A stretch of DNA of 64,000 nucleotides from Candidatus Bathyarchaeum sp. (lineage in GTDB: Archaea > Thermoproteota > Bathyarchaeia > Bathyarchaeales > Bathyarchaeaceae). Positions 1-64,000 of this stretch are shown here, piece by piece; within the stretch, counting starts at the first letter, position 1, and the number at the start of each line of letters is the position of its first letter. The stretch covers positions 64,444 through 128,443 of the forward strand of contig JAOZIB010000018.1 of NCBI GenBank assembly GCA_026014565.1, read 5' to 3'. Made by a program: the position numbers and the translations under genes. Under the pieces are notes generated by a model. The model was given only the letters and a program-made list of their open reading frames with translations, was not told the DNA's origin and did no database searches.

Positions 1-119
1 TTCAAGTAATTTCAACAGACACAAGCATTGAAAAGTACCCCAAAGCACAAACGTCATTCTATGACAATAAATTCAAAAAACTAAGGCCTTTGGCTTTGCA
101 GCCACAAAGTAATTACAAC

Positions 120-1907
120 CTACGAAATAGTAAAGTTTCCGTAGGCTGTGCCCCCGCTGTATGTTCCATCTTCGTATAAACCGTTATTTGGCGTGCCTGT
201 GGAGCTTCCTCCGACATATACGGTGTAGCTACCCGTTGCAAGCTCAGGAGTCGAGAACACCAAGGATTGGTACGTTTTTGTGGGGCAAAACGTGAGAACG
301 TCTTCACCTGAATCAGTCTGCACATTCACTAAGGTGTCAGCAGATTGAGTTGAGCCAAACCTCAGGTTTGCATAATATTGAGTTGATGACGCACTAGGAG
401 CCTGTGCCATGCCAGCGCTTCCTACAGCCACCAATGTTCCGCCAGTGATTGTGAATGAGCCTCCACCATAGTCGATAGCGGCATCAGCATTAGAAAGCGG
501 ACCATTAATAATCAAAAATCCGTTGGCCATCTCAATGTAACCGTTGGAATCAACGCCGTCACCATCTGATTCAATGAAAACAAAACCTCCATTGACATAC
601 AAATAACAGTTTTGTGACATCATGTCACCACCTTGTCCCGGTCTTCCAAAACCGCCTTGCGCTGGCCCCCAAGTTGAAGTGCTTTCTGTGGCATCGACCA
701 AGTTTATGCCGTCATCACTTGAATAAATTTTAAGATAACCTCCGTTAATGGTTACAACTGCACTTTCCACGCCTTCATAGGATTTTGTGACATCTAAGTT
801 TCCGTTATTGATTTCCACGGATATGTCAGCGTGTATGCCGTCGTCACCTGAAGCAATGTCAAAGGTACCACCGTTTATTACAATCATGTCGTTTGAATGA
901 ATTGCATCATCAGAAGAATGGATACTGAAAGTTCCGCCATCTATGGTTATGCTAAGTGCAGATTTGAGCCCTTTAGTTGATATGCTATCAGCCAACATGG
1001 AGTCAGCTCCGCCGCCGCTGGTTAATGTGAATGTGCCGTCAGTTATGTGGAGGTCTGTTTGTGCAGTGATGGCGTCGCCTTGTGTAGAAGTGACGTCTAT
1101 TGTGCCTGCTTCGATGGTGATGTAACCTTTGTCTGCTTCTTCTTCATTGTCTGATTTTAGACCGTCGCCAACAGAATTTATGGTAACATATCCGCCTTTG
1201 ACTACAATGAAGTCTTTACCCCGAATGCCGTCATCAATAGAAGTTACTTTGATAGTTCCGCTTTCAATGACAAGCCCGTCGTTACTGCGAATTGCATCAT
1301 TAACATTTCCTTTAACTGTAAGCGTCCCATCCCCCCTGATTGTAAGGTCATCCTTACTGAGAAGCGTAGCGTTGTCTTGATTGTATGCAGTATCTGTCAG
1401 ATAGTTTTCTGTTCCATCAGCAAGGACAATCACTGTTTCTTCTGCTTGCGCAACATAAAGGGGAGAGTTTGATGTGCTACTGATGGTGACTCCGTTTAGA
1501 ATAAGCGTAACAGCTTCTTCGTCATCAGTGTCTACAATTAACTGTCCGTCATCCAAAGTTCCGCTAACACGATAGGTGCCTGCAGACGTAATTGTTACTG
1601 TTGTTCCATCGACAGTGGCGACTTGTTTATTATCAACCGCAATAGAATTCTTGTTCAATGTTATTTCAGAAACATCAGAATCGCTCCAGACATAGTCGCC
1701 ACCACTGTTGTTGTCATCAGTGTTTGCGGGCACTTCATTTTCAGAAGCCAAATCGTCAGGTGCACTTGAAGAAGGACTCTCTGTGTTGGTAGACGTTCCT
1801 GTAGTGTCATCTGCAATTGGCGGATTCCAATTTAAACCTACAAAACCTACAATTAACAGCAGTACACAGACTGCACTAACAATTAAAACCAACTTTTGTT
1901 TTGCCAT
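120..1907 (-). CDS. Membrane-anchored/secreted beta-helix repeat protein, Cthe_2159-like carbohydrate-binding family
   Basis: 595-aa ORF. N-terminal hydrophobic anchor (LVLIVSAVCVLLLIVGFVGL), then an S/T/D-rich linker. Many short repeats follow with recurring (S/G)DD(A/G)I(H/R) and I(N/D)GG(T/Y) motifs typical of parallel beta-helix carbohydrate-binding proteins. Confidence 0.55.
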   Translation of the reverse strand: MAKQKLVLIVSAVCVLLLIVGFVGLNWNPPIADDTTGTSTNTESPSSSAPDDLASENEVPANTDDNNSGGDYVWSDSDVSEITLNKNSIAVDNKQVATVDGTTVTITSAGTYRVSGTLDDGQLIVDTDDEEAVTLILNGVTISSTSNSPLYVAQAEETVIVLADGTENYLTDTAYNQDNATLLSKDDLTIRGDGTLTVKGNVNDAIRSNDGLVIESGTIKVTSIDDGIRGKDFIVVKGGYVTINSVGDGLKSDNEEEADKGYITIEAGTIDVTSTQGDAITAQTDLHITDGTFTLTSGGGADSMLADSISTKGLKSALSITIDGGTFSIHSSDDAIHSNDMIVINGGTFDIASGDDGIHADISVEINNGNLDVTKSYEGVESAVVTINGGYLKIYSSDDGINLVDATESTSTWGPAQGGFGRPGQGGDMMSQNCYLYVNGGFVFIESDGDGVDSNGYIEMANGFLIINGPLSNADAAIDYGGGSFTITGGTLVAVGSAGMAQAPSASSTQYYANLRFGSTQSADTLVNVQTDSGEDVLTFCPTKTYQSLVFSTPELATGSYTVYVGGSSTGTPNNGLYEDGTYSGGTAYGNFTIS

Positions 1908-2239
1908 CTTTTCACCAGTTCATTAGCAGTTCGTAAGTGCAGAGAAACCAACTAACCAGATTACTGTAGCATGTTTAGCATTGAATGATTACTTTGTCCA
2001 AATTGTCGCCTACAACTTTTTGTCTAGAATAGAGTAGACGTCCTCTGTTTCATCATCAAGCGATATTGTAACTCCACATTTTGGGCACTGAAAGTTTCCG
2101 TTTCCTTTAATATTCAGTAAATCTACACAAGACACTAGTAATTGTTCCAATTTCCAGCCTCCCCTACATTACGGAAACAAACTTTTTAGAAAACGCTATT
2201 AAACGATTTTTCAGAATTTATTCCAATTTTGACCAAAAT

Positions 2240-2734
2240 TCAGAAATCCGCTAAAACACAAGACATCTTGTAATTTTTTGTTACATTTTCGGCGTTTCCG
2301 TTCTCTAAGGCATAGACTCGTGTCAGATTCTTTTTCCAGTCACGCTCATACATCATAGGCTCATCAATTCGTTTCTCTGAAGGGTCCACATGAATCCACC
2401 TTTGTAGGTTGTCATCCCAAACTTCAGTCCACACATGGTCACTCATATCAAGAATTAATCTAGCACGGTACCTGTGAGCCAAACAAAGGGCAGTGAAAAG
2501 AATACTGAATTCCCCGCACCTTCCTTTCCCAAATTCGATAATTTTCAATGGATCATTGTGACGAATAATAGGTCCTTCCGTCCATTTCACCTTTGAATGC
2601 AACCAATCCAACAACTCTAAAATCGTGTATTGCTTCTCAAAAAAACCCATCAACTCAGCATGCAATTCTTTACGTGCCAACTTACCACTGAGTTCGATAT
2701 ACTTCTGAAGAGCTTCTTCCGTGACACAACCCAT
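2240..2734 (-). CDS. Transglutaminase-fold protein, peptide:N-glycanase (PNGase)-like core
   Basis: GKGRCGEFSILFTALCL...DHVWTEVW...RWIHVDPSE matches the Cys-His-Asp core of PNGase/transglutaminase-like proteins. The ORF track starts at TTG 2797; ATG at 2734 (MGCVTEE) is the more likely start. Confidence 0.7.
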   Translation of the reverse strand: MGCVTEEALQKYIELSGKLARKELHAELMGFFEKQYTILELLDWLHSKVKWTEGPIIRHNDPLKIIEFGKGRCGEFSILFTALCLAHRYRARLILDMSDHVWTEVWDDNLQRWIHVDPSEKRIDEPMMYERDWKKNLTRVYALENGNAENVTKNYKMSCVLADF

Positions 2735-2841
2735 TTTGTCGTCACCCCAACTTCCGAAAATGATTAGTTGATGCCTCAAAATCTTGTTAACGCACAATTG
2801 ATAGTTAAAATTTATCTAGTAATGTGAAGGCCAGGGCAAAT

Positions 2842-2910
2842 CTGAGGAGATTTGAACCGTCGCCAGTGGCGATATCGCCCAAGAGAATCCCGCAAACTTC
2901 CTTTTTTGGT
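2842..2910. repeat. Degenerate second copy of the att-proximal sequence seen at 3245-3314 (older att remnant)
   Basis: ctgaggagatttgaacc..gcgatatcgcccaagagaatcccgcaaacttcc aligns by eye, with a few indels and roughly 80% identity, to ctggagagatttgaaccc..gcatcgcccaagaaatcccgcaaactccc at 3245-3314. Confidence 0.45.
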
Positions 2911-3238
2911 TTGAGACTTTGAAAATAACCCAAAAATGGAGAAAAAGTAGATGAGGAAAACAATAAGAAAATGTCATAAAGGGAAAGCAGAAATCATTGG
3001 AAGGATGGCGGAGAGGGATACAATGACCAATTCGAAGAAGCCACTTTTGATTTCATAATAGAAGAAGAAGGACGGCTTGATTTTTTGTCATGTCCTTCTT
3101 CTACTTCTAATCACAAACTCCTTAACACTGAGGCATAACTGAAAAAAAGATTTCCTCACACAGCAGTGAGTTTCTTTAGTTGTAGCCTACCCTGCAACCA
3201 CTTGAACAAAACAAATAGTGACCCAAGTGAATGCCATG

Positions 3239-3260
3239 GTGGGCCTGGAGAGATTTGAAC
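3239..3260. repeat. att direct repeat (distal copy; partial tRNA 3' end)
   Basis: Identical to 5954-5975. Reverse complement reads TTCAAATCTCTCCAGGCCCAC(CA), but the preceding bases (GCGGG) cannot pair with CTCTC and no 5' tRNA half is present. It is therefore a tRNA fragment, not a gene. Confidence 0.75.
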
Positions 3261-3372
3261 CCGCCGACATTGGTGGCATCGCCCAAGAAATCCCGCAAAC
3301 TCCCCCTTTTTTGCTCAATAATGTTGAGCGTTTTAAGAGGGCATAAACAGTTCTTGTCGATATATCTGACAC

Positions 3373-4281
3373 TCAAGCTTTTGTTTTTTTGTTCAAGTTC
3401 GAAAGAACTACATTTACAAGTTCTTCTTCATGGTGTGCTTTCGAGTCTTCTATGATTTTGGGAAGGGGGTCATTCAAGTCTTTTAGGAAGGAGTATTCTT
3501 TGATCACAGTGTTGATTATGTCTTTTTTTGATGGAAGATTCCCTTTTCGCACTAGTCTTTTGAGGTCTTCCCAATCATATTCTTCTTTTGCCAATCTGTC
3601 AAGTAACATTTCTGGGTTGAATGGGTCTCGAGCATTCCAGCATTTGATAACTGCCAATGTCTTAACTAGGTCTTTATTGTAGGGTCGATTAGCAAATAAG
3701 TACAGATCATAAAGGTCTCTGCTACGTATTCTTTGGAATGCAGCTCTGATTTTCTCAGCTAGCAGTTCCTCTTTTTGTAGGCATTTAACAGGAAAATTTT
3801 GAAATTCACAGAATTTGAAATACATCTCTTCTATGAGGCAAAGTTCATCCGTAGAAAAGACAGGTTTTTCTCTGTAACTAACTTGAAGCTCAAATCTAGA
3901 ACCTGGATTCCATTCATGTTGGTATTCAACAACTGCAAGATAAGATTCGAAGCCAACATTTTCATCTATGATTTTGAAATCTATGCCGTAATGGGTTTTG
4001 TTGTCGAATAGTTGCTTGAGTTTGTTTCCAAGCTCTTCAAGGGTTATGTTTAAGCTGGTGAAATCAAGGTCCATAGAGAATCTTCCTGTTTTGCCAAAGT
4101 ATGTTTTCTTTAGACAAGTTCCTCCTTTGAAGGCTAATTGTGGTAAGATTGTACCCGAGAGGATGTGAAGCACATATGTGAGTGCGATATCACGTTCAGC
4201 GATGTCTTCTCTTACTTTACTTGATCGGGCGTAGAAGTTTACGTGTTTTCTTTCTAGCATAATTATTTCACCGTACTTCAA
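3373..4281 (-). CDS. Nucleotidyltransferase AbiEii/AbiGii-family toxin
   Basis: 302 aa. LAFKGGTCLKKTYFG...RFSMDLDFT matches the GGTAL..Y...RFSEDIDF signature of AbiEii toxins. Overlaps the upstream AbiEi-like gene by 14 nt. Confidence 0.75.
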   Translation of the reverse strand: MKYGEIIMLERKHVNFYARSSKVREDIAERDIALTYVLHILSGTILPQLAFKGGTCLKKTYFGKTGRFSMDLDFTSLNITLEELGNKLKQLFDNKTHYGIDFKIIDENVGFESYLAVVEYQHEWNPGSRFELQVSYREKPVFSTDELCLIEEMYFKFCEFQNFPVKCLQKEELLAEKIRAAFQRIRSRDLYDLYLFANRPYNKDLVKTLAVIKCWNARDPFNPEMLLDRLAKEEYDWEDLKRLVRKGNLPSKKDIINTVIKEYSFLKDLNDPLPKIIEDSKAHHEEELVNVVLSNLNKKTKA

Positions 4282-5494
4282 TTTCGCTTAGAAGACGTTC
4301 CCGGGGCACATTGTTTATGATGTTCCACTCTTTTGATAACTTTCCCTTTTTGGGTTTTTTGGAGTCTAGGTATATTGTGGTTTTTCCTACGTGTTCAGAC
4401 AGCTTGTCTTTAAGTGGTTGAGAAAATGGTTTAGTGAGTTTCTCGTTTTCTAAAAAGTCGATTAGGAAGCCCATTCTTTGTATGAGAGAATGGGATTTCA
4501 TTCGTATTGCGTAGTTTACAAGTTTTTCTTGTTTGACTCTGGGTAGAGCTCTCCATAGTATTCCTGCTAGGTGTTCAGTTCCTCCTGTGTATTTTGGTTT
4601 GTCAAATGAGTCGACAAGGGATTTTTCGGGTTCAGCCATCAAAACTTGAGTGTCGAAGATTTGCTCTTTTTTGTATCCAAAGAATTTTCTTTTGGATAAA
4701 GTGATGAATTTGAAGGTGGTTCCTTCCCATGTGATTTCTGGTTTTTTCTTGGTTGTTGCTATAAAGAGTGTGTAGGGCATCTGTGTAGTGAAGCCGTAGT
4801 GGCTGTTTGATGTGTAATAACTGAAATAGTAGGGTTTGATGAGGCTGGCGCCTATAATGAAGGAGTTTGATGGAGGAACCCTTTCGGGGTAACCATAACT
4901 AAGTGGTATAAACTGGTAGAGTCCACTGGTGACTCTTTCTAACCAATTTTTTTGTTCAAGGTTATGCAGCAAATAATGTGCGTACTCGATGGAGCAATCT
5001 AGGGTTTCTTGTACATCTGATGCTCGAATAGTTGTTTTGTTTTCAGATTCCCATTTAGCGACTAATCTAGCTTCTTCTGGCGATAACTTTTGGGAATTAT
5101 GCTCTTGTATCCCTTGTCGTTTTAACTCGTGTAGCTTTTGTTCTGTAATTCCTATTTGTTTGTAATCGAGTAGTTTCACTGGAAGTTTTTTCAGTTCTTT
5201 CCTAACCGTTGGGTTTACTTCAGGGGCTATTATTAGTAAATTGAAATTCTTTAGAGGAGGCTCGATGTTGGAGATTGCAGCATACATGTTGATTATCTGG
5301 GTAAGTTGTTTTCGACCTATTTTGCTTCCTTTAACTTCAACGAAAACGTCATTTCCATCTTTGTCTTTGAGATGAAAATCTGCTTTGATTTGGCCTGGTA
5401 AAACCTCATTTACAGCTAATAGAGAGTAATCTTTGAATATATTCGGGATTTCTCTAGAAATGTACGCCTCCAAAGAGTACTCCAATTGTTTCAC
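4268..5494 (-). CDS. AbiEi-family antitoxin/wHTH regulator with N-terminal PD-(D/E)xK nuclease-like domain
   Basis: 408 aa. The C-terminal ~270 aa look like wHTH + AbiEi antitoxin domain (LYQFIP...GASLIKPYYFSYYTSNSHYGFTTQMP...EPEKSLVDSFDKP.YTGG). The N-terminal ~100 aa contain D(x)n..VFVEVKGSK, a PD-(D/E)xK-like motif. Confidence 0.65.
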   Translation of the reverse strand: MKQLEYSLEAYISREIPNIFKDYSLLAVNEVLPGQIKADFHLKDKDGNDVFVEVKGSKIGRKQLTQIINMYAAISNIEPPLKNFNLLIIAPEVNPTVRKELKKLPVKLLDYKQIGITEQKLHELKRQGIQEHNSQKLSPEEARLVAKWESENKTTIRASDVQETLDCSIEYAHYLLHNLEQKNWLERVTSGLYQFIPLSYGYPERVPPSNSFIIGASLIKPYYFSYYTSNSHYGFTTQMPYTLFIATTKKKPEITWEGTTFKFITLSKRKFFGYKKEQIFDTQVLMAEPEKSLVDSFDKPKYTGGTEHLAGILWRALPRVKQEKLVNYAIRMKSHSLIQRMGFLIDFLENEKLTKPFSQPLKDKLSEHVGKTTIYLDSKKPKKGKLSKEWNIINNVPRERLLSEIEVR

Positions 5495-5648
5495 CTGTAC
5501 AGAAATAATGCTAAGAGTACTTATTATGTTTTTTTCTTATAATCTTAGTAAATTAAAATAGAATGCTAAGAAAAAGAGAAAAAAATATAATTTGTGAGTT
5601 GTACACCCGTCTGTTTCGTCACAAGTACTATCAAGTGAAAACTCGTAA

Positions 5649-5912
5649 CAAATACACTTTCACACTTTCAGGCACTGGAAAGCCACCATGGAATACCACA
5701 AAACAAAAGACATCCTTCACGTCATGAACATGCTCGGACACAAAAACATAATGAACACCCTCAAATACACCCAGCTCATCGACTTCAAAGGAGACGACTA
5801 CACCTCAAAAGCAACCAAAAACAGCGAAGAAGCACGCCAACTAATAGAAAACGGATTCGAATACGTCTGCACCACACCCGATGAAATCATGCTGTTTCGT
5901 AAACGCAAATGA
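5649..5912 (+). pseudogene. Tyrosine recombinase (integrase) C-terminal fragment
   Basis: Open frame after the stop at 5646 reads HTFRHWKATMEYHKTKDILHVMNMLGHKNIMNTLKYTQ. This is box II H-x-x-R-H ... LGH ... Y of tyrosine recombinases. The N-terminal ~200+ aa are missing. Confidence 0.7.
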
Positions 5913-5953
5913 CCACTAAAAAATAAATTAAAGTGGACCAGGTGAATTGAAAA

Positions 5954-5975
5954 GTGGGCCTGGAGAGATTTGAAC
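5954..5975. repeat. att direct repeat (tRNA-proximal copy)
   Basis: Identical 22-mer to 3239-3260. Covers the acceptor 3' strand and the T-arm 3' half of tRNA-Ile. Confidence 0.75.
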
Positions 5976-6029
5976 TCTCGACCTTTCGGTTATCAGCCGA
6001 ACGCTCCAGCCGTACTGAGCTACAAGCCC
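5955..6029 (-). tRNA. tRNA-Ile (anticodon GAU)
   Basis: Reverse complement folds as GGGCTTG TA GCTC AGTACGGCTG GAGC G TTCGG CTGATAA CCGAA AGGTC GAGAG TTCAAAT CTCTC CAGGCCC A. All stems pair. CCA is not encoded. Confidence 0.9.
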
Positions 6030-6160
6030 ATAAGCACACATCATAAAATACATCATTTATTAAAGCATTACCTTGTTGACGGGAGAGGTTTTCACATTAA
6101 ACATGAAAATTGAAGTCAAACAGTGTGAAATTGTAAAAGTTATCAAAACAGAAAAGAATG

Positions 6161-6181
6161 TTGCCGATAAAAAAACGGCAA
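6161..6181 (-). terminator. Hairpin plus T-rich tract downstream of the fwdB-like gene
   Basis: ttgccg-ataaaaaaa-cggcaa inverted repeat 12 nt after the stop. On the minus strand it is followed by T-rich sequence. Confidence 0.4.
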
Positions 6182-6192
6182 AGAAAAAAGGT

Positions 6193-7647
6193 TTAGGCGT
6201 TTGCCTGTTTGGCTTTGAGTTCTTTGACTTTGGCGAGAATCATGTTTAAGATTTCGTCATCAGTCAAAATGCCCTCGGGTGGCTCAACGACTTTCTTTAG
6301 AGTTACAGGAACGTTGTCCAGTCGATATGCAGTGCCTGAGGCTTCGATTCCACTGAAAGCTACGGGTATTGCGACGTCTGCCATTAAGGTTGAGATGTTT
6401 TTGTGAGGATCCAGAACAATCAAAGGATTGTTTACAAATCCTTCTGCAAGTTTTTTGGGATAGTTAGACACAGGATCAGCGCCAAGGATTACTGAAGCGT
6501 CGTTTTCTCCGCGGGCTAAAATGTCCGTGATTGAAGTTTCCCCGGGGTTGTATCGTGGATAACCAATTGACATGTCAACAGAATGAGGATATCCAGTTAG
6601 CCAGCATGCGACTACATTTGAGCCAGCGACGTTATAGTGGCCACGAACGGGCATCATAACAAACTTGGTTCGTTGGTTTACGTCACGTATAAGTCTGATT
6701 GCATCCTCGGTGTTTCTATATTTTCCTAGACTCATGGTTAATCCAAGCCCCCAGAAAAGAACCCCAAACCTGCAACTGATCATAGCGTCAACAAGGTCTT
6801 CAAGTACTTTCACAGGAACTCCTGCGACTTCGTCAACGTCCAAGTCTCCGCCTTTGAGGATTACTCGAATGGCTTGGAATAACTCAAAATCAGTATTTGG
6901 TTGAATTTTTATGAACTGGTCAGCCATTTGAGCAGTTGGAGTTTTCTTTACATCTACAACAATGACTTTGCGGTCAACTCTTAAAGGATCAAGAATAGCG
7001 CCATGTAAATCTGCAGACTTTGTAGAATAGTGCTGCATCATCCATTCTTCATCAAAAACTTCGTTCATGCTTTTTGCTTGTTGCTCAGCCATTGCTTTTT
7101 TGTTGTAACGGCTTCGAATGTCACTTTTGGCGTATTTGCCTTCTTTTCCAACAGTGTATCTAGCAAGCTGCCTTGGATGGGAAACCATCGGATTAGCACC
7201 CCAATAAATAATCAAGTCTGCACGGTGTCTGACTTGACCTAAAGTTGAACCGGGAGAACCAGCGTGCTGAACACCTTGAAGGGAGGGACCGTGACAGTTA
7301 ACTGCACAGTTGTCGTAAACGCCGCCGACTTCTTCAGTTAGTTTTACTCCAGTAGCGATTGCTTCAGAAGTAGTTGAAGACCAGCCGTGCAAGATTGGAT
7401 ATTTTGCGTTTACCAAAATTTCTGCGGCCTTGTCCACAGCTTCTTGTAGGGAAACGGGTTCGAGTTTGCCGTTTTTTCGAATCATGGGCTTCATGAGTCG
7501 GTGTTCACAGTTATAGTTCATGAACTTGGAAATTGAAAGGACACAGCCGTTTTTTACTTTTTTTATTTTTCCGTCTTCAACAGTTATTTCCAAATCGTCA
7601 CATACACAACCGCATATGGGACAGGTTACAGGTTTTACAACAGACAT
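6193..7647 (-). CDS. fwdB: Formylmethanofuran dehydrogenase subunit B-like molybdopterin/tungstopterin protein
   Basis: 484 aa. The N-terminal CPICGCVCDDLEI..., AKYPILHGWSSTTSEA and DNCAVNCHGPS resemble FwdB/FmdB. No other fwd subunits are in the window. Confidence 0.65.
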   Translation of the reverse strand: MSVVKPVTCPICGCVCDDLEITVEDGKIKKVKNGCVLSISKFMNYNCEHRLMKPMIRKNGKLEPVSLQEAVDKAAEILVNAKYPILHGWSSTTSEAIATGVKLTEEVGGVYDNCAVNCHGPSLQGVQHAGSPGSTLGQVRHRADLIIYWGANPMVSHPRQLARYTVGKEGKYAKSDIRSRYNKKAMAEQQAKSMNEVFDEEWMMQHYSTKSADLHGAILDPLRVDRKVIVVDVKKTPTAQMADQFIKIQPNTDFELFQAIRVILKGGDLDVDEVAGVPVKVLEDLVDAMISCRFGVLFWGLGLTMSLGKYRNTEDAIRLIRDVNQRTKFVMMPVRGHYNVAGSNVVACWLTGYPHSVDMSIGYPRYNPGETSITDILARGENDASVILGADPVSNYPKKLAEGFVNNPLIVLDPHKNISTLMADVAIPVAFSGIEASGTAYRLDNVPVTLKKVVEPPEGILTDDEILNMILAKVKELKAKQANA

Positions 7648-7892
7648 TTTACATCACACAAGTTTGTCCAACAAGGAGTCTGACAATACGTGAACATTTT
7701 AGTTTCGGAAAGGAAGGTGCTCATGTATGCATTACACTCCTCGCAACAACCTAATGTCGGAGGCATATATCAATATATATACTTTTTTCAAGACAAAAAA
7801 CATTAATTTAATGACAAAAATCGTCGGCAAAAAACTAAAAAGTAGAAACAGCCGCTATCCTTTAATCTCTAAATTGCATCAGTCATTAACGC

Positions 7893-7998
7893 GGGCCCGT
7901 AGCCTAGTTTGGATAAGGCGTCGAGTCACCATAAAATGTGGTGATGCGCAAGCCTTCGGAGCCGAAGACCCAGGGTTCAAATCCCTGCGGGTCCGCCA
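7893..7998 (+). tRNA. tRNA-Arg (anticodon UCG) with a 28-nt intron at position 29/30; CCA encoded
   Basis: After removing 7924-7951: GGGCCCG TA GCCT AGTTTGGATA AGGC G TCGGC CTTCGGA GCCGA AGACC CAGGG TTCAAAT CCCTG CGGGTCC G CCA. All stems pair, U33 is present, and the discriminator is G. Confidence 0.85.
7924..7951 (+). other. tRNA intron (non-canonical position, inside the 5' strand of the anticodon stem)
   Basis: agtcaccataaaatgtggtgatgcgcaa contains the internal hairpin TCACCA-TAAAATG-TGGTGA. Its removal is the only way to restore a 5-bp anticodon stem TCGGC/GCCGA. Confidence 0.75.
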
Positions 7999-8171
7999 AT
8001 TATTTTAACATGGTTGAAAAAAATTTTGGTTAAATTCACTCAAAAATTTTAAAAAATTAAACACAATTTCGGAAGCAAATATTCAAATGTTCTTTTAAAG
8101 CTTTAACTCCGCAAAAGATATATTGGCGAAATAAGTTGTTTTCGCTCGGATATATTTGAACAGGTGATGGT

Positions 8172-10082
8172 ATGACAACAGAAACACCAGTCGAATCGAA
8201 AAAATATTGCCCGATGAACAGATATTTAGATGTACACAAAAAATCATTGGAAAATATTGAAGAATACTGGGAACAAGAAGCAAGAAACATTGAATGGTTC
8301 AAGACTTGGGACAAAGTCCTAGAATGGAACATGCCTTTTGCAAAATGGTTCCCCGGTGGTCAACTAAATGCCTCATACTTGTGTGTAGACAAGCATGTGA
8401 AAACTGACCGAAAAAATAAAGCAGCAATCTATTGGATTGGAGAAGACGGTGAAGAAAAGACTCTGACGTATCTCCAGCTCCAAAGAGAAGTTAACAAAGC
8501 CGCAGCAGCCCTGAAAGCTTTGGGTGTAAAAGACGGTGATCGTATCGCGTTTTACTTACCAATGATTACTGAACTGCCTATAATGATGCTGGCATGTATC
8601 AGACTGGGTGCAATTCATACCATCGTGTTCTCTGGATTCAGCTCACAGGCTCTTGCAGACAGGATTAACGACACTGAAGCTAAACTCGTTATTACTTCAG
8701 ACGGTTGTTTCCGCAGAGGCAAAATCATTGAACTAAAAGGCATTGTTGACGAAGCCTGTAAACTGGCTCCATCAGTTGAAAAAGTTCTAGTTGTAAAACG
8801 AACAGCCCACGACATCAACATGCAAGAAGGACGCGACATGTGGTACCACGACAAAGTCGTACCAACAAAAGAAATTGTCGCCCCAGTTCCAGTTGAAAGC
8901 ACTCACCCAATGTTCATCTTGTATACCTCCGGAACCACTGGTAAACCAAAAGGTATCGTCCACAGCACTGGCGGATACATGGTTTACATTAACTCTGTGT
9001 TTAACAAGGTCTTCCACCTACGCGAAGATAGTGTCTACTGGTGTAACGCAGACATCGGATGGATTACGGGTCACAGCTTCATTGTGTATGCACCTTTGAT
9101 GAACGGCGCATCCATCGTTATGTATGAAGGAGCGCCTGACTTCCCAACCGCAGACCGCTGGTGGGAAATCATTGAAGACTACAAGGTTAACGTCCTTTAC
9201 ACGTCCCCAACTGCCATTCGTATGTTCATGGGAATGGACATCAAGTTCGTAAAGAACCACGACCTAAGCAGCCTAGAACTCCTTGGAAGTGTCGGAGAAC
9301 CCATCAACCCAGAAGCATGGATTTGGTACTTCAACAACATCGGTGGCGGACGATGCCCAATAGTTGACACATGGTGGCAAACAGAAACCGGTGGATTCAT
9401 GGTCTCTGGAGCACCAGGAATTGGAGAAATTCCAATGAAACCCGGATCTGCTTCATACCCGCTCCCCGGAATTGACGCTGATGTAGTAGATGAAGACGGT
9501 AATTCAGTAAAACCAGGCGTGCGAGGCTACATTGTAATCAAGAAACCATGGCCAGGAATGACCATGACAGTCTACAAAGACCCCGAGCGCTTCAAATCCA
9601 CTTACTGGTCACGGTTCCCTGATTGTTACTTCCCTGGCGACTACTGTATGAAAGACGAAGATGGATATCTCTGGCTCCTTGGCCGATCCGACGAAGTCCT
9701 CAAAGTCGCAGGTCACAGACTTGGAACTGCCGAAATTGAAAGCGCAATTGTTGAACACCCTGCAGTAACAGAAGCCGCAGTAGCAAGCAAACCCCACGAC
9801 GTCAAAGGAGAATCAATTGTTGTCTTCGCTGTCCTAGCAGAAGGAAAAACCGGAAGTCCAGAGCTAGAAAAAGAAATCAAAATGCACGTGCGCAAAACAG
9901 TTGGACCTCTTGCCACTCCTGAAAAGACCTACTTTGTATCTAAATTGCCCAAGACTCGAAGTGGCAAAATCATGCGACGAGTCCTCAAAGCAATCGTAGT
10001 AGGCAAAGAAGTCGGCGACCTATCTACAATTGAAGATAAATCTTCCGTAGAAGTCGCAAAACAAGCAGTCGCAGAAGGCTAA
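8172..10082 (+). CDS. acs: Acetyl-CoA synthetase (AMP-forming)
   Basis: 636 aa. Has the [11 protein letters not shown] adenylation motif, WWQTETGG and the C-terminal [12 protein letters not shown]. Confidence 0.95.
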
Positions 10083-10091
10083 ACAAACAAA

Positions 10092-10139
10092 AAGAAGAAG
10101 TGAACCGTCTTCACTCTTCTTTTCTTTTTTATTTTTTTT
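10092..10139 (+). terminator. Imperfect hairpin followed by a long T tract after acs
   Basis: agaagaagtgaa-ccgtc-ttcactcttct followed by tttcttttttatttttttt. Confidence 0.5.
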
Positions 10140-10252
10140 AAACTATTATTTTCATGTAAACTTTTGTTAACACAGTTGTGCTGTGAATAAAAAATTCCAA
10201 AAAAGATAGGTTAGTCTGGAAAAAACAGAGTTTAAGAAATGGGACCAGATAA

Positions 10253-10498
10253 TCAGCCGACTAATTTTTTTGAGGGGGTTGTGAGTGAAAATCTTCTCTT
10301 ACCCACCAAATAGCCTATGGAGGCTCCGACACTGGGAGCTATAACATTCATGATAATTGTAACCTCTAAAGCCCCCAAATAATGACTTGTAGCAAATCCC
10401 GTAGGTAAGGTGATAATCATGAATAAGAATAGAGTTGCAAATGGTGCCAACAAAGCCCCAACTAGAATTAATGCTATTCTGGTTTTCAGCTTATACAT
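10253..10498 (-). CDS. Small membrane protein (two predicted TM helices)
   Basis: 81-aa ORF, strongly hydrophobic (IALILVGALLAPFATLFLFMIITL; IIMNVIAPSVGASIGYLVG). No recognisable family. Confidence 0.3.
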   Translation of the reverse strand: MYKLKTRIALILVGALLAPFATLFLFMIITLPTGFATSHYLGALEVTIIMNVIAPSVGASIGYLVGKRRFSLTTPSKKLVG

Positions 10499-10841
10499 TC
10501 AATCACATATATCGTAATATATAATATATTATGATGCTTGTTAAATATAAACATAGCAAATTAATTGCTGATTTTCAGAGAGAACAACTAATCGGCATAA
10601 TCAATTGATTAAATTACTGTAGAAAGCTAGAATCACAAGTATGTTTTCATCAGAATAAAAAGTTGTTTTCAACATAGAACTACTATTAGTATACTAAGGT
10701 ATACCGAACAAACGTGTGAACAAAATAATTCCAGAAAAACATAATGATGCGAAAAGAGGGCTCCCCACACAAAATTACTAGTAAAACAAGCAATACTACC
10801 CAAAGAATTCCTTTTTGTTTGACGAATCTATTAAACAACCG

Positions 10842-10862
10842 ATGTTTGGTTAATCCAACCAC
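10842..10862. promoter_or_regulatory. Weak fourth copy of the TGGnTGG-N5-CCATCCA operator-like motif, next to an ATTTAAAT TATA-like box
   Basis: atgtttggttaatccaaccac + atatttaaat resembles the cobN site ttggatggataatccaaccaa + atatttaaaa. One half-site is degenerate. Confidence 0.3.
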
Positions 10863-10924
10863 ATATTTAAATCCAACATCAAAACAAGTAACTATTACAA
10901 AACCATACAGGAATCCACAATAGA

Positions 10925-11332
10925 TTGAAGCGCCAACACAAAATGGATCTTATAGAATTCTTTCAAGAAAACAACATTATAGTGAAAAATGGTTTTTTTC
11001 AGTTTAAAGATATTAGAAAAGGCACTCAAAGAAACCCACAAAAACTTCCCGCACATTCACCCAGAATAATAAAGGACATAAAAAAAATATTCACATTATT
11101 CCGTGAAAATAAGATTTCAGTAAGTAGTGTTAGTAAACCAGTCCTAGTTGCAATAATTCAAGAAAGATTAGGCTACACAAGAACATGGAGTTACACCATA
11201 GCAGGCTGTATCGACTATTTACTAGAATTCCACAAATCAAACAAAATTCCCCAAGAAATTGTGCAAGAACTGAATGCTGATGCTTCCTCAAATAACCAAA
11301 AAATTTCTCACAAGACAGCTTTGTTAGAATAA
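10925..11332 (+). CDS. Hypothetical protein (135 aa)
   Basis: Only long ORF in this gap, on the same strand and just upstream of the 2-domain binding-protein gene. No recognisable motifs. Confidence 0.35.
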   Translation: MKRQHKMDLIEFFQENNIIVKNGFFQFKDIRKGTQRNPQKLPAHSPRIIKDIKKIFTLFRENKISVSSVSKPVLVAIIQERLGYTRTWSYTIAGCIDYLLEFHKSNKIPQEIVQELNADASSNNQKISHKTALLE

Positions 11333-11515
11333 TCAAGATTTTGGACAACATTTTTCAACATGAAAAAATAGGCGTCTTGGTCAGGGAAGTAAAATTTCGA
11401 CACAAATTAAGTAGTAACAACTTGCACGTCAAAGAGATTTGTAAAAAGATCCGCTAATTGAGTGTTAAGTAGATTAAACTGTGATTCAACTCTCATTGAA
11501 CCAAATCTTATATAG

Positions 11516-11536
11516 TTGGGTGGATAATCCATCCAC
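11516..11536 (+). promoter_or_regulatory. Operator-like inverted repeat immediately downstream of a TATA box (CTTATATAG), upstream of the 2xSBP gene
   Basis: TTGGGTGGATAATCCATCCAC. Same sequence pattern and identical spacing to the TATA box as the sites at 18576-18596 and 63765-63785. Confidence 0.6.
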
Positions 11537-11601
11537 TCAAAGATTGAAAACGTGACTAAACATGGTAAATCCTTTGTTAAATTTAGAAGTTGATGTGATA
11601 G

Positions 11602-13626
11602 ATGAGTAGACTTGTTGACACTAAGAATAAAAAAATCATTCTAGGGACAATTCTCTTACTAGTGATTGTTGGCGGCTCTTATGGTGCTTATGCCATACTT
11701 AATCCCATGCAATCAAACGACCCTTCTGAACAAAACTCAGTTTTAACACTTACAGATTATAAAGACGTTAATGTTACCGTTAATCTTCCTGTAGAACGTG
11801 TTGCTTGTCTTAGTGGTGGTTTGACGGAGATTTTTTGTACTTTAGGGGGTCAAGACAAGATTGTTGCACGCATTGACAGCGTAATTTTTCCGCCTTCAAT
11901 TTTGGATGTGACCTCTTTGGCTGCAGCTGCTCGTGACATTAGTGCAGAAGCGTTGCTTGATATGGACCTTGATTTGGTTATTGCCGATACTGCCTTCTCT
12001 GATGATAATCGAGCAGCAATTGAAGCAGCTGGTGTGCCCGTTATTATCGAAACTACAGGGGATCTTGCCCGAATTAACACAATCATAACTAATTTTGGTC
12101 TAATTTTAGACAATTCAGAAAAAGCAACTGAAGTATTAGAGAATATAGAATACTACACTAACCTTGTTGATGAACGTATTACGAACGCGAATTTGGCCAC
12201 AGAAGAAAAAACTACGTTCTATGTTGAATTAACGAATGAATGGCGTAGTAGATCTGACGCGAGCGTCCAAGGTGCTCTTTTGACTAGCAGTGGCGGAATA
12301 AACATTGTTACCGATACCTCAGTTATGTCTCCAACCGTAAGTGCGGAGGTTGTTGTAGAATCAAACCCTGATGTGATTATCAAGCTGTATTCCAAAAGCA
12401 CTAGTTTAACAGATTATCAAGAGGCATACGCTGAGATAATGAATCGGACCGCGTTACAAGAGACAACTGCCGTAACTTCCGGTCAAGTGTATGTCTGTTA
12501 TTGGTATCTTACCACGGGAGAGATGTATCCTGTTGGTGAGTTATATTTTGCTAAGTGGCTTTACCCTGACTTGTTTGCTGATATTGACCCCAGTGCAATC
12601 CACGCGGAATTGGTTCAAGATTACTATGGAATTGACTTAACTGGAACATGGGCGTATCCATCTGCGAATGAACCTGAACCAACCGAGCCAGAGACTGTTA
12701 CTGTTGTAGATGTAAACGGTGACGAAATCACGGTGAGCCTTCCTGTGGAGCGTGTTGTCAGCATTTCAAACGGTTTAACAGAGGCCATCTGTGCTCTAGG
12801 TTGTGAAGATTTGATTGTGGGACGTGACTCAGGTTCTACTTTTCCGTCTTCCATTTTGTCGATAGATGAAGTAGGTGCCTCATCGTATACGCCAAATGTG
12901 GAAATGGTATTAGAAAAAGAGCCCGATTTGGTGGTTGCAGGTACTATGTTAAACTCTAATCAAGAAGTGTTAACTCAACTGAGGAATGCTGGCATCCCCG
13001 TTTATATTGAAAAGGTAAGCAATTACACACGAATGACACAATTCATCAACGACATGGGACTTGTCTTGGATAAAGAAACAGAAGCAACAGAGCTTGTTGA
13101 GTATCTTAATGAAATTTACAACCTTGTTACAGAACGTGTTGCAACTGTTATGGAGAGCGAGAAACCCATAGTTTACGCCGAATGGAACAATATGTGGCGG
13201 ACATTTAAGGAAGGGCAAGGAGTTGACTTGATGATTGTTGCTGCTGGCGGAATAAACATCGCTACGGTTGGAGAAGAAATGAATTCTAGTGGATACATAA
13301 GTCCTGAGCACGTAGTTGAAGTAAATCCTGACGTCATTCTTAAGATGCCGACTGGAGTAGACGGTGATGTAACTGTCCTTCAAGATGCCCGAGATGAGTT
13401 GCTTAGCCGAACTGCATTGAGTGAGACCACTGCAGTCCTAAATGAGCGTGTTTATGTCTATGACTCTACGATATACACAGGAATGCGTAATCCAGTTGGT
13501 CTGCTCTTCTTTGCTAAGTGGTTACATCCTGACTTGTTTGCAGATATTGATCCTATTGTGGTACAGGCGGACCTGATTCAGGAATTCTTTGGAATAGACT
13601 TAGAGGCAGTCTACGTATATCCATAA
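11602..13626 (+). CDS. Membrane-anchored tandem two-domain periplasmic-binding protein (class III, FecB/BtuF-like)
   Basis: 674 aa. N-terminal TM anchor, then two ~300-aa homologous units, each starting ...V(T/S)(V/L)(N/S)LPVERV...GL(T)E and ending FAKWL(Y/H)PDLFADIDP...FFGIDL. The units are joined by a PEPTEPE linker. Confidence 0.75.
   Translation: MSRLVDTKNKKIILGTILLLVIVGGSYGAYAILNPMQSNDPSEQNSVLTLTDYKDVNVTVNLPVERVACLSGGLTEIFCTLGGQDKIVARIDSVIFPPSILDVTSLAAAARDISAEALLDMDLDLVIADTAFSDDNRAAIEAAGVPVIIETTGDLARINTIITNFGLILDNSEKATEVLENIEYYTNLVDERITNANLATEEKTTFYVELTNEWRSRSDASVQGALLTSSGGINIVTDTSVMSPTVSAEVVVESNPDVIIKLYSKSTSLTDYQEAYAEIMNRTALQETTAVTSGQVYVCYWYLTTGEMYPVGELYFAKWLYPDLFADIDPSAIHAELVQDYYGIDLTGTWAYPSANEPEPTEPETVTVVDVNGDEITVSLPVERVVSISNGLTEAICALGCEDLIVGRDSGSTFPSSILSIDEVGASSYTPNVEMVLEKEPDLVVAGTMLNSNQEVLTQLRNAGIPVYIEKVSNYTRMTQFINDMGLVLDKETEATELVEYLNEIYNLVTERVATVMESEKPIVYAEWNNMWRTFKEGQGVDLMIVAAGGINIATVGEEMNSSGYISPEHVVEVNPDVILKMPTGVDGDVTVLQDARDELLSRTALSETTAVLNERVYVYDSTIYTGMRNPVGLLFFAKWLHPDLFADIDPIVVQADLIQEFFGIDLEAVYVYP
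11737..13623 (+). repeat. Intragenic tandem duplication (2 units of roughly 930 nt)
   Basis: The two SBP domains share long colinear motifs at protein level. The unit boundary is near 12665 (WAYPSANEPEPTEPE). Confidence 0.6.
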
Positions 13627-13633
13627 TCATTGT

Positions 13634-13664
13634 TGCCAAGTTTTCCTTGGCACTTGATTTTTTT
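13634..13664 (+). terminator. Hairpin + T7 tract after the 2xSBP gene
   Basis: tgccaag-ttttc-cttggca followed by cttgattttttt. Confidence 0.5.
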
Positions 13665-13734
13665 ACTTCAAAGTGTCGTAAAAGTTTCTGAAATCATCTC
13701 AAAAATCAAAAACGTATTGTGAAGGAAAGCAAAA

Positions 13735-14724
13735 GTGTCGTGGCAAGATAAAAGGGTGCTAATTTCAGGTAATAGTAGGTTTGTTGGTCGGTGGCTTTTA
13801 GATGCATTAGCCCAAAGGGGTGCCAAGGTTACTGTTTTGTTGAAAGAATTGGATTTACAAAAGAATCACAGTTTATTGACAAACAAAAAACAAGTTTCAA
13901 TTGAAATTGGTCAGTTAGAAGACCTAGATACTGTTGAAAAAACAATTAAAAAACATGAAATTGAAACATGTTTTCATTTGAGTGCACAAGATTTCGCCAG
14001 CAGAACTACTACGAACCCAACATCTAAATTCTATTCTAACATCACGGGAACTTGGAACATACTTGAAGGCTGCAGAAAATCAGAGAGCACAGATTGTTTA
14101 GTAGTTGTAACAAACAGCAAAATCTATGGTGAACCAAATTTCCTGCCTTTAACAGAGGACCACCCATTATTAGCTGGTTATCCTGTTGAAGCCTCAAAAG
14201 CATGTGCAGACATTCTTTCTCGAATGTACAACAAGACCTATGGATTACCCGTGGCGGTTTCACGTTGCTCAAACGTATACGGGGGAGGCGATTTAGTTTT
14301 GTTACGAGTTGTCCCCAGTAAAGTTTGTCCGGTAATATTAAACAAAAATCCCCCAATAAGAAGTGATGGCTCTCCTGTTCGGGATTATTTGTATATTTCA
14401 GACGCCATTGATGCGTTTATTACCATGGCCGAGAGAATCAAAAACACTGACGTGGCGGGTCAAGCATTTAACATTGGCTCATCTGAGCCTCTTAGCATAT
14501 TACAAATAACTAAAAAAATTATTGAAGCATCAGGCAAAAACCATCTAAAGCCAGACATACTTAACATTGCATCACCAACAGTACACACACAATATCTATC
14601 TTGTGAGAAAGCAAAAACAACGCTAAAATGGACACCTAAAGTTTCGATTGAAGAAGGCTTGAAAAAGACAATACACTGGTTTGAAGAAAACCGAAATGCT
14701 TGGATAAATGATTTCAAGAATTAG
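13735..14724 (+). CDS. Extended SDR (NAD-dependent epimerase/dehydratase fold) with atypical active-site and cofactor motifs
   Basis: 329 aa, colinear with sugar-nucleotide 4,6-dehydratase/epimerases (N..GT.N.LE, SKIYGEP, RCSNVYGGGD, RDYLYISD). The glycine motif reads SGNSRFVG, and VEASK replaces YxxxK. Confidence 0.6.
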   Translation: MSWQDKRVLISGNSRFVGRWLLDALAQRGAKVTVLLKELDLQKNHSLLTNKKQVSIEIGQLEDLDTVEKTIKKHEIETCFHLSAQDFASRTTTNPTSKFYSNITGTWNILEGCRKSESTDCLVVVTNSKIYGEPNFLPLTEDHPLLAGYPVEASKACADILSRMYNKTYGLPVAVSRCSNVYGGGDLVLLRVVPSKVCPVILNKNPPIRSDGSPVRDYLYISDAIDAFITMAERIKNTDVAGQAFNIGSSEPLSILQITKKIIEASGKNHLKPDILNIASPTVHTQYLSCEKAKTTLKWTPKVSIEEGLKKTIHWFEENRNAWINDFKN

Positions 14725-14747
14725 GGCTGTTACAAATCTTTTTTTCT

Positions 14748-16349
14748 TTATTCATTTGTACTTTCGAGTATCCCTTCAATATCAAGGTAAAGTCGCTGTA
14801 ATTCTTTTTTCATTTCGTCTGTTGCGTCCCACAGGTTACGTTGAATAGCTTCCAAAAGCCGCTCTGTCATATTCTGCAAAGCGTAAGGATTCACGTCTTT
14901 CAACCATTCTTGCATTTCTTTGTTTAAAGTGTATTTTTCAGCCAGTTTCTCGTACATCCAGTCTTCAACAGTTTCCGTTGTAGCATCCCAACCAAAAACA
15001 AAATCAACGGCTCTAGAAAGTTCAGCGGCTCCTTGATAGCCTTGTTTCATCAAGCCTTCAATGTATTTTGGGTTAAGAAGTCGGCTACGAAGAACGTGAC
15101 AGGTTTCTTCTGCGGTGTTTCTAACTTTTATTCTGTCGGGGTCAGCGCCATCACTACAATAAGAAGAGGGCTTTTTTCCAGTTAGCGTTTTTATGGAGGT
15201 AATCATTCCACCATGAAAGTCATACCAGTCATCACACGATAGTATGTCGTATTCTCGTGAGGCTTCATTTTTTACGGTCAAGTTAATCTTGCTAAGCCGT
15301 AATTTGAACTGTTCAGGAACAGAAACCCCATAAGTTTTGCGACTGTAAGCGAAACTGCCCCAGTTTAAGTAAATCTCCGTCAAGTCCTTTTGATCTTTCC
15401 AGTTTTTAGAATCAATTGCCCTTGTTAATCCACAGCCATAAGCTCCCGGACGGGCACTAAAAATTCGGTAACTTGCTTCTTCTTTTGCTTTTTTTTCATC
15501 TTCACCTTGTGTTGTGCGTTCTTTAACTTCGTTTTTCACATGTTTAGCAACGTAGTTGTTTTCCTCGGACTCTTCTAGATCAGCCACCAAGTTCACTGCG
15601 TCATCAATAAGGTGAACAATGTTCGGAAAAGTGTCTCTGAAAACACCACTAATGCGAACGGTAACATCAATTCGAGGACGTTTTAGTTTTTCAAGGGGAA
15701 TTGGTTCAATTCCAACAACCCGTCCGCTGCCTTCTTCCCACACAGGTTTTACGCCTAATAAATACAGGATTTCAGCTATGTCGTCACCTTTTGTTGTCAT
15801 TGTGACCATGCCCCAGATTATCATGCCTACGCTCTCAGGATATTTTCCTTCATCTTTGATGTAACGCTCAAGCAAAGCATCAGCCATTTTGATACCCACT
15901 TGCCAAGAAGCACGAGCAGGTATAGCCAAAGGGTCAACAGAGTAAAAATTGCGCCCCGTTGGAAGAATATCAGCCATACCCCGAGTTATTGCACCCGAAG
16001 GACCTGCAGGAACATAATTACCCTCACAAGCGGATAGAATATTTGTTAACTCGTCAGTAGTTTTATTCAAATTAGGCACAAGAAAACGTTCAACATACAA
16101 AAGACACTCTCGCACAGACGTGCTTTTTTTGCCCAAGACTTCTTCAACAATATCGTCGATGCTTTTTGCACTAAAATTGGAATCATTAAACCGTTTCATC
16201 AACTCAAGACAAAGCTCACTTAACTCTTTGATTACATCACTGTTAGTTCGCCCATCTAAACGCAATTTTCCTCTATTTTGTAGCAGTTCATCGTAGTCGT
16301 AACCCTTCAGTTCTGCCAACTGCTTGCCGTAAAGAAGGAACCGCCCCAT
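14748..16349 (-). CDS. cobN: CobN-like chelatase large subunit, C-terminal part (after frameshift)
   Basis: 533 aa. Its reading frame overlaps the upstream 739-aa ORF by 62 nt. The combined length of ~1270 aa equals a full CobN. Confidence 0.75.
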   Translation of the reverse strand: MGRFLLYGKQLAELKGYDYDELLQNRGKLRLDGRTNSDVIKELSELCLELMKRFNDSNFSAKSIDDIVEEVLGKKSTSVRECLLYVERFLVPNLNKTTDELTNILSACEGNYVPAGPSGAITRGMADILPTGRNFYSVDPLAIPARASWQVGIKMADALLERYIKDEGKYPESVGMIIWGMVTMTTKGDDIAEILYLLGVKPVWEEGSGRVVGIEPIPLEKLKRPRIDVTVRISGVFRDTFPNIVHLIDDAVNLVADLEESEENNYVAKHVKNEVKERTTQGEDEKKAKEEASYRIFSARPGAYGCGLTRAIDSKNWKDQKDLTEIYLNWGSFAYSRKTYGVSVPEQFKLRLSKINLTVKNEASREYDILSCDDWYDFHGGMITSIKTLTGKKPSSYCSDGADPDRIKVRNTAEETCHVLRSRLLNPKYIEGLMKQGYQGAAELSRAVDFVFGWDATTETVEDWMYEKLAEKYTLNKEMQEWLKDVNPYALQNMTERLLEAIQRNLWDATDEMKKELQRLYLDIEGILESTNE

Positions 16350-18507
16350 TGCGCAATCGAGTTAAGGTAACTAGAAACTCTTCCAAACGTTCCCCTGCTG
16401 GTGGTTCACCCAAGATGTGCAAACCATCACTAATCTGTGTGTCCAGCAGTTCATTCAAGTAACCATGCAACAGCTCCAAAAAATCATCAAAATCAGCAAA
16501 CGCATCAGCTTCAGTGACGTTAAGGTCTATGTTTAGTTTGGCTGAAACTACAGTTTCCCAAATTAGTTTTTGCAAAACGGGCAGTTTTTCAGAATCAGCA
16601 ATTTTTGTGTCGTAATACTCTTTTAATTGAACTTCAAGCTGTGCCAATTCTTCATATGTATCAGCATTATGCATCACAGGAATTAGATGGTCAATAAGAC
16701 AACAGTAGCTTCGTCGTTTTGCTTGAGTGCCTTCGCTGGGATTATTGATGATGTATGGATAAATATTGGGCAAATCAGAAATCAATGCATCTGGAAAACA
16801 AGAATTAGATAGAGCCACAGACTTTCCGGGTAACCATTCCAAAGTTCCATGTTTACCAATATGCATTACAACATTAGCCTTGAAAACGTCGCGAATCCAG
16901 CGGTAATATGCATAATAATGATGAGGCATAGAAAGGTCGGGACTGTGATAAACTGCAGCAGGGTTTTCTAAGAAACCGCGAGGAGGTTGCAAACCGATGA
17001 AAACGTTGCCGTTAAGTATTCCTGGAACAAGCAACTTGTTGTTGTAATTGAAAAGTTTACCCGGTGGTGCGCCCCAGTCATGCATCAGTTTTTCTTTAGC
17101 ATCTTGGGATAATTCATCAAACCACTCAGTGTAATGTTCTGTAGAAACTTTTGCTAAAGCCCTCTGGGCAAGTTCTTCAGAACTTAACCATTTACGGTCA
17201 TTGGTCAACCCAGTAAGCACCGTATCCATTAACTCCTGACCGTTTTCAGGCAGGTAATCCAAGGAGTAACCCTGTTCTTTTAATCCCTTCAAAATGTTCA
17301 GGACCGAAACAGAACTGTCAAGTCCAAAGGCTTTGCCGATATTATCGTTTCGAGGAGGATAATTGTGGAAAATTATTGCAACTTTCTTTTCACTGTTTGA
17401 AATGTGCCGCAGTTTTGCCCAGTTTAAACTTAAACGAACTACTTTTGCAACTCTTTCAGGAATAGGTACATGCTTTGTTATTTTGGCTCCTGTCTCAGGG
17501 TTAATTGTTGACATGTCCGTTGTAGCAAGGGGCACCGTAATTATAAAACCGTCAAACTCAGGTAGAGCCACTTGTAAGGGCAAATCAACAACACGCAAAC
17601 CCAGTGGCGTATCGTGCCAGCCTTCAAAAGTATTAAACGTTAAAAGTGCTTTGATGACGGGAACACCCAACTTTTCTAATGCAACTAAATTTTCGGAACC
17701 GCCTGAAGATGAAGTAGACCAAGAATAAGAAAGAGTGCTTATAATCACATCAACCAGTGGTTTGCCGTCTTTCATGAAATAGTTTTCAAGTATCCAGTCA
17801 AATCCCTTTACGCCTAAAGACTCATTTTTTCTGCCGCTAAAAAACACTGGAATTACATTTGCCCCTTGGTTTTCAATTTCTGTAACTAAGCTGTCAACAA
17901 ATAATGTGTTTCCACCTTGCCAATAGCTTTGATGAAACCACACACCCACGGTTAGGCGATTGGGATGAACCTTTTTTTCGAGATACTCATCCAAATCTGG
18001 AACATAACCAAAGTCAGGGTGGTAAATGCCTTGCCACTTTGAAGGAACGGGAACATCAACATTGCATGAAGTCCCAACAAAACGATTTGCCAGATAAAAC
18101 AAAAGATTCTCAAAATTAGTTTGTCCGCCATAATTGATGTAAAAAAGAATGTTATGGTAATCTTCAGTGTTTACTGTAGAAAGCTTGAGATAGTCCTTGT
18201 TTTGCCTAAAAGAAGAAGCAACAACAGCAACTGGAACTCCTGCATCCTTCACGCAAGTTATGAGTTTGTTAAATTCTGGGGGTTCACTCATTAAATGCAA
18301 AATAACAATGTTTGATTTCGGGGCAAACTCAATAAATTCATCTATGTTGCTTGAAGTTTGACTTGTTTCATCTCCAAGACTCCGATTAGCAAAAACTCGA
18401 ACCGTTACGGGGATGGTACGTTCTTTGTTTACTTTATTGATGGCAGAAATTAAAGGTAAAGCATCGGTTTGAGTCGTTGTAACAAAAGCCACTTTGAGTT
18501 TTTTCAC
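16288..18507 (-). CDS. cobN: CobN-like chelatase large subunit, N-terminal part (before frameshift)
   Basis: 739 aa. Typical CobN regions are present (VAIIFHNYPPRNDNIGKA, HIGKHGTLEWLPGK). It ends ...PSLRQAVGRTEGLRLR* where the +1 frame continues AELKGYDYDELL. Confidence 0.75.
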   Translation of the reverse strand: MKKLKVAFVTTTQTDALPLISAINKVNKERTIPVTVRVFANRSLGDETSQTSSNIDEFIEFAPKSNIVILHLMSEPPEFNKLITCVKDAGVPVAVVASSFRQNKDYLKLSTVNTEDYHNILFYINYGGQTNFENLLFYLANRFVGTSCNVDVPVPSKWQGIYHPDFGYVPDLDEYLEKKVHPNRLTVGVWFHQSYWQGGNTLFVDSLVTEIENQGANVIPVFFSGRKNESLGVKGFDWILENYFMKDGKPLVDVIISTLSYSWSTSSSGGSENLVALEKLGVPVIKALLTFNTFEGWHDTPLGLRVVDLPLQVALPEFDGFIITVPLATTDMSTINPETGAKITKHVPIPERVAKVVRLSLNWAKLRHISNSEKKVAIIFHNYPPRNDNIGKAFGLDSSVSVLNILKGLKEQGYSLDYLPENGQELMDTVLTGLTNDRKWLSSEELAQRALAKVSTEHYTEWFDELSQDAKEKLMHDWGAPPGKLFNYNNKLLVPGILNGNVFIGLQPPRGFLENPAAVYHSPDLSMPHHYYAYYRWIRDVFKANVVMHIGKHGTLEWLPGKSVALSNSCFPDALISDLPNIYPYIINNPSEGTQAKRRSYCCLIDHLIPVMHNADTYEELAQLEVQLKEYYDTKIADSEKLPVLQKLIWETVVSAKLNIDLNVTEADAFADFDDFLELLHGYLNELLDTQISDGLHILGEPPAGERLEEFLVTLTRLRNGAVPSLRQAVGRTEGLRLR

Positions 18508-18575
18508 ACAAATAATCTCCTATCAAACTTGTTTGCATTCAGCTAAGCCAATTTTTGGTTGGCTAGAAGCTTATT

Positions 18576-18596
18576 TTGGATGGATAATCCAACCAA
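18576..18596 (-). promoter_or_regulatory. Operator-like inverted repeat immediately downstream of a TATA box, upstream of cobN
   Basis: Gene orientation reads TTTAAATAT-TTGGTTGGATTATCCATCCAA. Lies about 70 nt upstream of the cobN start. Confidence 0.6.
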
Positions 18597-18701
18597 ATAT
18601 TTAAAAGTTGCCACCTATTAGCTCGATTAACTATGTTGCACGTTCGTGTGAAAAACTAGACTCAAAATTGTTGCCGTAAAGGCTTTAAAAAAATGTTGAA
18701 A

Positions 18702-18917
18702 TTAAGCAGACTGCCTAATTTTGACAAGCCGTGCGCCGTTGACGGTCTTTGTCTGCCAGGCGTATCTGCGTATTTTTGTGGTTTTTCCGTATCCACATGC
18801 AGCGCATACTTTGGTTTTTACTCCGTATGCGCGTCTGCCGCATCGTCTGCACTTTATGTGCACTACTTTGTGGGAGCGTCGTCCCATGGATGAGGTTCCT
18901 TTACCTGTTTTTCCCAT
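18702..18917 (-). CDS. rpl37e: Ribosomal protein L37e (eL37)
   Basis: [43 protein letters not shown] contains the zinc ribbon CxxC...CxxC typical of eL37. Confidence 0.9.
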
Positions 18918-18923
18918 TTGTTA

Positions 18924-19151
18924 TCACCTTGGGGGAGGAGAGATTATTACCACGTTATCGCCACGGACGATAATGGTACCAAGTTTTTTCACATTTTCTA
19001 CATCTGTTGTGTCGTCTGTTTCAGCTAACACCAAGTTGAGGTGCTGATCAAAGCCTTTGAGTCTGCCGCGCAGTTTTTTTCCGCCTCGGAGGCGTACTAG
19101 AACTATTTTACTGAGGCTTTCTTCTAGGATTTTTGTGGCCATTTCGCTCAT
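18924..19151 (-). CDS. Sm-like (LSm/SmAP) RNA-binding protein
   Basis: 75 aa. Sm1/Sm2 motifs are present (LRGRLKGFDQHLNLVL...IIVRGDNVVIISP). The Sm-L37e gene pair is conserved in archaea. Confidence 0.9.
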   Translation of the reverse strand: MSEMATKILEESLSKIVLVRLRGGKKLRGRLKGFDQHLNLVLAETDDTTDVENVKKLGTIIVRGDNVVIISPPPR

Positions 19152-19365
19152 TCTAATCCTCTCGTAAACTTAAGTTTTGTATCGTTTATAGGTTTTGACT
19201 TTCTGATTTAAAGGTATCTACTTTGGTAAGCGGCTTTCGGGGTTTGTTTCATCAATATCAAAAATCACAATCAGAATATGTTCTAAAAAATAAATAAATA
19301 TTACAACACCCGTTGCACAGAAAACAAAAACATAAAAAAAAATAACAAAAAGAAAGGAAGATAGG

Positions 19366-19965
19366 TTAGTCTATCTTTATGGGTTGGCTTTTGGTCGTTT
19401 CTGGCTTCTTTTTGGGAATAGTTATGTCCAGCACGCCGTTTTTGTAGTTTGATTTGGCTTTTTTCGTGTCGACTTTGGAAGTCAGTTCAACTTCTTTGTA
19501 GTACTTGTTTTTGGCGGTGTCTACTGAAATGGTTAGTTTGTCATCTGTGCCAGAAAGTTTGATGTCGTCTTTTTCGACACCAGGCAGTTCAACTATTACT
19601 CGAACGGTTTTGTCCGCATCTATGACATCAGCTAAGGGTTCCCGTTTTTCTTTGAGGTCCATGTGGGGTTTTCCTAGTTGGGTTCCGGCTTTGAAGTTTC
19701 CGAACTCTTTTACGTTGGGTTTTCCGTCGGGACCAATAGTTACACTGTAGCCGTAGACAAAAGGTCCATAGCTTTGTACTTTGGTGCCGTCAGGTAAGGT
19801 TTGTTCTCGTTGTAGCTCTGTTGGGGCGCGTTTAGATAGTTCTTCAAATTCTTTTTCGATTGCTTCTTGCATTTGTTTGAAGGTTTCATTTATTCCAAAA
19901 AAGTCCTCATCAAACAAGGAGTTTTTTCGGTTAAACCAGTTTGACCATCGGTTTTCATCTGTCAA
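19366..19965 (-). CDS. hsp20: Small heat-shock protein, Hsp20/alpha-crystallin family
   Basis: The C-terminal half has an alpha-crystallin domain (VRVIVELPGVEKDDIKL...YYKEVELTSKVDTKKAKSNYKNGVLDITIPKK). Confidence 0.85.
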   Translation of the reverse strand: MTDENRWSNWFNRKNSLFDEDFFGINETFKQMQEAIEKEFEELSKRAPTELQREQTLPDGTKVQSYGPFVYGYSVTIGPDGKPNVKEFGNFKAGTQLGKPHMDLKEKREPLADVIDADKTVRVIVELPGVEKDDIKLSGTDDKLTISVDTAKNKYYKEVELTSKVDTKKAKSNYKNGVLDITIPKKKPETTKSQPIKID

Positions 19966-19979
19966 GTGTCTTTCACCTC

Positions 19980-20438
19980 CTAAACATTTTCATCCTCTAA
20001 GGATTCTAACAGGCGACGTAAGGCGAGGCTTAAAGTCAAAAACGTAGTTTGCCCAGACTCAGAACAACTATAAGTTCCCCGACCAGTTTTGGTTATAAAT
20101 CCACCATCACTGAGTTTTCGGGAGTTTTCCCACACAGTTTTTGGATTCAAATCCAGGTCTTTCATGAATTCTGCAAAGTTCATGGTGCTGTCGTCTTCTT
20201 GGACTAGGCGGCGCATCATACGCAGGCGAGTTTGATTGGATAAGGCATCAAACATGCTAGAGAATTTTTCAAAGTCGTCTTCGAAGGCTTCGAACTCTGT
20301 TTCAAGTTGCTCTTTTGACCAGTCCATGGGAGAAAGGGGAACATCCAGAATTACTTTTCCGTCGCGTACTAGCTGCAGTTTAAGTGTCATACTACCTCGT
20401 CCTATATTACCTGTAAGTAACAAGCTACTGCATTTCAT
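19980..20438 (-). CDS. Winged-helix (ArsR-like) transcriptional regulator, co-oriented with hsp20
   Basis: LSNQTRLRMMRRLVQEDDSTMNFAEFMKDLDLNPKTVWENSRKLSDGGFITKTGRGTYS is wHTH-like. The stop is 14 nt before the hsp20 start. The true start may be the internal MTLKLQL. Confidence 0.6.
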   Translation of the reverse strand: MKCSSLLLTGNIGRGSMTLKLQLVRDGKVILDVPLSPMDWSKEQLETEFEAFEDDFEKFSSMFDALSNQTRLRMMRRLVQEDDSTMNFAEFMKDLDLNPKTVWENSRKLSDGGFITKTGRGTYSCSESGQTTFLTLSLALRRLLESLEDENV

Positions 20439-20720
20439 ATAAACATTACTATTTAGTAATAAAAAACGGATACAGTTTCATCACCCAATCCCCCATCACA
20501 AGCCGCAGAGGGACAGTTTCTCCCAGTTTAAAACACAAGTCAGCGGCTATCTCATAATTTTCAACAATTTTTCCAAGTTGACCAGCGCTTACAAGATTTC
20601 ACAAAGTCAGAACAGCAGACCAATAATTTTGACAGCAAAAACAAAGCAACTCCAACAGAGAAGGGTTCAAAAGTGTTAGTTCTAATGTCAGATAAAACCA
20701 AAATCCAGCCAAAAAGAAGG

Positions 20721-21185
20721 CTAGAACTGTTTTGGAATGTCCTGGCGCTCCATTATGTATCCGCAGTAATGGCATCGAAGGCGCAAGGGTTCTTCAGCAT
20801 CCACATAAAAGGTAGATTTTACGGGTTCTTTACTGTTGGAAATGCACGCTGGATTTGCGCACTTGACGGCTTCCCGTATTACGCTGGGTAGTTTTACTAG
20901 TTGCTTATCCACAACCGTGTAGTTTCGGATAATGTTAATGCTCGCATGGGGCGCCAACAAGGCAATTTTGTCTACTTCGTGGGTTTTGAGTTCTCTTCCT
21001 TCGATTTTGACCATGTCTTTCAAACCAAAAGTTTTGCTGGGAACATTAATGCCCACAGTTACAACACATTTTACAGGATCTGTGATTCCCAAAATTTTCA
21101 GAACCTCTAAGGCATGCCCAGCACTAATGTGGTCGATTACGGTGCCGTCTTTGATTTTGGATACACGCAAAGTCGTTTCAGACAA
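20721..21185 (-). CDS. pyrI: Aspartate carbamoyltransferase regulatory subunit
   Basis: 154 aa. IKDGTVIDHISAGHALEVLKILGI plus a C-terminal Zn domain C.NP.CI...RCHYCG. Confidence 0.9.
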   Translation of the reverse strand: MSETTLRVSKIKDGTVIDHISAGHALEVLKILGITDPVKCVVTVGINVPSKTFGLKDMVKIEGRELKTHEVDKIALLAPHASINIIRNYTVVDKQLVKLPSVIREAVKCANPACISNSKEPVKSTFYVDAEEPLRLRCHYCGYIMERQDIPKQF

Positions 21186-21252
21186 ACTAACCGCCCCAAG
21201 ATACAGTATACCACATGAAGTTAAGAATTTATTTATAGATACTGCTGAAGGG

Positions 21253-21468
21253 CTACATGCGTTTAAGTTTTAGTTTTGAAAACACAGATAATGCTAACAT
21301 TTTGAAATGATACTTGACACCAAAAACAGGAGCCGTTACAACTATCCGAGTGAATGTTGTGTCTTTTTTTCGAACCACTATAACAGACTTAGAAACAGAG
21401 GCTTTTGCAGGAACATCATACAAAGTAAAGTTGTCTTTTAAAAGTTCGACATCTTCAAAGCTCATCAA
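21253..21468 (-). CDS. Hypothetical small protein
   Basis: Only ORF in the gap upstream of pyrI, on the same strand. No motifs recognised. Confidence 0.2.
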   Translation of the reverse strand: MMSFEDVELLKDNFTLYDVPAKASVSKSVIVVRKKDTTFTRIVVTAPVFGVKYHFKMLALSVFSKLKLKRM

Positions 21469-21754
21469 ATTCCCCTCATCAATTTATTGAAGCTTGATTT
21501 GGACATCGTCATCACTTTAGGAGTGAGTGAAATACCAAGGTTCAGTAGGTTTTGGGTCAAATTTTTTTGGTTTGTGATTTTTTAGTTTTTGCACTTTGAC
21601 CACAACTTACAAAATGCCAAAACAGAATATCCACATTGTCCAAATACTATATAGAATACTAAATAATCTAAGTAGAAACGCATATTCTTTTGCGAGAACC
21701 TTTACATGCAAAAAATCCAATTATCAGGTACAAAAACAAGTTTTGGGGATTAAA

Positions 21755-22162
21755 ATGAAGGAAAAAGTCCTGTTTTTGTGTACCCATAATTCTGCACGCT
21801 CCCAAATGGCAGAAGGAATCCTTAATGCATTTCATGGCAACAATTACGAAGCAAAAAGTGCAGGAGTAATTCCAACAAAAGTCAACCCATACGTTGTTAA
21901 ATCCATGGCTGAGATTGGAATAGATATTTCCAAAAACCAATCAAAAAGTATCGAAGAATTCCGTGGACAAACCTTTGATTATGTTGTAACTGTATGTGAC
22001 AGCGCTAAAGAGACGTGCCCATTCTTTCCGGGGAAAAAAGTTATTCACAAATCCTTTGAAGACCCTTCCCAATTTAAGGGTTCAGATGACCAAATTTTAG
22101 AAAATGTCAGAAAAGTAAGAAATGAAATCAAAGAATGGATAAAGGAAACGTTCACAAACTAA
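21755..22162 (+). CDS. arsC: Arsenate reductase (thioredoxin-coupled, LMW-PTP fold)
   Basis: KVLFLCTHNSARSQMAEG is the P-loop CX5R(S). VVTVCDSAKETCPFFPG supplies the second Cys pair. ATG at 21755 (MKEKVLF) is preferred over the track start at 21596. Confidence 0.8.
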   Translation: MKEKVLFLCTHNSARSQMAEGILNAFHGNNYEAKSAGVIPTKVNPYVVKSMAEIGIDISKNQSKSIEEFRGQTFDYVVTVCDSAKETCPFFPGKKVIHKSFEDPSQFKGSDDQILENVRKVRNEIKEWIKETFTN

Positions 22163-22239
22163 CATAAATCGTAGATGGTAAATCTGTTTTTTGTTAAAAT
22201 TAAAACAATAAAAAGGGGATTGGGTTCCCTACGTTCAGT

Positions 22240-22809
22240 TTAATTTGAACTTGCTAGGGTAACTATGTAATCTGCTGTGTCTGCGCACATGTCGGCTGCT
22301 TCTTCAAGGAATTCTATCATGTCGTCAAAGATTATCATTGCACCACTGTTTACATGGTCAGCATATTTTATGAACAACGATTTGGTTTCAAGGTATTCTC
22401 GATCGATTCCGGCTTCAATATCTTCAACTTTGTTGGCGCCTTTAACTGCTTCAGCAGGATTAGGAGAAATGTTTTCAATGCTAGAACGAAGAGCCTTTGC
22501 ACATTCCACAATAGTTGCAGTCATAAACAGAACCTTGTCCCACAATTCTTTAGGAATCTGGTAATCTCCAAGCATCACGATACAACGTGCAGCGTCTTTA
22601 ACATGATCTGCAAAGGTATCAAGACGTTTTACGAGGTGAAGTATGTCTTCGCGGTAGTCTGCAAACATGGCAGCTCCTTTGGATAATTCCTTGAAAACTT
22701 CGGTTCGCAGGATATCGATTTCTTCTTCCACTTTAAACAGTTTATCAATGGGCTTGCGTGCTTCAGCTGCATTCGCTTTAGAAATTTGCTCCATGGCATC
22801 ATGCAACAA
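22240..22809 (-). CDS. DUF47 / PhoU-like phosphate-transport-associated protein (TIGR00153-like)
   Basis: Helical PhoU-like protein that is last in the pst operon. The open frame with plausible N-terminal sequence (AKKSYAWFERSRRSKLLDLAQEQ) extends to 22908 without an ATG/GTG/TTG. Confidence 0.65.
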   Translation of the reverse strand: MLHDAMEQISKANAAEARKPIDKLFKVEEEIDILRTEVFKELSKGAAMFADYREDILHLVKRLDTFADHVKDAARCIVMLGDYQIPKELWDKVLFMTATIVECAKALRSSIENISPNPAEAVKGANKVEDIEAGIDREYLETKSLFIKYADHVNSGAMIIFDDMIEFLEEAADMCADTADYIVTLASSN

Positions 22810-22935
22810 ATTAGCAGTATCCAGAGCTTTAGTAATCTGTTCTTGAGCTAAATCTAACAGTTTTGATCGGCGGCTTCTTTCAAACCAAGCATAACTTTTC
22901 TTTGCCAGTTTTTTTCCCTCCTTTTCAGTTTATTT

Positions 22936-23601
22936 TTATCTTAATCTAGTTTTTTCTCCAGTTGCAAGATACACAATCGACTCACCAATGTATGTTGCAT
23001 GGTCTGCTATTCTTTCCAGATACCTGACAACAAGCAAACTTGAAATTGTGCATCCTGTTGTGGTTTTTGATTCAATTAGTTTGTCCAAATAATCATAATA
23101 GAACTTATCAACACACTTTTCCCGTTTAGTCAAAGTTTTTGCTAGTTCAGCATCGTGGTTTCGTAGGGCTTCAATGCTGGTTCCGACCATTTCCAGAGTT
23201 TCTATCGCCATTTTTTCAATGGTTTTGTGTAAGGATGGCTCACATTGTCCTGCTTCACGAATACGTTCGTAGATTTGGGAGATATCAAGGGCGTATCGTC
23301 CATAACGTTTGAAGTCGTAGCAGATTTTCATATATGATTTTACAATACGAAGATCAGAAGCAACGGGTTGGAACCGGGATATGATCTCAAATGCCATGTC
23401 TTCAATGGGTTCTGCCATACCAGACAAAGTATCAGAGTGCTGTTTCACCTGTTCAGGGGCGTGGGTGCCGTCAATGTAATTCATTACAGCTAATGAAACA
23501 GTAGACTGGGCAAGCTCTCCCATGTGGAAAAGCATACCTGCTAACTGTTCTAATCCTGCGTCAATTAGTCTTTTCATTTCATTTTCACCTAACCTAACCA
23601 A
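22936..23601 (-). CDS. phoU: Phosphate transport system regulator PhoU
   Basis: 221 aa with two PhoU repeats. The C-terminal [26 protein letters not shown] is present. Overlaps pstB by 8 nt. Confidence 0.9.
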
Positions 23602-24355
23602 ATTCTCCAGTAATATATTGTTCAGTCAACTCGTGTTGTGGGTTCTCAAAGATGCCTTTGGTTGCACCTTCCTCTACGATCTTCCCCAGATACAAGAACA
23701 CCGTATAGTCAGAAACCCGTGAAGCCTGCTGCATGTTGTGAGTGACTATCACAACAGTATAATCGTTGGATAGAACTCTTATGAGTTGCTCAATTTTTGC
23801 AGTGGCTGCAGGGTCTAAGGCGCTACAAGGTTCATCCATGAGTATGATTTCTGGGTCTACTGCCAAGGCACGGGCAATACACAAACGCTGCTGCTGCCCA
23901 CCAGAAAGATCAAAGGCACTGTCATTTAGTCGGTCGTGAACTTCATCCCACAATGCTGCGGCGCGCAAACTTTTTTCCACAATTTTATCAAGCTCTTTAC
24001 CACTTGCCATTTTGTGAATTTTTGGACCAAATGCAACATTTTCGTAAATTGATTTGGGCAGAGGGTTTGGTCGTTGGAAGACCATTCCAACTTGGCGTCG
24101 TAGATCGTAGACATTGGTATTATCTTCGTAAACGTTTTTTCCGTTAATGAACACGTCACCAGTTATTTTACAAACTTTGATAACGTCGTTCATGCGGTTG
24201 ACAGCCCGCAGCAATGTTGATTTGCCACAGCCTGAAGGACCCATAATGGCAGTTACTGAATTGGATTTGATTTTTAGGTCTACGCCGCGGATGACGTGTT
24301 TTTCTCCGAACCAAATATTCAGTTGTTTGATGTCGATTTTGTCTATGTGACTCAA
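23594..24355 (-). CDS. pstB: Phosphate ABC transporter ATP-binding protein
   Basis: Walker [10 protein letters not shown], signature LSGGQQQRL and Walker B ILMDEP, plus a PstB-type C-terminus. Confidence 0.95.
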
Positions 24356-24377
24356 ATAGCAATCTCCTGTTTTTTGT

Positions 24378-25220
24378 TTAATCTAGCCATGGTTGTTTCC
24401 TCCTGTAGTATACTCGTAGAATTATTGCTACAAGTGAGAAAGAAAGAACAATAAAGAACAGAATCAAAGCGATTCCAAAAACATTTTCGGGGGACTCTCC
24501 TCGCGCTACAATTTTCACATACATATTAAACGAGAGGGTCATCACAGGGTCAAAAGGAGAACTTGGCAAGCCCCTTGTTATTAAAACTGAAGAAGTAAAC
24601 AGTATTGCTGCGGTTTCTCCTGCGACACGGGCAATGCCCAAAATTAAACTTGTTACGATTCCAGGAGCGGCTGCAATCAAAGTTGTCAGACTAATGGATT
24701 TCCATTTTGTTGCCCCTAAGGCTAACGCGGCTTGTTTAAACGAGGTGGGAACTATTCGGATGGCTTCTTCTGAGCCACGTATTACGATTGGAAGGATCAT
24801 CAAAGACAGAGTTAACCATCCAGACAACAATGAAATTCCAAATCCAAGCTGGCGGCTAAAGAAAGTATAACCAAACAAGCCTATGATTATGGAAGGAACT
24901 CCTGCGAGGTTGTTGATTGCTTGGTCGATAATTCGGGTGATTTTTCCGCTGGGGGCATATTCTACTAGATATATTGCTGCAAAAACTCCGATGGGACCAG
25001 CGATTGCAGATGCACCTGCGAAAAGGTATACGGTCCCAACAATCATTTCCATGACTCCACCTTTGAGGACACTGGTAGTAAGCAGGTCCAGATTAAGAGA
25101 GCCCACTCCACTCAACAAAGTTGCGGCTATCCAAAAGAAGGCCAATAAGCAGATTACCACGGGAACGCCAAGGGCAACGAAAAATATTCGTTCTTTTGTT
25201 GGGCTACCCATGTTGGACAC
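24378..25220 (-). CDS. pstA: Phosphate ABC transporter permease PstA
   Basis: 280-aa multi-TM protein with the EAA-type loop ([23 protein letters not shown]). Position in the operon fits. Confidence 0.9.
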
Positions 25221-26109
25221 CTCGTTTTACTACACTGTCGGCTAAAGTGTTCACGATAAAAGTTATGATAAGCAAAATGAGCCCTAAACCAAAAAGGGCG
25301 CTGTATTCTAGGCTACCCACTGCTGCTTCTCCCATGTGGGTTGCAATAAAAGCAGGAATGGTGTAAACTGAATCTAAGTAACTTGTTGCGAGGTGAGCCT
25401 GGTTACCCGCAACCATAGATACTGCAATGGTTTCTCCGATTGCGCGTCCAAAGCCTAACATTATACTTGCTAAGATTCCAGACTTTGATATCGGCAAGAC
25501 AATAGTTTTGATGGCTTCCCATTTGGTAGCGCCCAGACCAAGGGCGGCTTCTTTGTAACTTTTGGGCACTGCTGAGATTATCTCTCCAGAAACACTGACT
25601 ATTGTAGGGATAGTCATCAAAGACAAAATGATAGAGGCAGTAAGAGCTGTTTGCCCGGAGGGTATATCAAAAAATGATGAAATGAAGGGAACTATAATCA
25701 ATAATCCAATGAATCCATAGATTACTGAAGGGATAGATGCTAAAAGTTCGATGATTGATTTTATGGGGTCACGCAAATAAAAGGGTAAAACTTCTGAAAC
25801 AAATATGGCGGTGCTGACCCCGATGGGAATTGCAATGAGCAAAGCACCAAAAGTAACCATAAGGGAACCATACAGAAGGGGAAGCCCACCAAAAACGTTG
25901 GCCTCTAGGTTCCATTGTTGCCCAAAGAGCAAATCAGGTCCAAATTTTGAAAAGGCTAAGGCGCCTTCGCGGGCGACAAAAAAGAGCATTAAAAACAAAA
26001 TAACAATAGAAAAGGATGCACAAACAAAAAGAACAATCGTCATGGGTTGTGATTTAAGATTGGCAAAAAAGAAAGAAAGTTTTTTGAGCGTTTTGTTGCT
26101 CATTTTCAT
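25204..26109 (-). CDS. pstC: Phosphate ABC transporter permease PstC
   Basis: 301-aa multi-TM protein with the loop AVPKSYKEAALGLGATKWE. Overlaps pstA by 17 nt. Confidence 0.9.
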   Translation of the reverse strand: MKMSNKTLKKLSFFFANLKSQPMTIVLFVCASFSIVILFLMLFFVAREGALAFSKFGPDLLFGQQWNLEANVFGGLPLLYGSLMVTFGALLIAIPIGVSTAIFVSEVLPFYLRDPIKSIIELLASIPSVIYGFIGLLIIVPFISSFFDIPSGQTALTASIILSLMTIPTIVSVSGEIISAVPKSYKEAALGLGATKWEAIKTIVLPISKSGILASIMLGFGRAIGETIAVSMVAGNQAHLATSYLDSVYTIPAFIATHMGEAAVGSLEYSALFGLGLILLIITFIVNTLADSVVKRGVQHG

Positions 26110-26144
26110 TTGAACATCCTTTGTTGTAAGGGGCGTTCAGACTT

Positions 26145-27083
26145 TTATGGATAGTTGTAGCTTGGGGGTAGTCTAAGGAATCCTTCGTCTTCGACGATGT
26201 CTTGTCCGTCTTCACTGAGAACAAATGAGATAAACCGGTCAGCGAGGGAGCCACTTTCAATTGGGCTTCCAGTGATGAAGTATAGTAGTCGCGAAATTGG
26301 GTAAAGTCCGTTTTGAATGTTTTCTAGAGTTGCAGGAACGTATGCTGAGCCTTCTTCTGCTGCCAAGGATACAGCAACAATGTCGTTAGTTAGGAATCCG
26401 AAACCAACATATCCTATTGAGTTGGGTGTGTCTTTTACTGCGGTTCTTACTGCTGGATTGCTTGGTTGTTCATGAACCATAGTACTGTCAATTTCGAGGT
26501 CATATTCGTCGATTGTGTATTCTTCGAAGGTTCCGCGGGTTCCAGAACCAGATTCTCGGACAACTACATAGATTTCTGCGTCAGGTAGACTGGAGTCAAC
26601 TTGGTTCCAGTTTGTGTATTCTCCGGCAAAAATCATTGCAACTTCTTCCAAGGTTAGTTCAATGTTGCTTCCTACTGAGGGGTTAACTACCACACATACG
26701 GCGTCAAGGGCTAAGGGGTGTAGCCATAGGTCTCCTGAGTCAATTTCTGATTGTTTAGGACCACGTGAGCCCATACCTATGTCAACGGTGCCATCAAGAG
26801 CGGAGGCATAACCTGTTCCTGAGCCACCACCTTGTACGGTTACAGTGACTCCAGAATACATGTTCATAAATGCTAAAGCTGCGGAGTCAGCTACAGGCAA
26901 AACAGTTGTTGAGCCAGCAAGATTGATAGATTCTGTTCTCCATTCGCTGTCTTCGGGATACAAGTCACCAGAAACATCAGTTGTTCCTGAGTTCATGACA
27001 TATCCAATACCTAATCCAGCTACGAGAAGCACTACCATCCCGATAACTGCAATCATTGTTGAGATGCCTTTATTTGATTTCAT
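26145..27083 (-). CDS. pstS: Phosphate-binding protein PstS (membrane-anchored)
   Basis: GSTTV.P, QGGGSGTG and RESGSGTR motifs. ATG at 27083 (MKSNKGISTMIAVIG) is preferred over the track start at 27182. Confidence 0.9.
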   Translation of the reverse strand: MKSNKGISTMIAVIGMVVLLVAGLGIGYVMNSGTTDVSGDLYPEDSEWRTESINLAGSTTVLPVADSAALAFMNMYSGVTVTVQGGGSGTGYASALDGTVDIGMGSRGPKQSEIDSGDLWLHPLALDAVCVVVNPSVGSNIELTLEEVAMIFAGEYTNWNQVDSSLPDAEIYVVVRESGSGTRGTFEEYTIDEYDLEIDSTMVHEQPSNPAVRTAVKDTPNSIGYVGFGFLTNDIVAVSLAAEEGSAYVPATLENIQNGLYPISRLLYFITGSPIESGSLADRFISFVLSEDGQDIVEDEGFLRLPPSYNYP

Positions 27084-27176
27084 TATCAACTTTTCACCTA
27101 AGTTTTTTTGGTTTGATAAAATCTCACAAAAAGTATATAGTTTTCCTACATAATATATATAAACTATATAGGAAAA

Positions 27177-27188
27177 GTACAATTGTAC
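27177..27188. promoter_or_regulatory. Perfect 12-bp palindrome in the divergent pstS / AbrB-PhoU regulator promoter region
   Basis: GTACAATTGTAC lies between pstS (start 27083, minus) and the regulator (start 27220, plus). It is flanked by TATATAG repeats at 27134 and 27165. Confidence 0.4.
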
Positions 27189-27219
27189 AATTTACTTTGA
27201 ATCTACGAAGGAGTAAGAA

Positions 27220-28269
27220 TTGACTCATTCCCAACATAGTCAAAATGAGGAAACACGTAAACTCCAGATAACTGGAGGCTCTACATACGTAATTTCATTG
27301 CCAAAAAAGTGGGTTACCCAAAACAGATTAGAAAAAGGCAGCCCCTTACTTATCCGCCAAGAAGAAAAAGGCAGTTTAGAAATTTTGCCTCCAGAAATTG
27401 CCCGACCAGAAAAATCTGAAGAAGCAATGATTACAGTTAGCCCAGAGGATAAGTCAGATGAAATAATAAGAAAAACTGTTTCTGTTTATTTGTTGGGTTA
27501 CAACATCATTCACATACGAGCTAAAAACCAGCAAGAAATTTTGTCCACTCAAAGAAGCGACCTGAAAACTTTTGCCCGAAACATGCTTGTGGGAACAGAA
27601 ATAGTAACCGACACATCCAAAGCCTTGACACTACAAGTTTTGTTGAGTTATCCTGAATTGTCAGTTCCAAGTGCCTTGCGCAGAATGACAATAATTACGT
27701 CTTCGATGCATAAGGATGCTATAACTGCTCTGAAAAATAATGACCAGCAGTTAGCCCAATTTGTAAGGTCCACAGATTATGAAGTTAACAGATTTCACCT
27801 GTACATAATTCGGCAGTTGAAGATGGCAATCCGAAACCCAAGAATAGTTACAGAAATCGGATTGCAACACGCAAACGATTGTCTGGGCTACAGACTAGTA
27901 ACAAAAATGGTTGAACGAACTGCCGACCACGCAACTAACATCGCAAAAAATGTCTTGAAGCTCAAAAAACCATTAAATCCAGAGTTTTTAGATGCAATAC
28001 AAGAAATGAACAAAGTTGCGATTTCTTCTTTTGAAACCTCTATTGATTCTTTGTTCAAGAGAGACTACGAGTTAGCTGATGATGTCATCGCAAAGGGCAA
28101 CAGGATAACTGAGTTAGAAAAGAAGGCATTACTGACTTCAAAAGAAACAAACATCGAAGAAGCAACCAACAGCCGACTGGTCATTGAGAGTGTCAGACGA
28201 ATTGCAGAATACTCCATGGATATTGCAGAAATTGTCCTCAACATGACCGTGGATTCAGTGATATCATAG
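27220..28269 (+). CDS. Archaeal phosphate-uptake regulator: AbrB/SpoVT DNA-binding domain + two PhoU repeats
   Basis: KLQITGGSTYVISLPKKWV is an AbrB/SpoVT-like swapped-hairpin. PhoU-like helices follow (VERTADHATNIAKNV, VRRIAEYSMDIAEIV). TTG start. Confidence 0.8.
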   Translation: MTHSQHSQNEETRKLQITGGSTYVISLPKKWVTQNRLEKGSPLLIRQEEKGSLEILPPEIARPEKSEEAMITVSPEDKSDEIIRKTVSVYLLGYNIIHIRAKNQQEILSTQRSDLKTFARNMLVGTEIVTDTSKALTLQVLLSYPELSVPSALRRMTIITSSMHKDAITALKNNDQQLAQFVRSTDYEVNRFHLYIIRQLKMAIRNPRIVTEIGLQHANDCLGYRLVTKMVERTADHATNIAKNVLKLKKPLNPEFLDAIQEMNKVAISSFETSIDSLFKRDYELADDVIAKGNRITELEKKALLTSKETNIEEATNSRLVIESVRRIAEYSMDIAEIVLNMTVDSVIS

Positions 28270-28312
28270 ATTAAGCATTTATTTGCGAATTCCCAAAGGG
28301 TGTCTGGTGTAA

Positions 28313-29236
<924 letters not shown>

Positions 29237-29268
29237 AAAATCATGGCAACAAGTCATCAAAAATACAG

Positions 29269-29286
29269 TAAACAGCTGTTTTTTCT
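29269..29286 (+). terminator. Palindrome + T tract after pyrB
   Basis: taaacagctgttttttc: AAACAG/CTGTTT followed by a T run. Confidence 0.4.
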
Positions 29287-29438
29287 TTAAACCAAGCCTT
29301 ATAAGATGTCCTGAGAATAGTACTAGTGTAGTCGGGGAGCAAGCTCAGAACAAATTTATATTGAGCTAACGAGCAATCCGACCAAAATGACGAAAAATCA
29401 GAAAAGAAAAACATTGTTTTTTCGGGCTAGTTAAATGT

Positions 29439-29696
29439 TTGAAGATTAGACCTGATTTTGACCAATTTTCTGATATTTTCGAGGTGAAAAAATTGAATGT
29501 ACAAAATTTAGGAGAAACAGAAAAGAAAACGTATAGTTTCATTAAAAACGCAGGTGAAGTTCAGACCACTAATTTGCCAAAGCAGATGTGGGGAGCATTA
29601 CCCAGCCTGAAAAATAAGGGATTGATTGAAGTTTTTAAGAAATATACCAGCTATTTTAGAAGTCGAAAAAAGAAGTTTGTTAGAGTGAGAGAGTAA
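29439..29696 (+). CDS. Hypothetical small basic protein, possibly wHTH-like
   Basis: 85-aa ORF with a TTG start and a lysine-rich C-terminus. No secure family assignment. Confidence 0.3.
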   Translation: MKIRPDFDQFSDIFEVKKLNVQNLGETEKKTYSFIKNAGEVQTTNLPKQMWGALPSLKNKGLIEVFKKYTSYFRSRKKKFVRVRE

Positions 29697-29888
29697 GATG
29701 AGAAAGAAAAAAATCTGTGTTAAAGTAATTGACCAACAAATTCAGTGTTTGGTTGAAAATAATTTAGTAGATATAGATTTCTCAACAAGCACAATTTGAC
29801 AGAAAACAAAACGTTAAAGTCTGAACAAGGGTTAGTATATATTGATAGAATTGCGTTTAGCAAAAAATGAATTTTTGGAGAAAAAAAC

Positions 29889-31061
29889 ATGGCCTCAACG
29901 GTAGTTAAAGACGTTTTGTCAACCAACTTTAAAAGCGTAAAAAAAGACGATACTCTTTCTGTGTGTCTTTCGCTTTTTAAAGCCAAACCCACCCCCGTAA
30001 TTGTTGTTTTAAATGAAAAAGGAAAATACGTCGGTGTTATTGCCCACCGATGGATAGCCAGATCCCGCTACGACCCCGCTACAACAAAGGTAGAAACTTT
30101 GATGCACCCAGCGCCTACAGTAGCTCCCGAAGACTCCCTGAGCAAAGTTGCACAGTTGATGGTGACAAGCGGAATCAGCCAGATTCCAGTTTTCAGCCAA
30201 GACAAACTAATTGGAGTAGTCACAGACGACGCCATAATTCTAGGCGCAGTTGTGGGAAAGTGGGGAGACAAAACAGTTAGTGAATTAATGACCAAAAAAC
30301 CGTTCTTCATCGAAGAAGATGAGTCAGTAGGAGCAGTCCTGAGTCTTTTCAGGGAACATGGAATTTCTCACGCCCCAGTTCTAAAAGACGGCACCATTAC
30401 CGGAATTGTGTCAGTAGAAAACGTCATTGAAAGCGTCTTCCAACCAAGACAAAGCCAAAGAAACGGAGACATAGCAGGAGAAAAAGCTCCCGTTCTAAGC
30501 ATTCCTGCCAAAGGAATAATGACCAAGCCAGTAATTACTGTTCAACCAGAAACGATGTTAAAAGATGCAGTAAAAATAATGCAAAAAAATGACATTACTT
30601 CGTTGGTTGTAATCAACAAAGGACGATTAGCCGGAATTTTAACAAAAAGGGACGTTCTTGAACCCTTGGCGGAGTTGGAAACTCCAGAACCAAAGATTAC
30701 AGTGCAGTTTTCCACCAAAGGGGTGGGAATTAAAGAGATGCAACGGGGATTCATAATGAGTGAGTTTGAGGTTTTTGCCAACAAATACCAAAAAATCTTG
30801 GAGTCGGGAACTTTGTTTGTTTACATGAAAACCCATGGAACCAACTACAAAGGAGAGCAACTGATTCACTGTCGTCTGCAGTTTAGGACACGGAAGGGTT
30901 CTTTCTTCAGTTCTAACGAAGGATACGGGCCGGAAGCGACTTTTCGTACTGCATTAAGTCGGTTAGAAAGGCAACTTTTAAGAAGTCAAGAGTTGTCACA
31001 TGAACCAGAATATGCTAAGAAATATTTACGACGAATTGAATTTCCTACATCAGAACTATAG
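29889..31061 (+). CDS. Four-CBS-domain protein with C-terminal HPF/RaiA (S30AE)-like domain
   Basis: Four CBS repeats (e.g. GISQIPVF..DKLIGVVTDDA, GISHAPVLKDGTITGIVS, DITSLVVINKGRLAGILTKRD). The C-terminal ~110 aa follow the beta-alpha-beta-beta-beta-alpha pattern of HPF, ending EGYGPEATFRTALSRLERQLLRSQE (compare HPF [25 protein letters not shown]). Confidence 0.6.
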   Translation: MASTVVKDVLSTNFKSVKKDDTLSVCLSLFKAKPTPVIVVLNEKGKYVGVIAHRWIARSRYDPATTKVETLMHPAPTVAPEDSLSKVAQLMVTSGISQIPVFSQDKLIGVVTDDAIILGAVVGKWGDKTVSELMTKKPFFIEEDESVGAVLSLFREHGISHAPVLKDGTITGIVSVENVIESVFQPRQSQRNGDIAGEKAPVLSIPAKGIMTKPVITVQPETMLKDAVKIMQKNDITSLVVINKGRLAGILTKRDVLEPLAELETPEPKITVQFSTKGVGIKEMQRGFIMSEFEVFANKYQKILESGTLFVYMKTHGTNYKGEQLIHCRLQFRTRKGSFFSSNEGYGPEATFRTALSRLERQLLRSQELSHEPEYAKKYLRRIEFPTSEL

Positions 31062-31096
31062 TAATTTGATGCGCGGACAAACAAGGGAGGTGAAAA

Positions 31097-31213
31097 AGTG
31101 ACAATCGAAGGAAAAATGTATGCGTGCAAAGTATGTGATAACGTTGTAAAGGTCATTACACCCGGAAAAGGGATTCTTTTCTGTTGCGACCAACCAATGC
31201 AACGAGTAGACTA
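31097..31213 (+). CDS. Desulforedoxin (38 aa, Cys4 iron-binding mini-protein); not in the ORF track
   Basis: MTIEGKMYACKVCDNVVKVITPGKGILFCCDQPMQRVD matches the desulforedoxin pattern EG..Y.C..C..VVKV...G.G.L.CC...M. GGGAGGTG RBS lies at 31084-31091. GTG start. Confidence 0.8.
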
Positions 31214-31308
31214 ACCACAAAATTATTTCATTCACTTGGCGATGCAAGTATCGCTAAAAATCTTTTTTTCATTTCCAAACAAACAAGTTTGTTACATTTT
31301 TTGAGATT

Positions 31309-32388
31309 CTATAGTAGTCCTCTGCGGATAGCCCATTGAAGAGCAACAAACCCAAGAGGAAGCCTAAACCACACCCACAAAACCCGCGTGAGAACAGTTG
31401 ATGCAGCACTTATTGCGGCAGCTTCGGGTCCTAAAAGGGCGATGTAAAGGCTGGTCATTACTATTTCTATGAATCCAACTTCACCGGGCAACATGGTAGG
31501 GATGCTTTGAAGGCTACGGCTAAGAGAATAAACGATTGTTAGTAGGATAAAGTTGATTGTGAAGTATCCAAGGGAAACGAAAACAAAGTAAGACACAAGC
31601 ACACTCAGAAAATAACTTGCCAACGAAAACAGCAAAGGCAGAATCAATATTTTGGGATTTTTGCCCAAGATACCAATTGATTGGTGAAAAGATTCTAACG
31701 AAGTTTTTGCTTTTGCTTGCAGGTCTTCACGGTTTAGGCGACCTCTGGCAACCCAAACACAAAAACGTATCAGCAGGTCAATTATTTTGTGGCTGAGTTT
31801 TTCTTTTTTGCATAACAGTAAGATGAACAGTAAGGGAATTGCGGTGCCCACAGAAATTAGCACCATTAAAACAGAGACACTTGAAGGAATATCAAGACCC
31901 ATAACAAACAAGGAGATGGAGCAAAAAACAAGAATTATCACAGTTACGAGCATCGAGATTATTCGTTGTCCCAGAACGGATGCTACTACTTTTCCTGTGT
32001 TTTCACCGGATTCTTTTGCCATCAAGTAGCTTTTGGAAACATCTTCTCCAACTGCTTCTGAAGGAACAAAGAATTCTATGAAAGCCCCAACCCAGGTGAT
32101 TAACAGAGTTTTTATGAATCCAACCTTAATCGACATAGGTCGCAACAGGTACTGCCAAACTAAAGAATATGCAAACAGATTCAAGACTAAAACAACAATT
32201 GCAAGACCGTAATAGAAAACGTCAATTTGCTGGATAATTTTGAGCATTTCAGGTATGTCAACAAAAAAGTACAGGTATCCAACAAAAACTAGCAAGCCCA
32301 AAAGCAAAAGGGGAACAGCTCGTTTGAGTGACGTTTGCTTTTTGGGAAGCCACTCACTGTTATCAGCTGAAGTGTCTGTTTCAACCAC
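31309..32388 (-). CDS. Flippase-like / lysyl-PG-synthase-TM-region (UPF0104) membrane protein
   Basis: 359 aa with ~8 TM helices. Charged N-terminus then KRAVPLLLLGLLVFVGYLYF, an arrangement typical of UPF0104. Confidence 0.5.
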   Translation of the reverse strand: MVETDTSADNSEWLPKKQTSLKRAVPLLLLGLLVFVGYLYFFVDIPEMLKIIQQIDVFYYGLAIVVLVLNLFAYSLVWQYLLRPMSIKVGFIKTLLITWVGAFIEFFVPSEAVGEDVSKSYLMAKESGENTGKVVASVLGQRIISMLVTVIILVFCSISLFVMGLDIPSSVSVLMVLISVGTAIPLLFILLLCKKEKLSHKIIDLLIRFCVWVARGRLNREDLQAKAKTSLESFHQSIGILGKNPKILILPLLFSLASYFLSVLVSYFVFVSLGYFTINFILLTIVYSLSRSLQSIPTMLPGEVGFIEIVMTSLYIALLGPEAAAISAASTVLTRVLWVWFRLPLGFVALQWAIRRGLL

Positions 32389-32456
32389 TTTTACTCACGG
32401 CATCGTTTTGTTTTGACATTCCTTTTCTAAGTAACCTGCATATCAGTGTTGTTTAA

Positions 32457-33506
32457 TTAAATTCTTAAACTGCTGTATTTACTAAGAAGAGTCTTCACAG
32501 GAGCTTTTGCAAGCAAAGAATATTCTGTTGTGCAATTCATCAAACAGGGACTGCATTTCAAGGCCACAGTTTTCTTAAGCTCTTTCATCCGTTTGCTTTT
32601 CAGCAGGTCAACCATAGAATGCTCAAGCAAAGAACCCACACAATTTTCTGGTATGCGAGTGAGTCCAGGACACAAAAACAGTTTCCCTTCAGTGTTTACC
32701 GCCAAATACAAGGTGCCAGCGTCACAAAGTTTTGGAACAGTTCCAGTGATGTAATCAGGAATGTGACTCAAAAAATAGTAAGACTGGGAAAGTTTGGTGC
32801 TATACTTTGATTTCATTTCCAAAATTTGCTCCATAACACCTTCAACGGCATCTTGAGGAATAGCCCAAGAATCAGAACCAATAACGGGTTGAACAAAAAA
32901 GTAGTCTGCCCCGAAGTTTGTTACAGTTTCAAACACTTCCTGCAGTTGATGAAAATTGTGTTTGTTCAAAACAAAGTTAACACCAATGGCACAGTTACGA
33001 GGTTTGGTTTGTGCCAAAATCTTTAATCCCCGAGCCGCCCCCTCAAACGCTCCTTTTTTTCCACGTACTTTGTCGTGAATTTGTGATAACCCATCAAAAG
33101 AGATAGAAATAGACTGAAACAAGTTAACCAGTTTTTTTGCCCGCTCTTTAGTGATCAAAGTTCCATTTGTACTCAAAGAAGCAACCAACCCGTTTTCTGT
33201 GGCGTATTGTGCAATGTCTTCGAGGTCGGGTCTGAGTAATGCTTCTCCACCAGTTATGCCAATTGACATGACATCTGCAGAAACTAAATTGTCAATGACC
33301 AGTTTTGCTTGCTCAAGGGTCAGGTCGTTGCCTAATTTTTTTCGGTAAAAGTCTTGGCGGTCACAAAAAAAACAGTTCAAATTGCACTTGTAAGTTACAT
33401 CCCACGCAACAAACAAAGGCGAAGGCACACCTAACTTAATTTTTGAATAAAGCCGTAACGTGCGCATCAAAGGCATGTTCAGTTTAAGGGGATTTACGTT
33501 CACCAA
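32457..33506 (-). CDS. Radical SAM protein with SPASM-type C-terminal Cys cluster
   Basis: CNLNCFFC (CxxxCxxC), a GGEALL glycine motif, and the C-terminal CDAG...LCPG...CSPCLMNC. Confidence 0.8.
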   Translation of the reverse strand: MVNVNPLKLNMPLMRTLRLYSKIKLGVPSPLFVAWDVTYKCNLNCFFCDRQDFYRKKLGNDLTLEQAKLVIDNLVSADVMSIGITGGEALLRPDLEDIAQYATENGLVASLSTNGTLITKERAKKLVNLFQSISISFDGLSQIHDKVRGKKGAFEGAARGLKILAQTKPRNCAIGVNFVLNKHNFHQLQEVFETVTNFGADYFFVQPVIGSDSWAIPQDAVEGVMEQILEMKSKYSTKLSQSYYFLSHIPDYITGTVPKLCDAGTLYLAVNTEGKLFLCPGLTRIPENCVGSLLEHSMVDLLKSKRMKELKKTVALKCSPCLMNCTTEYSLLAKAPVKTLLSKYSSLRI

Positions 33507-33521
33507 ACTGTAGCACCTCCG

Positions 33522-34613
33522 TTATTGCATGGCTCCATTGTTTGCACATATATCGCAAATCGTTTTTTTGTTTCCAGAAATTCCCCGAGCAACCCTTTCC
33601 CGTGAAGCCTGATAAGCCCGATTATTCCAAACTGCAGAAAATCCTTCTTCAAAGGCGTTTCCAAATTTCCATTTTTCTCCGTAAACGTTACAGCAAGGGA
33701 AAACGTTCCCATCCCAGTTTATCACAGAACGCGTCCACAACGACGAACAATCATTACTTAGAGCTTTTTTGCGTTGTTTGGAAGCTGCGCTGTATGCAGA
33801 ATAACGTTCATCAGTGGGTAACCATTCTTTCACGTTTTCAAACTGAGCCTTAGCATCCAAAAAGAATCGCTGGCTCATGTCACAAAGAAGTTTTGCAAAT
33901 TCTATGTAATCAACGCCAACCTCTTTGGCCAGTTGTTCTGCTTTGGAAATTTCTTTTTCTGTGAATCGGGTAACAAAATATTTCCACTGCACCAACGGTT
34001 TTTGAAAATTCAAAGCCCGTTTTTGTTTGATTACCTGTTTTAGGTTAGAAAACACGGTGGCAAAATTGTTTCCTCGTTGATAAGTCTCAACAGTTTCCTG
34101 ACTGGCCCCATCCAAAGAAACCATCAACAGGTTTAACCCAGACCGTAACAACTCATTGCAAATTTTGTCATCAAAAACGTTCAGGTTCGTGCTTGTGGTC
34201 ACCAAAATGTTGTGGTCTTTTGCGTACCGGACCATCCGGAAAAAATCTTTGTTCAGAAAGGGTTCACCCCAGTTGTATAACTCAACAAATATCAGGTAAT
34301 CCCCAAGTTCGTCAATGATTTTTTTAAAGTTTTCAAAACTAAGAAACCCTTGGGGCAAATCTGTTTTTTCTTGACCAGTTGGGCACAATGCACAACGTAA
34401 AGGGCAAACGTTTCCAGTTTCAATAGTCAAGTGATACGGGAACCCAGCAACAACTGATGGCTTCAAAAAACGATGCTGAAGCTCAACCAAAATAAAGTTA
34501 AGAATCGCTTTTGGTTTAGTTAAAAACCCAATCAAATCTCGAGGCTGACCCTTAATGAAAGAAAAAAACTGGCTGAACTCGTTTTGACCAAGCCTCAATT
34601 CACGGGTACTCAT
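33522..34613 (-). CDS. Radical SAM protein with SPASM-type C-terminal Cys cluster
   Basis: CPLRCALC (CxxxCxxC), NWGEPFL, and the C-terminal WDGNVFPCCNVY...CDICANNG. Confidence 0.8.
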   Translation of the reverse strand: MSTRELRLGQNEFSQFFSFIKGQPRDLIGFLTKPKAILNFILVELQHRFLKPSVVAGFPYHLTIETGNVCPLRCALCPTGQEKTDLPQGFLSFENFKKIIDELGDYLIFVELYNWGEPFLNKDFFRMVRYAKDHNILVTTSTNLNVFDDKICNELLRSGLNLLMVSLDGASQETVETYQRGNNFATVFSNLKQVIKQKRALNFQKPLVQWKYFVTRFTEKEISKAEQLAKEVGVDYIEFAKLLCDMSQRFFLDAKAQFENVKEWLPTDERYSAYSAASKQRKKALSNDCSSLWTRSVINWDGNVFPCCNVYGEKWKFGNAFEEGFSAVWNNRAYQASRERVARGISGNKKTICDICANNGAMQ

Positions 34614-34750
34614 TCTAAGCAGAACCTATTCAGTTGGTATGCTATGTTGCTAATAATAATTTATCAAAATGCAGCCATAACATTACAAATCTTCTAAAAA
34701 ATAAAAAACAGGGGTACCCAGGTACCCAAGGATATTAGAAAAAAGGACGT

Positions 34751-36952
34751 CTACAGTCCAGTTCGGTATCGGTTTGCGAGTTCTTCGCGTTTGCCTTTGT
34801 TCCATCCGCTGACTGCTTGATAGTATCCAGTTACTCGTGACCACCATTCCACAGAGTTAGAATTGCAGTTAGGACAGGTGTCACGCATTGGGGAGGTGAC
34901 TTTTCCACAGTTACCACAGACAGTGAGGTCTTTGGTGTAGGCAAAGTATCCAATGTTGCTTTGAGTGGTGATTCGTTTTGTCATACTGTATAGGGCTTCG
35001 GGGTCGGGGTCGGCGTCGCCAAGCCAAACATGGAGCATGTTTCCACCGTTGAGCAGTGGGAAGAACTTTTGCTCAATGTTTATTCTGTCAAACAAGCCCA
35101 TCCGTGCGCCGACATCAACATGGGTTCCATTAGTGTAGTAGACAGGAACGTCTTTCTTGTGGTTATTTAGCAAGAATCTTGCTTGTCCCACATCACCTTT
35201 GACCAGTTTTTCAGCATTACCTCGATATTTGTCAGTGATTAGGTCAGATATGGCAAAGCGTTGGGCAGTAGATTCTGCAGGAGTACGCGCCAAGGCAATC
35301 TTGTAGCCACTTTGTTCTTCAAGGATTTTCTTGTATTTTTGCATCTCCAGAATCAATTTGATGAGAATCTTGACGCCTTCTGTGTTCTCATGAAGTTGGT
35401 AACCAGTATGATACTGAGCCATCTCGTTACCACCCACAAGACCAATAGTAAACGTTAGGGCATCAAAGTCAACTGCAGTTGTGCCTTTTTCTCCGGTTCT
35501 TGGATCGAGCGGTCGTTGAGTAGCGAAAGGTATACGGTGGTTCTTAACGGCAAGGTCCATCCATTTCTTCTTCGCTTTGAAAACGTCCAGAGCAGAATCC
35601 ATTAATCTGCGGGCTTCTTCAAAGAGAACTTCGTCCTCTCCGTTTGCTTTGTAGGCCATTCGTGGAAGGTTCAAGCTGGATACTTGCCAGCTGCCCATGG
35701 TGAAGTGTTTTCCGCCCTCAAAGTTGAGTTTCTCGTAAAAGTCTTGGCTATCTTCGGGGGTTTCAACGAAACAGTAAGCACAGCACTGGTAACAGGAAAC
35801 TCCCTTACCATAACCACGATAATCAGGCATCAGGTTATCAAAGTAAGGCAAACCAAATTTGCCAACAACCTTGTGAACATCCAGCCAAACATCGTCGTAT
35901 TCGGGCTTGAAGAACTCTGGACTCAGTGAGTTTTCTAGTTTAGGAAAGTTGAAAGGCTTGCCCCAGTAGTCACCTTTGCCTGCAACATCGTAGAGGGCAC
36001 GGAACATCATGCGGACTTCGTCTTCGTAGTTGCCGTAAACGTCGGGTCCGACGTGTCCATTCTTTACGATGGGAACGTTCTTCCACAGGTCAGGAACACC
36101 CGGTTGGACCTGAATGTTACTGAAAACTAGTTGACCGCCCCTAGCAACGTATGCCTGGGTGTATTCAAAGAACATCATCTGCATGAGTTGGCGGGTTCGT
36201 TCGTAGCTTAGTCCTCGGAAGTAAGGAGCCAAGAATATAAGGAAGTTGTAGAAGCCTTCTCCGCCTGCAAAGTTTGTTTGGGCAGAAGCCAAAATTTTTG
36301 CAGTATGCAAGATTGCAACTTCAGGGTGCTTTGCAGGTCCGGCGATACTTGTTCTTGTTCCTAGACCGTCGGGCATTAAGCCATAGTAGAAGAAGTAACG
36401 AAGGTCCCAGTCTTGACAGAAAGGTCGGGTACCAAAGTATTCCAAGTCGTGAATGTGTAAATCACCTGATAGGTGGGCGTCAGCAATATGGGGAGGCATC
36501 AATAGAAGGTATTCTTCGCCGGAGACCCAGTCTGCTTTTCGTTTGTGGGCAGTTTCTGGGTTAGGTTGAAGGTTTGCGTTTTCTTTTGCTTTGAAGCCTT
36601 GTCCCATGTCCATCAAATAGGCGTTATAAACGGGGGCACCAACTCGGGTCAAGATGTTTCGGTAAAGTGCAAACTGGGGTTTTTCTGAAACCTTGGATAA
36701 CAAAACATTGTTTACTAGTTCTCGAATCAAAGGACCGCTAATGAACTTGAGATTCAAATCAAAAACTTTGGTTTCAACCTCAGCGGCAACTAGTTCTGCG
36801 TCCTTTTGGCTGATTGCTGACATGTCGTAGAATTCTTCTGCCAGTTTAGTTTCAGTCATTAACTGTTCGACGATTTTTTGTTTGCTCCAAGGAACAATAA
36901 AGCCGTCTGTTCCTCTGACCATTGGTCTAACGTTGTGTAACATTTCAGTCAT
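34751..36952 (-). CDS. nrdD: Anaerobic ribonucleoside-triphosphate reductase (class III)
   Basis: 733 aa. N-terminal ATP-cone-like region, a C-terminal Zn ribbon CGNCG...CPNC, and the glycyl-radical motif SRVTGYYQAVSGWNKGKREE. Confidence 0.9.
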   Translation of the reverse strand: MTEMLHNVRPMVRGTDGFIVPWSKQKIVEQLMTETKLAEEFYDMSAISQKDAELVAAEVETKVFDLNLKFISGPLIRELVNNVLLSKVSEKPQFALYRNILTRVGAPVYNAYLMDMGQGFKAKENANLQPNPETAHKRKADWVSGEEYLLLMPPHIADAHLSGDLHIHDLEYFGTRPFCQDWDLRYFFYYGLMPDGLGTRTSIAGPAKHPEVAILHTAKILASAQTNFAGGEGFYNFLIFLAPYFRGLSYERTRQLMQMMFFEYTQAYVARGGQLVFSNIQVQPGVPDLWKNVPIVKNGHVGPDVYGNYEDEVRMMFRALYDVAGKGDYWGKPFNFPKLENSLSPEFFKPEYDDVWLDVHKVVGKFGLPYFDNLMPDYRGYGKGVSCYQCCAYCFVETPEDSQDFYEKLNFEGGKHFTMGSWQVSSLNLPRMAYKANGEDEVLFEEARRLMDSALDVFKAKKKWMDLAVKNHRIPFATQRPLDPRTGEKGTTAVDFDALTFTIGLVGGNEMAQYHTGYQLHENTEGVKILIKLILEMQKYKKILEEQSGYKIALARTPAESTAQRFAISDLITDKYRGNAEKLVKGDVGQARFLLNNHKKDVPVYYTNGTHVDVGARMGLFDRINIEQKFFPLLNGGNMLHVWLGDADPDPEALYSMTKRITTQSNIGYFAYTKDLTVCGNCGKVTSPMRDTCPNCNSNSVEWWSRVTGYYQAVSGWNKGKREELANRYRTGL

Positions 36953-37258
36953 TCACATTCCCTCAAATATTTTTGAAATATCAGATTTGATTACGCCATT
37001 ATTTTCGAATATTTGGCTATCTGTAAATACGTCTCCATTAACTTCCAGAGCGGGCGCGGACATTACGACAAAATTTCGCATAACTAGGTCGGTCATTACG
37101 TCTGAGTCTTCTAGGTTTTTTTCTTCAAAATTCGTGTTTTTATTTTTTAACCATTTTTTCAGCATGTCACATCGAGGGCATCCACTGGTTGTGTAAACCA
37201 CTACGCCGTTTGTGGGTGGATGCGCAGGAGGACTGCTAAGTTCGTTTGTAAAGCCCAT
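36953..37258 (-). CDS. Glutaredoxin/NrdH-like thiol-disulfide protein
   Basis: VVVYTTSGCPRCDMLKKWL is a CPxC thioredoxin-fold motif. Its stop abuts the nrdD start. Confidence 0.75.
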   Translation of the reverse strand: MGFTNELSSPPAHPPTNGVVVYTTSGCPRCDMLKKWLKNKNTNFEEKNLEDSDVMTDLVMRNFVVMSAPALEVNGDVFTDSQIFENNGVIKSDISKIFEGM

Positions 37259-37420
37259 GAAAAATTACCTCTTTAGATGTTTTTACTTGTGAGATAAAAG
37301 AGTTAGGGCTGACAAAGTATATTTAATTTTTTAGTGTTAATGGTATAAAATTTTGTATAAGCATCCAACTAAATTAACACTTAGGTACTATTTCAGCCCA
37401 AACTAGAACATAAAATATTG

Positions 37421-37433
37421 ACAGGGTTTTGCT
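37421..37433. promoter_or_regulatory. Copy 1 of a repeated ACAGGGTTTT(T)GCT motif in the nrdH-nrdD upstream region
   Basis: acagggttttgct; a second copy acagggtttttgct lies at 37519-37532. Confidence 0.3.
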
Positions 37434-37518
37434 GTAGAATTATTTTCTATTTTATATAGGGGTCTAGCCAAAACAGCAATCCAACATAAAATAAAGAGAA
37501 TAAACCCAGAAAAATAGA

Positions 37519-37532
37519 ACAGGGTTTTTGCT
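37519..37532. promoter_or_regulatory. Copy 2 of the ACAGGGTTTT(T)GCT motif, overlapping the stop codon of the NrdD-like gene
   Basis: acagggtttttgct; a one-base T insertion relative to copy 1. Confidence 0.3.
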
Positions 37533-39753
37533 ACACGCGACTGAAGGATTGAAGCATGTTAACAGAGCCACATGAAGGACATTTTTCTAGTTTTCCGTAG
37601 AAAATCTGGCGACAAACTGCACAGTATGCTATGTTACGGTTGAAAACATGTAACCCAACTTTTGAGGAACCAACGATGTCACGGGTTACAGCCAGTAAAT
37701 CGTCAGATTTTTGGGGCTCATCCGCAAGGGGGATAACGGCTAAGTGTCCGCCTGGAGTTAAGCTGTGGAATTGTTCTTCTACTTTGATTCTTTCTTTCCA
37801 AAAAGTAGGAACGTCCAAAGGCAACGCCACCAAATCGGTATAGAAGGGCTTTTCTTTGGTTCCTTTTGTGTGAACAGTTCCCCAACCATATTTTTCTGCA
37901 TCCAGTGATGCTAACCGCTTTGCAGCATAACCAGCAGGCACCATTGCCAAGGCAACTCGTGTTTCCGGCTTTTTGGAGTGTTTTTCTACGTCTTCAGAAA
38001 GATATGTTACAATCTGTTTAGCAAAATCCAAGGTTTCTCCTTCTTGTTTAAGGGGCTTATCAAAAAAGGCTTGAATAGTTTCATTTAAACCCACAAAACT
38101 GACTAACCGAGCGGCATTTTCAATTCTGAAATACTGGTCACCTTCAGTTTTTTGCATCAAAAAGGGTAACATATGTTCCCGTTCCCGCTGCTTTATTGTC
38201 TGATACTTCATTTCCAAAGCTTGCAACGCAAGCTCAAGTTGGTCATCTAGTAATTTGAAAAAGGCTTTTTCCTTACCTTTTGCTTCATACATGATCCGCG
38301 GCAAATTGATTATGACGCTGTCGATGCTTCCTGTTTGCAGGGTGTCTAGTTCCCAATCTTCTCGCCAATTTGCGGCAAGCCTAAAACTTGAGGATGTGTA
38401 TGAGGCACATATTTGTTCAGGATAACATAGATTAGCAAAATATGGCAGGCCGTTTTCTGCAAGTTTGTGGGCATCATAAAGTAAGGGGGTACACTCAGCA
38501 TTTCTAAGAACTTCAGGGCGTATTTTGATTATCAGGCGCGGGTTTAAAACGGGTTTGTAGGCGTCATCGTGAAGGAAAACTTCAAAAATAAGGGAGGCTA
38601 AGCGTCTTGCTTCTTCTGCAAAGTCTGCGTAACATCCAACTGTTTTGCCTTCGGGTCCGATGGCGTCTTTATCTTCTAGAAATTGTGGAATCGAGAGTTC
38701 TATGCCTAACGAGGCCCCAATTGAGCTACCGTTTAAAAGGGGTTGATTAAGGTTAGAAATGAAAAGGCGCAAACCTTCCCGTATTCGCTCTTCTGAAAGG
38801 TTTTGAGTAAAAGGCGCCAAGAAAATGTTAAAGAAATCAAGGGATTGTTCGCCTGAGGCTTCTGTAGAAGCAATTTTTAGAATGTTAGAAGCGGTAAGCA
38901 AAGCAGCTTCAAGACTTTTTGGAGGAAGATATGTGGGTTGATTAAGGTTTGTTGCACCATGGTTAAGTCCATTCTGGAAAAAGAATCGCAAATCGTGCAT
39001 GAACTGATCAGGTTTTAAAACCCAAGTTCCCAAATTTTTAAGATGCAACCCCCCAGACAAATGAGCGTCTGCAACTTCTCGGGGCAAAACGTTCAGTAAT
39101 GTGTATTCTTCCATTACTGCGTCTGCTGCGGCTTTGTGGATGGCTTCAACGCTTTGTTTGGTGGTGCTGGTTGATTCGATAAGTTGATTAACGTCAAAAA
39201 CAGGCAGTCCAAGCCGGGTGAGTTTGTGGCGGTATTCTTCTAAGCCTTTTTCCACCAAAATGGCGTTGACCATTTCTCGGATTAGGGGCGCGGTTAAGTA
39301 TTTTGTTTTAAATTCTAACAGCCGTTTTTCTGTTTCTCGAGCAATTTTTTGGGCCTGAAAAACCGGAACGTTTGCCTCTTTTACAAGGGCATCAGCGATT
39401 TTGTTTCGGTCAAATTCTTCCATGGCGAGACGGGAAGTTCGTACTAGAATTTTTTTTCGTTGTAGAAACTGTTGTTGGATGTCTTCGGTGAATTGTATCA
39501 TGGTTTTGCCTAGTTCGGTGAGTCGGTATTCTTTGTTGTCTACATCGGGTTCTATTAGGTCTGCATTCAGCAGGTACTTAAGGTGGTATGCGAATCTGCC
39601 AGCATCTCTGCTGGGATTGAGTTTTAGTACCTTCATTAGATCAGTGTAAGATTGTGGACCTTTGTTTACTAAAGTCATCAGCAGTTGCATACGCAAAGAA
39701 GAAGAAGCCGCCTTCAGAACTTTCAAACCCGATTTTCGCCGACGTTTAGGCAT
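37531..39753 (-). CDS. wHTH + ATP-cone + NrdD-like protein lacking the glycyl-radical C-terminus
   Basis: 740 aa. N-terminal ArsR-like wHTH (RFAYHLKYLLNADLIEP...YRLTELG), then an ATP-cone (KILVRTSRLAMEEFDRNKIADAL...). The body is colinear with the adjacent NrdD (ADAHLSGGLHLKNL, NIFLAPF, INLPRIMYEA, Zn ribbon CAVC...CPSC). It terminates at ...SFSRV*. Confidence 0.8.
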   Translation of the reverse strand: MPKRRRKSGLKVLKAASSSLRMQLLMTLVNKGPQSYTDLMKVLKLNPSRDAGRFAYHLKYLLNADLIEPDVDNKEYRLTELGKTMIQFTEDIQQQFLQRKKILVRTSRLAMEEFDRNKIADALVKEANVPVFQAQKIARETEKRLLEFKTKYLTAPLIREMVNAILVEKGLEEYRHKLTRLGLPVFDVNQLIESTSTTKQSVEAIHKAAADAVMEEYTLLNVLPREVADAHLSGGLHLKNLGTWVLKPDQFMHDLRFFFQNGLNHGATNLNQPTYLPPKSLEAALLTASNILKIASTEASGEQSLDFFNIFLAPFTQNLSEERIREGLRLFISNLNQPLLNGSSIGASLGIELSIPQFLEDKDAIGPEGKTVGCYADFAEEARRLASLIFEVFLHDDAYKPVLNPRLIIKIRPEVLRNAECTPLLYDAHKLAENGLPYFANLCYPEQICASYTSSSFRLAANWREDWELDTLQTGSIDSVIINLPRIMYEAKGKEKAFFKLLDDQLELALQALEMKYQTIKQREREHMLPFLMQKTEGDQYFRIENAARLVSFVGLNETIQAFFDKPLKQEGETLDFAKQIVTYLSEDVEKHSKKPETRVALAMVPAGYAAKRLASLDAEKYGWGTVHTKGTKEKPFYTDLVALPLDVPTFWKERIKVEEQFHSLTPGGHLAVIPLADEPQKSDDLLAVTRDIVGSSKVGLHVFNRNIAYCAVCRQIFYGKLEKCPSCGSVNMLQSFSRV

Positions 39754-40148
39754 TCAATTTCACCAGTATAGAGTGTTACAACAATCTAGTTTAAAAAATT
39801 AGAGTATAATCCAACAATTTGTAACAGAAAAATCCGACAAAAATGTGTGTTCTGAGTCCAGAACAGCAAAAAATAAACAAATTTGAGTTAGTCAAGAAAG
39901 TTTGACTAAAAACAAGCAGATTATGCTGTTAGTTTGTCAAGAAATCTTGAGAAATAGGCTTTTATCAACAAATAAGCTCAAAATAATACACGCAGGGGAA
40001 CATGCATGCATAATGCTACAAGAAAAATCTGCAGTTTAGGGAGTTTGTCTCTTGTAGCTACCCTGCTTTTTTTCACAATACTAAATGAAAGCAACGTGCC
40101 TTCACCAAAAATCACAGAAAACCCATACAAACACATAAGTCAGAGAAA

Positions 40149-40763
40149 GTGAAACCAATGCATGCTAAAGTAACAAGCTTTGTTTTTACGCTTATTATCC
40201 TAGCGACAGTTGCAAGCCAAACAGTTAATGCTCAATATACTGCGGATGGAAGAGGCTTTCCCCTTGTTTCGCCGATTAACGTTGTTTCTCCAGCTAACAT
40301 TACTTACAGTTCAGGTAAGTTAGAGTTGGTTGTAAATTTTCTGTTTTTGTTGAATTCTGACTACGCTAACTTAACCTACAGCATAGATGGCCAAAATAAC
40401 GAAACAATTCCATTAACCGGAACCCAAACCCCCAGAGAAGTAACCAGAACCTATGAGAATGGGACAACTGTTCTAGTAAATTCAACACTTATGGTTCCCT
40501 TTGAAATTGATGGGGTTGTGTCGTTGCCCGAGCTAGAGGAAGGCTCACACAACATAACTGTTTACGGAAAATATGTTGCAAATAATGATGTGGGACTGGA
40601 CCAAAAAACAGTTTATTTCACCATAAACAACAGTAACACCAGTTTAAATCAAAACGTAGAACAAATCGCAGATTTCCCAGAATGGATGCCACTACTTCTG
40701 GTTGTGTTCATAGTTATTGTGCTGATAATAATTTACAGGTACATCCTAAACAAGCTAGATTAG
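40149..40763 (+). CDS. Secreted, C-terminally anchored surface protein with many N-glycosylation sequons
   Basis: Signal peptide (FVFTLIILATVASQTVNA), several N-x-S/T sequons, and a C-terminal PEW + TM (MPLLLVVFIVIVLIIIY) + basic tail. Confidence 0.5.
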   Translation: MKPMHAKVTSFVFTLIILATVASQTVNAQYTADGRGFPLVSPINVVSPANITYSSGKLELVVNFLFLLNSDYANLTYSIDGQNNETIPLTGTQTPREVTRTYENGTTVLVNSTLMVPFEIDGVVSLPELEEGSHNITVYGKYVANNDVGLDQKTVYFTINNSNTSLNQNVEQIADFPEWMPLLLVVFIVIVLIIIYRYILNKLD

Positions 40764-40775
40764 GAGAACGAATTA

Positions 40776-40922
40776 GTGAAAAAATTTGCATCATTGTTTA
40801 TTTTGATGTTTTATGTTGCAGTTGTTTCTGTTTCTTTTCAGCAGATTAGACCCATGAAAGCGGATGATTACATTTACATCAGAGAAAATGGAAGCAGTGA
40901 AGGAACAAAACCTAGTTGCTAG
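40776..40922 (+). pseudogene. Possible truncated N-terminus of a surface (beta-helix type) protein
   Basis: AGGAGA RBS, GTG start, a signal peptide, then ADDYIYIRENGSSEG. That sequence resembles the conserved start of archaeal NosD-like surface proteins. The frame stops after 48 aa, where the convergent UPF0280 gene ends. Confidence 0.25.
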
Positions 40923-41628
40923 GGGGGGTGAGTTTTATTATGTCGGGGACTTGGCCACCTTTTCCCACAATTTCACGATACAAAATGAAAACACCGTGAA
41001 CACCCTCAATGCTCAAAGCTACGTTTACGCCTTTTTTGATGGTGGATTCTACGTCATCTCCAGATATCAGGTTTGCAACAGCAGTAGCAGCTGCATCTGC
41101 CAATCCGGCATTAACAGCAAAAACGGTTACTGCATCAGCGTCGCCAAAACTGAAAGCATGACTGAACTTGCCCGAACTGGTTGCCACCCCCACGGGGAAC
41201 TGTTTGAGTCTAAAGCCCATTTCTTTAGAAAGGGGTTCGTGTCCTGCTGCAAAACCCACATCAATTAGCTGGTTTGACACTGCGTAGGCTTCGCCGCCAT
41301 CTTCTACTACAGCGACTTTGCATCCACAATCAACCATATCCTTTACTGCTAAATCAGCAATAACTCCTGCAACCGCAGCCATTGGTCCCACTTTGGCTTT
41401 TTCTGCGGCTTGTGCCATTAAAAGGACAACTTCAGGACATTCTGTTACAGGGACAGGAGCAAGAGAAAAAAGAAAACGGGAATTTTTTTTGATGTAATCT
41501 TCAAGCAACTGCAGATTACGTTTGATTGAAGTTTTTGCGATTTCGATTCCGGCTTTTTTGTCTGAAACTATTGTGCAGTCTGATTCTTTGTAGCGAAAAG
41601 CCTGTTTGAAGAGTTTTTTATTTGTCAT
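40912..41628 (-). CDS. UPF0280 / COG2122 (ApbE-like) protein associated with sulfide-dependent Cys/Hcy biosynthesis
   Basis: 238 aa. KVGPMAAVAGVIADLAVKDMV...VVEDGGE matches the family signature. Overlaps the upstream NIL-ferredoxin gene by 4 nt. Confidence 0.7.
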   Translation of the reverse strand: MTNKKLFKQAFRYKESDCTIVSDKKAGIEIAKTSIKRNLQLLEDYIKKNSRFLFSLAPVPVTECPEVVLLMAQAAEKAKVGPMAAVAGVIADLAVKDMVDCGCKVAVVEDGGEAYAVSNQLIDVGFAAGHEPLSKEMGFRLKQFPVGVATSSGKFSHAFSFGDADAVTVFAVNAGLADAAATAVANLISGDDVESTIKKGVNVALSIEGVHGVFILYREIVGKGGQVPDIIKLTPPSN

Positions 41629-42038
41629 TTTTTGGTGTTTCGGTGCTGTTCAACTAAAGTAATGGCTCGGGCGGGACATGCATCTACACACAAGCCACAG
41701 GGGTTGCCGATGCAGGTTTTTTCGTTGAACACTACTGAATAGTCTTTGTCGTAAGAGATGGCATCTACAGGGCACAGCGCGTAGCATGCGCCGCAGTCAA
41801 TGCATTTGTCAGAGTCCACTTCGATTAGTTTGGGAAACTTTACAATCACACCTTTGTCTTGAAAGGCTTTGACGATCTTTTGAACGTGGACCTTTGGGAC
41901 TTCTATGAGTATGTCGCCGCCGGAAGAGTTCACGGTAGCGGTTACGATTCTCATGGGAATTCCAAGGTCCAAGATTACCTGGGAAGTTATTGGGTCTTCA
42001 ACGTTTTCTTCTGAAAATCTTAACAAGATTCGATCCAT
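41625..42038 (-). CDS. NIL domain + 2x[4Fe-4S] ferredoxin protein (MA1822-like)
   Basis: N-terminal NIL-like domain, then CIDCGACYALCP and CGLCVDACP clusters. Confidence 0.8.
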   Translation of the reverse strand: MDRILLRFSEENVEDPITSQVILDLGIPMRIVTATVNSSGGDILIEVPKVHVQKIVKAFQDKGVIVKFPKLIEVDSDKCIDCGACYALCPVDAISYDKDYSVVFNEKTCIGNPCGLCVDACPARAITLVEQHRNTKK

Positions 42039-42044
42039 TTTGTT

Positions 42045-43553
42045 TCACCTTCCTCTTAGTTTTGCAATGTCTTCTGTTGATATCAATCCCACAACCTTGT
42101 TTTGGCGATCCAAAACAGGCAACGCACTGATATGATGCTGCGCCATGGTTCTGGAAGCAGCTTCCACGGTTTCTTCAAGGGTTGTTGTGTATACTTTTTT
42201 GGTGATGACTTCTTCTAGCTTTGTTTTGCCTTCCGCAACAGCACGAGTCAAGTCCCAAGAAGTTACAATTCCTTGGATTTCGTTGGTTTTATCCACCACA
42301 ACCACATGGTTAACTGATTTGCTGATTATTCTCTGGGCAACTGTTGTGATGTCTTCCTTTACTGTGCAGGTAACGGCGTCGTGGGTTACATTGCTGACAA
42401 AGGCCACTTGACTGGTTTGGTGCATTGGATTGCAAACTGAACCAGTAGGCAAGGTTTCAACAGGTACCGACAAGTAAAACTCACCATTTTCTATCCATGT
42501 TTTCAGGGTTTGAGCGATTTTTCTCGCGGTTTTTAGGCTGGATAGGCTACTGACTTTGACTTTGCGGTCATTTATTGTTACGTGACCAGATTTCAAGGCA
42601 GCATAACTGACCTGTCCAAGTTTGGGTCGTCCTCGGCGGGGAACTCCGTAGTCGACTATGTCGGTTAGTATTTCGTCATCACGCAGTGCAGTCTTTTTGG
42701 CTAAGCCTTCGTTAAGGATGGGGATTGGAATTCCCATACCCACATACATGCTGGTGCCATACTCGGTAAAGGCGCCTCCGCGGATGAATTCGGGGCTCAT
42801 TTGTTTGCAGTCTCCGCGAACCATCAAGGTGCCAAACCTGTTTGTGGGGTCGTGCTGGGTGCCTTCTCCAATAACGTAACCTTGTCCGCCACCAAGGAAT
42901 ATTCTTGTGCCGATTCCGATGGTTTCGTAGTCGGGGTCGTTCATTAAGGGGTTGAGACATCCTGCACCTGAGTAGGTTGCGTTTCTATGTTTGGGCAACA
43001 GTTTACCCATGTAAGTGTAAATTATCTCGTCCCGACTGTTAGTGGCGCAGACGTATCGTTGGTAGCAGTTGCGGAAATTCAGCAAATAGAACTGGTTTAG
43101 GTCGTCTTTAGTTATGGTTGTATCCAGTTTAGTTCGGGGATAGCAATCTGTTCCGTATGAAGTGGCTCGGACTTCAATTTCTCTGCCTGCTATTAGGTCT
43201 TCTATTACATGTCCGCCTCCGTACTCAAAGGAGTTGGTTTCGGACATTTGAGTAGCGCCAATGAATAGGTCAACAGCGGCGCCTGTGTGGCTGACTTCAA
43301 CGTCGTTTAGCCAAGCGCGCTGAATTTTTATGGGTGGGTCTGCGTGCCCAAGATTTATTACTGCTCCTGAAGAACACATCGCGCCGAAAGTTCCAGTTGT
43401 GACTACGTCTACTTCTTTGTAGGCGACTTCTATGCCGCTACTTTCCACGAGTTTCTTCATTTCTTCTGCGGTCAGGACCTGAACGTCGCCAGATTTGATT
43501 TTCTGGTTGATTTCAGCAATTGACCGTCCGTTTTGTTTTTGTTTGGATGACAT
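42045..43553 (-). CDS. Homocysteine biosynthesis protein, COG1900 (DUF39) domain + two CBS domains (MA1821-like)
   Basis: COG1900-type core followed by the C-terminal CBS pair (VNHVVVVDKTNEIQGIVTSWD; ISALPVLDRQNKVVGLISTED). ATG at 43553 (MSSKQKQNG) is preferred. Confidence 0.8.
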   Translation of the reverse strand: MSSKQKQNGRSIAEINQKIKSGDVQVLTAEEMKKLVESSGIEVAYKEVDVVTTGTFGAMCSSGAVINLGHADPPIKIQRAWLNDVEVSHTGAAVDLFIGATQMSETNSFEYGGGHVIEDLIAGREIEVRATSYGTDCYPRTKLDTTITKDDLNQFYLLNFRNCYQRYVCATNSRDEIIYTYMGKLLPKHRNATYSGAGCLNPLMNDPDYETIGIGTRIFLGGGQGYVIGEGTQHDPTNRFGTLMVRGDCKQMSPEFIRGGAFTEYGTSMYVGMGIPIPILNEGLAKKTALRDDEILTDIVDYGVPRRGRPKLGQVSYAALKSGHVTINDRKVKVSSLSSLKTARKIAQTLKTWIENGEFYLSVPVETLPTGSVCNPMHQTSQVAFVSNVTHDAVTCTVKEDITTVAQRIISKSVNHVVVVDKTNEIQGIVTSWDLTRAVAEGKTKLEEVITKKVYTTTLEETVEAASRTMAQHHISALPVLDRQNKVVGLISTEDIAKLRGR

Positions 43554-43656
43554 TTTTTTCAGTCTCCTACCCTGTCGCAGGGTTGATGAACATAGCAACG
43601 TCATTACTATTTTAATATTTTACTGAAAAAAATATTCCAAAAAGAATATTAGAGGG

Positions 43657-44232
43657 GTGAACAAAAGTCGAATCATGTTACCCTCCATCGAAGAAGTAGC
43701 AAAAAAACGACGAATGATGGGACTAACCCAGCAAAAACTCGCCAGACTAGCAGGAGTAAGCCAATCCCTCATAGCAAAGCTTGAATCCCAAAAAATTGAC
43801 CCCGCCTACACTAAAGTGAAATCTATTTTTGACACTTTAGAAAGGATGCAAACTGAAACAGAAGTTTTGGCCGAAGAAATGCTACACAACAAAGTCATTG
43901 GAATCCAAAAAACCGACCTAGTTTCTAAAGCGGTTCAAACTATGGCAGAGCATGGTTATTCTCAGCTTCCGGTCTTTGATGGAGAACACGCCGTAGGCAG
44001 TATTTCGGAAAAGGCAATAATAGGAAAAGTTTCTGCAGGCAAGGACTTGTCACAGGTATCTAAGCTTTCTGTGGAAAAAGTGATGGAAGAAGCTTTTCCT
44101 CAAGTGGGAGAAGACGCCCCGTTACAGTTGATTTCTAGTTTACTACAGGTTTATCCCGCAGTTTTGATTTTATCCAAAGGAAGAGTTGTCGGAATAGTTA
44201 CCAAAGCGGATTTATTGAAGATGCTTCTATGA
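43657..44232 (+). CDS. XRE-type HTH + CBS-pair transcriptional regulator
   Basis: GLTQQKLARLAGVSQSLIAKLES is an HTH_3 motif. Two CBS motifs follow (YSQLPVFDGEHAVGSISE; VLILSKGRVVGIVTKADL). Divergent from the homocysteine cluster. Confidence 0.8.
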   Translation: MNKSRIMLPSIEEVAKKRRMMGLTQQKLARLAGVSQSLIAKLESQKIDPAYTKVKSIFDTLERMQTETEVLAEEMLHNKVIGIQKTDLVSKAVQTMAEHGYSQLPVFDGEHAVGSISEKAIIGKVSAGKDLSQVSKLSVEKVMEEAFPQVGEDAPLQLISSLLQVYPAVLILSKGRVVGIVTKADLLKMLL

Positions 44233-44242
44233 TGATACTAAA

Positions 44243-44989
44243 GTGGGGGAGGATTCTATGACTATTGCAGTTGAAGCAAAAAATATAATCAAAGATTTCG
44301 GAAACATCCGAGCCCTTGACGGACTAAACTTTACCATAAATGAGGGCGAAATCTTTGGATTAATAGGACTGAACGGAGCAGGAAAAACAACCACCTTGCG
44401 AATTGTTTCTACTCTTTTGTTGCCCACAGAAGGCACAATAACCGTGTTCGGCAACGAAGTAGTAAGCCAAGCCGATAAAGTCCGAAACATCATCAGCTAC
44501 CTGCCCGAAGAAGCAGGAGCCTACAAGAACCTTTCAGGGTTTGAGTACCTAGAGTTCATGGCAAAGTTTTCAACAAAAGACAAAAACAAAATTCAAGAAT
44601 TAGTTGATGGTGCAGCAGAGATTTCTGGACTGGGAGAGCGCCTTAAGGATAAAGTGAAAGGCTACAGCAAAGGAATGAAACGCAGGCTTCTAGTTGCCCG
44701 GGCGTTAATGACTAAACCCAAATTGGCGATACTGGACGAGCCAAACAGCGGCTTAGATGTTTTGCATTCTGTTCATGTTCGAAATCTTATCAAGCGTTAT
44801 GCCAAAGAAAAGGGTGTAACTATATTGTTATCGAGCCACAACATGCTTGAAGTTGAGTACCTTTGTGACAGGGTGGCAATTGTAAACAAAGGTCAAGTTG
44901 TGATAGAAGGCTCACCTGAAGAGCTTAAAACAAAATACAAGGCGCATAATCTTGAAGACGTGTTTGGGGAGGTAGTTGGTTTTGCTTGA
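44243..44989 (+). CDS. ABC-2 type transporter ATP-binding protein
   Basis: Walker A GLNGAGKTT, signature YSKGMKRRL, Walker B ILDEPNSGLD. Confidence 0.9.
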   Translation: MGEDSMTIAVEAKNIIKDFGNIRALDGLNFTINEGEIFGLIGLNGAGKTTTLRIVSTLLLPTEGTITVFGNEVVSQADKVRNIISYLPEEAGAYKNLSGFEYLEFMAKFSTKDKNKIQELVDGAAEISGLGERLKDKVKGYSKGMKRRLLVARALMTKPKLAILDEPNSGLDVLHSVHVRNLIKRYAKEKGVTILLSSHNMLEVEYLCDRVAIVNKGQVVIEGSPEELKTKYKAHNLEDVFGEVVGFA

Positions 44990-46286
44990 AGGGTTAATGA
45001 CCATTGTAATTAAAGAAATCAAAGAACTGGCAAGAGACCCCAAAATTTTGTTAAGCATGATAATTGTTCCACTGATAATGTTCCCGTTGATGGGTCTTGC
45101 TATGCAAATATCTATGGAGTCAGCAGGACAAAAAATCGAAGAAACTTCAATAGCAATCATAAACCAAGACCAAGGCGCAGTAGCGTCGAGTCTTGAAAAC
45201 TATCTAGTGGCATTTAATTTTACGGTAACATCCTTTGATGATATGTCGTTAGACCAAGCGATAAACAAGATTCAAGACACCAACATAACAAACTTGGTAA
45301 TCATTCCGGACGGATTCAGCCAAAACATAACTGACGGCAAAACAGGAAGCCTAACAGTTTACACACCCTTTGAAGGAGGAGGTGGAATCACTTCTGCAAC
45401 CCAATCGTCCGCCATAAATAGCATATTTTACAGTTTTGAAAACTACATCCTTGACCAAAGAATCCAAGAAGGATTCCCTGACGCAAACTCTACACAGATA
45501 TTAAATCCAATAAGTTACCAAGAAAAATCAATAATTAAGGGCAAAGCTGCAGATGTCAGCCCAGATACCTTGTTTGGTTTGATGCTATCTCAATCCGTTG
45601 CCATGCCAGCAGGAATAATGGCGTTGCTCACCTTTGCTATGCAACTAGCCGCTACTGCTGTTGCTTCAGAAAAAGAAGAAAAAACCCTAGAAACATTGTT
45701 AACCATGCCAATTAATAGGACCACAATTCTTGCAGGAAAATTAACTGGATCAATAGTAGTCGCCCTTGTTGGCGCCATAGCATACATTGTTGGTTTCATG
45801 TATTACATGAACTCCTTCACTGGACTGATAGGCCCAAGCAACGTAGACTTAGTTGCCCTAGGATTGGCACCAACAATTGAATCCTACGCAATTCTTGGAA
45901 CGTCCTTGTTTATGGCACTGCTTTCTGCTCTTGCCTTAGCAATCTCACTATCCATTTTTGCAGAAGATGTCCGAGGAGCCCAAGCACTGATTGGACCATT
46001 ATATATACTGTTTATTGTTCCAATGATTTTCACAATGTACACAGACATCAACGCACTGCCCTTTCCACTATCAATAATTCTTCTGGCGATACCCTTCACT
46101 CACTCTATGCTTGCTACAAACGTGTCCTTCACTGGAAACTACATCGGAGCCCTTGGCGGAATTGCATACATGGCAGTGTTTACTATTATAGTGCTGTTCA
46201 TCGCGTCCAGACTGTTTGGAACAGAAAAAATCCTAACGGCCAAACTAAAATTCCAACGCAAGAAAAAGACAAAACCAAGAGGGTAA
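44976..46286 (+). CDS. ABC-2 type transporter permease (NatB-like, large extracytoplasmic loop)
   Basis: 436 aa. One N-terminal TM, a ~170-aa loop, then five or more TM helices. Overlaps the ATPase gene by 14 nt. Confidence 0.8.
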   Translation: MVLLEGLMTIVIKEIKELARDPKILLSMIIVPLIMFPLMGLAMQISMESAGQKIEETSIAIINQDQGAVASSLENYLVAFNFTVTSFDDMSLDQAINKIQDTNITNLVIIPDGFSQNITDGKTGSLTVYTPFEGGGGITSATQSSAINSIFYSFENYILDQRIQEGFPDANSTQILNPISYQEKSIIKGKAADVSPDTLFGLMLSQSVAMPAGIMALLTFAMQLAATAVASEKEEKTLETLLTMPINRTTILAGKLTGSIVVALVGAIAYIVGFMYYMNSFTGLIGPSNVDLVALGLAPTIESYAILGTSLFMALLSALALAISLSIFAEDVRGAQALIGPLYILFIVPMIFTMYTDINALPFPLSIILLAIPFTHSMLATNVSFTGNYIGALGGIAYMAVFTIIVLFIASRLFGTEKILTAKLKFQRKKKTKPRG

Positions 46287-46305
46287 AACCTCTCATTTTT
46301 GATTT

Positions 46306-49300
46306 TTACCAGAATTTTCTAGGCAGGCTGTCCATGTAATCGTTTAACGAACGTATATCAAACTTGTTTGCTTCTCGTTGTTCTAAGATTTTAGTTAAAG
46401 CTGATGCCAACTGCAAATTCGTTACTATGGGTATGTTAAATTCAACCGCCAACCTTCGGATTGTGTATTCATCGTCAAGAACTTCCGAGAACTTCACCAT
46501 ATGATTAGGCATGGGGATGTTGATAACCAGATGGATTTTGCCATTCTGCAAGTAGTCAACAATGTTTGGGCTTTGGTCTTTTTCTCGAACCTTATGCAAA
46601 ACAAACACGTTATCCACACCAGCATTTTGCATAACTTTAGCGGTGTTCTTGGTGGCATAGATTTTAAATCCAAGCCTTCGGAACGCCTGACCAATCGGGA
46701 CAACCTGTTTTTTGAGTTCTTCACCGCCCACAGTAATTAAAACTGATCCCCCAGGAGGAGGCATCTTAAACTCGGCAGACTGCATTGCCTTTGAAAGGGC
46801 ATCAGTAAAGTTTTCTCCCAAGCAAGCAACTTCTCCGGTGCTAAGCATTTCTACGCCCAGCACGGGGTCTGCCCCGCTTAGGCGCATGAAACTGAATTGG
46901 GGAACTTTTACGCCAAAGTGGCTGATTTCAGGTAAGTCAATAAAGCCAGAGTCCTTGAACTTTTTGCCCAGCATTGCAAGGGTTGCAAGTTCTATCATGT
47001 TTACACCCCTTGTTTTGCTCACATAAGGCATGCTCCGGGAAGCTCGCAGGTTGCATTCGATAACGTAGGTTACGCCGTTTTTGACCAAGTACTGAATGTT
47101 GTATGGACCCCTGATTTTGAGGGCTTCAACAATTTTGTCAGTGTAAGACGTAACAGTTTGCAAAACATCACTGTCCAAAGTTAACGATGGAATGCCCATA
47201 GTCGCATCTCCACTGTGAACTCCAGCGTTTTCCACGTGCTCAACTATGGCACCAATTATGTTGTTTTCACCGTCGTAGACACCGTCAACTTCCACTTCTT
47301 TAGCGTTTTCAATAAACTTCGAAATAACCACAGGGTGGTCTTTGGAAACTTTAGCTGCAAGTTTAAGGTAATCTTCTAGTTCGTCTTCGGTGTAAGCAAC
47401 CCTCATCGCAGATCCAGACAACACGTAACTGGGACGAATCAGAACCGGATAACCAACCATATCAGCGAACTTTTTGAGGTCACTGGCGGTAGACAAATCC
47501 CGCCACTCAGGCTGAGGAATTCCAAGAGTGTCCAATAACGCACTGAATTTGACGCGGTCTTCGGCTTGGTCGATGCTCTTTCCTGTTGTTCCCAAAATGT
47601 TAACGCCCACATTAGACAATTTTAAGGCGACGTTATTGGGGATTTGACCACCCACGCTGGCGATTATGCCCATGGGTTGCTCTTTGTCGTAGATGTCTAG
47701 GATTCTTTCAAGGGTTAACTCTTCAAAATAGAGCTTGTCACTCATGTCGTAGTCGGTGGAAACGGTTTCCGGGTTGTAGTTAACCATGATGGCTTCATCG
47801 ATGTCATTCTTTTTCAAAGCCCAAATGGTGTTAACTCCACACCAGTCAAACTCAACACTAGAACCAATCCGGAAAACTCCTGCACCCAGAACAATTACCT
47901 TCTTTTTCTCTGAACTAAACTGGATGTCGTCCTCGTCACCGCCATAAGTCAAATACAAATAGTTAGTCTTGGCAGGCCACTCTGCAGCTAGAGTGTCTAT
48001 CTGCTTTATTGCAGGAATGATGTTTGCTTGTTTTCGCAGTTTCCGTATGGTAAACTGGTCTGTGCCTCTGCAAATACCAATCTGAAGGTCAGAAAAGCCT
48101 ATGCGTTTTGCTTCGCGTAAAGTGTCAAAGAAGTCGTTGTCTTGTTGGCTGATAGTTTCCAGCTTGTTTTGCATGTCGATGACGTTTTTGATTTTGTGCA
48201 AAAAGAACGGATCCACACCGCTCAAATCATAGATTTCTTCGATGCTCATGCCTTGTTTGAGGGCTTTTACAATCATGTACAAGCGCTGGTCGGTAGGATG
48301 AGCCAAAACATCCTTGATTGTTTCCATGGAGTCGGGTTCGTCTTCTTCCGCGTTGCAAACCAACCCATGCTTGCCAATATCCAACATTCGAATGGCTTTT
48401 TGCAGGGCTTCTTCAAAGCATCGTCCGATTCCCATGACTTCACCCACAGATTTCATTTGGGGTCCGACGTGGCTGTCGACATTTTTGAATTTTTGAAGAT
48501 CCCAGCGAGGATGTTTTACTACCAGATAATCAAGAGCAGGCTCAAAACATGCAGTAGTTACATGGGTTACCTTGTTTTGCAGTTCAGGCAATGTGTAACC
48601 AATACACAATTTAGCTGCAATGTATGCAATGGGGTATCCGGTGGCTTTGCTTGCTAAGGCAGAGCTTCGGGAGAGGCGGGCGTTAACTTCGATGGCTCGG
48701 ATTTCTTCAGATTTGGTGTCCAAGGCCCATTGGATGTTGCATTCACCGACTACGCCTAGGCTGCGTATGGCACTTATGGATGCAGAACGAAGGATGTGGT
48801 ATTCCCTGTTTGAAAGGGTCTGGGAAGGGGCAACTACGATGGAGTCGCCAGTGTGAACGCCCATTGGGTCAAAGTTTTCCATGTTACAAACGATAATACA
48901 GTTGTCGTCGTAGTCACGCATTACTTCATATTCGACTTCTTTCCAGTGGCCCAAATACTCTTCAATCAGAACCTGAGAAATCATGCTCTGACCCAAGGCT
49001 TTGCTGACAATGTCTTTGAGTTCTTCTTCACTGTAGGCTACGCCAGAGCCTTTACCACCCAAAGTATAAGCTACCCGAATAATAACAGGATAACCAATTT
49101 CTTTTCCAACTTCCACAGCATCTTCCAAAGTACTGGCAGATTTACTTTTAGCAATAGAAACCCCAGCCTTCAACATAGACTGACGGAAAAGCTCACGGTC
49201 TTCTGTATCTTCAATGGTTTTTACAGGAGTTCCCAATACTTTGACTCCATATTTGTCCAAAATTCCTTTTTGGGCGAGCTGAACTCCACAGTTAAGTGCA

Positions 49301-49581
49301 GTCTGCCCTCCAAAACTTAGCATAATGGCATCGGGGCGCTCCTTGGCGATTACTTCTTCCACGAACTCGGGAGTTACAGGCAAAAGGTAAACTTTTCCAG
49401 CGAGCCGTGGGTCAGTTTGGATGGTTGCAATGTTTGGGTTAACTAGGACGGTTTCGATTCCTTCTTCACGAAGAGCCTTCAGGCACTGGCTTCCGGAGTA
49501 GTCAAATTCTGCTGCTTCTCCGATTTTGATGGCGCCGCTACCCAATACTATGACTTTTTTTATCCATTCAAACTTGGGCAT
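46306..49581 (-). CDS. carB: Carbamoyl-phosphate synthase large subunit
   Basis: 1091 aa with a duplicated ATP-grasp architecture and an MGS-like C-terminal domain. Start abuts the carA stop. Confidence 0.97.
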   Translation of the reverse strand: MPKFEWIKKVIVLGSGAIKIGEAAEFDYSGSQCLKALREEGIETVLVNPNIATIQTDPRLAGKVYLLPVTPEFVEEVIAKERPDAIMLSFGGQTALNCGVQLAQKGILDKYGVKVLGTPVKTIEDTEDRELFRQSMLKAGVSIAKSKSASTLEDAVEVGKEIGYPVIIRVAYTLGGKGSGVAYSEEELKDIVSKALGQSMISQVLIEEYLGHWKEVEYEVMRDYDDNCIIVCNMENFDPMGVHTGDSIVVAPSQTLSNREYHILRSASISAIRSLGVVGECNIQWALDTKSEEIRAIEVNARLSRSSALASKATGYPIAYIAAKLCIGYTLPELQNKVTHVTTACFEPALDYLVVKHPRWDLQKFKNVDSHVGPQMKSVGEVMGIGRCFEEALQKAIRMLDIGKHGLVCNAEEDEPDSMETIKDVLAHPTDQRLYMIVKALKQGMSIEEIYDLSGVDPFFLHKIKNVIDMQNKLETISQQDNDFFDTLREAKRIGFSDLQIGICRGTDQFTIRKLRKQANIIPAIKQIDTLAAEWPAKTNYLYLTYGGDEDDIQFSSEKKKVIVLGAGVFRIGSSVEFDWCGVNTIWALKKNDIDEAIMVNYNPETVSTDYDMSDKLYFEELTLERILDIYDKEQPMGIIASVGGQIPNNVALKLSNVGVNILGTTGKSIDQAEDRVKFSALLDTLGIPQPEWRDLSTASDLKKFADMVGYPVLIRPSYVLSGSAMRVAYTEDELEDYLKLAAKVSKDHPVVISKFIENAKEVEVDGVYDGENNIIGAIVEHVENAGVHSGDATMGIPSLTLDSDVLQTVTSYTDKIVEALKIRGPYNIQYLVKNGVTYVIECNLRASRSMPYVSKTRGVNMIELATLAMLGKKFKDSGFIDLPEISHFGVKVPQFSFMRLSGADPVLGVEMLSTGEVACLGENFTDALSKAMQSAEFKMPPPGGSVLITVGGEELKKQVVPIGQAFRRLGFKIYATKNTAKVMQNAGVDNVFVLHKVREKDQSPNIVDYLQNGKIHLVINIPMPNHMVKFSEVLDDEYTIRRLAVEFNIPIVTNLQLASALTKILEQREANKFDIRSLNDYMDSLPRKFW

Positions 49582-50724
49582 TTAGTCCGCCTCCAATACC
49601 ATTTTTTTGAGTTTTTCAAAAAGAAACTCCGTGTCGTAAGGTCCAGGGGAGGCTTCAGGGTGCCATTGCAGGGCAAATGCGGGTTTGGTTTTGTGTTTTA
49701 CACCTTCAACAGTTTTGTCGTTGGCGTTCATGAACCACTCTTTTAGTCCAGTGTCTTTGATGGATTCTCGCTTTACGGTGTAACCATGGTTTTGGGTTGT
49801 AATGTAACAGCGCCCAGTTTCCAAATCCAGAGCAGGTTGGTTTTGGGACCGGTGACCGTACTTTAGTTTGTAAGTGTCCCCACCTACAGCCAAAGCCAGA
49901 ATTTGGGTTCCAAGACAAACACCCATCATGGGCATGTTTTCATCCAGCAATTCTGCAACGGTTTCAACGGTTTGAACACAGTTTTTGGGGTCTCCTGGAC
50001 CGTTGCTTATCATTACGGCGTCAGGGCTGTATTGCAGAATCTGGTCTGCAGTAAAATCATAAGGCACCCGCATAACGTCAAAGCCGATTCTTTGGAGGTT
50101 ACGAATGATGCCGTATTTGACGCCACAGTCAATCAAAACTGCGGTGTGGTTTCCTCCGGAGGGATAAAGGGTTGGCTGTTTGACGGTTACTTGTTTTGCA
50201 AGGTCAGTAAAGTTGGGGTCTTTTACTGTTTTTACTTCTTCCACCAGTTCGGGTATATTTGGCTCTTCCCCTGCTTCACAAACTTTTAAGATTCCCAGCA
50301 TGACACCGTTTACTCGCAGTTTTTTGGTGAGTTTTCGGGTGTCGATTCCGTAGATTCCGGGGACATCTTCGTCTTTGAGCCATTGGTCAAGAGATCGGGT
50401 GTTTGCCCAATGGAAGGGGTGTTTGCATAGTTCGTGAACAATAAAACCGGTTACTTTGATGCTGTCAGACTCGAAATATTTGAGGACGCTGTTTTCTTCT
50501 TTAAAGGGTGGAACACCATAGTTTCCAACCAAAGGATACGTGAAAGTGAGGATTTGGCCTTTGTACGAAGGGTCGGTTAAGGATTCGGGGTATCCGACCA
50601 TTGAGGTGGAAAATACGATTTCTCCGGAGACTTTTTTGGGGGCTCCAAACCCATGTCCAACAAAGGTGGAGCCGTCTTCTAAAACAAGAACAGCTTTGCC
50701 GGTTTCTTTAGTTTTTGTGTTCAC
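49582..50724 (-). CDS. carA: Carbamoyl-phosphate synthase small (glutaminase) subunit
   Basis: 380 aa. GATase triad region MMGVCLGTQILA ... QWHPE. Confidence 0.95.
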   Translation of the reverse strand: MNTKTKETGKAVLVLEDGSTFVGHGFGAPKKVSGEIVFSTSMVGYPESLTDPSYKGQILTFTYPLVGNYGVPPFKEENSVLKYFESDSIKVTGFIVHELCKHPFHWANTRSLDQWLKDEDVPGIYGIDTRKLTKKLRVNGVMLGILKVCEAGEEPNIPELVEEVKTVKDPNFTDLAKQVTVKQPTLYPSGGNHTAVLIDCGVKYGIIRNLQRIGFDVMRVPYDFTADQILQYSPDAVMISNGPGDPKNCVQTVETVAELLDENMPMMGVCLGTQILALAVGGDTYKLKYGHRSQNQPALDLETGRCYITTQNHGYTVKRESIKDTGLKEWFMNANDKTVEGVKHKTKPAFALQWHPEASPGPYDTEFLFEKLKKMVLEAD

Positions 50725-50747
50725 TTTTATGACCTACACTATTGTAA

Positions 50748-52226
50748 TCATTTTTTAGGTATGTAGTGCTGAGTCGCAGAATTTAGTTCCACGTCAGCTT
50801 TTTCTAGCCTGCTATTTTGGTCTTTGAGGCTTGTTTTGGATTTGCTCGTTAACGTTTTTCGGTTTTTGAGCATTCGTTTGACTTCTGCTGGAGCAGGTCC
50901 ACCCAAAGTTTTGTGGCTTTCCACACATTTTTGGGGGTCAATTGAGTTCTTTATGTCCTCCAGTTTAACGGCTAGAGTGATTCCCGCACAATCTTTAGCG
51001 GTCTTATTTAATTGTTCAGGTGACAAGTCCGAAAGGGCTAAATTTTTGGCAATTAGGGTTTTGACTAGGGTTCCCACTATCTTGTGAGAGGTTCGGAAAG
51101 GAACCGTGTATTTTTTCACCAGCATGTTAGCCAGTTCAGTAGTTGTTGAGTAATTCAAAACCTGTTTACCAAACACGTTTGGGTTGACTTTGAGGTTCTT
51201 GGCGAGTTCAGAAAGAATGCATACAGATTCTTCGACAGTTTCGATGGATTCCCAAAGTTTGGGAGTTAACTCTTGAAGGTCCAAGTTGTATCCCGAAGGC
51301 AAGGCTTTCATTGTTGTTGCGCATGCTACAAAATTGCCCAGTATTTGGCTCATCCGTGCCCTAATTACTTCAAGAACATCAGGATTTTTCTTCTGAGGCA
51401 TAATGCTACTAGTGAAGGCAAAACTTTCGGGCAAATCCAGTATCCCAAAGTCGGGGCTGCTCCAAACTAGAAAGTCTTCAGCGATTCGGGTAACGTCTGT
51501 TGCTAGCAAGGTTAGGTCTGCGAGGGGTTCTAGTACAAAGTCTCGGCTGCCTACGGCGTCTATGGAGTTTTCTAGCACGCCATCAAAGCCCAGTAGTTGG
51601 GCGGTTTGGTTTCGATTTATTGGGAAACTGGTTGTTGCGATTGCGCCGGCTCCCATGGGGCATTTGTTTACGCGGGGGTAGGTTTCTTGGAGTCGGTTGA
51701 TGCTTCGTTGTAGGGCGTCTACGTAAGAAACCAGAAGGTGACCAAAAGTTATGGGCTGGGCGGGGTGCAAATGAGTGTACGATGGAACTAAAGTTTCTGT
51801 GTTTTTTTGTGCAAGTTCTATTAGGGATTCTTGCAAGGCAACTATGACTGCGATGAGGTCTAGGATTTCGGTTCGCAGAGCCATTCGTATGGCGGTTGCC
51901 ACTTGGTCGTTTCGGCTTTTTGCGACGTGCAGGTTTCCGGCGATTTCAGGTTTTAGTTTTTTGTTGATTTCTTCTTCAACTGCCAAGTGAACGTCTTCAA
52001 GGGAGGGGTCTAGTTTCATTTTTGGGTCGATTTCTGACAGGGCTTTTAGAAGTTGGGCACCGGTTTCGGTGGAGATTATTTGTTGTTCTGTGAGCATGGT
52101 TACGTGGGCTTTGTTGATTTTAATCACAGCTTCCAGTAGCTTTTTGTCGCTTTTTATGGATGCAGTAAACTCTACCGCATCTTTTCGGGCAGAGCCGATT
52201 CGGCCGCCACGCAACAGCTTAGACAA
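50748..52226 (-). CDS. argH: Argininosuccinate lyase
   Basis: SRNDQVAT and SSIMPQKKNPD fumarate-lyase signatures; 492 aa. Confidence 0.95.
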   Translation of the reverse strand: MSKLLRGGRIGSARKDAVEFTASIKSDKKLLEAVIKINKAHVTMLTEQQIISTETGAQLLKALSEIDPKMKLDPSLEDVHLAVEEEINKKLKPEIAGNLHVAKSRNDQVATAIRMALRTEILDLIAVIVALQESLIELAQKNTETLVPSYTHLHPAQPITFGHLLVSYVDALQRSINRLQETYPRVNKCPMGAGAIATTSFPINRNQTAQLLGFDGVLENSIDAVGSRDFVLEPLADLTLLATDVTRIAEDFLVWSSPDFGILDLPESFAFTSSIMPQKKNPDVLEVIRARMSQILGNFVACATTMKALPSGYNLDLQELTPKLWESIETVEESVCILSELAKNLKVNPNVFGKQVLNYSTTTELANMLVKKYTVPFRTSHKIVGTLVKTLIAKNLALSDLSPEQLNKTAKDCAGITLAVKLEDIKNSIDPQKCVESHKTLGGPAPAEVKRMLKNRKTLTSKSKTSLKDQNSRLEKADVELNSATQHYIPKK

Positions 52227-52296
52227 CTTTTTTCACATCCAACTCATTTTTTCGTTTTTTATAGAAACTAACAATCCGTTTGGGCTGTTGGTTTCG

Positions 52297-53508
52297 TTAA
52301 CATTTGTTTTGTTTTTTGGCTTTCTCCTTTAGTTGGGTAGCTACCCGAGTGGGCAGTCCCCAAAGTTCGATGAAGCCTTCAGCAGAGGCTTGGTTAAAGG
52401 AGGTTTCAACCTCATATGTGGCCAAGTTTTTGTCATACAAGGACATTGGGGATGATCGTCCTGCAGACCAGCATCGGCCTTTGTATAGTTTCATTTTTAC
52501 TTCGCCGCAGACTCGTTCCTGAGTCTTGTTAATGAACCCGTCCAAGGCTTCTCGCAGGGGGTCAATCCACAAGCCAGTGTAAACCATCCAAGCCCATTTT
52601 TCATCTATCATTTTTTTGAATTCAAGCTCGTGTCGAGTGAGAACCAATTTTTCTAGATCTTTGTGGGCTTCAATGAGAACTTCTGCTGCAGGGTTTTCAT
52701 AGATTTCCCTTGATTTGATTCCGACTAAGCGGTCTTCGATGTGGTCTACTCGTCCGACTCCGTGTTTGCCTGCGATTTCGTTTAGTTTTTCTACCAAGGC
52801 TACGGGGTCCATTTTTTTGCCGTTTAAGGCGACGGGGACTCCGGCTTCAAAGCAAATTGAAACATATTCTGGAGTGTCGGGGGCTTTTTCTGGGGAAGTA
52901 GTTACGGTGTAAATTTCTTCCAAGGGTTCTTGGTCGGCGTTTTCTAGAGGTCCGCATTCTATGCTTCGCCCCCAGATGTTTTCGTCGATACTATAAGGGT
53001 CAGAAAGGTGAGGAATTGCTATGCCTTTTTCTTTGGCGTATTTGATTTCTTCTTCCCGGCACATGCCCCATTCGCGCACAGGAGCCATAACCTTCAGGTC
53101 AGGAGCCAAAGCCTTGACAGTGATGTCGAAGCGTACTTGGTCATTTCCTTTTCCAGTGCAACCATGGGCAACTGCCATGGCACCTTCTTTTTGTGCAATT
53201 TCAACCAGTTTTTTGGCAATTAATGGTCGTCCAAGGGCAGTTCCCATTGGATATTTTGATTCGTAGAGGGCGTTTGCTTTGATGGCGGGAAAAACGTATT
53301 GGGTTATGAATTCTTTTGTGCCATCTATGGAGTAGTGTTTTTTGGCGCCCAAACTGTTGGCTTTTTCTTCGACTTTGGCTAGGTTGCTTTTTTGGCCCAG
53401 CTCCATGGTGAATGTAATTACATCTACGTCACAGTTTTCCTGTAACCATTTTATGAGAACGGACGTGTCCAGTCCGCCAGAATAGGCTAAGATTACGGTA
53501 TCTTTCAT
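52297..53508 (-). CDS. argG: Argininosuccinate synthase
   Basis: AYSGGLDTS P-loop and GCTGKGNDQVRF. ATG at 53508 (MKDTVILAYSGG) is preferred over the track start at 53565. Confidence 0.95.
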   Translation of the reverse strand: MKDTVILAYSGGLDTSVLIKWLQENCDVDVITFTMELGQKSNLAKVEEKANSLGAKKHYSIDGTKEFITQYVFPAIKANALYESKYPMGTALGRPLIAKKLVEIAQKEGAMAVAHGCTGKGNDQVRFDITVKALAPDLKVMAPVREWGMCREEEIKYAKEKGIAIPHLSDPYSIDENIWGRSIECGPLENADQEPLEEIYTVTTSPEKAPDTPEYVSICFEAGVPVALNGKKMDPVALVEKLNEIAGKHGVGRVDHIEDRLVGIKSREIYENPAAEVLIEAHKDLEKLVLTRHELEFKKMIDEKWAWMVYTGLWIDPLREALDGFINKTQERVCGEVKMKLYKGRCWSAGRSSPMSLYDKNLATYEVETSFNQASAEGFIELWGLPTRVATQLKEKAKKQNKC

Positions 53509-53597
53509 TTGAATTCCCAGTTTGTGGTGTTTAAATCCAGAAACCCTTATATAGATTTTGGTCAATATCTAAGTAAAACAAACAAAAGTGACCAAAA

Positions 53598-54260
53598 ATG
53601 GTCAATTCCATATCTAAAACCGTGCAAAACCTCATCGACGAAGACCTCTCCCTACAGGATGCCCTGCAACGAGACTACGCAAACCACAGCGCCATAGCAA
53701 GGATACTACTACCAAAAGTCCAAGAAAGCCTAGAAACCGAGGTAAACATGGAAAGCGTCATAACTTCAGTTAAACGAGCCAAAACAAACTACAACATACT
53801 AGAAGGAAAAATCACCAAAGTCGTGGCAGGCAGTGATTTAAACATCCGAACCGACATGGCAAAGGTTTCAGTTCATAAAACAAAAGAAACTCTGGAAAAA
53901 ATCCGAAAAACCCTTGCTACATTTCAAGGAGAATTTTTGCAAATAATTGAAGGAAACACCATAATCACCTTGATTGCAGATTTTAACTCCTTTAATGAAA
54001 TAACTTCAATTTTCACCCCAAACCAAGTAATCGACCAAAAACAAAACCTCGCAACCATAATCATCCGAAGCCCCGATGAAATAACCTATACTTCCGGATG
54101 CGTCCAAGCATTCTACAACGCCCTTTCCAGACGCCACATAAACATCGAAGAAACCATGAGCTGCTACACAGAAACCATAATCGTCCTAGCCATGGAAAAC
54201 GTCAGCAAAGCCTTCGCCGCCCTAACAGACCTCATAACAAAAGCCAGAACAAAACAGTAG
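53598..54260 (+). CDS. Hypothetical protein, possibly an ACT-domain-type amino-acid-binding regulator
   Basis: 220 aa, divergent from argG. Two beta-alpha-beta-beta-alpha-beta-like segments (MAKVSVHKTKETLEKIRKTL...; LATIIIRSPDEIT...AFYNALSRRHINIEE). Weak assignment. Confidence 0.3.
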   Translation: MVNSISKTVQNLIDEDLSLQDALQRDYANHSAIARILLPKVQESLETEVNMESVITSVKRAKTNYNILEGKITKVVAGSDLNIRTDMAKVSVHKTKETLEKIRKTLATFQGEFLQIIEGNTIITLIADFNSFNEITSIFTPNQVIDQKQNLATIIIRSPDEITYTSGCVQAFYNALSRRHINIEETMSCYTETIIVLAMENVSKAFAALTDLITKARTKQ

Positions 54261-54479
54261 CAAACTAACACAGCATATTAAGATACTAATAGAAGGTCTA
54301 TGTTGAAAAGAATCTTTTTCATAAAAATGAAACAAAACAAGCGATTGAATGAGAGCAAAAACCGAAAAAGTTACTTAACTAAGCTCATTTAATAATCACA
54401 GGAAAAATGGTTTGTCAAAATTTTTTGAGAAAAAAGCTTTACATAAAAAAATGAATTAATAATTGAAGGGACTGAAAAA

Positions 54480-55349
54480 ATGACAGACATAGAAGAAGAC
54501 GCATATTCTACTATTTTCACTTCTTTGAATCATTTGGTTCGCAGAAAAATCCTTAAAATGCTAGCTGAAGAACCGCGAACGTTCTCAGACATGTTTGAGT
54601 CTCTTGGAATATCTAGCTCTCATTTTAACTATCACCTTGACAACCTCGGAGACTTGGTAAACAAAACAGAAGACGGAAAATACAAACTTTCATTTCTGGG
54701 CGAAGCCGCAATGGCCATGATGTCAAAAGTTGAAGAAGCACCCCAACCCCAAGAAAAAAAACATTCTTCAACATTTCTTATGAAAAATTGGAAGTATTTT
54801 AGTCTCATAATGATAATTGGAATAGCTTTTTTGGCGACGGCTAACCTCATGCAATTTAGCACCTTAGCAAAAATATCAGAGGACAATCAGGACATACTTG
54901 CATCGAATGAATTATTATGGAACCGTTACGCCTCAACGATGATTTCATCAGATGATTCTCCCCGAATATCCAAAATGGAAGCGATTCAAATCGGTCTTAA
55001 AGGAGATTGGAACGAAGAAAGCCTTGAAGGAATGATTGTGGATGCAAAGATAGTGATTTTCAGGTTTGAAACAAAATTAGTCCAGACATCCATAGCAGAA
55101 GAACCAGTTGAGAAATTAATGCCTGTTGCAGTAATTTACGAAATAACTGAAAAGGTAACAAATTATGCTCCATACACCAACAACCACGGAACTTATCATT
55201 ATATTTGGGAAATTACGGTAAGACCAATTCAAGATTATTTAGACAAAGACTTCACAAATGCTCCTTCAGCCATTTACCATGTTGATGCATACGATGCGAG
55301 AACATATCTGAGTCTTTACGAGTTGCTATACATGGACAGCAACAACTAA
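54480..55349 (+). CDS. Membrane-anchored ArsR-like wHTH protein with extracytoplasmic C-terminal domain
   Basis: N-terminal wHTH (RRKILKMLAEEPRTFSDMFESLGISSSHFNYHLDNL...YKLSFLG), a single TM (YFSLIMIIGIAFLATANLM), and a ~160-aa C-terminal domain. Confidence 0.55.
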   Translation: MTDIEEDAYSTIFTSLNHLVRRKILKMLAEEPRTFSDMFESLGISSSHFNYHLDNLGDLVNKTEDGKYKLSFLGEAAMAMMSKVEEAPQPQEKKHSSTFLMKNWKYFSLIMIIGIAFLATANLMQFSTLAKISEDNQDILASNELLWNRYASTMISSDDSPRISKMEAIQIGLKGDWNEESLEGMIVDAKIVIFRFETKLVQTSIAEEPVEKLMPVAVIYEITEKVTNYAPYTNNHGTYHYIWEITVRPIQDYLDKDFTNAPSAIYHVDAYDARTYLSLYELLYMDSNN

Positions 55350-55507
55350 AAACAATAAAAAGCCGCGCCATGCCAAAGATGCACAAAAACAACTCCATGT
55401 TGACAACCAAGCATTAATGTGAATTCATCGTAGATTTTGATGTTCCCATATGGGGGAAAGAAAAAATCAAAACATCCAGAAAAAAAGTTGCAACATACAG
55501 CGGAACC

Positions 55508-56140
55508 GTGGTAGTGGTTTTAGTTTTGGTAGCAATGATTGTTCAAGCCAACATCAACAGCGTCAACACCACAAAAAGAATTCGTGTTGCCTGCATGGGC
55601 GACAGCATAACTGACGAATACATCAGTGATTACCCCAGTCAGCTGCAAAGCATGCTTGGGGAAAACTACACTGTTGAAAGTTTTGGAGTCATGGGAGCAA
55701 CTGCATTGTTAGATACACATCACCCATATTATTATGAACATAAATTTGGTTCTGCAAAAACGTTTTTGCCAGACATTGTTGTTGTCATGCTTGGAACCAA
55801 CGACGCCCGCACAGATAATTTCCAGTCCATAGAAAACTTTGTGTCAGATTACACAAAAATCCTCAATCAAATTCAGTTACTGGGAACTAAGCCAAAAATC
55901 TTTATTGTGAAACCGCCTCCAATTTTTGAAAATAATCTTGACTTGCAAGGTGAAAGCTTTGCAGAAACAGTAATTCCCTTGATTGAAAAATTAGGAAATG
56001 AACAGAAAATATCGGTTATTGACGTGTACTCTGAAATGAAAAATCATCCTGAATACTTTGTTGATGGAGTTCACCCTAACACGGAAGGGGCTACGGTGAT
56101 AGCAACCCAAGTTTATAACGCAATAATCAGTTTAAATTGA
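55508..56140 (+). CDS. SGNH/GDSL-family hydrolase (esterase) with N-terminal anchor
   Basis: Block I ACMGDSITD, block III GTNDA, block V DGVHPN. Confidence 0.8.
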   Translation: MVVVLVLVAMIVQANINSVNTTKRIRVACMGDSITDEYISDYPSQLQSMLGENYTVESFGVMGATALLDTHHPYYYEHKFGSAKTFLPDIVVVMLGTNDARTDNFQSIENFVSDYTKILNQIQLLGTKPKIFIVKPPPIFENNLDLQGESFAETVIPLIEKLGNEQKISVIDVYSEMKNHPEYFVDGVHPNTEGATVIATQVYNAIISLN

Positions 56141-56155
56141 AGAATGCCTGAAAAA

Positions 56156-57289
56156 TTAGCCAATTAGTGTTCTTAAAACAGGTATTTTTTTCATTACAAG
56201 AATTATTCCAAGGGTGATAAACAATGTCGCTGCAGTTATTATTGGAACCCCAATAACAGGGTTTATTGTAGTCAGACTTAGTTGGAACCCCAGATATCCT
56301 CGTTGAAAGGTTTCCATAACGATAAGGTGCCCCAAGTAAATCGGTAAGGTGTTTTTGCTGATGGCATGGGTGATGCGACAAACAACAGGATGTTTTCCGC
56401 ATGGCCAATCAGGGGGAAATTTGCACAATATCATAAACAAGGTAATGGAAGCTAAGATCACGTTTACTGAGAGGTAATCGAAAAAGAAGTATTTTTCACC
56501 GATGGAGTAGAAATGGAATCGCATAAGCCAAGTGCTAATTATTGTGAAAACTACACTTGCGGTGAACAACCCATACAAGATTTTTGACTTGACTTTGATT
56601 TGTTGTAGGTATATTCCTAAAATGAAGTATCCAATTGTTCCACCCATAACAAACAGGCCTTCGTTTAAGGCGTAACCGCTAACCAGTTGTAGTAGCGGAA
56701 CCAGTGCGACTCCGATAAACCACAAAGTGACAAGATATTTGAGAATTTTTTGAGAATCGTATGAGACTATTGCCCTTAATATCGGAGTGAGCAAATACAG
56801 TCCTACTATGAGGTAAATGAACCAGAAATGGTAGTAAGCTCCAGAAAAGAGGCTGTAAATTGTGCCTTCAATAACGTTGAAAAACGTGATTGGGGTTCCT
56901 GAAATAAAAAATGCCCATACCAGATAGATAAAGCTCCAGAAAACGAAGGCAACTCCGAGCCTGTTTAAGCGCTTTTTGAAAAAGAACCGGATGGATTCGT
57001 GAAGTTTTGAGGGTTGAAGCAGTAAAGCTCCGCTTAGCATAACAAACAAGGGCACACAAGGCAATGTGAGGGATTTGTAAACGGTAGAAGTCCACCAGTA
57101 AAATCCTGATTCAAGGGGGCTGAGCAGTATTGTGGTGTAGTATTCATTTGCGGCGTGAAGCAACAACACCATGACGATGCCGCAGGTTCGAATAAGGTCT
57201 ACGGGGATTGCAAAGTCGTTTGCGGCTTCGTTGTTTTCAGGTTCAGAGACTACGATGATTAGGCACGTCCCAGCCGTGATTACCCCCAC
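56156..57289 (-). CDS. Acyltransferase family 3 (membrane O-acyltransferase)
   Basis: 377 aa, ~10 TM helices, with the N-terminal RTCGIVMVLLLHA motif typical of Acyl_transf_3. Confidence 0.7.
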   Translation of the reverse strand: MGVITAGTCLIIVVSEPENNEAANDFAIPVDLIRTCGIVMVLLLHAANEYYTTILLSPLESGFYWWTSTVYKSLTLPCVPLFVMLSGALLLQPSKLHESIRFFFKKRLNRLGVAFVFWSFIYLVWAFFISGTPITFFNVIEGTIYSLFSGAYYHFWFIYLIVGLYLLTPILRAIVSYDSQKILKYLVTLWFIGVALVPLLQLVSGYALNEGLFVMGGTIGYFILGIYLQQIKVKSKILYGLFTASVVFTIISTWLMRFHFYSIGEKYFFFDYLSVNVILASITLFMILCKFPPDWPCGKHPVVCRITHAISKNTLPIYLGHLIVMETFQRGYLGFQLSLTTINPVIGVPIITAATLFITLGIILVMKKIPVLRTLIG

Positions 57290-57459
57290 AATTCATCAAT
57301 GACTTATTAACATTTTGTTGAAAAATACACATTTTACTATAAAAAATAAAGAAAAAAATGTAAGTTCAACTAGAATTGAGAATGAGATCAATTTTGCACA
57401 AGTTAACAAAAGTTAAATTGAATAACCTAACCAACTGTCTCCCGTAGAAGTGCACAGAA

Positions 57460-58353
57460 ATGAAGATGGGAGTCCTAACAAGCCAACCAGAACCAATTGA
57501 AGGCTTTGACGAAACATTCTATTGCGTAAAAGGCTGCACGGGCAGAGTCAAAAAACCTGCAGACAAATGTTATAACATAATCAGCTGTTTTGGCGATAAT
57601 GTTACCGGAAGAAAAAAACCTGAATGGTTAGCGGTTTCTAAACACGGAAAAGCAAACCGAAAAAACAAGAACCACAGGTTTTTGTGGGATATTATCTGTC
57701 CAAGTGCTGAAGAATACAAGCAACAGATTCTTAATTTAGTAAAGGATGCCCTGAAGTCTGACGTTACAGGAATTCACCTGGAGTCTATTGGTTTTCCAAG
57801 GTCTGAATATTGTACCTGTGAGCGATGTACCCAAAAATATGAAAAAAGCAAAATGGAATGGATAGAGTGGCGGGCAAAAATAGTAACTGACCTTGTTGCA
57901 GAAACTTCCGAACTAGTTAGGAAAAGCAACAAGGGCTTTTCAGTAACTATACTGCCGGACCCATGCTTTGGCAAAGAAAGATATGGCGAAGACTTCCACG
58001 CCTTGGCAAAATATGTTGACTTCTTTTTGGTTCCCATCTACGACATGCATTACTCAACAACCTATTGGTTAGAAAATTTGGCGTTTGATTTTAGTAAACA
58101 ACTAAAAAAACCCCTTTACATCGAACTGTACGCCAGTAACCCCGGACCCAAACTAAAAAACCTGCTATCAGCAATGGTTTGCATATCCAAATATGCAGAC
58201 GGAATAATCCTAGCAACCCACGACCCTTGCCTAACCAAAGAAATCCAACAGAAAATGATTGCAGACAACGAACTCATCAAGTTTTTACAAAAACACAAAT
58301 GCGAACAACTAACAGAAATAATTGAAAACTGGAAAGATGGTTTCAACATATAA
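57460..58353 (+). CDS. Hypothetical protein, glycoside-hydrolase-like TIM-barrel (GHL/DUF187-like) candidate
   Basis: GIHLESIGFPRSEYCTCERCTQKY resembles the ...D.IR.P....C.C..C motif of GHL10-type proteins. Weak assignment. Confidence 0.35.
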   Translation: MKMGVLTSQPEPIEGFDETFYCVKGCTGRVKKPADKCYNIISCFGDNVTGRKKPEWLAVSKHGKANRKNKNHRFLWDIICPSAEEYKQQILNLVKDALKSDVTGIHLESIGFPRSEYCTCERCTQKYEKSKMEWIEWRAKIVTDLVAETSELVRKSNKGFSVTILPDPCFGKERYGEDFHALAKYVDFFLVPIYDMHYSTTYWLENLAFDFSKQLKKPLYIELYASNPGPKLKNLLSAMVCISKYADGIILATHDPCLTKEIQQKMIADNELIKFLQKHKCEQLTEIIENWKDGFNI

Positions 58354-58448
58354 GGTGTAAGATTTCAGAAAACACAAACGAGTTAAAATGTCGAAGAAGG
58401 ATTTGTTAGAGTTAGTAACTATCATATATTGGATAATTTGAGTCTGCC

Positions 58449-58997
58449 TTATTTTGTTAATTTCATCCATTCATGGTCAAGGATAGCAAATAATAACGTG
58501 TCATACCATTTTCCATTTTTCCATTTATGTTCATGGAAGTACCCTTCAGTTTTCATGCCGATTTTCTCCAAGACATGCGCCGATGCTTTGTTGTCAAGGG
58601 CACATGTAGCAAATATTCGATGTAATTTTAGTTGAGTGAATCCAAAATTTTGTAGTGCTTGTGCGGTTTCAGTTGCAAAGCCCTGCCCCCAGAAATTACA
58701 ATTAAGTACATATCCGAGGTATCCTTCACGATTAGATGGGTTTACCACATAGATTCCACAACCACCAAGGAGTGTGTTTGTTGTTTTGAGAACTATTGCC
58801 AAAGTGAAGTTTTTGCGTGGTGATTCTTTTTTATTCAGAAGGGCTTTTTGAATGAAGGCTTTGCTATCGTCCTCTGTGTTAGGTCCCCAGTCCACATAAC
58901 GAACAACATCTAAGTTGGACGAGTAATTATATACAGATTTCCAGTCTTCTTCAACGAAATCCCGCAATATAAGCCGCTTTGTAGACATAACGTCCAT
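58449..58997 (-). CDS. GNAT family N-acetyltransferase (RimJ/RimL-like)
   Basis: RLILRDF..EDW, GYVLNCNFWGQGFATE and the C-terminal LEKIGMK.EG pattern. Confidence 0.8.
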   Translation of the reverse strand: MDVMSTKRLILRDFVEEDWKSVYNYSSNLDVVRYVDWGPNTEDDSKAFIQKALLNKKESPRKNFTLAIVLKTTNTLLGGCGIYVVNPSNREGYLGYVLNCNFWGQGFATETAQALQNFGFTQLKLHRIFATCALDNKASAHVLEKIGMKTEGYFHEHKWKNGKWYDTLLFAILDHEWMKLTK

Positions 58998-59167
58998 AAA
59001 TTCACCGGTATCAAAAAATACTGAAAAACATTAAACATAAAAAATTTTCCAACTAAATTCCAACACAAATCAGTTCTTAATGAGGAATTAGGTGCAGAGG
59101 TTGGAATTCTAATTGGAATCTCACCATATTCTAATTTATTTTAAACTTTGGAATTTATTGTTATGAA

Positions 59168-59644
59168 TCATTTTTTTAGTTTGTGCAACTCGTCTTTTGC
59201 TTTGGAGATGACTTTTTTCATTTTTTCAGGAGTTACTCCATCTGCCTTAAGGGCGGAAATTTCACTGATGAGAGGACTCAAAAGGTCCAAGTTGTCAATG
59301 AAGGTAAGGTGGAAGTCTTTTGATAACGCTACTGTGAAGTCTTCAAAGGTGTTATGAGCTAGCAGAATGGATTCGCGGACTTTCTGAGTAATGTTTTCTT
59401 TTAGTTTGTCGTGTTTTTGTATTATTTCGTTTCCTTGAGCAGTGATACTATACAGGGTTTTGTTTCCCTCTTTTTTTCCAACTATCCACCCTTTATCTTG
59501 CATAGATTTTAGCAAAGGGTAAACCGACCCTGTGCTGGGTTTTTTACCAGTTAACGTCCCTACTCTTTTGATTATCTGATATCCACTAACGGTCTCTCTG
59601 GAAATAATTTTTAGCATACACATCTTGAGCATTCCTTTCAGCAC
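59168..59644 (-). CDS. PadR-family transcriptional regulator
   Basis: ISRETVSGYQIIKRVGTLTGKKPSTGSVYPLLKSMQDKGWI is a PadR wHTH signature. There are several possible Met starts. Confidence 0.8.
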   Translation of the reverse strand: MLKGMLKMCMLKIISRETVSGYQIIKRVGTLTGKKPSTGSVYPLLKSMQDKGWIVGKKEGNKTLYSITAQGNEIIQKHDKLKENITQKVRESILLAHNTFEDFTVALSKDFHLTFIDNLDLLSPLISEISALKADGVTPEKMKKVISKAKDELHKLKK

Positions 59645-59716
59645 AAAATTTCACCTGCATTTCGATAAATTGTGGATAGATATGTGGTTCTTGGGTAATT
59701 ACAGTTTAGGTTCTCT

Positions 59717-59733
59717 GTACATGTATGATGTAC
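59717..59733. promoter_or_regulatory. Palindrome GTACAT-N5-ATGTAC upstream of padR (candidate autoregulatory operator)
   Basis: gtacatgtatgatgtac lies ~75 nt upstream of the padR ORF. It contains ACAT/ATGT half-sites of the kind bound by PadR-family proteins. Confidence 0.35.
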
Positions 59734-59795
59734 TCTAAAAACAAACCGGGGGGTCAACACAAATCCAAGGTACAGAAAGGAGTTGTATGAATTTG

Positions 59796-60602
59796 TCAAT
59801 AAGTTTTTGCCCAGGATATAATTGCTAGTTTTCGCGTATCTTTTAACAAAAGTTTTCCGTTTTTTTTCACCAAAAGTTCGTTGAGGCATGTCCTTAATTT
59901 TTCTTTTTTTCCATACAGGTTAAAGATTTTCACGTACTTTGATACGGCTTCATCTAAAGTGTTATAGTGTTGATCAACTGCAAAATCCCAAATCTCAACA
60001 TTGGCAAGTATTCCTAAATCGTGAAGAATGTTGTAAACGTAGATGTAGTCACCTAATTTGCTGATGGGACTTGTGTTTCCGTGGATAATTTTTTGCAGTT
60101 CTTGGTTCATCCATTCTGAAGCTGGCAAAAAAAGATATACGTATTTTTTTGCAAGTGTATTCATCTTTTGTAAAACGGTTACAAGGTCAAGCATACATAA
60201 AGAAAGAGAAGCTACCACAAGGTCATGTGGTTGAATGTCTTCATTTGCAAGTAGGTCTTCAAATGGGCGGTTAACAGTAACAATATTGTTCACGTTTTCT
60301 TTTTCTGCAATTGATTTCAAGAATGCAAGCATGTTTTCAGATGGCTCTACAGCAGTAACTTGTTTAACACAATTAGCTATGGGGATTGTTAGCCGCCCAG
60401 TGCCAGCTCCAACATCCAAAACAGTACAACCAGACGATAACTGCAAGCAATCCAATTGATACTTTGTTAGGTTCTGCATCAGCACATTATTTTTGTCATA
60501 ATTTTCTGCCCATTTATCCCAATAGCTTACATTTACAAACTCGTTTCTGTAACTGCCAAGTATTTTGATTTTCCATAACTCTTCCCAATTTATCAAACTC
60601 AT
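59796..60602 (-). CDS. Class I SAM-dependent methyltransferase
   Basis: Motif I VLDVGAGTGRLTIP, then VTAVEPSENM. 268 aa. Confidence 0.85.
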   Translation of the reverse strand: MSLINWEELWKIKILGSYRNEFVNVSYWDKWAENYDKNNVLMQNLTKYQLDCLQLSSGCTVLDVGAGTGRLTIPIANCVKQVTAVEPSENMLAFLKSIAEKENVNNIVTVNRPFEDLLANEDIQPHDLVVASLSLCMLDLVTVLQKMNTLAKKYVYLFLPASEWMNQELQKIIHGNTSPISKLGDYIYVYNILHDLGILANVEIWDFAVDQHYNTLDEAVSKYVKIFNLYGKKEKLRTCLNELLVKKNGKLLLKDTRKLAIISWAKTY

Positions 60603-60691
60603 TGTTTAACTGACCTTTTCATTATGATAAAGCAAAAACAATTTTTTTACAGTTGATACCAACATTTTATCACACTGTTTTCCTTTGGACC

Positions 60692-63634
60692 TTAAGGATA
60701 CGAATATATTCCCCCAAGTTCGACCCCAAAGAAGTTTTGAATCATTTCTTGATGCACTGCTGCTGGGTCAATATCCACAAAAAGGTCAGGATGCATGCAC
60801 TTAGCAAAACAAAGCAAACCAACAGGGTAACGTATCCCTTGATTAATCAAGTAGTTTATGAGATGCACATTGTCCGCTGTAACTGCTGTTACTCCACTTA
60901 ACACTGTTTCTGCCTTCAACTCGTCTATTTCATTTTGATAACTTGTTACATTGTTGGGAGCGGTCATCAAACTGCTAATTTTTATGATGAAATCAGGATT
61001 TTGCTCCACAATAAATTCAAGACCCACAGTAGTACTAACAATAGAAGAATTAGCAATCATATTTACTCCCCCTGCAGTAGACATAAGTTCACTGACGGGA
61101 TGACTTGGACCAAAGGCACTCCAACCAAGTTTTCGAGGCTTAAGATACACCACGGGTTTTTCAGAAGCTGAAAGAGTTGATATTCGCTCCTCAACCAGAT
61201 TAACATAAGAATGAATCCAGTCAACAAGCTCTGCGGCCTTCTGTTCATTGTCAACGACGTGACCAATAGTAGTTATCATCGATGCGATTAATGAAGTGTC
61301 AACGGGGTTAGCAATGATTAAGGGGACGCCAGCACTTCGGATTTGACTGATAATTTCAGGACTAGAAGTTATCATGGTATCAGCAAGAACCAAATCCGGC
61401 GCCACATCCAACAACAGTTCAACATTAACAAACTTTGAGCTTTCACTTACAACAGGTTTGTCAATCATTGAAGGTGGAAAAATACTATATTCTCCTCTCC
61501 CCACAATCAAATCTTCACCACCTAAGGCGCAAACAACTTCAGTCCAGCCAGTAGTAAGACTGACAATACGGTCTACAGGAAGCGAAACTTCAACTTGTTC
61601 TCCTGTTTCATCCACGTATATAAGACGGTCAGGATGGGTATAGACTCCTTCTAATTTTTCATTAAAGAATTTTTGAATTAGCTCTTGATGCACCATTTTT
61701 GGGTCAATATCATCAAAAAGGGCAGGATGCATCCACTTGGCAAAATACAGTACAAGAACAGGGTAACGTATTCCTTGCACGATTGCACGATGATAATCAT
61801 ATGTATTACCCTCCGTAACTGCGGTCACTGAACTTAACCCTGTTCGACTGAATATCTCATCTATTTCACTTTGATAGAAGGTTACATTTGTGGGAATTGT
61901 TGACAAACTGCTCATTTTTATAATGAAATCAGGGTTGTGTTCCACAATAAATTCAGGACTAACCGTAACAGCTTCTACAGATGAGTTAGTAATCATGTTC
62001 ACTCCACCAGCCATAGAAACAAGGTCATCGATTGGACCTGCTGGACCCCAAGCTAAAGAATTCATCCAACACTCAACATAAACAGACGGCTTTTCACTTG
62101 ATGAAAGAGTTGATGTGCGTTCCTTAACCAAATTTATGTAAAAATCTATCCAGTCGATGAGTTCAGTAGCTTTCTCTTCATTGTCCAAGATATGACCAAG
62201 ATTGCGTATCATAGATTCAACCAGTGAAGTGTCTGCAGTATTTGCAACAATTAAAGGAATACCAAAGTCACGAATTTGACTGATAAGCTCGGGGTTCATT
62301 GTCATCATTTTGTCAGAGAGAACCAAATCAGGCTCCAGTTCTAACAACATCTCAACATTAACATAACGGGAACTTTCACCGACAACAGGTTTTTCAACCA
62401 TCGAAGAAGGAAAAATGCTATCTTCATTTCTCCCCACAATGAGGTCTTCACCACCCAAGGCACAAATAATTTCTGTCCAAGCAGTACTAAGACTGACAAC
62501 ACGCTCTACATTAGCAGGAACCTTAACTGGCTCTCCTGTTTCATCCACATATACATGATCCTCAGGATAAACAAACACACCTGTTAATTCTTCACCAAAA
62601 AATTTTTGAATCAACTCTTCATGCACCGCTGTGGGGTCAATATCCTCAAAAAGGGCAGGATACATCCACTTGGCGAAGGAAACCAAGCTAACAGGATAAC
62701 GTATTCCTTGAATAATCAAGTAATTATAAAAGCATACATTATTTTCCATGATTGCTGTAACTTCACTTAATTCTGGTTGACTCATTATAGCATCAACTTC
62801 ACTTTGATAATAAGTTACGTTGGTGGGAACGGTCATCAACTTGCTCATTTTTATTATAATGTCAGGATTTTGCTCTATAACAAACTCAGAACTCACGGTA
62901 ATACCTTCTATGGAAGAATCTGTGACAATGTTTGTTCCCCCTGCAGTAGAAATAAGGTCAGTGCATGGATGTAAGGGACCAAAAGCAAGCATGTCTTTTC
63001 GAGATATAAGGAAAACTGAAAGTTTTTCACTTTCCGAAAGAGTGGATGTACGGTCTTCAACAAGATTCACATAATAATCAATCCAGTCAACAAGCTCTGC
63101 GGCTTTGTCTTCATTGTTCACGATGCGCCCACAATTATTGATCATGGAAATAACTAACGAAATATTTGCAGGGTTCCCAATGATCAAGGGTATACCGGCA
63201 TCACGTATCTGATTAATGATTTCAGGGCTCATCATTACGTCAGCAAGCACCAAATCTGGCTCTTGTTCCAACACCAATTCGACATTAACGTATCGTGAGC
63301 TCTCAGCCACAACAGGCTTTTCAACCATTGAAGAAGGAAAGGTGCTATACTCGTTTCGGGCTACAATCAAGTCTGCACCTCCCAAGGCGCAGACAATGTC
63401 GGTCCAGCCAGTAGTAAGAGTGACAATTCGATTCACAGGAAGTGTTATGTTCACTTGTTCTCCGGTTGCGTCCACCATTGAAATGATTTCTGGCTCTGTT
63501 GACTCAGGCTCGGAAGGTTCAGGTCCACCACCCAAGAACAAGATATAAACTCCATAAGAGCCGCCGATAATCACTGCAAGAAGGATTATACCTAAAACAA
63601 TTTTTTTGTTTTTACTATTGAAAAGTGCACTCAT
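60692..63634 (-). CDS. Membrane-anchored tandem three-domain periplasmic-binding protein (class III, FecB/BtuF-like)
   Basis: 980 aa. The N-terminal TM anchor is similar to that of the 11602 gene. Three ~310-aa units follow, each with LPV(N/D)RIV(T/S)L(T/S)T(G/A)WTE..CALGG.DLIV.R...S.FP.SM..KPVV.ESS and FAKWMHPALF.DIDP. Confidence 0.8.
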   Translation of the reverse strand: MSALFNSKNKKIVLGIILLAVIIGGSYGVYILFLGGGPEPSEPESTEPEIISMVDATGEQVNITLPVNRIVTLTTGWTDIVCALGGADLIVARNEYSTFPSSMVEKPVVAESSRYVNVELVLEQEPDLVLADVMMSPEIINQIRDAGIPLIIGNPANISLVISMINNCGRIVNNEDKAAELVDWIDYYVNLVEDRTSTLSESEKLSVFLISRKDMLAFGPLHPCTDLISTAGGTNIVTDSSIEGITVSSEFVIEQNPDIIIKMSKLMTVPTNVTYYQSEVDAIMSQPELSEVTAIMENNVCFYNYLIIQGIRYPVSLVSFAKWMYPALFEDIDPTAVHEELIQKFFGEELTGVFVYPEDHVYVDETGEPVKVPANVERVVSLSTAWTEIICALGGEDLIVGRNEDSIFPSSMVEKPVVGESSRYVNVEMLLELEPDLVLSDKMMTMNPELISQIRDFGIPLIVANTADTSLVESMIRNLGHILDNEEKATELIDWIDFYINLVKERTSTLSSSEKPSVYVECWMNSLAWGPAGPIDDLVSMAGGVNMITNSSVEAVTVSPEFIVEHNPDFIIKMSSLSTIPTNVTFYQSEIDEIFSRTGLSSVTAVTEGNTYDYHRAIVQGIRYPVLVLYFAKWMHPALFDDIDPKMVHQELIQKFFNEKLEGVYTHPDRLIYVDETGEQVEVSLPVDRIVSLTTGWTEVVCALGGEDLIVGRGEYSIFPPSMIDKPVVSESSKFVNVELLLDVAPDLVLADTMITSSPEIISQIRSAGVPLIIANPVDTSLIASMITTIGHVVDNEQKAAELVDWIHSYVNLVEERISTLSASEKPVVYLKPRKLGWSAFGPSHPVSELMSTAGGVNMIANSSIVSTTVGLEFIVEQNPDFIIKISSLMTAPNNVTSYQNEIDELKAETVLSGVTAVTADNVHLINYLINQGIRYPVGLLCFAKCMHPDLFVDIDPAAVHQEMIQNFFGVELGGIYSYP
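60695..63490 (-). repeat. Intragenic tandem triplication (3 units of roughly 930 nt)
   Basis: Unit boundaries lie near 61630 (GVYTHPDR|LIYVDETGE) and 62570 (GVFVYPED|HVYVDETGE). Units are visibly similar along their whole length. Confidence 0.7.
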
Positions 63635-63764
63635 TTAAGTTCAGCTCCAACTAGAGTCATTGCGTGTTTTCGATTGAAAATGTAAAAAACTGCCGAAACA
63701 GCATCTATAGTCCATGAATATTTCAAACTAGGTAACTTTGACAAAGTGTATATCCCCTACAATT

Positions 63765-63785
63765 CTGGATGGATAAACCATCCAG
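63765..63785 (-). promoter_or_regulatory. Perfect 8-5-8 inverted repeat immediately downstream of a TATA box, upstream of the 3xSBP gene
   Basis: Gene orientation reads TTTATATAT-CTGGATGGTTTATCCATCCAG, with arms CTGGATGG/CCATCCAG. Confidence 0.65.
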
Positions 63786-64000
63786 ATATATAAAACATAT
63801 CGACATAGATATGTCGAAAGCGATGGTATTAGATTCAGCTAAACACCACAATAAGTGAAAAGAAAATACAAAACATAACCATTAATCACCACAATCAAAA
63901 TGGTGTGCGGAGCGGGGGGCTAAAACAAGAACCCCGATGAAACAGAGTCGTGAAGCCCAAATGTCTTGTCTTAGGCTTACTGTTTTTCTTTTGATTTTTG

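What the first reader, a model, noticed from the sequence alone, without database searches (positions are those of the whole stretch)
11506..11536. Shared TATA-adjacent inverted repeat (TGGnTGG-N5-CCATCCA) upstream of cobN and both multi-domain binding-protein genes: a small regulon
In gene orientation the three promoters align without gaps:
cobN: CTTTTAAATATTTGGTTGGATTATCCATCCAAAAT (rc of 18575-18609)
2xSBP: ATCTTATATAGTTGGGTGGATAATCCATCCACTCA (11505-11539)
3xSBP: GTTTTATATATCTGGATGGTTTATCCATCCAGAAT (rc of 63762-63796)
The TATA box, its spacing to the repeat and the ATCCATCCA half-site are identical in all three. The 3xSBP copy is a perfect 8-5-8 palindrome. A site immediately downstream of the TATA box is the classic position for an archaeal repressor that blocks RNAP recruitment. 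cobN is unrelated in sequence to the SBP genes, so the similarity is not just promoter duplication. A weaker fourth copy lies at 10842-10862. This implies co-regulation of a chelatase and surface binding proteins, perhaps for corrinoid or metal-chelate acquisition. Candidate regulators in the window are the PadR encoded downstream of the 3xSBP-methyltransferase genes (59168-59644) and the uncharacterised 135-aa protein at 10925-11332.
Basis: seen in the sequence. Interest (0 to 1): 0.7.

Follow-up and report, generated by a model that had tools for sequence, protein, structure and literature searches.

The report
Archaeal vitamin B12 regulon operator

Summary
Four copies of TGGnTGGWTWATCCAnCCA lie in the window, each exactly 2 nt after an 8-bp TATA box. 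They precede cobN, a 2x and a 3x Peripla_BP_2 gene, and (weaker) a small ORF.

101 were archaeal, from Bathyarchaeia, Nitrososphaeria, Caldarchaeales, Korarchaeia, Hadarchaeota, Methanomethylicia and Methanomassiliicoccales. Of these, 85 of 101 are intergenic, against 3 of 19 bacterial hits.

The genes downstream are homologues of the cobalamin ECF S-component CbrT (44 loci), transcobalamin-like DUF4430, BtuF-like binding proteins with FecCD, CobZ, CobN-CbiZ operons, class III ribonucleotide reductase, MtaB and McrB. This matches the content of a bacterial B12-riboswitch regulon, but the control element is a DNA site.

The only DNA-binding family that recurs beside the site is wHTH-DUF4443 (fold of PDB 2P8T/PH0730, function unknown). 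Loci chosen by that protein alone carry the palindrome about 55 nt upstream in 23 of 36 cases, always facing a cbrT-like gene.

PadR and the small ORF are not supported as regulators. The window encodes no DUF4443 gene. The effector, and whether the protein represses or activates, are inferred. A 2003 prediction of an archaeal 'CBL-box' could not be retrieved for comparison.

The parts
11517..11535 (.). Operator copy 1, TGGGTGGATAATCCATCCA, in the promoter of the 2x binding-protein gene
   Evidence: weight-matrix score 28.2; identical in the near-identical MAG contig L162
11507..11514 (+). TATA box CTTATATA, 2 nt upstream of operator copy 1
   Evidence: read; the same TATA-operator spacing dominates in other archaea
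11602..13626 (+). Membrane-anchored protein with two Peripla_BP_2 (BtuF/heme/siderophore class) domains; target gene with a 66-nt leader
   Evidence: Pfam PF01497 x2. The ligand cannot be resolved by sequence. Homologues lie downstream of the same site in 11 other loci.
18577..18595 (.). Operator copy 2 (TGGTTGGATTATCCATCCA on the minus strand), in the cobN promoter
   Evidence: weight-matrix score 34.2
18598..18605 (-). TATA box TTTAAATA, 2 nt upstream of operator copy 2
   Evidence: read
14748..18507 (-). cobN (cobaltochelatase large-subunit family). In this window it is split into ORFs 16288-18507 and 14748-16349 by a +1 frame change near 16290-16330.
   Evidence: Pfam and NCBIfam; junction. 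A 99%-identical intact 1252-aa version exists (P0241). Orthologues lie in site-controlled SBP-FecCD-ABC-CobN-CbiZ operons.
63766..63784 (.). Operator copy 3 (TGGATGGTTTATCCATCCA on the minus strand), in the promoter of the 3x binding-protein gene; a perfect 8-5-8 palindrome when the flanking C/G is included
   Evidence: weight-matrix score 31.4
63787..63794 (-). TATA box TTTATATA, 2 nt upstream of operator copy 3
   Evidence: read
60692..63634 (-). Membrane-anchored protein with three Peripla_BP_2 domains; target gene with a 131-nt leader
   Evidence: Pfam PF01497 x3; NCBIfam
10843..10861 (.). Weaker operator copy 4 (TGGTTGGATTAACCAAACA on the minus strand)
   Evidence: 2 mismatches; weight-matrix score 18.2 against a shuffle maximum of 12.0; target uncertain
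10864..10871 (-). TATA box TTTAAATA, 2 nt from copy 4 in the leftward orientation. The core ATTTAAAT is palindromic, so it may serve either direction.
   Evidence: read
10943..11332 (+). Small ORF (129 aa from Met7) 82 nt to the right of copy 4; a possible target, with no evidence that it is the regulator
   Evidence: 9 relatives of about 100 aa, all starting at Met7; no Pfam or NCBIfam hit; no significant fold match

Best explanation
The four palindromes are operators of a corrinoid (vitamin B12) regulon that is conserved across much of the Archaea.

Proposed mechanism:
1. A dimeric winged-helix protein of the DUF4443/PH0730 family, encoded elsewhere in this genome, binds the 19-bp dyad TGGnTGGAT-W-ATCCAnCCA. 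The half-site centres are one helical turn apart.
2. The dyad starts 2 nt after the TATA box, so it fills the space between TATA and the transcription start. Occupancy should block RNA polymerase recruitment.
3. When corrinoid is plentiful, the protein shuts off cobN and the two surface-anchored multi-domain BtuF-like binding proteins. In other archaea it also shuts off cbrT-like ECF uptake genes, DUF4430 binders, cobZ, cbiZ and the B12-independent ribonucleotide reductase nrdD.
4. In function this replaces the bacterial cobalamin riboswitch.

Shown here: the sites; their fixed promoter geometry; their conservation and positional bias; the corrinoid-related gene content; the two-way association with DUF4443 genes.

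Inferred: that DUF4443 binds the site; that a corrinoid is the effector; that the bound form represses.
For: 1. Sites and geometry.
3. Positional bias: 85 of 101 archaeal sites are intergenic and 68 of 101 abut a TATA-like octamer, whereas 16 of 19 bacterial hits lie inside long ORFs. TATA-to-palindrome spacing is mostly 0-3 nt, and start codons often follow within 0-10 nt.
4. Gene content: 85 of 101 archaeal loci have a classified neighbour. These are CbrT-like 44, DUF4443 15, Peripla_BP_2 11, DUF4430 8 (17 in the operon census), McrB 8, NrdD 5, CobZ 5 and MtaB 2.
5. S-component identity: its profile best matches PDB 6FNP chain A, the CbrT subunit of the characterised cobalamin/cobinamide ECF transporter, at E=1.2e-10, against 0.008 for riboflavin RibU (PMC5997447).
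6. CobZ: NCBIfam TIGR03161, E=2e-39.
7. cobN orthologues sit in site-controlled operons with FecCD, ABC and CbiZ genes.
8. The categories match bacterial B12-riboswitch regulons (PMC3766115).
9. Regulator: DUF4443 genes occur in 22 of 101 archaeal motif loci and 0 of 19 bacterial ones. DUF4443 is the only recurrent DNA-binding family among 291 neighbouring genes censused.
10. Reverse test: of 36 metagenome loci chosen by the protein alone, 23 carry the palindrome ending 48-58 nt before the gene, and all 22 scanned face a leaderless cbrT-like gene.
11. Fold: an N-terminal winged helix like DNA-bound CggR, DtxR and MarR, plus a C-terminal domain seen only in 2P8T.
Against: - Nothing here is experimental.
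- The window has no DUF4443 gene, and I could not check the rest of its genome.
- Many of the protein-selected loci belong to one Bathyarchaeia clade, so the 23 of 36 are not independent events.
- More distant DUF4443 relatives often lack an adjacent site.
- Thermococcales orthologues (PH0730, PF1113, the T. kodakarensis protein) sit upstream of pyrF with no palindrome nearby.
- The C-terminal domain resembles no known B12-binding fold and has no invariant His or Cys.
- The window's binding proteins score equally poorly against heme, siderophore and BtuF models.
- mcrB and mtaB membership does not fit simple repression by B12. At mcrB the site lies upstream of a conserved BRE/TATA.
- The motif-selected loci were chosen with a near-consensus pattern, and the scan was truncated, so regulon size and motif variability are underestimated.
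Confidence: 0.6

Rival explanations
1. The local PadR (59168-59644) or the small ORF (10943-11332) is the regulator of a small, window-specific regulon.
For: PadR lies two genes downstream of the 3x binding-protein gene. A PadR homologue (48% identity) lies 2.3 kb from a site-controlled binding-protein gene in L105. The small ORF is next to copy 4, and its C-terminal part looks helix-turn-helix-like by eye.
Against: The motif occurs in over 100 archaeal species, but PadR is near it in only 1 of 120 loci, where it heads its own operon. No PadR family appears among the recurrent neighbours. The small ORF has 9 relatives in 1.8 billion representative proteins, none in the motif loci, and no significant structural match.
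Confidence: 0.04
2. The regulon responds to a metal (iron, cobalt or nickel) or to heme, through a metal-dependent repressor, rather than to a corrinoid.
For: Peripla_BP_2 proteins commonly bind siderophores or heme, and the window's domains score similarly against heme, siderophore and BtuF models. CobN-family proteins handle metal insertion. A 19-bp palindrome is also the format of DtxR/IdeR boxes (from memory).
Against: The commonest targets are CbrT homologues, DUF4430, CobZ, CbiZ-containing operons, NrdD and MtaB with corrinoid proteins, none of which is expected in an iron regulon. No DtxR, Fur or NikR family member recurs near the sites or occurs in the window. No dedicated cobalt or nickel transporter family appeared in the censuses.
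Confidence: 0.1
3. The site is a corrinoid-regulon operator, but it is read by some other, unlinked transcription factor. DUF4443 is then merely a co-regulated target, for example a corrinoid-handling protein with a winged helix.
For: Most motif loci (79 of 101) show no DUF4443 gene within the 8 kb held. Thermococcales orthologues have a different context. The assignment rests on adjacency alone.
Against: DUF4443 has a canonical DNA-binding winged helix with an invariant recognition helix. It is divergently transcribed from the main target across the site, which is the classic autoregulated layout. No alternative DNA-binding family recurs.
Confidence: 0.18
4. The palindrome acts at the RNA level, as a hairpin in the 5' leader, or is a repeat or mobile-element remnant rather than a protein operator.
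For: It is a perfect or near-perfect inverted repeat that could fold if transcribed.
Against: In dozens of loci the start codon lies 0-10 nt after the palindrome and a TATA box 0-3 nt before it, so the repeat should lie upstream of the transcript. The sequence itself, not just the pairing, is conserved across phyla. No Rfam family matches anywhere in the window except one tRNA. The copies are single, at promoters, with no flanking repeat structure.
Confidence: 0.02

Closest known systems
Bacterial cobalamin riboswitch regulons (Rfam RF00174)
   Same: Same logic and gene categories: B12 and precursor transporters, biosynthesis and salvage genes, and isozymes that replace B12-dependent enzymes (PMC3766115). 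Here these are cbrT-like, BtuF/FecCD, DUF4430, cobN, cobZ, cbiZ and nrdD.
   Different: The control element is a DNA palindrome in the core promoter, not an RNA aptamer. No Rfam riboswitch is present in the window. No cobalt-transporter class was seen. mcrB and mtaB are extra members.
RbkR, the archaeal riboflavin regulator (Rodionova et al. 2017, PMC5397151)
   Same: An archaeal winged-helix protein fused to a small-molecule-binding domain. It uses palindromic operators in front of vitamin synthesis and ECF-type uptake genes, is autoregulated, and stands in for a bacterial riboswitch.
   Different: The operators are unrelated (TTAC-N10-GTAA, TnnCA-N4-TGnnA and others). The sensor domain is a riboflavin kinase, not DUF4443. 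The targets are riboflavin genes.
PH0730 of Pyrococcus horikoshii (PDB 2P8T), DUF4443 family
   Same: Same two-domain architecture and fold as the candidate regulator: profile E=1.6e-34 and TM-score 0.72. The recognition helix is near-identical (GEGxVRT).
   Different: No function is assigned. Thermococcales orthologues sit upstream of pyrF with no TGGATGG palindrome in 12 kb. About 24% identity.
'CBL-box' for a hypothetical archaeal B12 regulator (Rodionov et al., J Biol Chem 2003; recalled from memory)
   Same: A predicted DNA signal upstream of B12 genes in some archaea, attributed to an unknown protein regulator.
   Different: I could not obtain the paper or its consensus, so identity with this motif is untested. 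To my knowledge no regulator protein was assigned there, and the lineages found here were not sequenced in 2003.
Archaeal repressors with operators between TATA and the start site (e.g. MDR1, Phr, NrpR, TrmB at some promoters)
   Same: Same operator position relative to the TATA box, and the same presumed mechanism of blocking RNA polymerase recruitment (established knowledge).
   Different: Different protein families, motifs and effectors.
CarH/AerR-type B12-binding transcription factors of bacteria
   Same: Protein-based transcriptional control that uses a cobalamin ligand.
   Different: Those use the canonical Rossmann-type B12-binding domain as a light sensor. The DUF4443 domain shows no such fold, and the regulon here is nutritional.

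Membership tests
Archaeal core-promoter repressor operator | Dyad-symmetric site of about 15-20 bp | tested here: met
   A 19-bp palindrome in four copies. The matrix has 12 near-invariant positions, although partly constrained by the search pattern.
Archaeal core-promoter repressor operator | Site lies between the TATA box and the transcription start | tested here: inconclusive
   TATA-2 nt-palindrome in all four window copies. Elsewhere the start codon follows within 0-10 nt. No start site is mapped, and the RNA runs were uninformative.
Archaeal core-promoter repressor operator | Conserved in orthologous promoters and positionally biased | tested here: met
   85 of 101 archaeal sites are intergenic, against 3 of 19 bacterial. 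Sites are present at cobN/SBP operon promoters in L163, L164 (degenerate) and L165.
Archaeal core-promoter repressor operator | A protein binds the site and lowers transcription | not testable with these tools
   Needs EMSA, ChIP or in vitro transcription.
Cobalamin (B12) regulon | Controls B12 or precursor transporters | tested here: met
   CbrT homologues in 44 loci, best PDB match 6FNP CbrT; DUF4430; Peripla_BP_2 with FecCD.
Cobalamin (B12) regulon | Controls B12 biosynthesis or salvage genes | tested here: met
   cobN in the window; CobZ TIGR03161; CbiZ in cobN operons.
Cobalamin (B12) regulon | Controls B12-independent isozymes | tested here: met
   Class III ribonucleotide reductase nrdD plus its activase in 5 loci. 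This does not hold in the window itself, where there is no site at its two nrdD genes.
Cobalamin (B12) regulon | Expression responds to cobalamin | not testable with these tools
   No culture or informative transcriptome is available.
Cobalamin riboswitch (RF00174) | Conserved RNA aptamer in the 5' leader | tested here: not met
   The Rfam scan of the whole window finds only one tRNA.
RbkR operator | Lineage consensus such as TTAC-N10-GTAA or TnnCA-N4-TGnnA in front of riboflavin genes | tested here: not met
   The consensus differs. The targets are corrinoid genes, and the S-component matches CbrT far better than RibU.
PadR-controlled operator | A PadR gene linked to the site across genomes | tested here: not met
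   1 of 120 loci, not adjacent; absent from the recurrent families.
DtxR/IdeR iron box | A DtxR-family gene and iron-uptake targets; box TTAGGTTAGCCTAACCTAA (from memory) | tested here: not met
   No DtxR family member in the window or among recurrent neighbours. The half-site sequence is different.
DUF4443/PH0730-family regulator as cognate factor | Gene linked to the site in both search directions | tested here: met
   22 of 101 motif loci. 23 of 36 protein-selected loci, with the site 48-58 nt upstream. The divergent partner is always cbrT-like.
DUF4443/PH0730-family regulator as cognate factor | Present in the genome that carries the window | not testable with these tools
   Absent from the 64-kb window.
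CBL-box (Rodionov 2003) | Published consensus sequence | not tested
   The paper is not held. The resemblance rests on memory of the abstract only.

The most novel reading that the evidence does not exclude
DUF4443/PH0730-family proteins are the missing archaeal corrinoid sensors. On this reading, a new corrinoid-binding fold is fused to a winged helix. The holo-protein represses uptake, salvage and nrdD promoters, where the site lies between TATA and the start. It activates others, where the site lies just upstream of BRE/TATA, as at the mcrB operon of Methanomassiliicoccales and perhaps at mtaB of Methanomethylicia. That would tie methyl-dependent methanogenesis to B12 supply.
Probability: 0.3. 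Interest if true: 0.85.

Novelty: new member of a known kind. Interest (0 to 1): 0.72.

Why it matters
Archaea lack cobalamin riboswitches, and I found no described mechanism by which they sense B12. If this holds, it gives three things:

1. A widely conserved cis-element that flags corrinoid-related genes in uncultured Bathyarchaeia, ammonia-oxidising Nitrososphaeria, Korarchaeia and methanogens. Among the flagged genes are uncharacterised ones, such as the multi-domain surface binding proteins, DUF4430, DUF6580 and CobN-type chelatases in anaerobes.
2. A testable function for a domain of unknown function that already has a crystal structure.
3. A possible regulatory link between B12 availability and methane formation.

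B12 exchange shapes microbial communities, so a genomic marker of who scavenges it is practically useful.

Tried and rejected
- **RbkR operator.** Rejected, because the published consensus sequences are unrelated.
- **PadR and the small ORF as regulators.** Rejected on distribution and fold.
- **DUF4443 gene in the window.** None found by HMM search of all six frames.
- **Sites at the window's two nrdD genes.** None.
- **Ligand of the window's binding proteins from sequence.** Heme, siderophore and BtuF models all score below their cut-offs.
- **Transcript and start-site evidence.** RNA-type runs gave only sparse contigs of about 200 nt at depth about 2, one of them spanning the TATA box, so nothing usable.
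- **Palindrome at Thermococcales DUF4443 loci.** Absent.
- **Finding the window's own contig by exact protein look-up.** The 2x binding protein is not on record. A 99%-identical contig was reached through CobN instead.
- **First metagenome scan with the broad DUF4443 alignment.** It failed for lack of a conserved stretch. A tighter alignment worked.
- **Literature.** No hits for DUF4443, the motif string, CBL-box or an archaeal B12 regulator. The 2003 JBC paper is not held.

Full report
**1. The observation.**
The palindromes lie at these positions:
- 11517-11535, before the 2x Peripla_BP_2 gene (11602-13626, +)
- 18577-18595, before cobN (18507 down to 14748, -)
- 63766-63784, before the 3x Peripla_BP_2 gene (63634 down to 60692, -)
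- 10843-10861, the weaker copy

Pfam confirms the gene identities. The pattern TGGNTGGN5CCATCCA with up to two mismatches gives 9 strand-matches against 1.10 expected, and none of 100 shuffles reaches 9. A weight matrix built from sites in other archaea scores the four copies 34.2, 31.4, 28.2 and 18.2. The next-best window position scores 3.0, and the best score in 20 shuffles is 12.0. All four copies share one layout: an 8-bp TATA box, 2 nt, then the 19-bp dyad. At the fourth copy this layout points leftward, away from the small ORF. Its TATA core ATTTAAAT is itself symmetric, so the direction is open.

**2. The window.**
It comes from an anaerobic archaeon with about 40% G+C. Genes present include HcyBio, two nrdD, a pst operon, carAB, argGH and acs. 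Its CobN is 58-66% identical to Bathyarchaeia proteins. It is 99% identical to an intact 1252-aa CobN on an NCBI archaeal MAG contig (P0241, GCA_049366835.1), which carries the same three sites.

**3. The motif is conserved far beyond this window.**
I scanned about 186,000 species genomes with TGGNTGGWTWATCCATCCA. For uniform base composition I estimate about 70 chance matches in the whole collection. By record title, 101 are archaeal or ambiguous and 19 bacterial. The archaeal ones come from Bathyarchaeia, Nitrososphaeria, Conexivisphaerales, Caldarchaeales, Korarchaeia, Methanomethylicia, Hadarchaeota, Wolframiiraptor and Methanomassiliicoccales.

The bacterial hits behave like chance, since 16 of 19 lie inside long ORFs. 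Of the archaeal hits, 85 of 101 are intergenic and 68 of 101 abut a TATA-like octamer within 5 nt. TATA-to-palindrome spacing is mostly 0-3 nt, and in many loci a start codon follows within 0-10 nt. This places the dyad between TATA and the start of a leaderless transcript.

**4. What the site controls.**
I clustered the first ORF on each side and annotated representatives:
- a membrane protein of about 190 aa in 44 loci
- wHTH-DUF4443 in 15
- Peripla_BP_2 in 11, the cluster that also holds both window proteins
- DUF4430 in 8
- McrB in 8, all Methanomassiliicoccales
- class III ribonucleotide reductase NrdD in 5
- a PgpA-like protein in 5
- MtaB in 2

In all, 85 of 101 archaeal loci have a classified neighbour, against 1 of 19 bacterial loci, and that one is a generic ABC ATPase.

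A Pfam census of 141 TATA-oriented operon genes ranks DUF4430 (17), ECF S-components (16), Peripla_BP_2 (7), NRDD (5), radical SAM (4) and FecCD (3) at the top. The profile of the 190-aa membrane protein best matches PDB 6FNP chain A at E=1.2e-10. Riboflavin RibU reaches only 0.008. 6FNP is ECF-CbrT, the characterised cobalamin/cobinamide transporter, and its only chain of that size is the S-component CbrT (PMC5997447). The PgpA-like protein is alpha-ribazole phosphatase CobZ (TIGR03161, E=2e-39, below the curated cut-off).

**5. The window's own targets fit this picture.**
In other Bathyarchaeia, cobN orthologues lie in operons of the form ChlI/D-like chelatase, Peripla_BP_2, FecCD, ABC ATPase, CobN, CbiZ. 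Each operon has a site at its promoter:
- L163: a site scoring 29.5 precedes an SBP-CobN pair. The SBP really starts at a TTG 100 nt after the site.
- L165: a site scoring 28.1 precedes SBP-FecCD-CobN, and one scoring 12.1 precedes the CobN-CbiZ operon.
- L164: a degenerate copy (7.2) sits in the canonical TATA-adjacent position.

The ligand of the window's binding-protein domains cannot be read from sequence. The corrinoid assignment rests on context. The gene categories match those of bacterial cobalamin-riboswitch regulons, namely biosynthesis, B12 transport and isozymes of B12-dependent enzymes (PMC3766115). The window itself has no riboswitch.

**6. The regulator.**
- The window encodes PadR, ArsR/DUF7347-type and HTH_3-CBS proteins, but no DUF4443 protein.
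- PadR is near the motif in only one other locus, where it heads its own operon.
- The small ORF has no homologue in any motif locus, only 9 relatives of about 100 aa among 1.8 billion representatives, and no significant fold match.
- DUF4443 genes are present in 22 of 101 archaeal motif loci, 15 of them directly adjacent, and in 0 of 19 bacterial loci.
- Among a further 150 regulator-sized neighbours, DUF4443 is the only recurrent DNA-binding family.

I then ran the test in reverse. 38 metagenome loci were picked by the protein alone, and 36 have usable upstream sequence. Of these, 23 carry the palindrome ending 48-58 nt before the gene. This includes every locus with at least 55% identity and two at 40%. 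In all 22 scanned, the gene on the other side of the site is a cbrT-like S-component that starts -1 to +6 nt after the palindrome in most. The conserved core is a cbrT-like/DUF4443 divergon sharing one operator.

**7. What the candidate regulator looks like.**
The family matches PDB 2P8T (PH0730, function unknown) over its full length at E=1.6e-34. An AlphaFold model (pLDDT 90) matches 2P8T with a TM-score of 0.72. Its N-terminal winged helix matches DNA-bound CggR, DtxR and MarR domains. Its C-terminal alpha/beta domain has no other informative relative and is not a canonical B12-binding domain. No paper in the searchable library mentions DUF4443. PH0730 appears only in a list of transcription-factor families.

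**8. Caveats.**
- Thermococcales orthologues (PH0730, PF1113, the T. kodakarensis protein) sit upstream of pyrF and have no palindrome within 12 kb. The family may not have a single function.
- Many of the protein-selected loci belong to one clade.
- The motif scan used a near-consensus pattern and was truncated.
- At the eight mcrB promoters, a conserved BRE/TATA-like element lies 6-8 nt downstream of the palindrome. The site is then just upstream of the core promoter, an activator-type position. A holo-protein that represses uptake genes and activates mcr would be coherent, but this is inference.
- No transcript evidence could be obtained.

**9. Comparison with what is known.**
The nearest precedents are the archaeal vitamin regulators such as RbkR, whose operators are unrelated. 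I recall that Rodionov et al. 2003 predicted a 'CBL-box' for a hypothetical B12 regulator in some archaea. The paper is not held and no searchable paper quotes it, so I could not compare consensus sequences. On the evidence reachable here, the site and its link to DUF4443 are undescribed. I file it as a new member of a known kind: a metabolite-responsive archaeal winged-helix regulator with a core-promoter operator.

**10. Verdict.**

| Claim | Confidence |
|---|---|
| The operator is real and conserved | about 0.9 |
| The regulon is corrinoid-related | about 0.8 |
| DUF4443 is the cognate factor | about 0.7 |
| Corrinoid-dependent repression at these promoters | about 0.5 |

The combined statement is given 0.6.

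Noticed in passing
window 16288-16349 (junction of ORFs 16288-18507 and 14748-16349, minus strand): cobN is split by a +1 frame change with no homopolymer at the junction. A 99%-identical MAG contig encodes an intact 1252-aa CobN, so this is a strain-specific pseudogene or an assembly error.
   Followed up: partly
window 10253-10862, minus strand: The canonical TATA-operator order at copy 4 points leftward, where there is no convincing gene for about 340 nt. An 81-aa membrane ORF (10253-10498) then follows with its own TATA box. This could be a regulated non-coding or leader transcript.
   Followed up: no
L018, L025, L029, L037, L042, L054, L066, L093 (Methanomassiliicoccales): The same palindrome sits upstream of mcrB in eight genomes, followed 6-8 nt later by a conserved BRE/TATA-like element. 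This is an activator-type arrangement that would link methyl-coenzyme M reductase expression to this regulator.
   Followed up: partly
L159, L160, L161 (T. kodakarensis, P. furiosus PF1113, P. horikoshii PH0730): In Thermococcales the DUF4443 gene lies directly upstream of pyrF, a PUA-domain gene and a cytidylyltransferase-like gene. There is no TGGATGG palindrome nearby, although the recognition helix is almost the same as in the TACK proteins.
   Followed up: partly
window 37531-39753 (-), 19980-20438 (-), 54480-55349 (+): A weak DUF7347 winged-helix match occurs three times in the window, once as an N-terminal extension of the second NrdD paralogue, ahead of its ATP-cone.
   Followed up: no
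L105 (record labelled Candidatus Acidoferrum, Acidobacteriota): The contig has an archaeal-style TATA-operator promoter before a Peripla_BP_2 gene, and a PadR 48% identical to the window's. It looks like an archaeal contig mis-binned into a bacterial MAG.
   Followed up: no
L056 1788-1806 and 2816-2834: Two identical sites with identical 25-nt flanks lie 1028 bp apart, each followed by a cbrT-like ORF. This is a tandem duplication or an assembly repeat.
   Followed up: no
window 3373-5494 (-): An AbiEii nucleotidyltransferase toxin and AbiEi-like antitoxin pair, next to tRNA-Ile (5954-6029).
   Followed up: no
window 59796-60602 (-): The SAM methyltransferase downstream of the 3x binding-protein gene has its best, though far sub-threshold, NCBIfam match to the corrinoid-protein-associated methyltransferase CpaM. 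Unrelated methyltransferases also recur near sites in other loci.
   Followed up: no
L001, L060, L108 (Hadarchaeota and an unclassified archaeon): Here the site precedes a DUF6580 membrane protein instead of a CbrT-like one, with a DUF4443 gene 1-2 kb downstream. DUF6580 may be an alternative corrinoid uptake component.
   Followed up: no

Follow-up and report, generated by a model that had tools for sequence, protein, structure and literature searches.

A winged helix fused to an apparently inactivated anaerobic ribonucleotide reductase is a candidate nucleotide-sensing transcription regulator in archaea

What is the function of a gene that encodes nearly all of an anaerobic ribonucleotide reductase (RNR), preceded by a DNA-binding domain, and that stops just ahead of the glycyl-radical motif? 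Such a gene lies at 37531..39753 on the (-) strand of the window, the 64-kb stretch of Candidatus Bathyarchaeum DNA analysed here, directly upstream of a glutaredoxin gene (grx) and a genuine class III RNR gene (nrdD). It runs from an ATG to a TAG stop codon (37531-37533) and encodes 740 aa. The sequence-only reading had described the product as a winged helix-turn-helix (wHTH), an ATP-cone and an NrdD body, and had proposed an RNR-derived, nucleotide-sensing transcription factor. Translation, Pfam and NCBIfam searches and an AF2 model of the whole protein (pLDDT 88.8, pTM 0.79) confirm this architecture, the HMM and structure comparisons recovering each of the three modules. More than 120 orthologues share the same length and architecture.

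The protein begins with the ArsR/SmtB-like wHTH (residues ~10-98; 39460..39726, (-)), which contains the putative recognition helix ...RDAGRFAYHLKYL..., followed, across a short linker, by the ATP-cone (residues ~102-190; 39184..39450, (-)) with the pattern VRTSR...F..KI...YLTAPLIRE...YRHKLTRLG. An NrdD-type alpha/beta barrel body without catalytic residues comes next (37639..39162, (-); PF13597, E 1.9e-79), and the translation ends in a Cys4 Zn ribbon (C711, C714, C725 and C728), which had been noted as retained and is indeed present, together with the truncated C-terminus ...SFSRV (37534..37632, (-)). Pfam places a DUF7347/ArsR-like wHTH match at residues 13-87, the PF03477 ATP-cone at 104-174 and the PF13597 NRDD domain at 198-740. 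Because the last of these covers profile positions 5-539 of 562, the final ~23 NRDD positions, corresponding to the glycyl-radical loop, are missing from the protein. It scores 286.2 bits against TIGR02487, the NCBIfam NrdD equivalog, which is under the cutoff of 326.35, and a family member from Nitrosotenuis scores 77.6.

The N-terminal domain can be assigned with confidence, on modelled structure and profile comparison, to the ArsR/SmtB-type winged helices. In isolation it scores 31.1 bits against DUF7347 (GA 27.6), a model matched by 30/30 family members, while HTH_5 or HTH_20 is matched by 26-27/30. A family profile of the domain searched against the PDB found HlyU (best, E 4e-6), CadC, ArsR and CzrA, and Foldseek matches of its AF2 model (pLDDT 93.5; H3-16, H19-31, H36-42, H47-63, E67-70, E75-78, H80-99) include HlyU, ArsR, CzrA, CadC and SmtB at TM 0.64-0.78. 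Some family members are already labelled 'ArsR family transcriptional regulator' at NCBI. The earlier description of an ArsR-like wHTH of ~95 aa ahead of the ATP-cone is thus borne out by Pfam, profile, AF2 and Foldseek alike. That the wHTH might be a separate gene was ruled out, as it belongs to a single uninterrupted open reading frame across the orthologues and to one AF2 model. Database entries of 720 aa represent short start calls at Met22, which lies within helix 1, and the 21 residues upstream of this methionine are conserved at the protein level.

The ATP-cone is the best-conserved region of the family, with 61% identity to distant members vs 28-37% elsewhere, and many of its residues are invariant across the family alignments. 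Against PF03477 the full protein reaches 26.5 bits (GA 25.8) and the isolated domain 32.5 bits, and 19/19 diverse members match this model (best E 1.2e-10). A family ATP-cone profile found no ATP-cone among solved structures at E<1, so that homology here rests on Pfam and on fold. Its hairpin reads VRTSR at the place where, by comparison with E. coli NrdA, we take the canonical phosphate-binding sequence to be VxKRDG; the VRTSR variant also occurs in genuine archaeal NrdDs. From these two modules we infer DNA binding by the wHTH and nucleotide binding by the ATP-cone.

The family extends well beyond this locus. A search of species-representative genomes yielded at least 588 matching stretches encoding a relative, the best 80 of which are all from Bathyarchaeia. 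Aerobic ammonia oxidisers (Nitrosotenuis) have the family as well, and 4123 proteins were found at E <= 1e-30 around the Nitrosotenuis member. Cultivated or enriched carriers of orthologues are Ca. Bathyarchaeum tardum and Nitrosotenuis spp. Genomic linkage of family genes to bona fide RNR genes is seen in two lineages and involves two RNR classes. Downstream lie grx and a NrdD3-type nrdD in the window and in loci L001-L009, L012, L037, L047 and L075; an NrdD of another type, with no grx, in L014, L017, L018, L023 and L051; and a class II nrdJ, 213-226 bp away, in genomes of aerobic Nitrosotenuis and in metagenome contigs related to them. Whether orthologues always adjoin nrdD had been put forward as a check, and they do not: an RNR gene stands beside the family gene in only about one quarter of 82 Bathyarchaeia loci. 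The commonest neighbour is instead a convergent pyrB (51/81 Bathyarchaeia loci), within a recurrent tRNA-Pro / family gene / pyrB / pyrI neighbourhood. Beside members without nrdD no other RNR genes were found, the neighbours tested being a kinase-TPR protein, a topoisomerase, a sugar isomerase and others.

The spacer between the family gene and grx-nrdD in the window contains a candidate operator. This 'nrd box', TTATACAAAATTTTATACC (37342..37360, (-)), is a pseudo-palindrome located 7 nt upstream of the TATA element of the grx-nrdD operon, whose probable BRE/TATA CTAAAAAATTAAATATA (37318..37334, (-)) is conserved directly after the box and lies ~60 nt upstream of the grx ATG. The 17-bp consensus is TATACArAATTTTATAC. 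The box occurs once in the window, is found at the same position in L001-L007, L009, L010, L015, L018, L023, L037, L051 and L075, and is shared by deep Bathyarchaeia lineages at their nrdD promoters. In a metagenome collection the box together with its TATA was matched exactly 72 times; 57 of these matches have the family gene and/or grx/nrdD adjoining and ~6 more resemble cut-off copies of the same promoter. The box is therefore almost exclusive to the family gene/nrdD junction, and is inferred to be bound by the wHTH-NrdD protein. It could also belong to another factor.

The family gene's own promoter probably comprises the BRE/TATA CTAATTTTTTAAACTAG (39786..39802, (-)), ~35-50 bp upstream of the ATG and followed by a GGTG Shine-Dalgarno; this is the sole strongly conserved upstream block across the window, L001, L004, L005 and L006, and more distant loci have it too. 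The box is absent from this promoter, where close relatives carry only a TTATAC half-site. Nor is it present at pyrB/pyrI promoters. Between the family gene and nrdJ in Nitrosotenuis it could not be recognised either; that spacer carries different conserved blocks (CGAAATTCG, GGTGTAAA and GTTGAGCTAAA). A second operator candidate, 20-nt direct repeats containing TCAAGAttTCTTGA (39886-39950), was set aside as lineage-specific: only the closest relative, L001/L003, shares the repeats, they are not conserved in L004-L006, and the window shows no enrichment of the pattern. Rfam detected no riboswitch or known RNA at gathering score in the conserved spacer, its only match in the window being a tRNA at 5955-6029.

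Taken together, the gene probably encodes a transcription factor of the one-component kind, derived from a class III RNR that is catalytically dead, likely nucleotide-sensing and analogous to NrdR, and the family most likely represents a hitherto undescribed control of DNA-precursor synthesis. Every computational line tested supports the original proposal, with DNA and nucleotide binding as its predicted elements. In the mechanism that we envisage, the protein would dimerise like NrdD and/or ArsR proteins, and its two wHTH domains would bind TATACArAATTTTATAC immediately upstream of the grx-nrdD BRE/TATA. Depending on whether ATP or dATP occupies the ATP-cone, the domains would be rearranged or the oligomeric state altered, and DNA binding would change as a result; nucleotide bound at a remnant site in the barrel may also play a part. 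RNR transcription would in this way respond to the dNTP/NTP pool. By analogy with NrdR we assume that high dATP leads to repression; a box just upstream of the BRE would be compatible with activation too.

The alternative that survives best, although we consider it unlikely, is a DNA-binding regulator or chromatin protein that is neither RNR-specific nor nucleotide-sensing, in which the NrdD body serves as a dimerisation scaffold and adjacency to RNR genes is historical. It would accommodate the Bathyarchaeia members in the tRNA-Pro/pyrB/pyrI setting, which are the majority and have no adjoining RNR gene, as well as the non-canonical ATP-cone and the lack of the box in the family gene's promoter and in the ammonia oxidisers' spacer. 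However, chance would hardly place the family gene, in two lineages, beside RNR genes of three types (NrdD3 with grx, a second kind of NrdD, and NrdJ). Conservation is strongest in the ATP-cone, and the box is essentially limited to the nrdD junction.

The neighbouring genes bear on a second alternative. Immediately downstream, at 36953..37258 (-), is a 101-aa glutaredoxin/NrdH-like redoxin with a CPRC motif (PF00462, E 7.7e-10; TIGR02196 and TIGR02194 below cutoffs), which is likely the reductant partner of the adjacent NrdD3-type reductase. The latter, a 733-aa class III RNR at 34751..36952 (-), scores 513.8 bits against TIGR02487 (cutoff 326), covers PF13597 positions 1-560 of 562, and retains the finger loop YQCCAY, the beta-A Cys179, the NxN flap ENAN and the motif RVTGYY; a QCCR/A finger loop defines the NrdD3 class. 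The peptide segments quoted earlier as shared between the two proteins are all present in the translation and alignment, and the homology and NrdD body of the supposed paralogue stand. Close paralogy to the adjacent gene does not: identity to the neighbour is only 25%, whereas archaeal NrdDs of the single-cysteine MGCR type resemble the 740-aa protein more (34-38%), indicating an old family instead of a recent duplication of the gene beside it. A non-catalytic pseudo-subunit that heterodimerises with or titrates NrdD, with the wHTH in a secondary role, would explain the retention of the barrel fold, helical dimer region and Zn site and the co-location with nrdD in the window. We regard it as improbable in view of the low identity to the adjacent NrdD, the conservation of the wHTH in all members and the lack of any NrdD within ~6 kb downstream in most Bathyarchaeia loci. 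In Nitrosotenuis, moreover, the partner is a class II NrdJ of different architecture, in aerobes. Class III RNRs are oxygen-sensitive and would presumably be useless to such organisms.

Could the protein still be an enzyme? The fold is not in doubt, as the top Foldseek matches of the barrel in the PDB are all class III RNRs (9d3x, 8p2s, 4col and 1hk8; E about 1e-29 to 1e-19). The catalytic residues are another matter, and the earlier view that a body without the radical glycine is non-catalytic is strengthened by the further loss of the beta-A cysteine, the finger-loop cysteine and the NxN flap. The beta-A cysteine, conserved in 92.6% of class III sequences, is Gln250 here and is found in 0/143 diverse family members vs 12/12 canonical NrdDs in the same alignment. 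Finger loops of class III RNRs are of the types MGCR, MCCR and QCCR/A, with the catalytic cysteine third; that of the 740-aa protein is SSSFRL, with its phenylalanine aligned to the cysteine of GCRSFL in 9d3x and to that of GCR in a family subgroup. The NxN flap, which according to work on P. copri NrdD covers the substrate and relays the ATP-cone signal, is deleted, the columns of the canonical N-A-N (N125-A126-N127 in the neighbour) being gapped in at least 89% of family members. Lost too are the HD, RGGQ, PAES and YTN motifs, while several nucleotide-proximal motifs (NLPR, GxNE and R..A..D) are retained. The four Zn-site cysteines are invariant in one alignment (A2) and present in at least 91% of members in a wider comparison.

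We thus predict from these residues that the NrdD body is catalytically dead, with radical glycine, both active-site cysteines and NxN flap gone and fold and Zn site kept. The gene itself is under strong purifying selection (dN/dS 0.06 vs the Ca. Bathyarchaeum tardum ortholog), and contigs 100% identical to it were found in sequencing runs guessed to be RNA. Selection on the ~500-aa barrel would be unexplained if the cone alone senses. An RNR whose radical is supplied in trans, for example by a separate glycyl-radical 'spare part' protein, or some other nucleotide-modifying activity combined with DNA binding, is very improbable. The persistence of the NrdD fold and of NLPR, GxNE and R..A..D speaks for it, as do a finger-loop cysteine kept in 20/143 members and a glycine at the radical column in 14/143; against it, no member of the 143 has two or more of the three radical residues, the beta-A cysteine is lost from all, the substrate flap is deleted, and the family is present in obligate aerobes. 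No NrdG-like activase gene was found next to the family gene in the loci examined, and the radical SAM genes at 32457-34613 in the window are SPASM-type maturase-like.

The truncation itself is genuine. The protein ends in CPSCGSVNMLQSFSRV*, and its alignment with the neighbouring NrdD, which runs on as SRVTGYYQAVSGWNKGKREE, stops at SRV|TGYY, where the RVxGY glycyl-radical loop would begin. An independent check of the 3' end had been proposed, and the metagenome contigs agree with the window without indels: contig X1 (2391 nt, depth 26) spans the stop with 1 substitution and 0 gaps, and contig X2 is identical over 37419-37791. Orthologues with an intact glycyl-radical domain had been named as a possible objection; instead, ~106 orthologues (74-100% identity) terminate at ...SF[ST]R[VILM], and a 770-aa subgroup that retains the tail reads RVSAKH, with alanine in place of the glycine. 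The stop codon varies between TAG in the window and TAA or TGA elsewhere, which excludes read-through or pyrrolysine. An assembly or frameshift artefact or a decaying nrdD pseudogene, for which the truncation taken in isolation is the sole support, is therefore refuted by the contigs, the like ends with different stop codons, the low dN/dS and the width and antiquity of the family.

The radical machinery shows a stepwise decay, from Gly->Ala to truncation, with patchy loss of cysteines. Returning to the transcription-factor reading, we think it somewhat more probable than its opposite that a whole glycyl-radical RNR was exapted once, long ago, into a dNTP/NTP-reading transcription factor that controls the RNR class of its host, and that the family is the missing NrdR equivalent of Bathyarchaeia and ammonia-oxidising Nitrososphaerota. 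The reading of nucleotides would fall to allosteric parts kept from the enzyme, namely the ATP-cone and perhaps what is left of an effector or substrate site.

Control of RNR is central to genome integrity and in bacteria falls to NrdR, yet we know of no RNR-specific regulator in archaea, and none turned up in the literature searched. The present family is a concrete, testable candidate, found in sediment Bathyarchaeia and in ammonia-oxidising Nitrosotenuis, both of them abundant worldwide. The sequence-only reading did not recognise the architecture as that of a described regulator, and our literature searches likewise found no description of the wHTH-NrdD family or of DUF7347. If the proposal is true, the 'anaerobic RNR' annotated in genomes of aerobic nitrifiers is a regulator. 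The family thereby exposes a systematic mis-annotation: public genomes, obligate aerobes among them, list such proteins under the label 'anaerobic ribonucleoside-triphosphate reductase', which would distort metabolic inference on anaerobic DNA synthesis.

Among known systems, the closest functional parallel is NrdR, a bacterial RNR-specific repressor that combines a Zn ribbon with an ATP-cone, is rare in archaea, as had been supposed, and is often encoded beside RNR operons (nrdRJ in Streptomyces). Both have an ATP-cone as presumed nucleotide sensor, adjoin RNR genes (here nrdD and nrdJ) and are associated with a palindrome-like box at RNR promoters, binding being putative here; the proposed coupling of RNR transcription to the dATP/ATP ratio is likewise common to the two. 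There is, however, no overall homology, and no NrdR model of Pfam or NCBIfam matches the 740-aa protein. DNA binding would be by the N-terminal ArsR-type wHTH and not by a Zn ribbon, the only ribbon here being the C-terminal structural site of NrdD. NrdR has ~150 aa vs 740 aa here, which include a whole ~540-aa inactivated NrdD body, and uses two boxes, whereas a single box of different sequence is found here.

To the class III NrdDs (P. copri 8p23, S. thermophilus 9d3x, T. maritima 4coi and T4 1hk8) the protein shows clear sequence and structural homology, sharing the ATP-cone, the 10-stranded alpha/beta barrel and the C-terminal Cys4 Zn site. It differs in the absence of the glycyl-radical loop, thiyl-radical cysteine, beta-A cysteine and NxN flap, in its extra wHTH and sub-cutoff NCBIfam score, and in the occurrence of the family in aerobes. 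With the ArsR/SmtB regulators HlyU, CadC, CzrA and ArsR it shares the fold and detectable sequence similarity of its N-terminal ~95 aa (DUF7347 in Pfam), but those are metal or redox sensors of ~100-120 aa, while the effector module here is an ATP-cone plus RNR body. No precedent was found for a glycyl-radical enzyme as a transcription-factor sensor, and to our knowledge this would be the first such enzyme body in that role. A comparable recruitment is offered by enzyme-derived one-component regulators such as NrtR, described as a Nudix-related regulator of NAD metabolism: there too an enzyme fold of the regulated pathway became the ligand sensor of a wHTH regulator and was mis-annotated as the enzyme, although fold and pathway are different and the donor here is a glycyl-radical enzyme.

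The open reading frame at 37531..39753 on the minus strand (740 aa, ATG start, TAG stop), hereafter the family gene, encodes three modules recognized by Pfam: a winged helix-turn-helix (wHTH; residues 13-93; DUF7347, HTH_45), an ATP-cone (residues 104-174) and an NRDD body (residues 198-740) whose match is confined to profile positions 5-539 of 562. For the adjacent NrdD (34751..36952, 733 aa), the NRDD match spans positions 1-560, and a glutaredoxin/NrdH-like gene, grx (36953..37258, 101 aa), lies between the two. Against the NCBIfam NrdD equivalog model, the family protein scores 286 bits, below the 326-bit cutoff, and the neighbour 514 bits. The colinearity of the two proteins proposed in a sequence-only reading is borne out by BLASTP, which aligns them end to end at 25% identity and stops at SFSRV followed by the stop codon versus WWSRV followed by TGYYQ; every peptide string quoted in that reading is found in the translation.

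Structure prediction agrees with the domain assignment. An AlphaFold2 model of the window protein built with a 76-sequence family alignment (pLDDT 88.8, pTM 0.79) returns only class III ribonucleotide reductases (RNRs) as top Foldseek matches in the PDB (9d3x, 8p2s, 4col and 1hk8; E values 9e-29 to 1e-19). Modelled alone, the N-terminal 100 residues (pLDDT 93.5) form four helices, a beta-hairpin wing and a further helix, with HlyU, ArsR, CzrA, CadC and SmtB as best structural matches (TM 0.64-0.78). The wHTH profile also matches ArsR/SmtB structures by sequence (HlyU, E value 4e-6), while DUF7347 was matched in all 30 sampled members and ArsR-type HTH models in 26-27 of them. The N-terminus belongs to the ArsR/SmtB fold class, as had been suggested. 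Pfam PF03477 was matched by all 19 sampled ATP-cone segments; the family profile of this module reached none of the solved ATP-cones by sequence. Its hairpin, VRTSR, is a variant shared with genuine archaeal NrdDs.

The body of the protein has lost the residues of radical chemistry. The RNR phylogeny paper defines the finger-loop motif as MGCR, MCCR or QCCR/A, its third residue being the catalytic Cys, and gives the beta-A Cys as 92.6% conserved; the definition of the NxN flap follows the P. copri NrdD paper. In an alignment of 99 sequences, the finger loop (canonical GCR) reads SSSFRL in the window protein, with Phe replacing Cys; the beta-A site (RPFCQDW in the neighbour) reads KPDQFMH, with Gln replacing Cys; the NxN flap (ENAN in the neighbour) is deleted; and the canonical HD, RGGQ, PAES and YTN motifs are altered. 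The neighbour carries all canonical features, including QCCAY, the mark by which its sequence is assigned to the NrdD3 type. Together with the missing radical glycine, which is confirmed, the window protein fails four defining features of catalytic NrdD. An extended count took in 143 members with a wHTH, made up of 65 representatives from 50% clustering and 78 species genomes. The beta-A Cys is absent from all of them, the finger-loop Cys persists in 20, Gly occupies the radical column in 14, and in no member do two of these three residues occur together. Window-type truncation occurs in 22 of the 143. The ATP-cone residues, NLPR, GxNE, R..A..D and the four Zn-site cysteines are retained in the family.

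The truncation before the glycyl-radical motif is real and old. Contigs from two independent metagenome runs span the stop codon without an indel, one of 2391 nt at depth 26 with a single substitution relative to the window, and one identical to it over 37419-37791. Nor do orthologs uniformly carry an intact glycyl-radical domain: about 106 of the 120 best database homologs (70-100% identity) end in SF[ST]R[VILM], as the window protein does. Read-through of the window TAG, or its decoding as pyrrolysine, is ruled out because the orthologous genes stop with TAA or TGA. A 770-aa subgroup (~71% identity) extends further, to FSRVSAKHLPSSLWFPAQRSALSKRVSY, a tail visibly homologous to the canonical SRVTGYYQAVSGWNKGKREELANRYR with the radical Gly changed to Ala. 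Lineages have therefore lost the glycine in two ways, some by substitution and some by truncation.

The family gene is nonetheless a functional gene. Measured against Ca. Bathyarchaeum tardum, its dN/dS is 0.06, where the adjacent real nrdD gives 0.03, and mean identity to distant members is highest in the ATP-cone (61%), followed by the wHTH (37%) and the barrel and Zn ribbon (28-32%). Low-depth contigs that are 100% identical inside the family gene and in grx/nrdD come from runs guessed to be RNA, weak evidence of transcription.

Scanning a single genome for each GTDB species with the N-terminal alignment of the family gave at least 588 matching stretches encoding a relative, the best 80 of which are all from Bathyarchaeia. 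The closest among the matches listed is Ca. Bathyarchaeum tardum M17C-01 (94% over the N-terminal part, 89% over the whole protein), so that the window derives from an organism closely related to it. Furthermore, an exhaustive profile-free search of 1.8 billion cluster representatives yielded 2283 relatives, many of them diverged wHTH-bearing forms. Database names for these proteins are automatic only and conflicting; those of a ~700-aa branch in ammonia-oxidising archaea (among them Ca. Nitrosotenuis cloacae, N. chungbukensis, N. aquarius and Nitrosotenuis sp. DW1) carry one of two labels, 'anaerobic ribonucleoside-triphosphate reductase' and 'ArsR family transcriptional regulator'. Nitrosotenuis are aerobic nitrifiers. 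As class III RNRs are oxygen-sensitive (RNR phylogeny paper), a working enzyme of this class in such organisms is physiologically implausible. Separately, many genuine archaeal NrdDs among the homologs are 1000-1700 aa long (P0160, P0166, P0172, P0176, P0202, P0212 and others) and match the query in two to four separate stretches, which suggests putative inteins; no wHTH-bearing dead copy shows this excess length.

The genomic context links the family to RNR genes of three types. The window, the two B. tardum assemblies and roughly a dozen other loci share the order family gene, grx, NrdD3. At five other Bathyarchaeia loci (L014, L017, L018, L023 and L051), a different NrdD, 39-45% identical to that of the window, directly follows the family gene without grx. 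In Nitrosotenuis sp. DW1, N. aquarius and related MAGs and metagenome contigs, a class II nrdJ (736 bits against TIGR02504 NrdJ_Z) instead comes next, 213-226 bp downstream on the same strand; one Nitrosotenuis-related nrdJ contains an intein (L160 6317-9397; Pfam Intein_splicing match). Adjacency to an RNR gene thus holds in the window, B. tardum and others, but is not constant, since most Bathyarchaeia loci have no RNR gene adjoining the family gene. The frame common to these loci consists of a divergent tRNA-Pro, the family gene, a convergent pyrB (51 of 81 loci) and then pyrI; in the window, pyrB lies at 28316-29236 (plus) and pyrI at 20724-21191 (minus). The tRNA-Pro lies ~100-180 bp upstream of the family gene (L019 5501-5575, L024 5811-5888, L031 5813-5887, L058 5845-5922), and tRNA-Pro-like sequence is visible there in many other Bathyarchaeia loci. 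The grx-nrdD pair appears to have been inserted into this frame in some lineages. That the family is linked to three different RNR types in two lineages argues most strongly for an RNR-related role.

Other genes lie nearby. Two radical SAM/SPASM maturase-like genes (32457-33506 and 33522-34613, minus), neither resembling the NrdG activase, stand directly downstream of the window nrdD and look like an insertion because the orthologous B. tardum locus, L001, lacks them. At 41625-43604 (minus) and 43657-44232 (plus), a homocysteine-biosynthesis-type pair, made up of a COG1900/HcyBio protein with CBS domains and a NIL-ferredoxin, adjoins an HTH_3-CBS regulator, an arrangement syntenic with L001. 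Immediately upstream of the Nitrosotenuis family gene, on the same strand, is a conserved 53-aa Zn-ribbon ORF (CGKCG...CPSCG; L155 ~7776-7940, L156 4776-4937, L158 3774-3935).

When the 272-bp spacer separating the family gene from grx was examined by phylogenetic footprinting, one block, cTTATACArAATTTTATACc-N7-CTAAAAAATTAAATA, proved far more conserved than its surroundings. We read it as a putative pseudo-palindromic box adjoining a BRE/TATA-like element, some 60-90 nt ahead of the ATG of grx. Distant lineages have this arrangement in front of the other NrdD type as well. At L014/L017 the variant of the box is the palindrome TTATACAAAAAAATTGTATAA. The box (37342-37360) occurs once in the 64-kb window, and its PWM finds 22 matches in 817 kb of loci, every strong one at a family gene/nrdD junction. 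An exact search of the metagenome collection for box plus TATA recovered 72 loci: in 57 the box has the family gene and/or grx/nrdD next to it, ~6 look like cut-off copies of the same promoter and ~9 like chance matches. A TATA element, CTAATTTTTTAAACTAG, is conserved in the promoter of the family gene itself, and no box was found there; nor was one found in the Nitrosotenuis family gene/nrdJ spacer, which has other conserved blocks. The family gene/grx spacer has no Rfam match to a known RNA, the only match at gathering score in the window being a tRNA gene (5955-6029, minus). We give about even chances to the box being the binding site of the family protein.

Further elements lie around the family gene and the box. 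Blocks at 37436-37464 and ~37372-37383 of the spacer are also conserved (GACCCCTATATAAAATAGAAAATAATTCT, a second TATA-like element, and AAGTGTTAATTT), and an GTGTTAAT-like element lies 10-14 nt upstream of the box in the distant loci L018 and L051. Some 130-190 bp before the family gene, on its upstream side, stand two 20-nt direct repeats (39886-39905 and 39931-39950; TCAAACTTTCTTGACTAACT and TCAAGATTTCTTGACAAACT on the minus strand) spaced 45 nt apart, the second containing the perfect palindrome TCAAGAttTCTTGA; outside the window, only the closest relative (L001/L003) conserves them. At Bathyarchaeia loci without nrdD (L011 2902-3159, L013 5201-5455, L016 8536-8790), the family gene is succeeded by box-like sites, GTACA..TTTAAACA and the palindrome TATACAGAAATTTGTATA, and then by a conserved 85-aa Cys-rich ORF (CxxC...CxxC; no Pfam match), which this regulator may also control. 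Among L091 (two boxes), L114, L130 and L137, some metagenome contigs carry a duplicated family-gene 3' fragment (residues ~703-740) with a second box and others a ~700-bp insertion between family gene and box, which suggests local rearrangement at this junction. In chromosome CP070730.1 (L027 8169-8187 and following), box and TATA follow the family gene, and the next ~100 nt are masked N.

We therefore retain the proposal of an RNR-derived, nucleotide-sensing transcription factor: the window protein is probably an RNR-linked regulator, and ATP/dATP have roughly a one-in-two claim to be its ligands. It would act as a dimer that regulates through its wHTH domains, with the ATP-cone, carried by a dead NrdD scaffold, as the effector module. 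In the active enzyme, the cone works via the NxN flap and the glycyl-radical domain (P. copri paper). Both are lost here, and in the AlphaFold2 model the cone is joined to wHTH helix 5 by a linker of 3-5 residues, so that repositioning of the DNA-binding domains upon nucleotide binding would be the natural output. By analogy with NrdR, dATP-dependent repression of the RNR operon would be expected; the alternative sign, activation, is possible because the box lies just upstream of the BRE.

The architecture appears to be absent among described regulators, as the sequence-only reading had supposed: our literature search found no description of the family, of DUF7347 or of an archaeal RNR regulator of this kind. 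The protein is not a member of the NrdR family, since both its DNA-binding domain and its architecture differ from those of NrdR. On balance we favour a nucleotide-sensing RNR regulator that is a one-component wHTH factor, conceptually similar to NrtR and other enzyme-derived regulators.
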